A stretch of 64,000 nucleotides of DNA, from positions 186,001-250,000 of the forward strand of contig NC_088803.1 in NCBI RefSeq assembly GCF_011386835.1. Reading direction: 5' to 3'. The notes under the pieces were generated by a model, which worked only from the letters and a program-made list of their open reading frames with translations, ran no database searches and had not been told where the DNA came from. Positions within the stretch are counted from its first letter, which is position 1. Each line of letters begins with the position of its first letter. This document shows, piece after piece, positions 1 through 64,000 of this stretch. Position numbers and translations under genes: made by a program. The stretch comes from Chrysemys picta bellii (Eukaryota).

Positions 1-10
1 GACCGTCACA
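1..10. mobile_element. Terminus of an LTR element interrupting the CR1 ORF1 (rest lies outside the window)
   Basis: The window opens with GACCGTCACA, the ...GTCACA terminus seen on other LTRs here. The CR1 ORF1 reading frame stops abruptly at this junction. Confidence 0.4.
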
Positions 11-940
11 CCACCATAGAGGTCCTGGATTTCAGTCTCTTCCCTAGCAGCCTAAATTTGGCCTCCAGGACGTCTCTCCTACCCTTCCCTATGTCATTGG
101 TACCTACATGTACCACGACCACCGGCTCCTCCCCAGCACTACACATAAGTCTGTCTAGATGCCTCGAGAGATCCGCAACCTTCGCACCAGGCAGGCAAGT
201 CACCATGCGGTTCTCCCGGTCATCACAAACCCAGCTATCTACGTTTCTAATGATCGAATCTCCCAATACTAATACCTGCCTTTTCCTAGCAACTGGAGTT
301 CCCTCCCCCGGAGAGGTAACCTCAGTGCGAGAGGCAACCCCAGCACCGTCTGGAAGGAGGGTCCCAACTATGGGAAGGTTTCCCTCTGCTCCCGTTGACT
401 GCTCTGCTTCCCTGGGCCTTTCATCCTCCTCAACAGCGTAGGGGCTGTCTGACCGGAGGTGGGACAATTCTACAGTGTCCCGGAAAGCCTCATCAACATA
501 CCTCTCTGCCTCCCTTAGCTCCTCCAGTTCCGCCACCCTGGCCTCCAAAGCCCGTACGCAGTCTCTGAGGGCCAGGAGCTCCTTGCACCGAATGCACACA
601 TACGCCACCCACCCATGGGGCAGGTAATCATACATGCTGCACTCAGTGCAATAAACTGGATAGCCCCCACTCTGCAGCTGGGCTTCTGCCTGCATTGTCT
701 CCAACAGCTGCCTAGGTTACTGAATGGGTTTTGTTTAAATCAAGAAGTTTTGAATGTAGTTTAGTTTACAGGTTTTAAAGAACAGCAAGTGAACCTCGCC
801 CCCTTCCCACCCCCATTCCAAACTCCCTTGCGAAACTCCCTGTTAGCAGCTCCCTGGTCGCTTGCTCACTGTTTTATAAAGCCCTGGCCTTCTTGATAGC
901 CCCGCCCCCTGACTAAGGCTCAGATATGAATGAACCACAT
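11..940 (-). mobile_element. CR1 LINE 5' part with ORF1 (Cys-rich zinc finger, coiled coil, SGNH/GDSL esterase domain), truncated
   Basis: The ORF starting at 704 has CTECSMY...CIRCKEL, a heptad region LEARVAELEEL, and esterase blocks LVLGDSIIR, CLPGAKV and VHVGTNDIG typical of CR1 ORF1p. The 5' boundary is approximate. Confidence 0.85.
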
Positions 941-1313
941 AAAATGCCCACATGAGGGCAGCATGCCCTAAGCGTTGAGCAGGGGTTGCTGTGCTTCTGG
1001 GCAAGACTGCAGTGGCTTTCAGCTCACGGTCAGTGGGAATTGTTTGTAGTAGAATCATTCCAGTGATGACTCAGGTCTATACAGAGCATCTGTAGCATTG
1101 GGGAACATGCCCTGGAGTCTGACTCCTCTGTTTATTTCTACAGCATGTGTAAGGGCAACCCCCCTCCCGCCAAGACTGTCCCATAATTGGGACCAGATCG
1201 CCACTGGTGCAAATCATGACTCCAATTTACACCAGTTGAGGAGTGCTTTGTTTCTCTCACGCTCCATCCATCCAGTGACATACACATCATCTGTCTATCT
1301 ATCCATCCTCATA

Positions 1314-1315
<2 letters not shown>

Positions 1316-1349
<34 letters not shown>
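1316..1349. repeat. (CT)n microsatellite
   Basis: Directly visible dinucleotide run. Confidence 0.95.
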
Positions 1350-1350
<1 letters not shown>

Positions 1351-1409
1351 GCTAGCTAGCTACGATCCATGGGTCTGACACACGCCTGTTGCAACATGTG
1401 ATGTACCTC

Positions 1410-1925
1410 ATCCAGTGCACTAAATGCCCCAGTAACAAGTACGTGGCTCAAACCAGATGCTCACTACGCTCTCACAGCCCCTCACATGGAACAAAAGATA
1501 AAAACACCCTGCCTGCCCTGGGCAGACGCTTGTAACGAAGTGATCACTCCATATCTGACCTCTCGGGGCTCGTCCGCGAAGGAACCTGCACAGCACCTGC
1601 AAAAGACAAGCTAGAGAGCTTAAATTCATGACTTTGTTACACACCAATAATCATGGTCTTAATAAAGGCACCATCTTTATGGCTTGTTACACCAATCTGA
1701 ACCCCACTAACCCCTCTTTTTCGTCCTATGACTGCAAGGGTGTTAACAGGCTACTTCACCTCGCATGGGCTCAGAATATGTTAATTACTGGGGCTAAACC
1801 ATCTGTTCTACCTTCTGTTTCGCTGTGAGATGCTGACCAGAAGACGAGCTCTGTGTAGTGCGAAAGCTTTTCTCTGGCACCAAGAGGAGCTGGTCCAATC
1901 AAAGTTATTACCTTACTCACCTTCT
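1410..1925 (+). mobile_element. Penelope-like element 3' fragment (decayed GIY-YIG end plus terminal repeat)
   Basis: The C-terminal motif NNHGLNKGTIFMACY resembles the Penelope ORF end (HGLNRDTGFMAYY type). It is followed by a GAGCTCTGTGTAG..CGAAAGCTT...GGTCCAAT terminal-repeat-type sequence. Confidence 0.7.
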
Positions 1926-2227
1926 CTCTCTCTCCCAATGCACAACCCTCAGCCTCCCCATCCATTCTCACACACAGCCATCTATCCAGCTCTCACTCAT
2001 CCTTGCTGACCCATTCAGCCCATGGTCTTCGTGCTGTGGTCAGTTTGAGTCTGGTGCTGGCTGCAGGGATACCCAGTTAGTCTCCAGAAGAGAGGCCATG
2101 ACAGGGGATTGGATGAACAGGGCCTTCTACCTCTGGTTTCTTTGCTCTGATGGCTGAGTCACTTCCTGACTTGCTGCTCTTTCAGCTTTTCTGTGTCTCC
2201 TCCATACAGCAAGGGAGAGATTTCAGC

Positions 2228-2560
2228 ATGCACGTCAGGTGTCTCCTCCTCGCTGCTGCTCTAAGCGGCTTTTGGGGTAAGCATGGACTTGGCCTCCAAC
2301 TTATTTGCCCCTCTCCTAAGAAGTTCCTCCCGGGTCTTCCCAGGTCTCTGCAGGGAACGGAACGTGCTGACTGAAAGCGCTGGGGGCTGGTTTTAATGCT
2401 GGGGAAATGCAGATTGGTGGGGCTCTCTCTTTGGTTTGTTTTTGGCCATTCCTTCACAGGTCCCGGAACCTTTGCAGAGGAGAACTGAAGATCAAGCCAG
2501 AAAAGATCTCTCTATCCCCAGTCTGCTGCTGGCTGATCAGCCATTAGCTTTTAGCAGCCA
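2228..2560 (+). pseudogene. TCR V leader exon plus heavily decayed V relic
   Basis: Leader exon 2228-2276 encodes MHVRCLLLAAALSGFW-G with a phase-1 GTAAG donor at 2277. An acceptor (ccttcacag) ends at 2459 and gives GPGTFAEEN*. A downstream frame has an FR3-like LSIPSLLLAD. There is no Cys23, Trp41 or clear RSS. TGAGTCA and CTTCCT motifs lie about 70 bp upstream. Confidence 0.5.
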
Positions 2561-2726
2561 GTGGAGCGTAGGACTTCCAAAGCTGCTAAAGGGAGTGGAA
2601 TGGCCAGTTCGTGGGACCTGGCGGGGTCAGGCTCCTGCCCAGCTTAATGCAGTGCTGGGTTTTGGGGAGCCCTGCAGGGATTGCCTGCACCAGTGCAGCT
2701 GATCCTGCCATTCTTCTGCCTTCCAG

Positions 2727-3036
2727 CTCAGGCCCTCAGGGCCTGCGGAGGTGACGCTGACAGAGAGGCAGAGCATGACCCTGAGCTGTAACTTCTCCAG
2801 TGGCCGCTCCCAGCTGGATGTGTTCTGGTACCGGCAGCGCCAGGAGCAGCCACCCCAGCTTATCATGCGTGTCAACAGCTACGGGCAGGAGTTGTCCTAG
2901 AGTGGGCACTTCTGGGCAGCGTTGCGTCCGCAGAACAACATGGCTCCCCTCAGCATCCTGGGGGCAGCCCTGCAGGACAGGGCGGGTTACTCCTGCGCCC
3001 TGGGCTGGCAGCTCAGCATTCCTGCTCACAAAAGCC
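2727..3036 (+). pseudogene. TCR alpha/delta V pseudogene
   Basis: Reads ...EVTLTERQSMTLSCNFSSGRSQLDVFWYRQRQEQPPQLIMRVNSYGQELS*SGHFWAALRPQNNMAPLSILGAALQDRAGYSCALG. Cys, WYRQ and YxC are present, but there is an in-frame TAG at 2898-2900. The acceptor is out of phase. A nonamer-like ACAAAAGCC sits at 3028-3036 with no valid heptamer. Confidence 0.85.
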
Positions 3037-3364
3037 TGCCAGCCTCCTCGTCCCGTGTTGGGCTTGGGGCTCAGCTGAACACAGCACAGCTCTCTCTGAG
3101 GGCACAGGGAGCCCAGCCTCCTGATCTCCCCGAGATGACCAAGGTGTAGCCATGGACCAGGTGTGATTCACCCCCATGTGCAAGACAGACGACAGCTCCC
3201 TCCCTCTAGCCAGGCTTCCCTCTGGACTTTCCTGTCTGTGAGAGTGGTGCCGCTCTGCACAGTCTCTGACTCTCACCAGATACTCGCTGTCCATTCCGCC
3301 TGGGGCTTTACACAGTCTCTCTGTGGCTGTCTGTGTGAGACCCCCAATGGTTGTTTTGTTCCAG

Positions 3365-3653
3365 GTGTGATGGCCCAGACCACTGTGCACCAGCTGGAGG
3401 GGCCGGTCACTGCCAAGGAAGGGGATGCCTTCCAGATCAATTGCACATACCAAACTGCCAACTTCTACGGCTTGGCCTGGTACCAGCAGTGGGAGGGAAA
3501 AGCCCCAGGCCTGGTCTCATACCAGGTAGCAGCTGGTCAGGAGGAGTATGGGCGATTCACTGCTTTCCTCAGCACCGCTGGGAAATACAGCCTCCTTCAC
3601 CTCAAGGAGACCTGGGTCTCAGACGCTGCCTCCTACCTGTGTGCTGTGAGAGA
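3365..3653 (+). CDS. TRAV1: TRAV1-like T-cell receptor alpha V exon (open frame; leader not located nearby)
   Basis: Acceptor ttgttccag ends at 3364 (phase 1). The exon encodes (G)VMAQTTVHQLEGPVTAKEGDAFQINCTYQTANFYGLAWYQQWEGKAPGLVSYQVAAGQEEYGRFTAFLSTAGKYSLLHLKETWVSDAASYLCAVRD. Hand alignment to human TRAV1-2 as recalled gives 49/81 identities with no gaps from TAxEG to CAVR. Confidence 0.85.
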
Positions 3654-3692
3654 CACACTGACTCCAGGGGCTTCCTGAGCTGTGCAGTATCT
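3654..3692 (+). promoter_or_regulatory. V recombination signal sequence (23-bp spacer), weak nonamer
   Basis: Heptamer CACACTG at 3654-3660, 23-bp spacer, nonamer GCAGTATCT at 3684-3692. Confidence 0.7.
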
Positions 3693-4329
3693 GGAGCAGG
3701 TGTGTGTATGGTGGGGGAATGGGCTCCTCAGATCTCCCCTACTGCCGAGAGCAGTTATCTCATGCTGCTGGGAACAGTGCAGAGGTTACTGGATTCAGGC
3801 CCCTCCTCCGCCATAGACTTCCCGGGTGATCTTGGGCCAGCACTTGGCCTCAGTTCCCATCTCTCCAAAGGGGAAAACAGCCCTGCCCTTCCTCCCGGGG
3901 GGAGAGAGGGCTGGAAGGATCAATATGTGAAAGATTGGGCAGTGCTTTGAGATCGCCCAAAGCGCTATATGCGAGAGAGACGGTGGTGTTATTAATGACT
4001 ACTTGCAAAGGAATAGAAGGGCTGCCACTCCCAGCAATCATCTCGCTCAGTCTCATGCCTATGACAGCGGCTGGCACCAGCTGCTTCCGAGGAAGGTGTA
4101 AGATCCTGTGAATTTCCCCCTGTGAATGTTTCCTCCTGACCTCTAGTAGTCAGAGAGGGGCTCAAGCCCTGGAGCATGAGGTTGAATGTCCCTACCAATG
4201 TTTTCTGTCACAATTAAAACTCTGGCTATTCCAGTGAGAGCCTTACAGAGCTCAGTGTGTTTGGCGTATTGGAAAGGAGACTGAGAGGACCCTTCATCAC
4301 ATTGTAGAAGTATTTTCATGGGAAGCAAA

Positions 4330-4640
4330 CATCGGCTGCTAATGGGCCATTCAAGCTAGTGGAGAAAGTCAGAACAAGAACCATGGGCTGGAAGTTGAAG
4401 TACACAAGAATTAAGCACAGATTTCTAACACAAGGGCAATTAACCATAGGAATAAACTTTCAAGGGGAGGGGTGAATTCTCCAGCTCTTGAGGCCTTCCG
4501 ATCAAGGCCAGATGCCTTTGAACATTCTTGTTCTCCTTCCTGGAAGATACTTTAATCCAGCACCATTTATTGGGCTCAGGGCAAGTGGATGAAATTCTCT
4601 GGCGTGTGTCAGACAGCAGGTCAAACTAGCGCGAATGGTC
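4330..4640 (+). mobile_element. CR1 3'-end fragment (old)
   Basis: Decayed AGAACAAGAA...TGGAAGTTG...TTTCTAAC...GGTGAATTCTCC tract resembling the 3' ends of the better-preserved CR1 copies in this window. Boundaries are approximate. Confidence 0.55.
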
Positions 4641-5050
4641 CCTCCTGGCTTTCAGACCCCTGGGAGTTGGAAGTGTTAACACCAGGACTGGAGGTACCCC
4701 TGGGGATCTGAAGTGTGGTCCCCAGAAGTCGTCCAGCTGTGACTCACCCACCACCGAATACTCTCCCTTCTCCATCCAGAGACTGGGATCCTCCAAACAG
4801 CCTAAGGGAATTGGGAGCTGGGTGCCTGAAGCTTTTGCAAACCTGAGCCACAAACACCTCCTATGGTAACTCCCTGGTACACGTTTGACCAGTGTGCAAT
4901 GTTCAGACAGGCTGCTGGGGGGCACTAAAGGCAGGTTTCAAACCAGCCCTTCTATGCGTTTTGTAGGAGAAGGGAGAGAGTCCTGGCTGTTCAGAGCTGA
5001 AAACCTGCTGAGAGCAGAGAGCTGGGGGCTTTCTCTGTCTCTTCAATGCA

Positions 5051-6459
5051 ATGATCTCCTTGGATGGTGTCCTGGTTTTCTCCCTCTGCATCTCAGGTGG
5101 GTTTGTGGGGAAATTGCTGCCAATCATTCCTGTTAGGTGAGCTGCTCATGGTCGATACGTAGCTATGGAGGGTGAAGAGTTGTGAAAGCAGATGGCAGTT
5201 CTTTAATTTCAAATGGGATCTAGCAACTGAGATGAAGCTAGCTAGACAAATTCAAGCTGGATATAAAGGGCCAATTTAGAACAGGGAGGGTGATTCGCTA
5301 TTGGAACAACTTTTCTTGGGGACTTGCTGGTGTCTCCATCGCTTGGGCTCTTTCTAAAAGCTCAGCTGTAGCTCACTCTCTGTGCAGAAATCCCAGGAGA
5401 AAGGCTCTGGCCTGGGTTATACAGGGGATCGCCATGTTCCTAGTGATCCTTTGTGGCCTTTACATCTCTGAATTGTCAAACCAGGGGCCAAAATGTCGTT
5501 TGTTTTCCTAGAAATCTGTTTAAAAAGCAAAGAAAGATTCAATTAGAAATGTTTATATAGTAAAACAGCAAGCAACCACCTGCCAAAAACCAACCCCCAA
5601 ACCCCAGCCAAACAACCCCCCGCCCCCCAACAAACCCAAACTAATCAACCAACAAAATGCCTGGAAAAAATGAAAAGTGAAAAATTTTCAGTTTGTGCTT
5701 TTTTGGCAGAAACCCCCCCAATGGGGCAGTGTGACTGTGGGGAGAGCGCCGGAGTGTAGGACCCAGTCTGCCCGCTGGGTGAGCTTTGGCAAGGCCTCTC
5801 TGGGCCTCATTTCCCCACCTGTAAAATGACCTTCTTTGTCAAGCTTTTTGAGATTGATGCATGAAAAACACTGTGTTAGAGCCAGGGGTTGTTAGAGGGA
5901 CAGGGGAAGTCTCTTATTCTGTCAAAAAGCCACTTTCTGTAGGAAAAAAAGTTTCAAGAGACTTTTTTCGAGCTGCCAGATGTGAAACAGGTGCTTCAGC
6001 AGCAGTGTGACTGGGAGATTTCGGCCTGCCAGGGAGAGGGGAATTTGGGGGGCAGGAGGGGAAGGCTACTGGAAGTGGGATAGGGATGTGCTCTCAGGGC
6101 CAACAGCTCTGTACCACCCTTCTCTCTTTTGCAGCCCCACTGGCCAGAGCCCAGCAAGGGGGTAAGGATACGGTGACCCAGCCTCCTGCCACGCTGATGT
6201 CGTCTGAAGGGGAGAATGTCACCTTACCTTGCAGCTTCACGTCCATCTCCTCCACCCCCACTGTCGCTTGGTACCGGCAGCGCCTGTTGCATTCCCTGGA
6301 GTATTTGATTCGTGGAGACTCCCTGGGATTTACCGACAGGGCGAATGAGGAGGAGACGCGCCTGCATCTCTGGGTGCATAAGCAGCAAGGAGCAGCTCCT
6401 CTGAATATCTCTGCAGCCCGGGTCTCAGACTCCGCTCTGTTCTTCTGTGTGCTGAGTCC
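5051..6459 (+). CDS. TCR alpha/delta V gene, apparently functional (leader exon 5051-5096, V exon 6135-6459)
   Basis: Leader MISLDGVLVFSLCIS-G with GTGGGT donor at 5097; acceptor ctctcttttgcag ends at 6134 (phase 1). The V reads APLARAQQGGKDTVTQPPATLMSSEGENVTLPCSFTSISSTPTVAWYRQRLLHSLEYLIRGDSLGFTDRANEEETRLHLWVHKQQGAAPLNISAARVSDSALFFCVLS with Cys23, Trp41 and Cys104 intact. The leader-to-V pairing is inferred. Confidence 0.8.
5150..5475 (+). mobile_element. CR1 3'-end fragment inside the V leader intron
   Basis: GAAGCTAGCTAGACAAATTCAAGCTGGA...GGTGATTCGCTATTGGAACAAC tract, homologous to the CR1 end at about 16.1-16.4 kb. Confidence 0.55.
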
Positions 6460-6498
6460 CACAGCCCTGCAGCCCTGGCCTTTCCCTGTGCGAGAACC
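6460..6498 (+). promoter_or_regulatory. V RSS (23-bp spacer)
   Basis: CACAGCC at 6460-6466, 23 bp, GCGAGAACC at 6490-6498. Confidence 0.8.
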
Positions 6499-7975
6499 TC
6501 CGAGTCCAGCCCCAGTCCAGTCCCAGCCTCAGCCCCCTCCTCTGTGCATGATCCTCCCAACTCCCCCCCCCCACCCCACCCGCCCCATCCTGTCCCAGGG
6601 TGAGAACCTCCCAGCCCCAGTCCAGCCCAGCCTCAGCCCCCTCCTCTGTGCATGATCCCCCCAACTCCCCCCCCACCCCGCCCGCCCCATCCTGTCCCAG
6701 GGTGAGAACCTCCCAGCCCCAGTCCAGTCCCAGCCTCAGCCCCCTCCTCTGTGCATGATCCTCCCAACTCCCCCCCCATCCCCATCCCCATCCTGTCCCA
6801 GGGTGAGAACCTCCCAGCCCAGCCCCCTCAGCCCCCTCCTCCGTGCATGATCCTCCCAACTCCCCCCCATCCCCATCCCCATCCTGTCCCAGGGTGAGAA
6901 CCTCCCAGCCCCAGTCCAGCCCCAGCCTCAGCCCCCTCCTCCGTGCATGATCCTCCCAACTCCCCCCCCACCCCGCCCGCCCAGCCCCATCCTGTCCCAG
7001 GGTGAGAACCTCCCAGCCCCAGTCCAGCCCCAGCCCCATTCGCCTCAGCCCCCTCCTCCGTGCATGATCCTCCCAACTCCCCCCCGTGCCCCATCCTGTC
7101 CCAGGGCGAGAACCTCCCAGCCCCCTCAACCCCCTCCTCTGTGCCTGATCCTCCCAACTCCCCCCCGCCCGCCCCAGCCCCATCCTGTCCCAGGGCGAGA
7201 ACCTCCCAGCCCAGCCCCTCAGCCCCCTCCTCCGTGCATGATCCTCCCAACTCCCACCCGCCTGCCCCAGCCCCATCCTGTCCCAGGGCGAGAACCTCCC
7301 AGCCCCAGTCCAGCCCCAGCCCCATTCGCCTCAGCCCCCTCCTCCGTGCATGATCCTCCCAACTCCCCCCGTGCCCCATCCTGTCCCAGGGCGAGAACCT
7401 CCCAGCCCCCTCAACCCCCTCCTCTGTGCCTGATCCTCCCAACTCCCCCCGCCCGCCCCAGCCCCATCCTGTCCCAGGGCGAGAACCTCCCAGCCCAGCC
7501 CCCTCAGCCCCTCCTCCGTGCATGATCCTCCCAACTCCCACCCGCCTGCCCCAGCCCCATCCTGTCCCAGGGCGAGAACCTCCCAGCCCCAGTCCAGCCC
7601 CAGCCCCATTCGCCTCAGCCCCCTCCTCCGTGCATGATCCTCCCAACTCCCCCCGTGCCCCATCCTGTACCAGGGCGAGAACCTCCCAGCCCAGCCCCCT
7701 CAACCCCCTCCTCTGTGCATGATCCTCCAACTCCCCCCCATCCCCATCCCCATCCTGTCCCAGGGCGAGAACCTCCCAGCCCAGCCCCCTCAGCCCCCTC
7801 CTCCGTGCATGATCCTCCCAACTCCCCCCCCGCCCGCCCCAGCCCATCCTGTCCCAGGGCGAGAACCTCCCAGCCCCAGTCCAGCCCCAGCCCCAGCCCC
7901 TCAGCCCCCTCCTCCGTGCATGATCCTCCCAACTCCCCCCCCATCCTGTCCCAGGGCGAGGACCTCCCAATCCCA
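6490..7975. repeat. C-rich minisatellite, about 16 units of about 90-110 bp, with a partial 3-unit higher-order period of about 285 bp
   Basis: Recurrent unit (G/T)GAGAACCTCCCAGCCCC...CCTCCGTGCATGATCCTCCCAACTCCCCC...CCATCCTGTCCCAGGG. The variant CCCATTCGCCTCAGCC recurs near 7035, 7321 and 7606. Confidence 0.95.
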
Positions 7976-8512
7976 ACCCCCCACTCCCCTGCAGCCACTG
8001 CTGCCTGAGGCAAGGATCTCCCAGCCACAACCCACTCCCCTTGTAGAAGAACCTCCCAGCCCAGCCCCTGGCCCCTGTCCGCAGCCCTGCAAGCTCAGGG
8101 GTGGAATCATGGCTGTGTGACGGGACAGGACAGTCTCAGAATTGAGCACTGGGGGGTGACGTTCGCACCTGAGCACCAGGCCCCAGCCGAAGGACTAGCC
8201 CCACTGAGGGCCTAAGCACACGGAGGCCCTGGGAATGCAGCTAGCGAGATAGAAGAGAGAAGTTTTACAATTGCTGTATCTTTAACTGTGCATCGCTCTT
8301 GCTACCTCAGAGGAGATCAAAGGGGGCTGCTGTGCTGTCTTGCGACCAGCTCAGAAGGGAAGAGACTGGTGGGTGGAGGGAGGGACGGGCTAGGTGCTCT
8401 GAAGCAGTTTGCTCTGTGCAGAAGGGGTGTTTGCGGTTGCAGAGGCAGCTGGGTGGCAGGCGTTAGTCACGGCTAGAAAGCACAAAACGCGGCCAGTGCT
8501 CTGAGCATTGCC

Positions 8513-9190
8513 ATGAAGGAATTACTGCCTGTGCTGTCCCTACTTGGTGGGTAAGAGTCTCCTTCTCTTGTCTTCATCCAGCCTCTGGCTAGGTGTGAAA
8601 AATTGGGAGGGGGTGGGGGGTAACAGGCGCCTATATAAGAAAAAGCCCCTAATATCGGGACTGTCCCTATAAAATTGGGACATCTGGTCACCCTCCCCCC
8701 GGCAGGGTCCGTCGATTTATCCGCTCTCTCTCCAGCACGGCACTGTTGAGCACCTTTCGTATGGGTTAGAGCCGCTCATTCTGTGGGGTCAGCGTCTCTG
8801 CACCCAGGTTTTCTCTAGCCCTAGACAATTTGTGCATCACTGCCCAGGCGGCTGAGAGTCCGTCCCTCTCTCACTCCCTGCCTCTCTTCCCGCAGTGGCT
8901 CCGAAATGGGCCCTGGCCCAGGTTTTCCAGCCCCCTCGGCTCACGGATGTGGAAGGAGAAAGGATCTTGATCCCATGCAGCCAAAATGCCACCTCCCATG
9001 ACATGATGTCTTGGTACAAACAGCCCCAGCAGGGCCGGGGGGCGCCGAGCTTTCTAGGGACTGGGCATGACGGCTCCTCCACCGCTGGAGAATTCACCAT
9101 GGCTGTGCACAAGGCCTCCCGCTCCACCAAACTCACCCGAGATGGAGCCAGCCTGAGCGACGCCGGCATCTACTACTGCGCAGTGAGAGA
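8513..9190 (+). CDS. TRAV gene, TRAV2/4/26-like, apparently functional (leader 8513-8546, V exon 8896-9190)
   Basis: Leader MKELLPVLSLL-G with GTGGGT donor at 8547; acceptor cttcccgcag ends at 8895. The V reads VAPKWALAQVFQPPRLTDVEGERILIPCSQNATSHDMMSWYKQPQQGRGAPSFLGTGHDGSSTAGEFTMAVHKASRSTKLTRDGASLSDAGIYYCAVRD. Confidence 0.85.
8590..8694. mobile_element. Partial hAT-type MITE in the V intron
   Basis: Ends in GGGACATCTGGTCACCCT, the same terminal inverted repeat (TIR) as the complete copy at 61520-61639. The left TIR is lost. Confidence 0.7.
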
Positions 9191-9229
9191 CACAGCGAGG
9201 GGAATCCAGGTGCCAGCTGCACAGAAACC
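9191..9229 (+). promoter_or_regulatory. V RSS (23-bp spacer), near consensus
   Basis: CACAGCG at 9191-9197, 23 bp, ACAGAAACC at 9221-9229. Confidence 0.9.
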
Positions 9230-9784
9230 TGCAGCCTGGCTTCCTGCTGGGCCCTCCTGAGCCAGCCCAGCATTGGGTGCCCCTCGCTTCAAGCTGATGT
9301 GCCTCTTCTGTTCAAAAAACTTTTTTCAAAGTGCCCTAGAATCCGCATGCAGCATCAGATCTGCTGGAAAACTGCTAGGATAGATGGGAGGTAAATATAC
9401 AGCGTGTGCGGGAAAGATGGGATCATTTGGACCAGAGGTTCCTGAGATATGACCTGGTCTTAAAATTCTCACTTTTATTTGCACAGAACTAGGGGATAAA
9501 CAACAGGCCAGGAAATTCAAAGGGACTTGAGTGTCTAATTCCCTTCGCCACTCCAAGCCTGTGTGATCGGATCTCTCCTGTTCTCGGCTAGTGCAGACTG
9601 GTGCCAAAAACCAGGTCCAAAACCCAGTGATCTACAGCCAGACAGACTCTCTCAGCGGCGCAGGGCAGGGTCGGTTCTGCAAGCACCTGCTCTGAAGTGC
9701 ACCCACAGACTCAGCTCCCAGGAGGGCTGACTGGATCCTCTGCCTTCCTGCCACTTTACTGTGTGGTTTTAGTTCTTCTCCTGG

Positions 9785-10035
9785 GGAAGGGAGTGGGGTG
9801 TAGTGGTTAAAGTTGTAGGGCTGCGAGCCAGGATTCCTGGGTTCTGGGAGGGGAGTGGGGGCTAATTGGTTAGCATAGGGGTGTGGGTGGGTTTGAGAAC
9901 CAGGACTCCTGGGTTCTATTCCCAGCTCTGCAATGTGACCTGAGCCATGTCGCTCTCTGCCTCAGTTTCCCCCACTGTAAAATGGGGATGATAACCTTTT
10001 CTTACCTCCTGGGGCTATTGTGAGGACAAATCCAT
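9785..10035 (+). mobile_element. tRNA-derived / MIR-like SINE
   Basis: GTGTAGTGGTTA...CCAGGACTCCTGGGTTCTATTCCCAGCTCTG...CTCTGCCTCAGTTTCCCC..CTGTAAAATGGGGATGATAA, a CORE-SINE-like pattern. Confidence 0.6.
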
Positions 10036-10214
10036 CAGTGTGCCTGAGCTGACAGGGGCCATGTAAACAGAGACAGAACTGGCAAAAGGTGGCAGAAAAT
10101 GTCATCTTTTGGTAGGAAGCTAAAATAATGAAAGAATAAAGGACTTGGCACAATACTTTGGTCCTTGCCTGGTATAAATTAAGTAGGTTCCATTGCAGTC
10201 AATGGGATCTGGTC

Positions 10215-11014
10215 TGTCACAGGTCAGGGCAACCGCACCTGTATTCCCCACTCCGTGGTCCAGCCAGGGCACTCATTCTCAGGCTGCCTGCTCCCCAGCC
10301 ATCACCTCTCTTGGGAAATGCACATCTCTCTCTCGCTCGACCGCTCAGTTCCCTGTCGACACGGTGAATTCCCCAGCAAGTCACACTGCCTCAGCAGGGC
10401 TGCTTTCCCTGATCCTCAGCGGCTATAAACAGTGCAATTTCCCACAGTGAAGTCACCACACTGCCCTGTATAAGCAAGCACATTTATTCTTAAAGTAAAA
10501 GCATTCCAGAGAACACAGATTAGAAACACAAAGAGAACCTACCTGCGTGGAGAGAAGCTTGATAGAGAAGGGCTCTGGCAGGTGACCAATTCTCCAGACC
10601 TCACCAAGGATTTTTTATGGGGTCACAAGTTCATCACAGTCACTAGCTCAGAACAAGCACAGACAAGTTTAGTCCCTCCTTTATCCAGCCTGGGTCTTTG
10701 GGAATAGGTGATTTGTAGCCAGTGCGGCCCTCCACAGGGTGTCGCTTCAAGAGGCTGGGTTTTTGCTTAACTGGGGGAGTTACAAACCCCCACCTAGCAA
10801 TCCCCTGGGACACCCACTTAGCTTTAAAAGTTCCCATCGTTTGAAACAGTCCTTTGATGTGCATAGCACTTTCCAGGGTTTACATTAGCCAGGTCTCCCC
10901 ACCACCCACAGTAAGACATGAATGTTTGCATGTCTTAAAATGAACTCCTAAAATAATTGAACTTAATTCAGTGAGGTTTGCCCAGGACATTGCAGGAAAT
11001 TGCCGCATCTGTCA
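10215..11014. mobile_element. Solo LTR (800 bp)
   Basis: TG...CA termini flanked on both sides by an exact 5-bp target-site duplication (TSD), TGGTC at 10210-10214 and 11015-11019. Confidence 0.7.
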
Positions 11015-11170
11015 TGGTCTATAGCTGTTCCCCCCCTAAATAAACTAGTGATAGAGTTATATTCCCCGTCAGATGTCAGCAGGTTTCTAGCAGTGCTCGG
11101 CTACTATTATTATATTAGCATAATTTGATAGTGCCTGAGGCCAGCCAGGCACAGCATGCTGGGTGCTGTA

Positions 11171-12235
11171 CAGAATCCTAGAATCATAGAATATCAGGGT
11201 TGGAAGGGACCTCAGGAGGCATCTAGTGCAACCCCCTGCTCATGGCAGGACCAATCCCCAACTAAATCATCCCTGCCAGGGCTTTGTCAGGCCGGGTCTT
11301 AAAAACCTCTAAAGAAGGAGATTCCACCACCTCCCTAGGTAACCCATTCCAGTGCTTCACCACCCTCCTAGTGACATAGTGTTTCCTAATATCCAACCTA
11401 GACCTCCCCTACTGCAACTTGAGACCATTGCTCCTTGTTCTGTCATCTGATACCACTGAGAACAGTCTAGATCCATCCTCTTTGGAACCCCCTTTCAGGT
11501 AGTTGAAAGCAACTATCAAATCCCCCCTCATTCTTCTCTTCTGCAGACTAAACAATCCCAGTTCCCTCAGCCTCTCCTCATAAGTCATGTGCTTCAGCCC
11601 CCTAATCATTTTTGTTGCCCTCTGCTGGAATCTTTCCAATTTGTCCACATCCTTCTTGTAGTGTGGGGCCCAAAACTGGGCACAGTACTCCGGAAGAGGT
11701 CTCACCAATGTCGAATAGAGGGGAATGATCATGTCCCTCGATCTGCTGGCAATGCCCCTACTTATACAGCCCAAAATGCCGTTAGCCTTCTTGGCAACAA
11801 GGACACACTGTTGACCATATCCAGCTTCTCGTCCACTGTAACCCCTAGGTCCTTTTCTGCAGAACTGGCAGCCATTCGGTCCATAGTCTGTAGTGGTGCA
11901 TGGGATTCTTCCGTCCTAAGTGCAGGACTCTGCACTTGTCCTTGTTAAACCTCATCAGGTTTCTTTTGGCCCAATCCTCTAATTTGTCTAGGTTCCTCTG
12001 TATCCTATCCCTACCTTCCAGCGTATCTACCACGCCTCCCAGTTTAGTGTCACCTGCAAACTTGCTGAGAGTGCAGTCCATGCCATCCTCCAGATCATTA
12101 ATGAAGCTATTGAACAAAACCGGCCCCAGGACCAACCCTTGGGACACTCCGCTTGATACCGGCTGCCAACTAGACATGGAGCCATTGATTACTACCCATT
12201 GAGCCCGATGATCTAGCCAGCTTTATATCTACTTT
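11171..12235 (-). mobile_element. CR1 LINE 3' fragment (RT C-terminus)
   Basis: ORFs 11845-12177 and 11409-11774 carry [30 protein letters not shown] and [26 protein letters not shown] terminal repeats mark the left end. Confidence 0.9.
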
Positions 12236-12612
12236 ATAGATGGGTCCTGTCCCGAAAAGCTGCCATTTAAATAAAGCAGAGAGCCAGCGGGGGAGTGAAG
12301 GGATGGAACACCCCAGCAGAGCGAACAATGGGATAGCTGCGAATGTCATTGAGTGCCAGGAGTTTTTGGGGGTGAGTTATCTAGACAGGCTCAGCGAAAT
12401 GGAAAGGAAAGGCAAGGGAAGGGTGGGGAGGGGACAAGGCAGGGAGAAGCAGATGAGAGGGGCCAGTGGGCAGTGAAGTTGGGGAGGGGGAAAGTTGGAG
12501 CAAACAGCAGCGGGCTGAGGAAGTCCAGTGAAATCTTGGGAAGTTCTCCGAATGCCCAGAGCTCCCTGCTTTGGCTGCTTCTGGAGTTCACTATGGCTTG
12601 CGGAAAACTCTG

Positions 12613-12856
12613 CGCCTGGGGAAAACATTTCATATTTTTTTAAAAAGTCACATCCCTGGTGATTTAATTAGGGGAAGGTGCACAGGTCTCCCAATAGCTC
12701 ACTCTTTAACCAGCCTCCTTCCTGGTGGCTGAGCGAAGCAGACGGTCCTATATCTGACAGCAGCAGCATTGCAGGAGGCTGGGAGCTGCCAAGCCAGGAT
12801 GCAGAGATGAGAGGAAATCCTGGAGCTGCTGGGCCCAGCTAGCTCAGCGGGTAAGT
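12613..12856 (+). promoter_or_regulatory. Candidate OR promoter (O/E plus homeodomain sites) and first non-coding exon of the OR4E2-like gene
   Basis: TCCCTGGTGA at 12653-12662 (one mismatch to TCCCNNGGGA) abuts TTTAATTAG at 12663-12671. A consensus donor G|GTAAGT follows at 12851. Assignment to the OR is inferred. Confidence 0.4.
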
Positions 12857-13247
12857 ACGCTGCCTTCAGAAGGCAAAGAGCAGGGGATTTTAACCAGCCC
12901 CGGGGTTTTGGATTTATTATGAATGGGTCGGATGCCCAGCTGGCATAACTTGGCCACCGCTCCATTGAAGCGAACACGCTCTGCTGATTTGCACAGCCGG
13001 GGAGCTGGCTTTATCATTTCTTTGTACCACGGCAGTGCCTAGAAGCGTCCGCTGATATCAGAACTCGTTACGCCAGGTGCTGCCCAGCCATACAAGGAAG
13101 GAGGCCGTGTCCTGAACTGCTGCGATTGTCAAAGACCTGTCACCCCACACTCGAACCGTAACCTTCATCCTCACGCTAACCCTGTATGCTCCTTTAGCCC
13201 CCGCACGAAAGGCTGGCTCATTCCCCTTCCATGCTGGAGGAAGTCTC

Positions 13248-13565
13248 ATGTGGCTGGGGACGCTCTCCGTATGGAGGACCGGCTTGCTAGCTGGTTTCCG
13301 TAAGCGGATTTCAGTGGGCGCTGCACTGACTCAGAGCAGCTGAGGCTCTAGTCTAGTGTGGGAGGGAACAGGGTCTCTGGTGTCTACCCTGGCCTCTATC
13401 AGGAACGCCGGGCACATCACTGAGGCAGACGTCTTCACCCCATGTAAGCCATGAGCAGCCTGACAGTCAGAGGCTCCACGCTGCTCCCCAGCTCGAGAGC
13501 GTGCAGCTGAGCATCCTCTTCTACCTCACAAGGAGGGTTTAGGCTGGGATTTCCCAGCAAACCTG
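13248..13565 (+). pseudogene. Possible internally deleted V relic with leader and RSS-like sequence
   Basis: Leader-like exon 13248-13299 (MWLGTLSVWRTGLLAGF, GTAAGC donor), acceptor ending at 13402, in-frame TPGTSLRQTSSPHVSHEQPDSQRLHAAPQLESVQLSILFYL, then CACAAGG-23 bp-GCAAACCTG at 13527-13565. Confidence 0.4.
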
Positions 13566-13923
13566 AGCCCCTAACTCCCTTTGCTTCCTGGGAAAACCTG
13601 AGCCTAAGGTTTATAAAGCGGTTGAAGATTCTTGGATGGACCAGGCTGCAGAAATAGCCAGCCAGAGACTCAGCCAGTGTCAGTCGTGCAGCGTTGCTGG
13701 CTCTCGCATGGCTGCACTACTCACACGAGCTGACGGTCTGGCCTGCAGATTTGTACATTAGATTTTGCTAAGCTCTGTGGTGAAGTTGAATAGAAACGTT
13801 TGCTACGAATGATTGGAAATTTGAAGCGGTTTGGGTGCATTGTCCAGAAAATTCAGAGTCCCCAAAGATTCCCGAGAAGTAACTCAAACTATTTCTTGTC
13901 TTTCTTCTTTTTTTTTTTAATAG

Positions 13924-14006
13924 GAGCATGAATCCGTGGAGCTTTCTGACAGTGATTTGGTTAAGGAGGCTGCAGCTTTACTCAGCCCATCTCTGCACTA
14001 GATCAG
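13924..14006 (+). other. Candidate internal 5'-UTR exon
   Basis: A long polypyrimidine tract plus AATAG acceptor ends at 13923, and a CAG|GTAAAT donor follows at 14007. It lies upstream of, and on the same strand as, the OR4E2-like CDS. Confidence 0.35.
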
Positions 14007-14259
14007 GTAAATCCCCTTATATCATGGCAAAACCTCTAGTGTCAGAGTTACTAGGCTGGGGCCAGATTCTCCACTCTGGCACACTGGTAAGCCAGCAGTG
14101 ATTCAGTATTTTGATGGGTCATCAGAGCCGTTTGTGTGTCCAATGCATTGGGCATGAATTTACTCCTTTTCCCTCTCTGTTGGGATCTGAACAACAAGCA
14201 AGGAGCAGAATATTCACACGCAACAAATACTGAACACATTTTCTGTAGAGCTTTCCCGT

Positions 14260-14800
14260 AGCAATAGGGGAGTATTAATGCCATTGTACAAGGCACTAGC
14301 AAGACCTCATCTGGAATAGTGTGTCCAATTCTGGTTACTCATGGTCAAGAAAGATGAATTCAAATTATAACAGGTGCAGAGAAGGGCTGCTAAGATATCC
14401 TGGGAACAGAGAACTGATCTTATGAGAGGACACTCAAAGAGATGGGCTTGTTTAGCAAAATCAAGGCCAAGAAAGGATCTGATTTCACTCTGTAAATACA
14501 AATACCAGAGAGGGAGAAGAGTTACTGAAGCTAAAGGACAATGTTGGCACCAGAACAAATGGGGATAAACTGGCCATGAATAAATTTAGGCTGGAAATGA
14601 GAAGAAGGTTTCTAACCCTCAGAGGAGAGAAATTCTGGAATAGCCTCCCAAGGGGAGGGGGGCAAACAAGTTAGTGAGCTTGAAGATGGAGTTTGATCCA
14701 TTTACAAATGGGATTATATGACAGGGTTGCTTGTAACAGTACGGCGAGGACTCTATGATTTAGGAAGTCCCTCCCAGTCCCATCTGACTATGTTCTGGAA
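14260..14800 (+). mobile_element. CR1 3' fragment (old)
   Basis: CCATTGTACAAGGCACTAGCAAGACCTCATCTGGAATA...GAACAGGTGCAGAGAAGGGC...TTTAGGCTGGAAATGAGAAGAAGGTTTCTAAC. Confidence 0.75.
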
Positions 14801-15026
14801 ATTCCAGGTTCCTTCATCTGATTGCATCTCCTAATGGAACAGTGATTTAAAAAAAAAACCCTAGATGTATAGTTGTTAAACCGAGAAGGGGTCATTCAAT
14901 CACCTTGTCTGACCTCCAGCATAACCGAGGGCAGGAGGTTTCACCCAGGCACTTGGGTGGTGGAGTGAATTCCCCCCCATCCATTACTGCCCCCAGTAAC
15001 TGAGCACTCATGTTATACAACTCTTG

Positions 15027-15395
15027 GAAGGATTTGTTTTTTGTCAGTAAATGTCGGTGAACACTGATTTAACCGTACACACAAACGGACAAAAGTATCT
15101 CCATCCATAAATAATCAAAATTTAGCTAGGCAAAGTAAGAAAGATGCTGCTTGAGCACTTATTAGAGTTTAATTGAAGGAGATTTACTTTGTACATTTTG
15201 ACATGTCATGTTGACAATGTGTGTTAAGGGTTATAAAGCTTTAACTTTTTATAGCACAGCGTCAAATAATTATTGTCTGACACCTCCATCATTTTCCACA
15301 ACTGTGAACATTTAAATAGATAAAAATAGAAACAAATGTTTAAAAATAGAACATGGATATTATCTGTTGAAATTATAAAAAATCAGATTCTGCCC
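15027..15395. repeat. AT-rich dispersed repeat (probable non-autonomous DNA transposon); second copy at about 49548-50150
   Basis: Shared blocks AGGATT...TTTT(G/A)TCAGTAAATGT.GGTGAA, GGCAAAGTAAGAAA.ATGCTGCTTGAG and TTTTGACATGT.ATGTTGACAA occur in both places. Confidence 0.6.
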
Positions 15396-15728
15396 TGGAG
15401 GATAGATTCATGGATTTTAAGGATTAAAGAGGGCATTTTGTTCACCCAGTTTAACTTCCTGCATAGCTCAGACCAGAGAATTTCACCCCTGGGATTCCTG
15501 AGTCGAGTCCAATAATTCGGTGTTGCATTGGAGTGAATCCTCAAGAAAGTTGTCCTGTATTGGCTTACAGATTCCAGGGGTGGAAAATCCGCCTTGTCTT
15601 TTGGTAAATTGTCTCAATGGCTTGTTAACTTTTTGTAACCATAGTTCCTGTCTGAATCCATCTAGCTTCAGCCCCCAGCCACTGGATCTAGTGCTGCAAT
15701 CTATTTAGTTTAGGGTTACAGTCTATAA

Positions 15729-16063
15729 CAGGGATGGGCAACCTTTGGCACTTGGCCCACCAGAGAAAGCCCTTGGCGGGCCGGGCTGGTTTGTTTACCT
15801 GCTGCATCCGCAGGTTCGGCCGATCGCGGCTCCCACTGGCTGCAGTTCGCCACTCCAGGCCAATGGGGGCTGCGGGAAGGGCTAAGCCAGCACATCCCTC
15901 AGCCTGTGCTGCTTCCCGCAGCCCCCATTGGCCTGGAGCGGTGAACTGCAGCCAGTGGGAGCCGCGATTGGCTGAACCTGCAGACATGGCAGGTAAAGAA
16001 ACTGGCCTGGCCCGCCAGGGCGCTTACCCTGGCGAGCCGCGAGCCAAAGGTTGCTGATCCCTG
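15729..16063. mobile_element. hAT-type MITE
   Basis: TIRs CAGGGATGGGCAACC / GGTTGCTGATCCCTG with an exact 8-bp TSD, GTCTATAA. A partial copy of the same family lies at about 48190-48358. Confidence 0.9.
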
Positions 16064-16474
16064 GTCTATAAGTACCTACACGGGGAACAACCGTTTAATA
16101 ATGGGCTCTTCAGCAGAGGAATATCTAACATGAGCCAATGGCTAGAAGTTGAAGCTAGACAAATTCAGACCGGAAATAAGGCATACATTTTGAACAATGA
16201 CGGTGATTAGCCATTGGAGCAATTTACCGAGGATCATGGTAGATTCTTCATCAGTGGCAATTTTAAAATTGAGACTGGATGTTTTTCTAAAAGAATTATT
16301 TTGGGGAAGTTCTGTGGCCTGTGGTACAGGAGGGCAGGCGAGATGATCACAATGGTTCCTTCTGGCCTTGGAATCTGTAAACCTCTTAACCTTCTCTTCA
16401 GCAAGATGAATAGACCCAGTACTTCCCCTTCTCTCTCTTTGTAAGGTGGAAAGACATTGACATTGAGGCTTTCT

Positions 16475-17302
16475 CAGGGCCGGTGCAAGGAAGTTTCGCG
16501 CCCTAGGCGAAACTTCCACCTTGCCCCCCCACCACCCAGCTAACCCCGCCCCCCCGCAGCAGCTAACCCAGCCCCCCACCCAGGGAGCCCGCCACCCCCG
16601 CAGCCTGGGGAGCCCCCCCACCCACAACAGCTACTCCCCCTCTGCAGCTAACCCCGCCCAGGGAGACAGCCCCCCCGTGGAAACTAACCCTTCCTGGGGA
16701 GACTCTCCCCTGTGGCAGCTAACCCCTCCTGGGGAGCCCGCCCCAGCTCACCCGCTCCACCTCCTCCGCTGAGCACGCCAGCACCGCTCTAATTCTCCTC
16801 CCCTCGCAGGCTTGCGGCCAGGGCCGGCTCCAGGCACCAGCTTAACAAGCAGGTGCTTGGGGCAGCCAAGGGAGAGGGGCGGCACCTGCGGCAATTCAGG
16901 GGTGGCAGGTCCCTCACTCCCTCTAGGAGTGAAGGACCTGCCGCTGAACGGCCGCAGCCGATCGCGGCTTTTTTTTCCCCCCAATTGCTGCCGCCGATCA
17001 CGGCTTTTTTTTTTTGCTTGGGGCGGCAGAAATGCTGGAGCCGGCCCTGCTTGCGGCGGTGATTGGAGGAGACTTAGAGCGGGGTCTGTGTGCTCAGTGG
17101 AGGAGGCAGAGTGGAGGTGATCTGGGGCGGGGAGCGGTTCCCCTGTGCGCCCCCCCGTTACTGTGGGTGGCCCTCCCCGCGCCCCCCCCCTCGCCCAGCT
17201 CACCTCCACTCCACCTCCTCACCTGAGTGGGCTTTTAGGCGCCCCCAACCACTAGGCGCCCTAGGCGGCCGCCTAGTTCACCTAGTGGTTGCACCGGCCC
17301 TG
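16475..17302. mobile_element. hAT-type non-autonomous element containing a nested MITE
   Basis: TIRs CAGGGCCGGTGCAA / TTGCACCGGCCCTG; TSD GGCTTTCT / GGCTCTCT. Confidence 0.85.
16819..17049. mobile_element. Nested hAT-type MITE
   Basis: TIRs CAGGGCCGGCTCCAG / CTGGAGCCGGCCCTG with an exact 8-bp TSD, CTTGCGGC. Confidence 0.9.
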
Positions 17303-17813
17303 GGCTCTCTTCTGAGCCCTTGGTGTGGTGGGGAGAGGTGTGTGTGTCTGTGGGAATGGCTTGTGTACAATGATTTATCGGTTGTCTTGTGCATGGACTG
17401 GGTTGTTGGATATAATGACTGTGCGTAGATATCCTCGCTATTAACCTGACACCATGTCCGTGACAGTTTCATGTGGCTAATGGTTTTTCTTTCTTTCTTT
17501 CTCCTCCACACACAGGCTGGGATTTCCAAGGGAGCCCAAGGGAGTGAGGCACTGTAAAAGTCAATGGGAGTTGGGCACTCTCTTTTTAAAAAACCCGCTT
17601 GTAGAGTGAGTGTTTCAAATCCCCCTCAGGGAAGCAGATGCCCGCTATCCACTCATTTTAAGTGTCCAAATCCCTTAGCTGGCTTTGAAACTCCCCCATC
17701 CCCAGGCCCTGAACTTCTTGCCCCCAGATCCCAGCGAAGAGCTCTGCTCGGCACACGTCCCCGTGATTCCCTGCCTGGTGCAGTGCGTGGGCCTCCCCCG
17801 CAGAGCTTGCTGC

Positions 17814-18749
17814 ATGGAGGGGGAGAATGGCACCATGGTGACGCACTTTGTATTGCTCGGCCTCACCGAGACCCGGGAGCTGCAGCTGGTCCTCTTCGCC
17901 CTCTTCTCCATCATTTACCTGCTGATCCTGGCGGGGAACGTCCTCATCATGGTGACGGTGGTCAACGACCGGCGCCTCCACACCCCCATGTACTTTTTCC
18001 TGGGGAACCTCTCCTTTATCGACATCTGCCACGCTTCGGTCACGGCCCCCAAGATGCTGGCTGATCTCCTCTCTGTGGAGAAGACCATCTCCTTCGGGGG
18101 CTGCATGGCCCAACTTTTCTTCCTCCACCTCTGCGCCTGTGCCGAGATCTTCCTCCTGACCGCCATGGCCTACGACCGCTACGTGGCCATCTGTCACCCA
18201 CTGCAGTACCCCTCGCTCATGAGTCTGCGAGCCTGCACCTGGCTGGTGGGGGCCCTGTGGTCTGGAGCCACCGTCCACTCCCTGGTGCAGACCGTGCTCG
18301 CCGTCCGGCTGCCCTACTGTGGCCCCAATGTCATCGATAGCTTCTTCTGCGACGTGCCGCCTGTCATCAAGCTGGCCTGCACCGACACCTACCTGACAGG
18401 GGTGCTGATCGTCTCTAACAGTGGCATGATCTCTCTCACCTGCTTCCTGGCCCTGCTAGGCTCCTACCTGGTGATCCTGGTCTCTCTGCAGAGCCGGAGC
18501 ATTGAAGGGCAGCGCAAAGCGCTCTCCACCTGTGGTTCCCACTTGGCGGTGGTGGCGTTGTTCTTTGGGCCGTGCATATTCATCTACACCCGCCCTACCA
18601 CCAGCTTCTCGCTGGACAAGGTTGTGTCGGTTTTCTACACGGTGGTGACCCCGGTGCTCAACCCGGTGATCTACACCCTAAGGAACCAGGAGGTGAAGGG
18701 GGCCATGAGGAAACTGAGGGAGAGACAGATTTTCTCCAGGGGGAAATAG
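17814..18749 (+). CDS. OR4E2: Olfactory receptor, class II, OR4E2-like (311 aa, intact)
   Basis: Carries GN, LHTPMYFFLGNLS, MAYDRYVAICHPL, KALSTCGSH and PVLNPVIYTLRN. The segments KLACTDTYLTG.LIV.NSG and VVALFFGPCIFIYTRP.TSFS.DKVVSVFYTVVTP match human OR4E2 as recalled. An acceptor (ctcccccgcag) ends at 17803. Confidence 0.9.
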   Translation: MEGENGTMVTHFVLLGLTETRELQLVLFALFSIIYLLILAGNVLIMVTVVNDRRLHTPMYFFLGNLSFIDICHASVTAPKMLADLLSVEKTISFGGCMAQLFFLHLCACAEIFLLTAMAYDRYVAICHPLQYPSLMSLRACTWLVGALWSGATVHSLVQTVLAVRLPYCGPNVIDSFFCDVPPVIKLACTDTYLTGVLIVSNSGMISLTCFLALLGSYLVILVSLQSRSIEGQRKALSTCGSHLAVVALFFGPCIFIYTRPTTSFSLDKVVSVFYTVVTPVLNPVIYTLRNQEVKGAMRKLRERQIFSRGK

Positions 18750-19504
18750 GATAATGTCCAGACAGATGGGGTCCATATGGAGGAGAACCCTCCAAGGTAG
18801 GAATGAACCAGTGCATGGGGAAATGGGGTCCAAAGGGATGGATTGGAAGACACACAAACATAAATACGCAAACACACATTAACAGCGAACACATTTTTTC
18901 TTTATTGTGATTACCAACAACCAATAAAGCTGAGCTGATGTAAGTCCAAGGGAATGTAACAACAAAGCAGGAAGGGAAGGAAAGCTCTCCTGGGTCCCAG
19001 CTGGACACAGAGTCCGATGCACTGAGCACATGCTATCAGCTGATATTATCCCTGGGCTTAACTGCTCCAAAGGCCCGAGCTCGCGTGATTAAAGTTACCT
19101 ATTCGTTAAAGTTCTGTGGAGCCAGGAGCCCCAGGAAACTCCAGCTGTGGAATTCTCCTCCGCGCATTCTCTGCTCCCCGCCATATTTCACCAGGAGCTA
19201 GAAGAGATTTTACTTTGGAATCTGTCACACAATCAGGGTCTGCTCAATAGAGCATGTGGGGGGGCCCAGGACTGGCCTAGCAGGGGACTATGGTTTGGGA
19301 TTGAGGGACACCAGCAGAGCTGGAGGGTGTGGGGAGTGCAGGGGGGCTGTGGTTTGGGATAGAGGGGCACCAGCAGAGCTGAGTGTGTGAGGTCTCAGAA
19401 CTAGTCATATGTGACCATAGATATTTAAGTTTACCAAGGGTCACTCCATGGAATATTTCGCAATAGAACCCAGGAGTCCGGTCTCCCAGCCCCCCTGCTC
19501 ATCC

Positions 19505-19955
19505 CAGTGGCTCTCAACCTTTCCAGATGACTGTTCCCCTTTCAGGAGTCTGATTTGTCTTGTGTACTCCCAAATTTCACCTCACTTAAAAACGACTTGC
19601 TTACAAAATCAGACATAAAAATACAAACATGTCACAACACACTTTTACTGAACAATGGCTGACTTTCTCATGTGTACCATAGAATTATAAAATAAATCAA
19701 TTGGAATATAAATATTGTACTTCCATTTCAGTGTATAGTGTGTACAGAGCAGCATAAGCAAGTCATTGTCACTATGAAATTTTAGTTTGTACTGATTTTG
19801 CTAGTGCTTTTTCTGTAGCCTGTTGTAAAACTAGGCCAATATCTAGATGAGTTGATGTACCCCCTGGAAGACCTCTGCATACCCCCATCTAACCCCTCCT
19901 GGGGGAATGCAGAGGTCTTCCAAGGGGTATCTGTACCCCTGGTTGAGAACCACTG
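19505..19955. mobile_element. hAT-type MITE inserted in a SINE-like repeat
   Basis: TIRs CAGTGGCTCTCAACC / GGTTGAGAACCACTG; the TSD is degenerate. Confidence 0.75.
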
Positions 19956-22718
19956 CTCTAATCCAGTAGACCCCACTCCTCCCCCAGAGCTGAGGATAGA
20001 ACCCAGGGGTCCCAGCTCCCAGCCCTTGCTTGACCTCTTAGATTTTACCCCCCCCCCCCAAGTTTTGGAGGTTTTGTCTGCGTGGGGGTGAGAAGCTTGA
20101 ATAGGTGACTGGTTTATTGGCAGGTGGGACATTACTAGTTCCTTAGGGGTCACTCTAGTCCATCAATGACTGGTGGGAATGCAATGAGAGTTCGACAGTG
20201 GAACAGCCCGAATGGAACCTACTGGGCGTGTTGTGTCACTTCTTACACCAGCTGGCTTGTGCAGTCTCTCCTGAGAGCGGATTCTGCTTCTGTTTCTTCC
20301 ACGTGCCTCATCACACTCCTGCTGCTACTTTTAATTAGATCCTGAACAACTTGTTCTGCAGGCAGCATCAGCCCAGCTCGACTTCCTTTGAAAGCTTGTA
20401 ATGGGACCCAGAGGAATTGATTAGAAGGATGCAAACTTGTGCTGGAGACTTTGCAATGGCATGAAACAGAGATAAGGGGCCAGATCCCTAATGAGTGTAA
20501 GTCAGACATAACTCCACTGGAGTCAGTGGGGTCCAGGCCCCCATGTAGTGTAAATCACCCATGGCTCCATGAGGGTCAATGGGACAGATTCCCAGCTGCA
20601 TTAAGTTACCCACTCATTCATGCACCAAGGGTTTAGACCTGTCAACCTGGGAATGGCCAGGCCAGATCAGACTGGGGCCCATCCAGCCCAGTTTTCTGTC
20701 TTGACAGTGCCTGGTACCAGCAATGGAAACTGCCTCGAGGGAAGCCCCCCCCCCCATCTGTTAGTGCTGGGTTTATGCTCAGAACCTGGAGCGTTTATGG
20801 CCCTTCCAAACTGTAATGCAACGCTGGATGTTCTCCTTAGCCATCTTGTTAAGTGAGATGTGTTAAGCAGAGGCAGAGGTCAGAACAGATTAGATGAGCC
20901 TTAAGAGACTGCTAAACCAACCCCCTGCAGACAAATGGGGTATTTGAGCCCACCCAGCAGTTTAGACTTTGTGGGTAAAGAGCACCAAGGGCTTTGTTGT
21001 TGTAGGTTTGTGGTACAACATAAGCAAAGGGACACAGGGCTAGAGAGACAGCAGCAAGGGAGAAGGTGAGCCAACCAGCCCGCTGAAAGAGGTTGGTGTC
21101 AGGAGCAAAGAAGCTTTCCCTGTTTTTTGCTTCTCTCATGTGTCTAGAGAAGCAGGACTGTACACCCCTTGTAAATAAACATGAGTCCATCAGCAAAAAT
21201 ACCAGAGTCCTTTGTCAATTTTTGCTCCCAGCTGGAACACCCCCAGCTCCCCAAAGTTGGACTAGCTGCTATGTCAAAAGGGATAACGATATAAATGTGG
21301 CACTGTATGAAGCCCTGCTCACTGGCGCTGGGCAAGACTTGGGATTTCCATGCCATGGGAAAACTGGACATTTTGAAATTTGTTTTCAGTGTGAAATCAG
21401 AACGAAAAACAACAAAAGTTCAAGCTTTCCCACTTTCAGGTCAATAAAAATGGTCTGTTTTGATTTCAGTTTTAAACATTGTAGGTTACGATTGATACTA
21501 TAATGTACAATGAAGTACATTTTGAAATAAAATGAAACATCAAAAGGTTTCATTCTGATAAGGTCAGAATGAAATATTTTGACTTTCTCAAAATGCTTTC
21601 TCGCCCCCAGCCTGCCCCTCAAAATTGACACTTTCCCATGAAAAGTTTCAAATTCAACAAAATGTCCTTTTTTGACGGAAAATGTTCAGGTGGAGAATGT
21701 TTGACCTGCTGCATTGCGAACTCTCAGTGGTACCATGAGGTATTGAGTTCCTGTAGCTAAATATTTCTTGTGATTACAGGTAGAGACAGGCTAGCACCTG
21801 AATATTTTTGCTGAAAAATGCAGATTTGGATTGACCGAAACATTTCACGCATAAGAATAAGAAACATAAGAGTGGCTGTAATGGGTCGGACCAAAGGCCC
21901 ATCTAGCCCAGTAGCCTGTCTTCAGACAGTGGCCAATGCCAGATGCTTCAGGAGGAATGAACAGAACAGGGCAAATTATTAGGTGATTCATCCTCTGTTG
22001 TCCAATCCCAGCATCTGGCAGTCACAGACTTAGCCATTGATGGACCTATCCTCTGTGAACTCCACTATGAACATCCACCATGCATTCATGTCTATTTTGC
22101 TGAATTATTTTGATAGGGAAAAATATTCTGAAAAAATAAAAGTTTCATTTTGACATTTTAAAAGTAAAAATGTTTTGATTTGAGATAATTTTTTTGTTTC
22201 AAAGTTTACTTTGATTTTATTATTTTTTTTAAAAGCTAAAAAAACAAACAAAAAAATTCAGTTTCAGAGTGAAGGAGACATTTCATTCTACCCAAAATTA
22301 TCCCTCCCCTTCCCCCCCCCTACATAATTGTTTGGAACTGCCAGAGAACCAAAAATAAATTAATTTTGTTAGCTCTGGTAAGCAGCACTCAAGCTTAACC
22401 CCCTAACCCCGTCCTCCAATGGGCCAGTTAGCTGGACTATAAGCCACCACTTAACTTGAGCTAGAAATTGGTGAGTGTGTATAGGAGCTGGGTTAGGGGC
22501 AATACTCAAGTTACACCATGAGCGATCACGGCGGTGAAGACAATCCCGAAAGATGGACAGATCACCACCCATCACTGTTTTATCTGGGTGAGAAGAGATA
22601 AATATTCATAGAGTCCTAGATACAAAGGCCAGAAGAGACCACTGTGATCATCTAGTCTGGCCTCCTGCATGACACAGGCCAGAGAACTGCCCCAAAAACG
22701 ATTCCTCGGGACTCAGGG

Positions 22719-23654
22719 TCATTTGTTTCTGGAATTGACCTGCCTCGCCTGCAGTTTGTGCAGTGCCTGCAGCATGTCCTCGTTCCTCAGGGTGTAGATG
22801 ATGGGGTTAAGCAGTGGAGTGACAGCCGTGAAGAACACTGACACCACCTTGTCTGCGGCCAGGCTCTTAGCTGGCCTGAGGTAGATGAAGATACAGTGGC
22901 CCAGGAAGAGCGTCACCACCGTCAGGTGGGCGGCGCAGGTGGAGAGCGCCTTGCGCCGCCCCTCGGAGAAGTGGTTTCTCAGGGAGACGAGGATAACCGC
23001 GTAGGAGACCACCAGCACCACGAAGCAGACCACGGAGATGAGACCTGAGTTGGAGACGATGAGCACCTCAAAGACATAGGTGTCAGCGCAGGCCAGCTTG
23101 AGGACCAACGGGACGTCGCAGAAGAAGTTGTCAATGGCATTGGGGCCACAGTATGGGAGGTTTAGGGTCAGCGCAGTCAGGGCCACGGAGTGGACCAGCC
23201 CACCCAGCCACATGGCTGCGGCCAGCTTCAGGCAGAACCCGCGGCTCATGATGGTGCCATAGCGCATGGGGTTACAGATGGCTGCGTAGCGGTCGTAGGC
23301 CATGATGGTGAGGAGGAAGATCTCGGTGCAGGCGAAGAGGTGGAGGAAGAACATCTGGGCGATGCATTCGCCAAAGGAGATGGTCTTCCTCTCCACTAGG
23401 AAGTCAGCCAGCATCTTGGGCATCACCACGGAGGAGTGGCAGACGTCAATGAAAGAGAGGTTGCTGAGGAAAAAGTACATGGGGGTGTGCAGGCCTTGGT
23501 CATAGACGATGGTGAAGACAATGAGCGTGTTCCCCAGCAGGATCAACATGTAGATGACTGTGAAGAAGGCGAACAGGACCAGCTCCAGGGCGTGATTGGT
23601 GCTCAGGCCAGAAAGGATGAACTCATTCACCCTGCTCTCATTCCACACCACCAT
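22719..23654 (-). CDS. Olfactory receptor, OR4E1-like paralog (311 aa, intact)
   Basis: MVVWNESRVNEF..., LHTPMYFFLSNLS, MAYDRYAAICNP, NSGLISVVCFVVLVVSYAVILVSL, KALSTCAAHLTVVTLFLGHCIFIY, PLLNPIIYTLRN. An in-frame upstream ATG at 23693 may be intronic. Confidence 0.9.
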   Translation of the reverse strand: MVVWNESRVNEFILSGLSTNHALELVLFAFFTVIYMLILLGNTLIVFTIVYDQGLHTPMYFFLSNLSFIDVCHSSVVMPKMLADFLVERKTISFGECIAQMFFLHLFACTEIFLLTIMAYDRYAAICNPMRYGTIMSRGFCLKLAAAMWLGGLVHSVALTALTLNLPYCGPNAIDNFFCDVPLVLKLACADTYVFEVLIVSNSGLISVVCFVVLVVSYAVILVSLRNHFSEGRRKALSTCAAHLTVVTLFLGHCIFIYLRPAKSLAADKVVSVFFTAVTPLLNPIIYTLRNEDMLQALHKLQARQVNSRNK

Positions 23655-25749
23655 GTTCTGTCTTGGGTTTATTGCCCTTGGAAGAACGGACATGATGGGA
23701 GAGGCAGGTGGTTAGTTGTGGGATAGATGTTGCAAGAAGTGATAGCAGTTATTTGGTACCAACATTTTGAAGCCCTGTGCACGAGGAGAGCCAGGAAAAA
23801 TGTGCAGAATACATGCATGAGGAGAACCATGCAACACCTGGAAAGCTGGTCAAAACTTGGGAATTTCTGTTCCACAGGAAAATTCCAGGGTTTAAAAAAA
23901 AAAAAAAGTTCTCATTCTGATTTGGCATAAAAACTTGAAAATTCAAAATTTCCTGCAGAAATGAAATTGTGAAATTTAACATTTCGGAAAAATCAAACTG
24001 TTTCTGTTTTACTTTTTTTAAAGATGAAATGGAGCATCTGGCTGCCCTGACTCCCAGGGATTTCTTATGTTGCCCTGACCCCTGGGGTCTCCCGGGGCTC
24101 CCCCCAACTCTGGGAGACTCAAGACTCTGCCCCTGACTCCAGCTTTAAAATCTGTTCAAGAGGAAAGAAGAACAAAATTCCATGCAATAAGAGAGCCCTG
24201 CAGAACGCATGCAAAGGAGAGCTATGAAGAATGCATGTGATGGGAAAGCCATGCAAAAATCCATGCCACAAGAGAACTGTTGAAAATACATGCAAGGGAA
24301 GAGATGTGCAAAACGCACGCGGTGGGATAGCCGGGCAGAGCGGTAAATAGATCAAGCTCTGTTCCAGGCCCATTGGGCTGCTTGAGCCGAGTCCCAGTTC
24401 TGTCCCTGCTCCCTCACACATGCTCTGGGGGTAGGGACACTCTACAAGGGCATGACAGCATTCGATCCCCGCTTGGTTGGGTCCTGTAGGGGCCTAAATG
24501 CTGGCCACCGTCTTGGCTAGCTAACCAGGGATTGACCTGTGGACCTTCATGGTTAATAGCATGGGCTGCTACACCTTGAGCGAGCCAGGCTTCACTCACT
24601 GCTGCTGGCACAGACCCATATCCCCAGCAAATGGGGCTCAGCGGGGGCATAGAAGGCCCCAGCCTACTGCAAATAATAAGGGCTGTTCAAGCATTTCCCT
24701 GCGCAAAGAGTTTTAAATGAACAATTCACTTTTGTTCAGAAAACTTTGTTCAGTTTTTGATTTTTTTAATTTTACAAAAATATTTTTAACACCCTCTCCC
24801 CTATTTCCCTCCATTCCCTGCATTTTTCCAATAGGAAAATGTCAAAAGGCAGTAACAGGTGACAGATATTAGTTGTGTCACTTAATGGAGATCTGGAAGA
24901 AGTTTGGTTACAATGCCAATGACAGCCAGGTATAACTTGGAGAACAGAAGAGAAAAGAGAAAATTATAATATAAGAGGAAATTAGGAGAGAAGAGAAAAC
25001 ACTGATAACTTTTCATTGACAGTGACATTTTTTTCCATTAATTTTTTTATAAAATAAATCAGAAGTGTTTGAACTTTTCCACACAATCCTTTTCCTAGAC
25101 GTTTAGGCCAGAAGGGACCATTATGATAATCTAACCTAACCTTCTCCATCACACGGACCAGAGAATGTCACCCAATAATTTCTGCATCAAGCCCTTAACC
25201 TCTGTTTGAGCTAGAGGGAGTCTATAGGAAAGTCCTCTAGCCTTGATTTACAGACTTCAAGTGATGGAGAATCTACCAAGTCTCTGTGTAGGTTGTTCCA
25301 CTCACTGTTCAAACTTTGTGCCTCGTATCTAGTCTGATTTTTTGGTAGCTTCAATTGGATCTCATGCCCTTTGCTGCTCAATTTCAGAGCTGTCTGCTGC
25401 CAGAAGACTTTTGCACATGTAGGTATATCTATCCAACGTAGACGTGTCCTAAGCATGGAGGGAGCAGAGAGACACGGTTATGAGAGGAAATGGAAGGAGG
25501 TGATTCAGGGGCTGTAAGCCAGGAGATAGCAGCTGTCACACACACAGACATGCGCTCCTTCCAGCAGAGGCAGCAGACAGACAGACATTACAGAGAGATA
25601 GATGGGGCAGCTTTCTCTCTCTCATACACATCGGCATTCTGAGCAGGACTCATTCAGTCAGTAGGGGACAGACAGACAGACACACTCTAATCTTCCCTCA
25701 AAGAGAGGTGCTAGCATAAACCAAATTTAGTTAAGTTACTTGACCAGGT

Positions 25750-28700
25750 TACCTGGGGAGGTGTGGAATCCTCAAGTATAATTACGCATGCCAAAAAAGA
25801 ATTTGAAGAGCAATTAGCAAAAGACAAACTGGCAGCACAATGTTTTTTTAAGTACATCAGAAGCAGGAAGCCTGACAAACAATCAGTGGGGCCACTGGAC
25901 CATCCAGGTGCTAAAGGAACACTCGAGGAAGACAAGACCATTCCAGGGAAGCTCAGTGAATTCTTTGCATCAGTCTTTACTGCAGAGGATGTGAGGGAGA
26001 TTCCCACACCTGAACCATTCTTTTTAGGTGACAAAACTGAGGAACTGTCCCAGATTCAGGGTCATTAGAGGACGTTTTGGAACAAACTGATAATTTAAAC
26101 AGTAATAAATCACTAGGACCAGATGGTATCACCCAACAGTTCTGAAGGGAATCAAATATGAGATTGCAGAACTATTAACAGTGGCATGTAACCTGTTATT
26201 TAAATCAGCCTCCATATCAGACGACTGAAGGGTAGCTAATATAATACCAATTTTTTAAAGAGGCTCCAGAGGCATAAGAACGGCCGTACCGGGTCAGACC
26301 AAAGGTCCATCCAGCCCAGTATCCTGTCTACTGGCAATGGCCAATGCCAGGTGCCCCAGAGGGAGTGAACCTAAAAGGTAATGATCAAGGGATCTCTCTC
26401 CTGTCATCCATCTCCATGGACAGACAAACAGAGGCTAGGGACACCATTCCTTACCCATCGTGGCTAATACCCATTAATGGACTTAACCTCCATGAATTTA
26501 TCCAGTTCTCTTTTAAACGCTGTTATAGTCCTAGCCTTCACAACCTCCTCAGGCAAGGAGTTCCACAAGTTGACTGTGCACCGTGTGAAGAAGAATTTCC
26601 TTTTATTTGTTTTAATTTAATTTTATCTGCCCATTAATTTCATTTGGTGGCTCCTAGTTCTTGTATTATGGGAATAAGTAAATAACTTTTCCTTATCTAC
26701 TTTCTCCACATCACTCATGATTTTATAGACCTCTATCATATCCCTCCGTAGTCTCCTCTTTTCCAAGCTGAAAAGTCCTAGCCTCTTTCATCTCTCCTCA
26801 TATGGGACCGGTTCCAAACCCTTAATCATTTTAGTTGCCCTTCTCTGAACCTTTTCTAGTGCCAGTATATCTCTTTTGAGATGAGGAGACCACATCTGTA
26901 CGCAGTAATCAAGATGTGGGCGTACCATGGATTTATATAAGGGCAATAATATATTCTCCATCTTATTCTCTATCCCCTTTTTAATGGTTCCTAACATCCT
27001 GTTTGCTTTTTTGACCGCCTCTGCACACTGCGTGGACATCTTCAGAGAACTATCCATGAGGACTCCAAGATCTTTTTCCTGATTCGTTGTAGCTAAATTA
27101 GCCCCCATCATATTGTATGTATAGTTGGGGTTATTTTTTCCAATGTGCATTACTTTACATTTATCCACTTTAAATTTCATTTGCCATTTTGTTTCCCGAT
27201 CACTTAGTTTTGTGAGATCTTTTTGAAGTTCTTCACAGTCTGCTTTGGTCTTAACTAGCTTGAGCAGTTTAGTATCATCCACAAACTTTGCCACCTCACT
27301 TTTTACCCCTTTCTCCAGATCATTTAGGAATAAGTTGAATAGGATTAACCACTAGTTACCCCTCTCCATTCTGAGAATTTACTATTTATTCCTACCCTTT
27401 GTTCCCTGTCTTTTAACCAGTTCTCAGTCTGTGAAAGGACCTTCCCTTTTATCTCATGACAACTTAATTTACATAAGAGCCTTTGGTGAGGGACCTTGTC
27501 AAAGGCTTTCTGGAAATTTAAGTATACTACGTCCACCGGATCCCCCTTGTCCACATGTTTGTTGACCCCTTCAAAGAACTCTAATAGATTAGTAAGACAT
27601 GATTTCCCTTTACAGAAACCATGTTGACTTTTGCCCAACAATTTATGTTCTTCTATGTGTCTGACAATTTTATTCTTTACTATTGTTTCAACTAATTTGC
27701 CCGGTACTGACGTTAGACTTACCGGTCTGTAATTGCCGGGATCACCTCTAGAGCCCTTTTTAAATATTGACGTTACATTAGCTAACTTCCAGTCATTGGG
27801 TACTGAAGCCCATTTAAAGGACAGGTTACAAACCTTAGTTAACAGTTCCGCAACTTCACATTTGAGTTCTTTCAGAACTCTTGGGTGAATGCCATCTGGT
27901 CCCGGTGACTTGTTACTGTTAAGTTTATCAATTAATTCCAAAACCTCCTCTCGTGACACTTCAATCCGTGACAGTTCCTCAGATTTGTCACCTACAAAAG
28001 CCAGCTCAGGTTTGGAAATCTCCCTAACATCCTCAGCCGTGAAGACTGAAGCAAAGAATCCATTTAGTTGCTCCGCAATGACTTTATCGTCTTTAAGCGC
28101 TCCTTTTGTATCTCGATCATCCAGGGGCCCCACTGGTAGTTTAGCAGGCTTCCTGCTTCTGAGTACTTAAAAAACATTTTGTTATTACCTTTTGCATTTT
28201 TGGCTAACCGTTCTTCAAACTCCTCTTTGGCTTTTCTTCTTACATTTTTACACTTAATTTGGCAGTGTTTATGCTCCTTTCTGTTTACCACACTAGGATT
28301 TGACTTCCACTTTTTAAAAGATGCCTTTATATCTCACTGCTTCTTTTACATGGTTGTTAAGCCACAGTGGCAATTACAAGCAGGTACGCCTAACTTTAAT
28401 GCCACTCAAACTGAGTGAGGCTATAGTAAAGAACAGAATTAATCAGACACACAGATGAACATGATATAGTGGGGAAGAGTCAACATGGCTTTTGTAAAGG
28501 GAAATCATGCCTCACCAATCTATTAGAATTCTTTGCGGGTGACAACAAGCATGTGGACAAGAATGATCCAGTTGATATAGTGAACTTGGACTTTCAGAAA
28601 AACTTTGACAAGGTCCCACACCAAAACTCTTAAGCAAAGTAAGCTGTCATGGAATAAGAGGGAAAGTCCTCTCATGGATCAGTAACTGGTTAAAAAAAAT

Positions 28701-29800
28701 AGGAAAGAAAGGGTAGGAATAAATGGTCAATTTTCACAATGAAGAGAGGTAAATAGCAGGGTCTCCCAAGGATCTGTACTGGGAACTGTGTTATTTAACA
28801 TTCATAAATGATCTGGAAAAGGGGCTGAACAGCGAGGTGGCAAAATTTGCAGATGGTACAAAATTACTCAAGATAGCGTAGTCCGAAGCAGACTTCAAAG
28901 AGTTACAAAGGGATCTCACAAAACTGGGTGACTGGGCAACAAAATGGCAGATGAAATTTAATGTTGATAAATGCAAAGTAATGCAGGTTGGAAAACATAA
29001 TCCCAACTATACATACAAAATGATGGGTCTATATTAGCTGTTACCTCTCAAGAAAGAGATCTTGGAGTTTTCATGGATAGTTCTCGGAAAACGTTTGCTC
29101 AATGTATAGCAGCAGTCAAAAAAACTATCAGAGTGTTCGGAACCATTAGGGTAGGGATAGATAAGACAGAAAATATCATATTGCCTCTATATAAATCCAA
29201 GGTATGCCTACACCAAGAATACTGTGTGCATTTCTGGTCACCCCATCCTGAAAAAGACATACTATAATTGGAAAAGATGTAGAGTAGGGCAACAAAAATG
29301 ACTAGGGGTATGGAACAGCTTCCATATGAGGAGAGATTAAGAAGACTGGGACTTTTCAGCTTGGAAAAGAAATGACTAAAGGGGGATATGATAGAAGTCT
29401 ATAAAATCATAAATGGTGTGGTGAAAGTGAATAAGAAAGTGTTATTTACTCCTTCACATAACACATTAACCAGGGGTCACCCAATGAAATTAATAGGCAC
29501 ACAACCTGTGGAACTCATTGCCAGGGGATGTTGTGAAGGCCAAAAGTATAACTGTGTTAAAAAAAAGAATTAGCTATGTTCATGGAGGTTAGGTCCATGA
29601 ACTGCTATTAGCCAAGACAGTAAAGGATACAACCCCATGCTCAGGGTGTCCCTAAACCTCTGACTGCTGGAAGATGGGATTGGACAACAGGGGATGGATC
29701 ATTGGGTAATTGCCCTGCTCCGTTTACTCCCTCTAACACATCTGGCATTGGCCACTCTCGGAAGACAGGATACTGGGCTAGACCATTGATCTGACCCAGT
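25750..29800 (+). mobile_element. Old CR1 ORF2/3' fragment, split by a younger antisense CR1 (pieces about 25750-26272 and 28375-29800)
   Basis: The left piece ends at ...AAAGAGGCTCCAGAGG (the KGSRG position) and the right piece resumes at GGCAATTACAAGCAGGTACGCCTAAC (the GNYRPVSLT position). Confidence 0.8.
26273..28370 (-). mobile_element. CR1 LINE 3' part (about 2.1 kb, RT domain with internal deletion)
   Basis: ORFs 27345-28133 ([42 protein letters not shown]) and 26788-27294 (KFVDDTKL). The 3' end CATAAGAACGGCC is at the left. Confidence 0.9.
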
Positions 29801-31134
29801 AGGGCCATTTTTATGTTAATCCCCATTTTTTGAGGTTTTTTTTTTTTTTTTTTTAAGAATACGTTGGACAAACACCTGGCAGGGTTGGTTTTGCTTGGTC
29901 CTGTCTCAGTGTGGGGGGAAATGGACTAGATCATTTCTCACGGTCCCTTCCAGCCCCAAATTGGTACATTTAATAAGATCATAGCAATCTTCTTTGTATA
30001 AGTCTCTAATAAAGGTGAAACAAGCAGTCAAAAAATATGAAATCCCAAAGTAGCCAAGGTTTTCTGAAGTTATAACAGAAATAGTAAAGCAACAAAAACC
30101 AAACAAAACTACCTTCTCCAACCAATCAAACCTAAATAGAAGCAGAAATATTTTTATAAAAATCCAAATTGAATAGAAAAAAAACACTTACTCTTGTTGT
30201 AGTTCCCAATGCTTAGGGCTCTCTGGACAATCATTGCATCTGGGCTAACTCCTAATACTTCACTTCTATGAACTAAGAAGTAAAAATTGGGACTTCTCTG
30301 TCTAAAGCAGAAGCAGCAGAATTGCCCTTTGTGCCTGTCTCGGATTATTTTAATTTATCAGAGAAATCAATTATAGTTTGTATTTAACAGGCAGTTTCTG
30401 TTTTGCTGCCAATAATATCAAAATCATTGGTGAGTAGGTTAACAATTTTGTTCCTGCTTTTAGGGTTCTGTAATAGACAGCTGGTGATTTACCAGTGGAA
30501 GCTTTTTAAAAAACAAGGTTTTTTGACTAATTTTCCAACAATCGTTGTTGTGCAAATAGGAACCTAATGGTACAATTTCTTGGTCTACTTCCTCAGAATG
30601 CAGTGACTCCTGTGCTAATTCTGTGTTGCTCTTCCTAGTCATTAATGCTCAATCTTCTTATAACAAAGAAGGATTTCTAGGTGAATTCTACCTGCAGGGG
30701 ATCCCCATAACTTCTAGCCCCAGAGATCCATAGCTGCTGCAGGGCAGTGTTCTCAACCCCAACTATATAACCTTTTGCACTGCTGTAAATTCATTGCAAT
30801 GTGACATCAATTTGTGCTGGTACCTAAGAAAAGTTTTGTACTCCAGGGACTTGATGTTGTCTGACTTGTGGCTGAGTTGCAAGGGGAGTTGTTAAGATGT
30901 CCAAAGTTTTTGAAGGTACAAACTTTGTGAGAGTTTAACAGCTGCCACTGGGATTGGAGTCCTAACGTTAGATCCACAGCTGGTGTTAATCAGAAGAACT
31001 CCATTGGAGTCAATGAGCCAGATCCCCAGCTGGTGTAAATTGGCCATTGCACCAATGGGGTCAATACAGCAGCATTGATTTACTGGAGAAGCTGAGGATC
31101 TGGACACTGGACATGTGTTTGTGAAATGGCCTTT

Positions 31135-32782
31135 AGAATCACAGAATCTCAGGGTGGGAAGGGACCTCAGGAGGTATCTAGTCCAACCCCCTGCTCAAAG
31201 CAGGACCAACCCCAACTAAATCACCCCAGCCAGGGCTTTGTCAAGCCTGACCTTAAAAACCTCTAAGGAAGGAGATTCCACCACCTCCCTAGGGAACCCA
31301 TTCCAGTGCTTCACCACCCTCCTAGTGACATAGTGTTTCCTAATATCCAACCTAAACCTCCCCCACTGCAACTTGAGACCATTACTCCTTGTTCGGTCAT
31401 CTGCCACCACTGAGAACAGTCTAGATCCATCCTCTTTGGAACCCCCTTTCAGGTAGTTGAAAGCAGCTATCAAATCCCCCCTCATTCTTCTCTTCTGCAG
31501 ACTAAACAATCCCAGTTCCCTCAGCCTCTCCTCATAAGTCATGTGCTCCAGCCCCCTAATCATTTTTGTTGCCCTCCGGTGGACTCTTTCCAATTTTTCC
31601 ACATCCTTCTTGTAGTGTGGGGCCCAAAACTGGACACAGTACTCCAGAAGAGGCCTCACCAATGTCGAATAGAGGGGAATGATCACGTCCCTCGATCTGC
31701 TGGCAGTGCCCCTACTTATACAGCACAAAATGCTGTTAGCCTTCTTGGCAACAAGGGCACACTATTGACTCATATCCCGCTTCTTGTCCACTGTAACCCC
31801 TAGGTCCTTTTCTGCAGAACTGCTGCCTAGCCACTCGGTCCCTAATCTGTAACAGTGAATGGGATTCTTCCATCCTAAGTGCAGGACTCTGCACTTGTCT
31901 TTGTTGAACCTCATCAGGTTTCTTTTGGCCCAATCCTCTAATTTGTCTAGGTCCTTCTGTATCCTATCCCTACCCTCCAGTGTATCTACCACTCCTCCCA
32001 GTTTAGTGTCATCTGAAAACTTGCTGAGAGTGCAGTCCACGCCATCCTCCAGATCATTAATGAAGCTATTGAACAAAACCGGCCCCACGACCGACCTTTG
32101 GGGCACTCCCTTGAAACCGGATGCCAACTAGACATGGAGCCGCTGGTCACTACCCGTTGAACCCGACAGTCTAGCCAGCTTTCTATCCACCTTATAGTCC
32201 ATTCATCCAGCCCATACTTCTTTAACTTGCCGGCAAGAATACTGTGGGAGACCGTATCAAAAGCTTTGCTAAAGTCAAGGAATAACACGTCCACTGCTTT
32301 CCCCTCATCCACAGGCCCAGTTATCTCCTCATAGAAGGCAATTAGGTTAGTCAGGCATGACTTGCCCTTAGTGAATCCATGCAGACTGTTCCTGATCACT
32401 TTCCTCTCCTCTAAGTGCTTCAGAATTGATTCCTTGAGGACCTGCTTCATGATTTTTCCAGGGACTGAGGTGAAGCTGACTGGCCTGTAGTTCCCTGGAT
32501 TCTCCTTCTTCCCTTTTTTAAAAAGATGGGCACTACATTAGCCTTTTTCCAGTCATCCAGGACCTCCCCCAATCGCCATGAGTTTTCAAAGATAATGGCC
32601 AATGGCTCTGCAATCACATCCGCCAACTCCTTTAGCACCCTCGGATGCAGCGCATCCGGCCCCATGGACTTGTGCTCATCCAGTTTTTCTAAATAGTCCC
32701 AAACCACTTCTTTCTCCACAGAGGGCGGATCACCTCCTCCCCATACTGTGCTGCCCAGCGCAACAGTCTGGGAGCTGACCTT
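31135..32782 (-). mobile_element. CR1 LINE 3' part; continues at 41597-41750 beyond the LTR/Tx1 insertion
   Basis: RT ORF fragments 31216-32719 and an AGAATCACAGAAT 3' end. The sequence breaks at GAGCTGACCTT and resumes as CCTTGTTCGTGAAGACAGAGGC at 41597. Confidence 0.9.
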
Positions 32783-34653
32783 TGCGACAAAGTTCCTCCT
32801 CTATCTTGGTGGGTCCTGCACTTATTGGGGGATTTTCTTGCCTCAGAGATTCACCATGTGGGTTGGGGAACAGCCCAGAGACCTTCCCCTCTGGGAGAAC
32901 CCACAGTCCAGGTCAATCAGGAGGTTTGGAGGAACCTGGGCCCGCCCTCTACTCCGGGTTCCAGCCCAAGGCCCTGTGGACTGCAGCTGTCTATAGTGCC
33001 TCCTGTAACAGCTGCATGACAGCTACAACTCCCTGGGCTACTTCCCCATGGCCTCCTCCAAACACCTTCCTTATTCTCACCACAGGACCTTCCTCCTGGT
33101 GTCTGATAATGCTTGTGCGCCTCAGTCCTCCAGTAGTAGTAGTAGTAGTAGTAGTACACACTCTCAGCTCCTTGCACCTCTTGCTCCCAGCTCCTCACAC
33201 TCACACCACAAACTGAAGTGACCTCCTTTTAAAACCCAGGTGCCCTGATTAGCCTGCCTTAATTGATTCTAGCAGCTTCTTCTTAATTGGCTCCAGGTGT
33301 TCTAATTAGCCTGCCTGCCTTAACTGGTTCTAGCAGGTTCCTGATTACTCTAGTGCAGCTCCTGCTCTGGTCACTCAGAGAACAGAAACCCTGTCTGACC
33401 TGGGACTCATAGATCACTCTCCTGTAGCCCTCTGCCCTGGAGGGAGGGGGCTGCTCCTCCTCTTTCTCTGCTACCTGCTTGATGGCTGGCTGCTACCCAC
33501 CCACACCCTTGGGTGCTACTGCTCCAGCTACAGCCCCTTGGGGGGGGGCCTGCTGGCCCACTCCCCAGAGGAGGGGAGGGAGAGACCCCAACCATTGCTC
33601 CTGCTGCTGGGGATGCCACCACCATCTCCACCTGAGAAGGGTCCTTCCTGCTGGCCACCAGACTGCCGCCTGGAGCTGCTACGTTTGCTGCTGGGGAGCT
33701 GCTGGAGCCCTGAGGAGAGGAAGAGACCATCTGCCAGTGGGGGAACGTGTAGGAATTCTACAGACCACCATGGAGGGGCCCTCCCAGACTGAGTAACTTT
33801 TGAACTGTGCTCTTGTGGTGGGGATCTAGACTGTGTTTGTGGAGACACAGGGGGTGTGACGTGGAGCCTGCCCCCTGATCCATCTGTGTCCCCCCCCGTC
33901 CCCACCACCACCATCATCGTTGCCCCCTCCATCACCCCCACCGGCTACTTACCATCTGCCTCGGGCTCCTGCCTCTCGGACTCAGCTGCTCCCCAAGGCT
34001 TGCCACGCCCTGTTGCCACCATTGGGCCTGATACAGCAGCCAGCTTGCAAGGACTTTCTTTTTTGTTGCAAGTGCACGTGGGTGCACGTGCCCCCCCTTT
34101 TGGACTGACCCCCTCCCCCCTGCAACAAGCCCCCAGCTTTGCACCTGCTGCCTACCCATTTGCCCCTTGCTGCCTTTTGCCCCTCCCCCTTGCCCCAGCC
34201 CCTCGCTAGCTCCAGTTAGTTTGTCTGCCCCGCCCTTTCCCTCTGCAGCCTTTGTTTGACCCGCCCCAGCCTCCGAAGCTAGCCCCGTGGTTCCTCTGCC
34301 CCTTTTCCCGCCTGGTTGCTCCCTTCCCCCTGCGGTCCCCTTGCCCTGATTAGCCCCTCCCCTCGTGCGCCCATGTCCCCTCCTATGCGCTTGTGCCCCT
34401 CCCCGTTTTAGTTTAATTCTATCTCACTGCACCCCCCAATGCTGTTATCTCCTCCCTTCCTTGGTGCAACAAGAGGAGCCGGAAACCTTCCCTGAGTCGG
34501 TGACTGACCCCAGCCCTTGATAGTGCCCCCATTCACCCCTCCCCTTTTTTTGGCGCCCTCCTCCCCTGCCTACAGCCTAGCGGGGAGGAGTGGTCGACCT
34601 GCTTCCCCTTTCCCTACCCCCCCTCCAGTGTTTGCTCTCCCCCCGTCCTCATT

Positions 34654-37529
34654 ATGGCAGGGGATGAGGAGAGCGAGACCCCTCGGGCAGACCCTGCTAC
34701 CCCTCCTCCACCCGCCCCACCATCTTCCCCCCTAGCCTCTACCTCAACCGCCGCTGCTGAGCCACCTACTACCACCCCTGCTGGAGCGCCGGCAGCGGTG
34801 GGTAACGAGGTGAACTCCGCTGCTGCCTCGTCCCTCGCCCCCTCTGACTCTGGGGGAGTCCCCCCAGCCGGCAGGAAGGGCCAGGGCACGAAGAAGGGTA
34901 AAGGCCCCGCTAAAAAAGCCAGGCCCTCCATGGCAGGGGGTGCCCCCACTGCCGCGGCCCCGCAACAAGCCGCGGCATCCCTCCCTGCTGTTCCCTCCAC
35001 CAGCTCTATGGGTGTCCCTCCCCCAGGTGGCGGCGGCCCCCCCGCCTGCCGCTACGTCATCTCCCCCATCCACCAACTCTGCTACCATCTATAGCGGCCG
35101 GGGCCCCTTCCCCACCTTGACCAGGAAGCACGGCGTCCGTTGCCTCCTGGTACCCGCCTCGCCCCATGTGGAGACCTACGTGCGGGCGCTGGCGAGGGTG
35201 GTGGGGCCCACGGCCATTGTGGCGGCCTCCAAGATGTACGGAAAGGTCGTCTTCTTCCTAGCATCGGAGGCCGCCGCCCAGGAGGCAGTGGAGAAGGGCC
35301 TGGCGGTGGGGGGCGTGTATGTCCCCCTGGAGCCGCTAGAAGACCTGGGCGCCTGACTGGTCCTGACTTCTGTCCCTCCCTTCCTTCCAAATGCCGCCCT
35401 GTTACCCGCCCTCTCTACCCTGGGGAGGCTGATCTCTGTGGTCAGCCCTCTCCCATTGGGCTGCAAAGACCCCGCTCTCCGTCCTCTCGTTCCGCCGGCA
35501 GGTACAGTTACAACTGCCGCCGGCGGCACGTGACGGTGAGGCGCTGGAGGGGTCCTTCTTGGTCCCCTACCAGGGGGCCCACTACCGGGTACATTATTCA
35601 ACGGGGGAGGCCCGGTGCTACCTCTGCCGGGCGATGGGACACGTCCGGAGGGACTGCCCTTTGGCCCGGCACGGAGGGACATCCGGGACCCCCGAGCCCC
35701 GGCAGGGCGCTGGCCCCGTCATAGCCGGCGCCCCTAGCTGCCCGGCGCCCGAAGCTGCCCCTCCTCCTTTCCGGCCCACCAATGCTCCCGCTCGGGCCCA
35801 AGGGGTATCTCCCCCAGTGCGCCCAGACGAGCGAGAGGGCCCCGTCTCTGCCGCCTGCGATCTGGCGGGGCCTGTGGAGGAGGGTGAGGTAGGGATATTG
35901 CCGGGCATAGAAGAGGGCATGCCTCAGAGAGAATCCTCCCTCCTACATGCTGCCCCACCATTGCTTCCCCGAGTCCCTAAGCCTTTGCTCTTGCTCCCTG
36001 ACCCAACTCCTGTTAGCCAGCCCCCGGATGATGCCATGGAGGGCTGGTCCTTAGTGCAGGGGAAGCGGGGCAAGCGGAAGGCTCGAGCTCCGCTCCTTCC
36101 ATCTGATGCGGTAGCCCCCCGGAAGACCAGGAAGGGGGGAACCGATGCTGAGCCTTCCGCTTTGCTCCCGGGTGGGTTTTGTCCACCATTGCCAGCTAGG
36201 GAAGACGTGGCAACATCGGAGGATTACACTACCCCTCCTCCGGTGTCCCTTCCTATGGAAACCCCTGATGGAGCCCCTCTCGCCCCCTTACAATCTGAAG
36301 CCCCTGCACGCACCAAGGCGAGCGTCGCTTCGGGTGCAGGAGGGGAGAGCCCTGGGGTGGTGGAAGGTGATCTCCCTTCCATTTATGAGGAGATCGAGGC
36401 CCTGGGTCTGACCCCGGTTACCCAGGGGGAGGACGACCCTCTGCCAGCGGGCCTCGATCTGAGCGACCTCGCCTCGGCCTCCCTTTCCCCGTATTCTGTC
36501 CCCTTACCCACTGCTTCCACTCCCGCCTCCGAGGAGCCCCTGGACTCTTCCACCATCCCAGCTGCAGATGGCACCCCGCTAGCGGCCGCCGAGCCTCTTG
36601 AGGCGACGGCCAGTGCCACGCAACCGGGACCCGAGTCGCCAGGGGACTCCCTCATGGCTGAGGGACAGCCGACCTCCTTTCCGGGTGGGGGCCCCATCGT
36701 TGATTCTCCACCTACGGATGCCGTGGCCTTACCATCTGCCTTGGAGCACGAGTCCGGCATCGCCGAGGGCCCACCTCCCTCCCTGCAAATCCCTGAGCCC
36801 CTTTGTGGGGTGCCACCCTCCCCACCCAGTGGCCTGGCTGCTGAGGCCCCCGATCCCACCATCGCCCCTTCCCATGTCCCTATTCCTGATTCCAGCCCTA
36901 CCCCTGACACCGACCCCGTCCCTGTCCCCTCCACTTCCCGTGATGCTTTTGCCGCCCCTGGGGCTGTCTCCTTCTATATCCCAGAGGATGACCCCCGAGG
37001 AGCGGCCTTTGTTTTTCCCTGTCCCGACCCACCAGGGGCTGCTATTTTCCCTCCGCCGCCCCCCATTGAGCCAGGGTCTGAGGCGGGCCACGTGGCGTTG
37101 GCCCATCGGATGCTACGTCGAGGGTCTGCCCCCTGCTTGCCCGTCTCGGTGGGCCACGGGGCTGTAACAGGGGCCCCACTGGGCGAAAGCCATAGATCAG
37201 TGACCCCACCCCCCCATACGCTGAGAGAGGAGCTACGGGAGTTCCTTGAGGACGTCCGTGGCTCCCGCAACAAGGTACAGCTTGCACTCCAGCGATGGGG
37301 GGATTTCCATCAGATCCTCCGGGCCGCGAGGGCCCTCATGGGGGAGGGTAAGAGGACCGGGAGGCAGGCCGCCGCGGCCTACCAATGGGTCCGCCTCTTC
37401 CGTGACTCCTTAATCGCTTATGGGGTAGGTCACGGATTGTTGCGCGGCCCGATGGAGGCCGTGGGTGTCTCTGCTAGTGAGGATCCCCCCCAGCCCTCCT
37501 CATGGCACCGATCATCTTCGCAACATTAA
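34654..37529 (+). pseudogene. Tx1 ORF1 (RRM-like region, CCHC zinc knuckle, long Pro-rich tail), disrupted
   Basis: LTRKHGVRC, IVAASKMYGKVVFFL and the CX2CX4HX4C knuckle CYLCRAMGHVRRDC. There is a frameshift near 35040, a stop at 35354-35356 and a further frameshift near 35490. Confidence 0.85.
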
Positions 37530-40500
37530 ACACCCGGAGCTGTAGGATGGGTCTCCGCAGGAGCCAGGTGCTCTCCTTCCTTTGGGAGGGGGGGTACTCT
37601 GTGATTTTCCTGCAGGAGACCCATACGGATCCGGCCGCTGAAGCTAGCTGGCGGCTGGAGTTGGGGGACAGGGTCTATTTTAGCCACCTCACAGTTCGTA
37701 CGGCTGGAGTGGCGACCCTGTTCTCCCCCGACCTACGGCCCGAGGTGCTGGGGGTCACCGAGGCTGTGCCGGGCCGCCTGCTGCACCTCCGGGTCCGCAT
37801 GGAGGGGCTTGTGGTTAATCTCATCAACGTTTATGCCCCGACATTGGGCCCGGAGAGGTTGTGTTTTTATCAGCAGGCGTCCGCCTTCCTCGGCACCTTG
37901 GATCCTCGCAAGTGCCTGGTCCTGGGCGGGGACTTTAACGCCACCCTTGAGGAGCGGGACCGCTCGGGGACCGAGCAGCACCAGGCCGCCGCGGACGTCC
38001 TCCGGTAGATCGAACATCACTCCCTGGTGGACGTCTGGCGCGACCACCACCCGGATGACGTTTCGACATTCACTTTTGTCCGGGTGGAGGTCCATCGGTC
38101 GTACCACTCCCGGTTGGACCGCATCTATATGTCACGCTTCCATCTTTCCCGGGCCCACTCCTCCAGCGTCTGTCCGGCCCCTTTTTCAGATCACCATCTG
38201 GCCACCGTAACAGCCTCTCTCTGCGCGGAGAGGCCGGGGCCGACCTATTGGCACTTTAATAATAGCTTGTTGGAGGATGTGGGCTTTGTGGCGTCCTTCC
38301 GGGAGTTCTGGCTGGCCTGGCGAGGGCAGCGGCGTGCCTTTCCCTCGGCGCGGCGGTGGTGGGACCTGGGGAAGGTGCACGCCCAGCTCTTCTGCCGTGA
38401 CTACACCCGGGGCGCCAGCCGACAGAGGGATGCGGCGATAGGGCAGTTGGAACGGGAGGTCTTAGAGCTGGAGAGGAGTCTGGCCGCCAGCCCCGGTGAT
38501 CCATCCCTCTGCGGAGCGTGCCGGGATAAGCGGGAGGAGCTCCAGACCCTCGAGGACCATCGGGCCCGAGGTGCCTTTGTTTGATCCCGCATCTGCCTCC
38601 TTCGGGAGATGGATCGCGGCTCCCGCTTCTTCTACGCCCTGGAGAAAAAGAGGGGGGCCAAGAAGCATGTCACCTGCCTTCTAGCAGAGGATGGCACCCC
38701 CCTCACGGATCCAGCGGAGATGTGCGGGAGGGCCAGGGCCTTCTATGCAGGCCTTTTCTCCCCGGATCTGACCGATCCTAACGCTTGCAGAATACTCTGG
38801 AATAAACTCCTGACGGTCAGCGCGGGCGACCGAGACCGGCTGGAGCTGCCTCTCACTCTGGGCGAGTTCTTGGAAGCCCTCCGCCACATGCCCACCAATA
38901 AATCCCCGGGCATGGACGGGCTGACCGTGGAGTTCTACCGCGTATTTTGGGACGTCCTCGGCCCGGACCTTGTCACCGTCTGGGCCGAGTCCTTGCAGGG
39001 CGGGGTCCTCCCTCTTTCGTGCAGGCGAGCCGTGCTCGCCTTATTGCTGAAGAAGGGGGACCTCCGCAATTTACGAAATTGGCGTCCCATCTTGCTCCTC
39101 AGCACGGACTATAAAGTCGTAGCGAAGGCCATCTCGCTGCGGCTAGGGTCCGTGCTGGCGGACGTGATCCACCCAGACCAGACCTACACCGTCCTGGGCC
39201 ACACCATCTTCGACAACTTGTATCTGGTCTGGGACCTCTTGGAACTCGGGTATAGAGATGGTCTGTTGTTCGCCCTCCTGTCCCTGGATCAGGAGAAGGC
39301 GTTCGACAGGGTGGACCACAGGTATTTCCTGGGCACGCTGCGAGCGTTTGGCTTCGGGCCCCAGTTTGTGGGTTTTCTCCAGGTGCTGTACGCCTCCGCA
39401 GAGTGTTTGGTCAGGCTCAACTGGACCCTGACCGAACCGGTCAGCTTCGGGCGAGGAGTACGTCAAGGGTGCCCCCTCTCGGGCCAGCTGTATGTTCTGG
39501 CGATCGAGCCCTTCCTCTGTCTCCTCTGTAGGAGGTTGACGGGGTTGGTGCTGCGGGAGCCGGAGCTGCGGCTGGTCCTGTCGGCATACGCCGACGACAT
39601 GCTCCTCGGGGTCCAGGACCCGGGCGACTTGGTGCGAGTGGAGGCTTGCCAGACCATCTATTCAGTGGCCTCCTCCGCCCGGGTCAACTGGGTCAAGAGC
39701 TCTGGCCTGGTGGTAGGGGACGGGTGGCAGGCGAGCTCCCTCCCACCCGCGCTTCAGGCCATCCGGTGGAGTGCGGGTCCGCTGCTCTATCTTGGCGTTT
39801 ACCTTTCTGCCGCGCATCCATCTCCGCCGGAGAACTGGCTAGGTTTAGAGGGCAGGGTGTCAGAGCGGCTCCGAAAATGGACAGGACTGCTCCGGTGTCT
39901 CTCCCTTTGAGGGAGAGCACTGGTGCTCAATCAACTAGTCCTGTCCATGCTCTGGTACTGGCTCAACACCCTGGTCCTGGCCCCGGCTTCCTGACCACCC
40001 TCCGGACGTCGCTTCTGGAGTTCTTTTGGTAAGGCTGCACTGGGTCTCTGCGGGGGTTCTCCATCTATCCCTGGAGGAGGGAGGGCAGGGCCTGAAGTGT
40101 CTGCACGCTCAGGTCCACGTCTTCCACCTCCAGGCCCTGCAGAGGCTCCTTTATGGTGCAGGTAGTCCGGCATGGAGCGTATTGGTGCACGCCTTCCTGC
40201 ACCGCTTCCGAGGGCTCCGATATGACCGGCAGCTCCTTTCTCTCCATCTGAGAGGTCTTCCACGAGGCTTCTCCGAGCTGCCGGTCTTCTACCAGGACCT
40301 CCTCTGGACCTGGAAACTGTTCTCAGTGACCAGGTCCGTGGCGGCCACCATGGGGGCAGATCTCCTCGCGGAGCCCCTGCTACACAACCCCCAGCTTCGT
40401 GTGCAGGTGGCGGAGTCCCCCATCGTGCACCAGAGGTTGGTCCTGGCAGAAGTCACAAAAGTCGGAGACCTTCTGGACTACAACCAGGGAGACTGGCTGG

Positions 40501-41421
40501 ATCCCCTGACGCTCACTCAGCGCATGGGGCTCTCCAGACCTCATACTCCCTGGTGTGTACTTCAGGAGGTGAGGGCCGCTTTGCCGCCCCCTGCTCAGGA
40601 CTATCTCGACCGGGTCCTGCGAGAGGACACGCCCCACCCACCCTCCACTCCGAGCCCTCCAGACCTTTTCATCGGGCCCCTGCCCCGTGGACCCAACCGG
40701 CCCCCTCCCCGTACCTTCGCCATGAGCCGGCTGCATGATCTACAGCCAGTTCTGTTCTGGACCACACCAAGGAAACATCTATACACACTCATGCTCCATG
40801 TTCTTCATGTCCTCACCCTAACGTCCCACTCCGATACGAAGTGGCGGGACCTTCTGCCACCTCTGGAGGGTGAGGAGCCCCGGTGGGCCAGCCTTTATTC
40901 TGCTCTGATCCCGAAGCCCACCGGGGACATCAGTTGGCGGCTCCTTCACGGAGCCGTGAGCACGGGTGTGTACTTGGTGCGGTTTACCCCTGTTCCAGAC
41001 ACCTGCCCCTTTTGCGGCGTGAGGGAGACCCTGGCACATGTTTAGCTGGAGTGCGCCAGGCTGCAGCCCCTATTCTGGCTCCTCACGGATATTTTTGTTA
41101 AGATTTTGGTTGCACTTTTCTCCTCAACTTTTTATTTATGCACTCCCTCTCCGTCGCCCCACAAAGTCACGGGACCTCCTGGTCAACCTCCTCCTGGCCC
41201 TAGCGAAACTGGCCATCTATGAAACCAGAGTGAGGAGGTTGGCCGATGGAGTCTCCTGTGACTGTGGGGCCTGTTTCTGGTCCTCCGTTCGTTCACGTAT
41301 CCGGGCAGAGTTCCTCTGGGCGGCATCCACTGGTTCCCTTGATGCCTTCGAGGAGCAGTGGGCGCTGTCTGAGGTTCTCTGCTCAGTGTCCCCGGCTGGT
41401 TCGCTTCGTTTGACCCTTTGA
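37502..41421 (+). pseudogene. Tx1 ORF2 (APE endonuclease, reverse transcriptase, C-terminal Cys/His finger), disrupted
   Basis: ATLNTR, FLQETH, NVYAP, LGGDFN, SRLDRIY, FSDHH; KSPGMDG, NWRPILLLSTDYK, SLDQEKAFD, GVRQGCPLSG, AYADD; CPFCGVRETLAHV. Stops at 38006-38008, 38582-38584 and 41043-41045, with frameshifts near 39.9-40.0 kb. Confidence 0.9.
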
Positions 41422-41759
41422 CCTGACTCCTGTCCCTGTTCTTTTATTAGTTGTCCCCCGTACTTTTTTGGTCTCCAGGTCCTGTGGACCCCCCCTTAGG
41501 CTGGGGGGGATCCTTTAGCAGTGGGCAGGTGCCCGCCCACTTCCTGGATCCCAATAGGACCAGACACCCAGACCAGTGGGATACAGGAATGTCACACCTT
41601 GTTCGTGAAGACAGAGGCAAAAAAATCATTGAGTACATTAGCTTTTTCCACATCCTCTGTCACTAGGTTGCCTCCCTCGTTCAGTAAGGGGCCCACAGTT
41701 TCCTTGACTTTCTTCTTGTCGCTAACATACCTGAAGAAACCCTTCTTGTTATAGTTCCT

Positions 41760-44385
41760 ATTTTTAAGAAAGGAGGGAAAAAGTGATGCAGGAAACTACA
41801 GGCCTGTTAGTTTGACCTCAATTGTATGCAAGGTCTTGGAACAAATTTTGAAAAAAAAGGAGGTAAAGACATAGAGGTGAACAATAATTGGGATAAACGT
41901 ACGTCCTGCCAAACCAAATTGAGCTCCTTCTTTGAGAAGATAACTGATTTTTTTAGACAAAGGAAACGCAGTAGATCGAATCTACCAGGATTTCAGTAAG
42001 GCATTTGATACAGTTCCACATGGGAAATTATGAGTTAAATTGGAGAAGATGGGGATTAATATGAGAATTGAAAGGGGGGGAAGGAACTGATTAAAAGATA
42101 GACTACAATGGTTGAGGCTTCGTTTTAGTCATAGGTATTTTTAGTAAAAGTCATGGACAGGTCATGGGCCATAAACAAAAATTCATGGCCCATGACCTGT
42201 CCATGACTTGTACTATATACCTCTGATTAAAACTTGGGTGCTCTGGGGGGCAGCCCAGGACCCCCACTGGTGCTGGGAGGGGAGGGCTGGGTGGTGGTGA
42301 GTGGCCCGGCACCCCTGCTGCTGCTGAGGGGGAATTCTTCTTCACACGGTGCACAGTCAACTTGTGGAACTCCTTGCCTGAGGAGGTTGTGAAGGCAGGC
42401 TCCCTACCCAGTTCCGTGCGGCTCTCTGGAAGCAGCAACATGTCCCTTAACTCCTATGCAGAGAGACGGCCAGGGAGGCTCCGCACGCTGCCCCTGCCCC
42501 GAGTGCCAGGAGCCACGGCCAATGGGATCTGTGTGGGCAGCACCTGTGGGTGGAGGCAGCGCACGGAGCTGCCTGGCTGCACCTCTGCCTAGGAGCTGAA
42601 GGAGGGACATGTCGCTGCTTCTGGAGAGCCCCCCGAGATAAGCGCCACCCAGAGCCCTCACCTGCTCCCTCACCCCAACCCCCTGCCTCAGCCCAGAGCC
42701 CCCTCCTATATCCCAAACCCCTCATCCCTGGCCCCACCCCAGATCCTGCAGCCAGAGCCCTCATCCACTCCCGCCCCCAACCCCCTGCCTCAGCCCAGAG
42801 CCCCCTCCCACACCCAAACTCTTGGTGCTGCTGGGGTGTGGAGTGGTGGCCTGAATCTGCCCCAGCAGCAGCCATTGTGGCTGGCCCGGGGGCTGCCTGA
42901 GCTGCTGAGGTGGCCCCTGGGCCAGCTGCACCGGCCGCTGCAGAAGTCATGAGGTCACGGAAAGTCACGGAATCCGTGACTTTCTGTGACCTTCGTGACA
43001 GACTCGCAGCCTTAACAATGGGTCATACTGAAGGGTGAACTGTCAGGCTGGAGGGAGGTTAGTAACAGAGTTCCTATGGGATTGGTCTTGAGACCAATCT
43101 TATTTAACATTTTTATTACTGACATTAACACAAAAAGTGGGAGTATGCTAATAAAATTTGCAGATGACACAAAGTTGGGGGGTATTGCCAATATGGAGGA
43201 GGACTGGACTATCCTACAAATCAATCTGGATGACCTTGTAAACTGGAGTTATATAAAAGGGTTGAACTTTAATAGTGCAAAGTGTAAGGTCATAAGTTTA
43301 GGGACAAATAAAAAGAATTGTTGCTATAAGTTGGGGACTTGTTAGTTGCAAGTGACAGAGGAGGAGAAAAAGCTGGGTGTTTTGGTTGAGAACTATGAGC
43401 TGTCAATGGGATGTAGCCTGAAAAAGGCTAGTACAGTCCTAGGATGATTCAGGTGAGGTATTTCCAGTAGAGACAGGGAATTGTTAGTATCATTATACAA
43501 GGTACTGGTGAGACCTCATCTGGGACACTGTGTGCAGTTCTGGTCTCCCATGTTTAAGAAAGACGAATTCAGACTGGAACAGGTGCAGAGAAGGGTGATC
43601 CGAGAAATGGAAAACCTACCTTATGAAAGGGGCTCCAAAGAGCTTGGCTTGTTTAGCATAACCAAATGAAGACTGAGGGGAGATATGATTGCTCTCGCTA
43701 AATACATCAGAGGGATAAATACCAGGGTCAGAGAGGAGTTATTTAAGTGAAGTGCCAATGTGGACACAAGAACAAATGGATATAAACTGGCCATTAACAT
43801 GTTTAAGCTTGAAATTAGGTGAAGGTTTCTAACCACCAGAGAAATGAAGTTCTGGAACAGCCTCCCAAGGGGAGCAATGGGGGCAAAAAAACCTAAGTGG
43901 CTTCCAGACTGAGCTTGATAAATTCATGGAGGGGTGTGTGTGGTGGGACTGCCTACGACAGCATGGAGCTGATCTGCAACTGCTAGCAGCAAGTATCTCC
44001 AATGTCTGGTGGTGGGACGCTAGATGGGGAGGGCTTTGAGTTACTACAGAGAATTCTTCCCCTGGTGTCTGGCTGCTGGGTCTTGCCCACTTGCTCAGGG
44101 TCTAACCGATCGCCCTATTTGGGGTAGGGAAGGAATTTTCCCCTGAGTCAGATTGGCAGAGATCCTGGGGGGTTTCGCCTTCCTCTGCAGCATGGGGCAT
44201 GGGTCACTTGCAGGTTTAAACTAGTGTCGGTGGTGGATTCTCTGTAACTTGAAGTCTTTAAATCACGATTTGAGGACGTCAGTAACTCGGCCAGAGGTTA
44301 GGGGTCTGTTACAACAGTGGGTGGGCGAGTACTGTGCAGAAGGTCAGACTATATGATCATGAATGTCCCTACGAGTCTGTGAGTT
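41760..44385 (+). mobile_element. Old CR1 3' part, interrupted by a hAT element
   Basis: GGAAACTACAGGCCTGTTAGTTTGACC (NYRPVSL), FNIFITDI, KFADDTKLGG, LYKVLVRPHL, followed by a long 3' UTR. Confidence 0.8.
42113..43014. mobile_element. hAT-type non-autonomous element containing a short CR1 3' piece (about 42335-42410)
   Basis: Termini TGAGGC / GCCTTA with TSD ACAATGGT / ACAATGGG. The CR1 on either side is continuous across it. Confidence 0.7.
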
Positions 44386-45577
44386 ACTTCAGATTTACAT
44401 CAGTGTAACCGAGAGGAGACTTTGTCCCTTTGAGCCTCACTGGGCCTGAGTCTAGTGCACTGGAGGAAACCCATTGATTTCAGTAGTGGTGTCAAACTGG
44501 AATGGGGGGTGAATCTGTACTGTGGTGTTAAAAACTTTTTCTGCAGCTACAGAAAATTTCTTTATAATAATATTAATAACACTTTGCTGTTACAGTGCAC
44601 TCTGTGTTCATTTTATAGATGGGGAAACCGAGGCAAGGGGTGGTGAAGTGACTTGCCCAAGGTCACCCCGCAGGCCAGTGGCAGAGCCAGGAATAAAATC
44701 CGAATCTCCTAAGTCCCAGTTCATTGCACTATCCACTAGGCAACAGTGCCTCTGGTTGAAATTGGGGAAACATTTATCTTAATTATTTACTCTCTGGTTT
44801 TTTCCTTCCCCCACTTTGTTAAAGGACAGAAAAATTGATAGAAGGTGAGAATTTTACAGTAATTTCTACATGAAAATGTGACTAGTTTAATTATTTTGGT
44901 TTGATGTTTAGAAATATGAACATTTTTGGTAAATACAAAGTTTTTTTGACGAAGTCACTGACAAAGTTTTGACCAGCTGTAGGTGTTAGGCACTGAGCAC
45001 CAGATTTGTAAAGGTGCCTAAAGATCTAGATAGGTGCCTTAAAATGAAAGGGAATAAGGTGCACATGTGCTTTGGAAAATCCCACTAGGCACCTAAATAC
45101 TTTTAAAAAATTGCAAAAATCAAAATGAAGAAAACTTTCATTTCACTTAGAAATTTCCCACTAAGCAATAGGGGAAAAATGGCATTTTGGGGTCTCTCCC
45201 CTTTCCCCCTCTTTTCTACTTCCCCCTTGGATAGGGGAACAAAGAAAGAGAACATAGAAATAGAAAAGAAAAGGAACCCGCCCACCCCCAATCTAAAGAC
45301 TGACAAAAAAAGCAGCTATTGAAATTGGAAACAAAATGGAAACTTTCATTTCACTTCAAATTTCCCATCAACAAATAAATAAATAAGTTTGGAAAAACTC
45401 TATTTCCCCCCCCCCCTTTTTTTTTGACAAAACCCCATTTTTTGACAGGATAACTTTTTGGCTGAATAAAATGTCAATTAGTCCCAGCTTAGTGGGTTCA
45501 AAGCCCAGCAGAGGGATGTGAGCCAAGGACCAAGGCAACAGCATTGTCACTACCAACACAGGAAGACTAGTAGCAGT

Positions 45578-45767
45578 ATAAAGAACAGGAGTACTTGTGG
45601 CACCTTAGAGACTAACAAATTTATTAGAGCATAAGCTTTCGTGGGATACAGCCCACTTCTTAGCCCACGAAAGCTTATGCTCTAATAAATCTGTTAGTCT
45701 CTAAGGTGCCACAAGTACTCCTGTTCTTTTTGCGGATACAGACTAACACGGCTGCTACTCTGAAACC
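45578..45767. mobile_element. Penelope-derived inverted-repeat insertion
   Basis: Arms of about 65 bp (AAAGAACAGGAGTACTTGTGGCACC...TTTCGTGGG and its reverse complement) flanked by the direct repeat AGTAGCAGT at 45569-45577 and 45768-45776. The family assignment is recalled. Confidence 0.75.
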
Positions 45768-45867
45768 AGTAGCAGTGTAGTCACTGCCTTGATAAATTAG
45801 CCCCATTGGGAATGGTGGTGGAAATCTAGGAGCTTTCTCCTACACATCCCCTCCTGAGGTCCAAGTT

Positions 45868-56924: not shown

Positions 56925-57202
56925 TGCAGCCTGGCTTCCTGCCACCTCTGTTCACAGCATAGCTGCCTTCCCTGGACAAGCGGTGCTGATCCACGTCAGC
57001 TGGGGATCTGCCCCACTGACACAGGGAGGCTATGACCAATTTACACCCGTTGGGGATCTGCTCCTTTGACTCCAATGGGGCTACACCAGTTACACCAGCT
57101 AAGGATCTCACCCACGTATGTTCACATAAATACATACATGTACTTTCATGCACACCCCTGAACACAGGTAACTGCTAAATGAGTTAACTGCTGGATGCAT
57201 GC

Positions 57203-57990
57203 TGTGACGTTGCACTCCATATGCTTTATAAAAATATGTTTGTAAGTGTGGATATGGTGTAACTGCACTATGCTTTATGAAAAAGGTCTCTTGTAAGGTA
57301 TCATTACAAAGTTTATAATCTACTGAGTGTGGTCATCCTATTTGTATGAATGTATCATTCTTGTATCTGAAACTAGGAATATGAAATATAACTCTGACGT
57401 CCTATTGTAATTATGCAAAGTGTGAGCCATTAATTGTGGTTTGGAATCTTGATGGCTCCCATTAACCAGGACAATTGGTTGTAAATGGCTCTGCTTATTC
57501 CTAAGCCTTCCTGTACACGTGGGTGCCAGCAAGTGGGTAATGAAGTCTTACAGTGACATGTGACCATGTCACTTGGTACTGGAATCCATCTTAAACCTGG
57601 TGCTTTTTCCATTTAGAAGGAGGGGTGGGGACCCAGAGAGACAAAGGATTCCCGTCTTGGGCCAAAGCTATATAAGGGGGTGGAACAGAACAAAGGAGGT
57701 TTCGGTCATGAGAATCCCCTAGTTACCACCTGAGCTGGAACTAACAAGGACTGTACCAGGGGAAAGGATTGGGCCCAGACTAAGAAGGAGTCTAGTCTGT
57801 GAAAGAAGCTTATTGGAACATCTCTGAGGATGAGATTTACCTGTCTTCAGTTTCTTAATATATTAGGCTTAGACTTGCATGTTTTGTTTTGGTTCTGGAG
57901 TCCCAAGCTGGCAGGGAAAACAGGCTCAGAGGTAGTCTCAGCACATCAGGTGACAGTCCCAAGGGGGTCTCTGGGACCAAACCTGTCACA
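57203..57990. mobile_element. Probable solo LTR (788 bp)
   Basis: TGTGAC...GTCACA termini with flanks CATGC / GATGC (degenerate TSD) and an internal TATATAA. Confidence 0.6.
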
Positions 57991-59746
57991 GATGCCCAGG
58001 ACCCTTTGGTGTTGGAAGACTTTTATAAGGTCTTTTAGTCTGGAATTCTCAGAGGAGCTGAAGGGAGAGAGGTACCCAACTCAATAGGATAGGAGTACCA
58101 ACTCCCTTAAATTCCTCTGAAACTCCCAGCCCTACCCTGTTCTACGCCTTTGGCACTGTGTTACCAACCAAACTCTCTAGAGGGCATGTAGTGCCTTGAT
58201 TAAAAATAGTGCTTCACTTACACACTTCCTTTAGCAGTCAAAGGTGTAAAAATCTCCCTGCTTCAGGGTCTAGTGCAATCTCCAGCTGATGGGGTAGGGG
58301 GACACTTCCACTCTTGGCAGTTCGTCCCATGGCTGCCCCCTGCAGGGTTTCTCACACCTTCCTCTAATGCAGGTGGCCCATTATCCCAAGCTACTAACTG
58401 GAAAATAGCTGATGCAAAGGGCTGGTTAATTGCTCCCTCTGCTCAGACTGGGAGAGGGGAGCTGCCAAGGGCTCAGCTCCCAAAGGCCAGCCCCCAGAAC
58501 AGCATAAATGCTCCTGTAGCTTGAGATCACGAACACTTCTGGTGTCACTGTGGTGGCTGTCACCACGCAGGTCTTGCCTGTAACCTCTGTCATTAAGAGA
58601 GACCATCTCCAAGTCCCAACAGCATGAGCTGTGCTCAGATCTCAGACCGTTTGGGTTTAGAGGATCTGATTCCATATATACAGGTGGAGCAAACTGGGGA
58701 GAAAGAGCCAAAGACTTCCACTGCCCGGTGACTGTGTGACTCTCGATAGAGGCACAGAGCGTAAGCTACTGGAGTGTCCTTCTTGTCCATTTCCTCCCCT
58801 TGGCTCTGTCTCTGTGACTCTTTCTTTCTTTCTCCATTGCTCGCTCCATTTTTCTCTCTGTCTGTCTGTCAGCTGCGGTAGACTGGAGCTCTGACCTGGT
58901 ACAGAAGACACTCAATTTTAGATGCCTGACTGGTTGGTTCTTGCTCGGATTTCGTGTGCATAAGGAATTTCCCCCCAGGTTAGATTTGCAGAAACCTTTG
59001 GGATTTTTTTACCTTCTTCTGCAGGCGGAGGGGTGGGAGGGGTTGGTCACCTGCTGGGATAATCTGAGTCTCTCACTCTGTCAATTCCCTGCCTCAGGCC
59101 CTGCGGGTTCCTTGGTCTCTCCCGTTCACTGCCTGAGGTCACAGAAGTTTAGTCTTTTGAGAACTGAAGTGCTTTGGTTTAAGTGAAATCATTGGGCTCA
59201 GTGTGGGGTATATATCTTGGAAGTCAGCAGCCTGTGATGTACAGGAGGTCAGACTAGATTATCTAATGGACCCTTTGAGCATTAAGCTCTCTGAAACTTT
59301 CCCTCTCTCTTCCATTCAATATGCAGTTTCTCTCTCTATATATACACATACAGAGGAGAAATTTGCATTATCATGCTGAAGCATTTTGGAGGTTTTCTTT
59401 CTGCCTTGTACACTCATTGTGAAGGCACCTAGGAGTCAGGTAAGATCATGTTACAATTCATGGTAATTTGCTTTGCTTTTATTAATTTTTCTTTGTCTCT
59501 CTGATGCCACGATGATGGATGAGGTGTAAGAACTGAATAGAATACAGGATAGTTGAATAGAATCAAGTAGAATTGTACAAAAGCAACCAAATATAAGAGT
59601 CCTGATTCTCCACTCACTTTCACCAAATTTAGGCTGGTTAGAAAGATTTACCTTTTGAGATTAAGGCTTGTGGGGTGCAAAGGGATAAATAAACAATGAT
59701 TTATTGAGATTGCTAATCTGGTTCCATAATCTCTGTGTCTCCAGGA

Positions 59747-60679
59747 ATGACGCCATCACACATGAAAATGGAGAATCGCACCGTGGTGTCGGAATTCATC
59801 CTCTTAGGGATTCCCAACACCAAAGGTCTTGAGACCATCCTCTTCATCACCTTCTTAGCCTTCTACCTCTGCACCCTGGTGGGCAACCTGCTCATCTTCT
59901 CAGCCATCCTCGCTGACGCCCGCCTGCACACCCCCATGTACTTCTTCCTCTGCAACCTCTCCATTCTAGACCTCGGATTCTCTTCCATCAGCACCCCTAA
60001 ATTTCTGACCAACCTCTGGGCGAAGAGTAGAAACATCTCGCTGAGCGGGTGCATGTCCCAGGTCTTCTTCTACCACTTTCTGGGCAGCACCGAGTGCCTG
60101 CTCTACACCGTCATGGCCTACGACCGGTACGTGGCCATCTGCCACCCGCTGCGCTACCTGCTCATCATGAACCGGAGGGTGTGCGCCCTCCTGGCCGCCG
60201 GCACCTGGATTGCCAGCTCCTTCCACGCCACCATCCTCACCAGCCTGACCTTCATGCTGCCCTACTGCGGGTCCAACGTGGTGGACTATTTCTTCTGTGA
60301 CATCTTCCCGGTGGTCAAGCTGGCCTGTGCGGACACGTATGTCATCGAGACTGTGAGCTTCACCAATATTGGGGTGGTGCCCATGACTTGCTTCCTCCTT
60401 ATCCTTGCCTCCTACTTCAGGATTGTTGCCTCCGTGGTGAGAATGCGCAGCGCTGAGCGAGGTTGGAAAGCCATCTCCACTTGCGCATCGCACCTGACAG
60501 TGGTGTGCTTCTTCTTTGGGCCCTGCGCCCTCCTCTACACCCAGCCCTCCCTAAGCAATGTGCTGGCTACCCCCATGCAGATCTTTTGTGATGTGGTCAC
60601 CCCGATGCTGAACCCGGTGGTCTATACGCTGAGGAATAAGGAAGTCAAAGCAGCATTCAGGAAAATGAAAGGTGGCTAA
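59747..60679 (+). CDS. Olfactory receptor, family 10 (OR10G/OR10D-like; up to 310 aa, intact)
   Basis: EFILLGIP, LHTPMYFFLCNLS, FYHFLGSTECLLYTVMAYDRYVAICHPLRY, VDYFFCDI, PMLNPVVYTLRNKEV. An acceptor (ctctgtgtctccag) ends at 59744. Alternative ATGs lie at 59762 and 59768. Confidence 0.88.
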   Translation: MTPSHMKMENRTVVSEFILLGIPNTKGLETILFITFLAFYLCTLVGNLLIFSAILADARLHTPMYFFLCNLSILDLGFSSISTPKFLTNLWAKSRNISLSGCMSQVFFYHFLGSTECLLYTVMAYDRYVAICHPLRYLLIMNRRVCALLAAGTWIASSFHATILTSLTFMLPYCGSNVVDYFFCDIFPVVKLACADTYVIETVSFTNIGVVPMTCFLLILASYFRIVASVVRMRSAERGWKAISTCASHLTVVCFFFGPCALLYTQPSLSNVLATPMQIFCDVVTPMLNPVVYTLRNKEVKAAFRKMKGG

Positions 60680-61519
60680 AGGCAGCCCAGCAAAAATCGC
60701 TAGCTGAAATGAAATGTTTTCCCCCTTAGCCTTGTGGGAATGAAATTATTGGAAGAAATGGGGAGATTTTAAAAGGCACAAAGGGTTTGTAGGTACCCAA
60801 CTCTCATGGAAAGAGTGAGAGTTGGAAACCCAATTCACGTTTTTGCTTTTAGAAATCTCACTCTATGTTTTCTGCTGGTGGAACCCCTTTGAAATCACCA
60901 TAATTACATCGCTGCTATGGCTAATCCTTCAGTTATTCTCACAGCTCATCTCTGAATCCTCTCCAGTTTATCAGCACCCTTCTGGAATTGTGAACACCAG
61001 CACTGGACACAGTGTACCACCTAAGGTCACACCAGTGCCAAACTGTGAGATCACACTCAGCTGATTCTCCACCACGACCCCCAAATCATTTTCAGAGTCA
61101 CAGCTCCCCAGGAGAGAGTCCCCAGCGCAGCCTCGGATCTTTGTTTCTAGATGTACGTGTGTACGTTCAGCTGCATTGAAATGCACATTGTTTGCTTGTG
61201 CCCCCTTACCCAGCGATCCTGATGCCGACTGGGGAGGAGGTCAGAGGAGCTATTCCAGGGTTGGGGTTCAGAGGGACATCAGTGGAGTTTTCCCAGGGTG
61301 AGGGAGGAGGATACTGGTGTTAGAATCATAGAATCTCAGGGTTGGAAGGACCTCAGGAGGTCATCTAGTCCAACCCCCTGCTCAAAGCCTTGAAATGAAA
61401 AAAAAAAAAACCCAAAAGGAACATGGGTAGATAGTGTGAGACAGGCCCCTGGTCCTTCTCCCTGCAGAACAGTGCATGCGAGCCCAATATCCGGCACTAG
61501 AAACAGGGAAGACTGCCCT

Positions 61520-61639
61520 AGGGTGACCAGATGTCCTGATTTATTAGGACAGTCCCGATTTTGGGGTCTTTTTCTTATATAGGCTTTTATTACCCCCCAC
61601 CCCCATCCCGATTTTTCACATTTGCTGTCTGGTCACCCT
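61520..61639. mobile_element. hAT-type MITE
   Basis: TIRs AGGGTGACCAGA / TCTGGTCACCCT; flanks ACTGCCCT / AGTGCCCC. Confidence 0.85.
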
Positions 61640-62755
61640 AGTGCCCCCTACTGAGTTTCCTGCACCACTCCCTGCACCTCAGTGCCCCCTTTGCACTGCT
61701 GGGTTCATCCTGAATTTTCTCGGTTGTTTCTTTGCACTGGTCCAGGGAACCAATTTCCAAAGAGCCACAGATCCAGACTCTGGTGAGACTGAGAGAAGAA
61801 AACCTGGAATGGAAGATCACGGCACAAGTTGTGAACATTAATTTGAAAAACTGCAATAGATTCTGATAGACAATGGGAAACCTCCACTGACCTCCAAGCC
61901 GGGGTATTGGGCGGCCGTAAAGGGAGAAGCTGGGAGAGCTGGTGGCTGTAGTATTTTGAAACTGAGAAATTTATCAATTCAAAACAGCTACATTTAAAGA
62001 GCCCTTGGGAATTATTTGCCAGCCATTACCTTGCAGTTAAGCAAAGCATTGGGACACAAGACATCTGGGTTCAAGTTCAGACCCTGTAGAAAACTCCCTA
62101 TTTGACCTTGAGTACCTCACTAAATCACTTTGTGCCTCGGTTTCCCCACCTGTTATACATGGATAATTAAATCCTTTGTCACTCTCAGCTATTAAATGTG
62201 GCTGGGACTGTGTCTCTGTATCTGTGCTGGGTGTTGCACAAAGGGGCCCATGTCTCAGTCCCAGATTGTAGGTCCTAGCATAATACCCATAATAACAATA
62301 GGGATAATACAAATTAAAATAGTCAAATGCAGTTCCGGCTCTGGTGTGTGTGGCAATGACACACGGAACTCAGCTGATGGAAACCGAGAATAACTTCTGA
62401 GCCTGGTACCAGTGCAGTGAGAAGGCCCAGCCTGGGGACTCATTAGAAATGTCAACGTTTTAATTAATCCCAATGGCCATTGCACCCTGTGGGATGCTTT
62501 GACTGGGCTGGGGATAACATAGCTACAGAGATTAATTATACCGTCTGCTTCTGCCCCCTCGTCCTGGCTCCCAAGTAAGACACCCCCCAGAGAAGAGCGG
62601 GAAATGATAGCGATTAGCGGAATTGCAAGGGGCCTTATTACAACTGCGGTGCTGGGACACTACAAATGGATCGATGAGATCACTGCTGGAGCCCCCCCAA
62701 TCTAGCCCTGTCTCTCTCACATCCCTCTCTGTGTGGTGTCGATGGATTTGTCTAC

Positions 62756-63213
62756 TGTGACGAACTGGGCCTGTTCTTACTGTGGTCTGTGAATGCTGAC
62801 AGGGGAGTGTGGCTAGGATAGTCTGCATTGGGGGATGGGAGATTGCCCGAAGGAGAATACCTGAGCATGTAACATGAGAACCCAGGAAGGGGTTGGAGGC
62901 CAGGTGACACCTTGGCCCGGGAAACTGAACAAAGGCTGTGGGAGGGGTCGCTGAAGGCAGGGTGTTGGAAGCTGGCTGGTGAGATGGCTGGAAGGCAGAG
63001 ATTGCTCTGACCTCCCAAGGGGGGCTGGGATGCCCTGGGACCCCAAGATGGACCTAACTGAGGGGGGCCCTGTTGTCTGTGCCTGCAAGACCTGTCTTGG
63101 ACTGTATTCCTGTCATCCAAATAAACCTTCTGCTTTACTGGCTGGCTGAGAGTCATGGTGAATCGCAGGAAGCCGGGGGTGCAGGGCCCTGAGTCCCCCA
63201 ATACTCCGTGACA
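62756..63213 (+). mobile_element. 5' LTR of a Gypsy-type retrotransposon
   Basis: TGTGAC...TGACA termini and an AATAAA near 63120. The LTR is followed by a primer-binding site and a gag ORF. Confidence 0.85.
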
Positions 63214-63215
63214 AC

Positions 63216-63233
63216 TGGTGGCAGCGGCGGGAT
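63216..63233 (+). promoter_or_regulatory. Primer-binding site, tRNA-Leu type
   Basis: TGGTGGCAGCGGCGGGAT, one mismatch from the complement of a tRNA-Leu 3' end (...ATCCCACCGCTGCCACCA, recalled). Confidence 0.75.
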
Positions 63234-63552
63234 CTACTGCACCCCGTGGACGGCGCTTCCTGCAGTAAGTGACTGGGGAGCAGTAAAACGAAGGGGGATT
63301 GACGGGGACCAGGCATGCTGAAGAGTGAGAGAGAGACGGCTATTACCCCTGGGAGTGTGTGACCAGCGAGAGGGACTTTTGCGGTAACAGGGTACCCCGG
63401 GGGATCGCAGCGAGTGGTCCCAGGGGCGGAGGAGTCTGCAGCTCGACCCTGGCAGAGAGGTGGTGACCTCGAGAAGGGCTGGCACACTAGGGGTCTCCCT
63501 GGGAACTGTGGGGAGCTGTGAGCACACAGGCCGGTGAGTGGCCAGCAGGAAG

Positions 63553-64000
63553 ATGTATGCCAAGCGGCTTAAGAGCGACCTGGTGGAGCTGTGCAAGCAG
63601 AGGGGGCTGCGCAGTGGGAGGCTCACCAAAGCACAGCTCATTGCCCGGCTGGAGGCGGAAGATCGCGCGAATGAACTGATCCCTGTGTCTCAGGGAAACA
63701 GCCTGGCAAATGCAGCGCAGGCACCAGTGTCTGTCCCAGCTGGGAGTGGTCAGCCGGCTGCTGAGGGCTTCCCGAGACCCCTCCTTCCTATGCCTAGGGG
63801 AAGGGTGGGGAGGAGCCCAGCAAATACCGAGGGCGCCGTGACCCCCCCGGCCAGCAGGGGATCCTCCCGGCGAAGCTCGCTGGCCAGCAGAGGATCCTCC
63901 CGGCGACGTTCGGCATCCGTGGAGCGGAATTGGCTGGAATGGGAGAAAGAGCTAAAACTGAGAGAGCTGGAGGATCGTGAACAACAGAGACAGTATGAAG
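63553..64000 (+). CDS. Gypsy gag N-terminus (SAP/HeH-like helix pair, then coiled coil), open to the window edge
   Basis: MYAKRLKSDLVELCKQRGLRSGRLTKAQLIARLEAED...WEKELKLRELEDREQQRQYE, with no stop in 149 codons. Confidence 0.75.
   Translation, partial: MYAKRLKSDLVELCKQRGLRSGRLTKAQLIARLEAEDRANELIPVSQGNSLANAAQAPVSVPAGSGQPAAEGFPRPLLPMPRGRVGRSPANTEGAVTPPASRGSSRRSSLASRGSSRRRSASVERNWLEWEKELKLRELEDREQQRQYE

What the first reader, a model, noticed from the sequence alone, without database searches (positions are those of the whole stretch)
3365..3692. A TRAV1 (MAIT-cell V-alpha) look-alike in a non-mammalian, probably turtle, genome
Seen: an open V exon with acceptor, Cys23/Trp41/Cys104 and a 23-RSS, reading QINCTYQTANFYGLAWYQQ..G.AP..VSYQVAAGQEEYGRF..FLS....YS.L.LKE....DAASYLCAVRD. 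Established: TRAV1 (human TRAV1-2) supplies the invariant alpha chain of MR1-restricted MAIT cells, is unusually conserved, and is described as co-occurring with MR1 in marsupials and eutherians. By hand against the recalled human sequence, 49 of 81 positions are identical with no gaps, and CDR1 and CDR2 have the same lengths. The positions equivalent to F29, Y48, V50 and E55, which I recall as MR1 contacts, are retained. Inference: TRAV1 may predate mammals, and reptiles may use a TRAV1-based semi-invariant T cell with an MR1-related class I molecule. Alternatively, MR1 later co-opted an ancient V.
Basis: partly seen in the sequence, partly recalled or inferred. Interest (0 to 1): 0.9.

Follow-up and report, generated by a model that had tools for sequence, protein, structure and literature searches.

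The report
Turtle counterpart of the MAIT-cell V gene
The painted turtle has an intact, transcribed T-cell receptor alpha V gene of the same ancient lineage and the same olfactory-receptor neighbourhood as mammalian TRAV1, but it lacks the loop motifs mammals use to dock on MR1, so MR1 most likely recruited a V gene that already existed.

Summary
Window 3365-3692 (+) holds an open V exon with Cys/Trp/Cys and a heptamer-23-nonamer signal. The window is Chrysemys picta bellii, CM062330.1 186001-250000.

What the tools add:
- **Similarity.** The 26 best PDB matches are human TRAV1-2 chains (about 89-95 bits, 50/84 identical, no gaps). The mouse MAIT TRAV1 chain follows at 82 bits and the next family at 72. 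Two neighbouring turtle V genes reach only 46-48 bits.
- **Tree.** In an ML tree of 160 V domains it groups with mammalian TRAV1 (99/88), and both group with the avian family called chicken TRAV2 (95/91). The grouping survives removal of CDR1 and CDR2.
- **Reverse search.** It is the best non-mammalian hit of human TRAV1-2 in my set.
- **Synteny.** It lies 14 kb upstream of an OR4E2/Olfr1509-like gene, the neighbourhood of TRAV1 in human and mouse.
- **Leader.** The true leader exon is at 2228-2276. One contig joins 2276 to 3365, and a dead V remnant sits inside that 1088-nt intron.

Against a MAIT-like role:
- The TRAV1-exclusive MR1-docking motifs are broken: CDR1 G-F-N is N-F-Y and CDR2 V-L is V-A.
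- The avian relatives are a multigene family that dominates the chicken spleen repertoire.
- The nonamer is weak (4/9).

Verdict: an ancient TRAV1 lineage is supported; a reptilian MAIT-like system is not. Rearrangement was not shown.

The parts
2228..2276 (+). L-PART1, the leader exon: ATG plus 16 codons plus 1 nt, with donor G|gtaagc. Joined to L-PART2 it encodes MHVRCLLLAAALSGFWG-VMA, a hydrophobic signal peptide.
   Evidence: The contig of run X1 carries 69 nt that do not lie on 2700-3950 and then 3364-3553. Its last 30 loose letters match window 2246-2275 exactly and nowhere else. The sequence was read. It has the same 17-residue length and MH start as the avian leaders MHLGNLVLTVFLGQLLG.
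2277..3364 (+). Leader intron, 1088 nt, GT...AG. This is unusually long for a V gene.
   Evidence: The joint 2276|3365 is inferred from the X1 contig. The donor and acceptor were read.
2727..3005 (+). V pseudogene remnant nested in the leader intron. It has an in-frame stop at 2898-2900, is out of phase with the leader, and has no recognisable RSS.
   Evidence: hmmsearch with the V profile gives 50.8 bits at 2742-3002. tblastn also finds it. No CAC heptamer was found at its end.
3365..3653 (+). V-EXON: L-PART2 at 3365-3375, then the V region with Cys23, Trp41 and Cys104, ending ...YLCAVRD.
   Evidence: Translation; Pfam V-set; PDB phmmer; contigs of four runs lie on it.
3654..3692 (+). 23-RSS: heptamer CACACTG (6/7), 23-nt spacer, nonamer GCAGTATCT (4/9 to ACAAAAACC).
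   Evidence: The neighbouring V genes at 9191 and 56886 carry CACAGCG-23-ACAGAAACC (nonamer 8/9), so this signal is the weaker one.
17814..18749 (+). Olfactory receptor gene that marks the conserved neighbourhood. Its orthologues at 90% identity or more are named OR4E2-like or Olfr1509-like.
   Evidence: Human OR4E2 lies between TRAV1-2 and TRAV2, and mouse Olfr1509 lies between TRAV1 and TRAV2 (PMC4574546).

Best explanation
This is a complete germline TCR alpha variable gene of the painted turtle. Its parts are L-PART1 at 2228-2276, a 1088-nt intron, the V-EXON at 3365-3653 and a 23-RSS at 3654-3692. It descends from the same ancestral amniote V gene as mammalian TRAV1 and the avian family called TRAV2 in chicken, and it has kept its place next to OR4E-type olfactory receptor genes. 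It is transcribed from its own promoter and its leader is spliced (shown). By inference it works like any TRAV: RAG joins it through the 23-RSS to a TRAJ, and the product pairs with a beta chain. The MR1-docking motifs of mammalian TRAV1 are absent and its avian relatives serve the bulk repertoire. Its most likely use is therefore in ordinary, diverse alpha-beta TCRs, perhaps at low frequency because the nonamer is poor. On this reading MR1 recognition is a later, mammalian specialisation of an old and slowly evolving V gene.
For: - Intact frame and V-set fold signature.
- Spliced leader-V contig with 0 mismatches.
- The 26 best PDB hits are human TRAV1-2 chains at about 89-95 bits; the mouse MAIT TRAV1 chain follows at 82 bits and the next family at 72. 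Neighbouring turtle V genes reach only 46-48 bits with no family preference.
- Identity ranking: avian family 46-65%, mammalian TRAV1 48-60%, everything else 40% or less.
- Careful IQ-TREE of 160 V domains: {turtle + 8 mammalian TRAV1} 99/88 and {+ 6 avian V} 95/91. Both clades are recovered without the CDR1 and CDR2 columns (SH-aLRT 82 and 89).
- The best non-mammalian hit of human TRAV1-2 in the set is this V at 96.7 bits; birds score 58-87 and other families 71 or less.
- OR4E2-like and OR4E1-like genes lie 14-43 kb downstream on the same strand cluster, matching human and mouse TRAV1 (PMC4574546; PMC2275272).
- The G-F-N and V-L motifs are replaced by N-F-Y and V-A.
- Chicken TRAV2 has 23 genes and supplies over 90% of the spleen repertoire (PMC10972964).
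Against: - V-J rearrangement was not shown. Only one low-depth spliced contig (depth 2.1) in one run supports transcription, and germline (sterile) V transcripts are also spliced.
- The nonamer is degenerate, and the heptamer has C at position 5.
- The tree set was built from hits to this V. It may therefore under-sample mammalian TRAV families, and most rows carry no taxon label.
- Copy number of this family in the turtle genome is unknown.
- The AU test cannot tell whether the turtle V sits with mammals or with birds inside the clade (p-AU 0.275).
- All three differences seen in related turtles change the amino acid. That does not look like strong constraint, though the sample is tiny and the contigs are shallow.
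Confidence: 0.7

Rival explanations
1. One reading: the V supplies the alpha chain of a semi-invariant, innate-like T-cell population in turtles, restricted by an MR1-related or other non-classical class I molecule.
For: - It is far better conserved against mammals than its neighbours (94 bits against 46-48).
- F29, Y48, V50 and E55 are retained.
- Its position beside OR4E genes is conserved.
- Only one copy lies in this window.
- An earlier scan note, untested here, reports a non-MHC class I-like gene 19 Mb away on the same chromosome.
Against: - The two motifs described as exclusive to TRAV1 and responsible for docking on MR1 Y152, N155, E160 and residue 151 are not conserved (N-F-Y and V-A). 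They are near-invariant in the 23 mammalian TRAV1 sequences listed: G-F-N in all but camel, V-L in all.
- The turtle CDR1 matches the avian type (TANFYGL, identical in the woodpecker protein P0001), and the avian family is multigenic and conventional.
- Other reviews state that MR1 is absent from reptiles and birds (PMC11514058, PMC10733631).
- No J usage, CDR3 or class I data could be obtained here.
Confidence: 0.08
2. The segment is an 'ORF' in the IMGT sense: open and transcribed, but rarely or never rearranged because its recombination signal has decayed, so it drifts towards pseudogene status.
For: - The nonamer matches 4/9 and has lost the A-tract (T at positions 5 and 7), whereas the neighbours match 8/9.
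- The leader intron is 1088 nt long with a dead V inside it.
- Only 4 of 24 listed runs, all guessed RNA, hold any of it, at low depth.
- All three differences seen in related turtles are non-synonymous.
- Many open V genes of the unrelated chicken TRAV1 family are classed ORF for low-scoring RSS, so the category is common among V genes.
Against: - The frame, splice sites, signal peptide and all structural residues are intact, even though the turtle V is about 55-60% identical to human after some 300 My.
- The essential CAC of the heptamer is present.
- A contig of run X3 stops at 3652, one base before the coding end. That is what variable V-J junctions would produce in an assembly graph, but it is suggestive only.
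Confidence: 0.2
3. The resemblance to TRAV1 is convergence or chance within a fast-evolving V family, not shared descent.
For: V genes turn over quickly, and the alignment has fewer than 100 columns, so deep nodes of the tree are poorly resolved.
Against: - The clades are starred (99/88 and 95/91) and persist when CDR1 and CDR2 are removed.
- The alignment has no gaps.
- Best hits are reciprocal.
- Independent positional evidence comes from the OR4E genes.
Confidence: 0.03

Closest known systems
Mammalian TRAV1 (human TRAV1-1 and TRAV1-2, mouse Trav1 / V-alpha-19)
   Same: It sits in the same V lineage in a supported tree and is a reciprocal best hit. It is 59.5% identical to human TRAV1-2 without gaps, with equal CDR1 and CDR2 lengths. 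It shares FR motifs (QINCTYQT, WYQQ, SASYLCAVRD), ends CAVRDT in germline like many mammalian TRAV1, and lies among OR4E-type olfactory receptor genes.
   Different: It lacks the MR1-docking motifs: CDR1 is N-F-Y rather than G-F-N, and CDR2 is V-A rather than V-L. Its leader differs in length and sequence (17 residues starting MH, against MWGVFLLYVSMKMGG). Its leader intron is 1088 nt and holds a nested pseudo-V. Its nonamer is weak. It is not known to be single-copy or the 5'-most V, and MR1 is not known in reptiles.
Avian V-alpha family called TRAV2 (V-alpha-2) in chicken
   Same: It is 46-65% identical. CDR1 is of the same type (NFYG), the leader has the same length and MH start, and the L-PART2/FR1 start is the same (xMGQ or VMAQ followed by T.V.Q). 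It is sister to, or inclusive of, the turtle V within the 95/91 clade, and the AU test does not reject turtle plus birds.
   Different: In chicken it is a 23-gene family paired with chicken TRAV1 genes along the locus, and it supplies over 90% of splenic TCR-alpha (PMC10972964). Only one copy is seen in this turtle window. The turtle V is closer to human TRAV1-2 (55%) than any bird V in the set is (47% or less).
Xenopus invariant V-alpha-6 / XNC10 system
   Same: It is a non-mammalian precedent for a germline V dedicated to a non-classical class I molecule (PMC12562908).
   Different: No sequence relationship was tested. Nothing here shows invariant use or a restricting element in turtles.

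Membership tests
TCR alpha variable gene segment (TRAV) | V-set Ig domain with Cys23, Trp41 and Cys104 in an open frame | tested here: met
   PF07686, E 3e-8; TCR alpha chains, E 1e-26.
TCR alpha variable gene segment (TRAV) | Split leader: L-PART1 with a phase-1 donor, spliced to L-PART2 plus V | tested here: met
   A contig joins 2276 to 3365 with GT-AG borders and encodes a hydrophobic signal peptide.
TCR alpha variable gene segment (TRAV) | Heptamer, 23-nt spacer and nonamer directly after the coding end | tested here: inconclusive
   The heptamer matches 6/7 with CAC intact and the spacer is exactly 23 nt, but the nonamer matches only 4/9. Recombination competence was not measured.
TCR alpha variable gene segment (TRAV) | Found rearranged to TRAJ and spliced to TRAC in transcripts | tested here: inconclusive
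   No V-J contig was seen. One contig ends at 3652, one base before the coding end, and another spans the RSS in germline form.
TRAV1 orthology group | Groups with mammalian TRAV1, apart from other TRAV, in a supported tree | tested here: met
   Support is 99/88 with 8 mammalian TRAV1 and 95/91 with the avian family added. Without the CDRs it is 82 and 89. Caveat: the set was built from hits to the query.
TRAV1 orthology group | Reciprocal best match between species | tested here: met
   Forward: TRAV1-2 94 bits against 72 for the next family. Reverse: the turtle V at 96.7 bits is the best non-mammalian hit of human TRAV1-2 among 275 V domains, 5 of them from this window. The whole turtle repertoire was not available.
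TRAV1 orthology group | [quoted passage not shown] | tested here: met
   OR4E2-like lies at 17814-18749, and OR4E1-like at 22719-23693 and 45868-46812. Compare PMC4574546 and PMC2275272. No V lies in the 8.9 kb upstream. Whether it is the 5'-most V was not established.
TRAV1 orthology group | Single-member family | not testable with these tools
   Only this window and 6.6 kb upstream of it could be read. There is one copy in 70.6 kb.
MAIT-type invariant alpha chain V (works like TRAV1 on MR1) | CDR1-alpha G-F-N motif contacting MR1 Y152, N155 and E160 | tested here: not met
   The turtle has N-F-Y; only F29 is kept. The motif is described in PMC11066510 and is present in 22 of the 23 mammalian TRAV1 listed.
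MAIT-type invariant alpha chain V (works like TRAV1 on MR1) | CDR2-alpha V-L motif contacting MR1 residue 151 | tested here: not met
   The turtle has V-A (YQVAAG against YNVLDG).
MAIT-type invariant alpha chain V (works like TRAV1 on MR1) | Preferential joining to a TRAJ33-like J that provides Tyr95, with a fixed CDR3 length | not testable with these tools
   The J region is outside the window, and no V-J reads were obtained.
MAIT-type invariant alpha chain V (works like TRAV1 on MR1) | An MR1 gene (Lys43 Schiff-base pocket) in the same genome | not testable with these tools
   The rest of the genome could not be searched. [quoted passage not shown]

The most novel reading that the evidence does not exclude
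Turtles keep a single, slowly evolving TRAV1 orthologue because it serves a semi-invariant innate-like T-cell subset restricted by a non-classical class I molecule. That subset would be a pre-mammalian forerunner of the MAIT/MR1 system, using a different CDR1/CDR2 docking code.
Probability: 0.08. Interest if true: 0.9.

Novelty: new member of a known kind. Interest (0 to 1): 0.55.

Why it matters
Current reviews present the TRAV1/MR1 pair as an invention of therian mammals that co-evolved, and they date MAIT cells from the appearance of MR1. This finding points the other way for the V gene. A turtle gene is the phylogenetic and positional counterpart of TRAV1, and it has a large avian sister family that does ordinary repertoire work. 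So the V gene appears to have come first and the restriction second: an old V beside the OR4E genes was recruited, and its G-F-N and V-L motifs were then fixed in the mammalian stem. That gives a concrete starting point for asking which changes created MR1 docking, and a defined gene to follow in reptile repertoire studies. It does not show innate-like T cells in reptiles.

Tried and rejected
1. I looked for a leader between 3010 and 3364. The ATGs at 3135, 3153, 3177 and 3348 give no hydrophobic, phase-1 exon.
2. An apparent leader 'MAPLSILGAALQ' at 2940 turned out to be FR3 of the nested pseudo-V.
3. The NCBI model LOC101936070 (P0002, P0163) starts at ATG 3153 and reads through the intron. 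It is a chimera of several V exons, and the RNA contig does not support it.
4. Word-indexed protein searches with the V alone and with P0002 returned only 1 and 4 proteins. The HMMER scan of representatives supplied the data set instead.
5. I tried to fetch the orthologous V from other turtles by walking from their OR4E2-like genes (Mauremys mutica L002, Gopherus flavomarginatus L003). No V lies within 10 kb and no gene call allowed a further step, so no dN/dS across turtles was possible.
6. The AU test of turtle plus birds against the free tree was not decisive (p 0.275).
7. Boudinot et al. 2016 and Harly et al. 2022 are not held in the library. I could not check whether they discuss non-mammalian TRAV1 relatives, nor which group of Su et al. 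1999 holds the chicken V-alpha-2.
8. A search for 'TRAV1-like' found no paper.
9. Runs X2 and X4 cover intron and intergenic DNA, so they say nothing about expression.

Full report
**What is there.** Window 3365-3692 on the + strand begins with a splice acceptor (ttccag|GT at 3364/3365). The frame from 3367 is open to 3657 and has the first Cys, the WYQQ tryptophan and the YLC cysteine of a V domain. Pfam calls it V-set. The coding end is followed by CACACTG (3654-3660), exactly 23 nt, and GCAGTATCT (3684-3692).

**Which genome.** A painted turtle protein model (XP_023968887, P0002/P0163) contains the identical V. The locus fetched for it, from Chrysemys picta bellii assembly GCA_011386835.2, chromosome record CM062330.1, matches window 1-23303 at 100%. 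The window is therefore 186001-250000 of that record. It contains no N.

**The whole gene.**
- No usable leader exon lies between the V exon and the preceding 360 nt.
- A profile search showed that 2742-3002 is itself a V remnant. It has an in-frame stop at 2898-2900 and is out of phase.
- Laying public contigs on 2700-3950 gave the answer. One 260-nt contig of run X1 (organism A, the species whose DNA runs hold all words of the exon) lies on 3364-3553 with no mismatch and is preceded by 69 letters from elsewhere.
- Its last 30 loose letters occur once in the window, at 2246-2275.
- Read in context, this is a canonical L-PART1. It starts with ATG at 2228, has 16 codons plus one base, and ends in the donor G|gtaagc at 2276/2277. 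With L-PART2 it encodes MHVRCLLLAAALSGFWG-VMA.
- The intron 2277-3364 is 1088 nt long and contains the dead V.
- The leader has the length and MH start of the avian relatives' leaders. It therefore looks native to this gene, and the remnant looks like a later passenger.
- Precise removal of a GT-AG intron shows that the contig derives from RNA. It shows transcription and splicing, not rearrangement.

**Similarity to TRAV1.**
- Against all PDB chains, the 26 best matches are human TRAV1-2 chains (MAIT, GEM and ELS4 TCRs and others) at about 89-95 bits. The mouse MAIT TRAV1 chain follows at 82 bits, and the next family (TRAV12-2) at 72.
- The alignment to 4pjc_E covers 84 residues without a gap; I count 50 identities.
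- As a control, the two neighbouring turtle V genes (6155-6463 and 8904-9194) reach only 46-48 bits. Antibody and assorted TCR chains are mixed at the top of their lists. The conservation of this V is therefore exceptional within its own cluster.

**Relatives elsewhere.**
- A HMMER scan of 1.84 billion representatives gave 641 hits. Ranked by identity there is a clear step: a large avian family at 46-65%, mammalian TRAV1 at 48-60%, and everything else at 40% or less.
- Named avian members come from woodpecker, turkey, sandpiper, song sparrow and blue tit. Their VSQQ/VTQQ start identifies them as the family called TRAV2 in chicken, which has 23 genes and supplies over 90% of splenic TCR-alpha transcripts (PMC10972964).
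- Labelled mammalian TRAV1 sequences (human, green monkey, capuchin, tree shrew, naked mole-rat, camel, desman, ruminants) came.

**Tree.**
- I extracted 252 full V domains, thinned them to 160 with labelled members retained, and added the five V domains of the window.
- IQ-TREE (LG+C20+F+G4 by PMSF) puts the turtle V with the eight mammalian TRAV1 at ultrafast bootstrap 99 and SH-aLRT 88. That group joins six avian V at 95/91.
- Deleting the CDR1 and CDR2 columns leaves both groups in place (SH-aLRT 82 and 89), so the signal is in the framework.
- An AU test does not reject turtle plus birds (p 0.275). The data thus fit one ancestral gene that follows the species tree, with the turtle copy evolving slowly.
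- In the reverse direction, the best non-mammalian hit of human TRAV1-2 among all domains is the turtle V (96.7 bits). Birds score 58-87 and other families 71 or less.
- Squamate, another turtle's and a frog V lie just outside the clade with weak support. Platypus V genes with a similar CDR1 fall elsewhere.
- Caveats: the set was seeded by the query, most rows are unlabelled, and there are only 98 columns.

**Synteny.**
- The window holds four intact olfactory receptor genes. Their close orthologues in other turtles are named as follows:

| Window position | Strand | Name of orthologues |
|---|---|---|
| 17814-18749 | + | OR4E2-like / Olfr1509-like |
| 22719-23693 | − | OR4E1-like |
| 45868-46812 | − | OR4E1-like |
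| 59762-60679 | + | OR10D3-like / Olfr958-like |

- In human, OR10G2 lies between TRAV1-1 and TRAV1-2, and OR4E2 lies between TRAV1-2 and TRAV2. In mouse, Olfr1509, Olfr1508 and Olfr1507 lie between TRAV1 and TRAV2 (PMC4574546). Opossum TRAV1 is likewise interspersed with olfactory receptor genes (PMC2275272).
- The turtle V sits 14 kb upstream of the OR4E2-like gene, with two other V genes between them.
- The 8.9 kb upstream of the gene (window 1-2227 plus L001 1-6631) holds only retroelement fragments. I could not see further.

**Would it work like the MAIT V?**
- PMC11066510 names the CDR1-alpha G-F-N and CDR2-alpha V-L motifs as exclusive to TRAV1/TRAV1-2, and as the germline contacts with MR1 Y152, N155, E160 and residue 151.
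- Of the 23 mammalian TRAV1 sequences listed, all but camel keep G-F-N and all keep V-L.
- The turtle CDR1 is of the avian type (TANFYGL, identical in woodpecker).
- Two reviews say MR1 is absent from reptiles and birds. [quoted passage not shown] I could not search the genome.
- Nothing here supports an MR1-like partner. The avian evidence shows that this lineage can serve the conventional repertoire.

**Is it functional?**
- For: open frame, correct splice sites, a good signal peptide and a spliced transcript.
- Doubtful: the nonamer matches 4/9 and has lost its A-tract, while the neighbours carry ACAGAAACC.
- A contig of run X3 (a related organism C) ends at 3652, one base before the coding end. 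This is where assembly graphs break when V-J junctions vary. A contig of X2 runs through the RSS in germline form. These hints do not settle the question.
- The three differences seen in relatives (3395 T>C, 3512 T>G, 3577 G>A) all change the amino acid (L to P, L to R, A to T). They come from shallow contigs.

**Verdict.** They are strengthened by a tree, by reciprocal searches and by unexpected positional evidence. The functional speculation is not supported.

**Novelty.** Shared reptile-mammal TRAV clans were reported in general terms (bioRxiv 10.1101/002618; and the statement citing Su et al. in PMC2275272). I found no paper in the held library that names a sauropsid counterpart of TRAV1. 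I rate it a new member of a known kind, of moderate interest to comparative immunologists.

Noticed in passing
window 2727-3005 (+): A decayed V exon (stop at 2898-2900, out of phase, no RSS) lies inside the 1088-nt leader intron of the functional-looking V. In the one RNA contig seen, the transcript splices over it.
   Followed up: partly
window 17814-18749 (+), 22719-23693 (-), 45868-46812 (-), 59762-60679 (+): Four intact olfactory receptor genes are interspersed with the V segments. They are one OR4E2/Olfr1509-like, two OR4E1-like and one OR10D3/Olfr958-like. This is the turtle counterpart of the OR cluster next to the mammalian TRA locus.
   Followed up: partly
window 8904-9194 and 56599-56889 (+): Two nearly identical V genes (one residue apart in FR3, the rest at the N-terminal end) each carry a strong 23-RSS (CACAGCG-23-ACAGAAACC). 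Window 11179-12239 also repeats at 31134-32197 at 92% identity. Together these suggest a recent segmental duplication across the OR genes. They have no clear mammalian family match in PDB (46 bits).
   Followed up: partly
window 6506-7969: A C-rich minisatellite (units of about 93 and 284 bp, 5-15 copies, 79-90% matches) starts just after the RSS of the V at 6161-6460. Its unit contains GCGAGAACC, the nonamer-like sequence of that RSS. The long minus-strand ORFs at 6425-8030 are artefacts of this repeat.
   Followed up: partly
window 3153-13300 and 56719-56880; proteins P0002, P0163: The NCBI models of LOC101936070 are chimeras. They start at a 3-codon exon (ATG 3153), read through intron sequence into the V exon, and continue into pieces of other V genes and intergenic DNA. 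They should not be used as protein sequences.
   Followed up: yes
window 2155-2168 (+): About 65 bp upstream of the leader ATG there is TGAGTCA (AP-1-like) overlapping CACTTCCTG, the reverse of an ETS core CAGGAAGTG. This is a plausible V promoter element, read by eye only.
   Followed up: no
window 27345-28133 (-), 35559-41045 (+); L001 1-6631: Retroelement remains: reverse-transcriptase ORFs (Pfam RVT_1) at 27345-28133 and 38609-39910, a zinc-knuckle ORF at 35559-37529, and integrase/RT-like ORFs in the 6.6 kb upstream of the window.
   Followed up: partly
window 55291-55446 (+): A short V-like fragment (FR2-CDR2 region only, 14.8 bits) lies 1.2 kb upstream of the V at 56629-56889.
   Followed up: no
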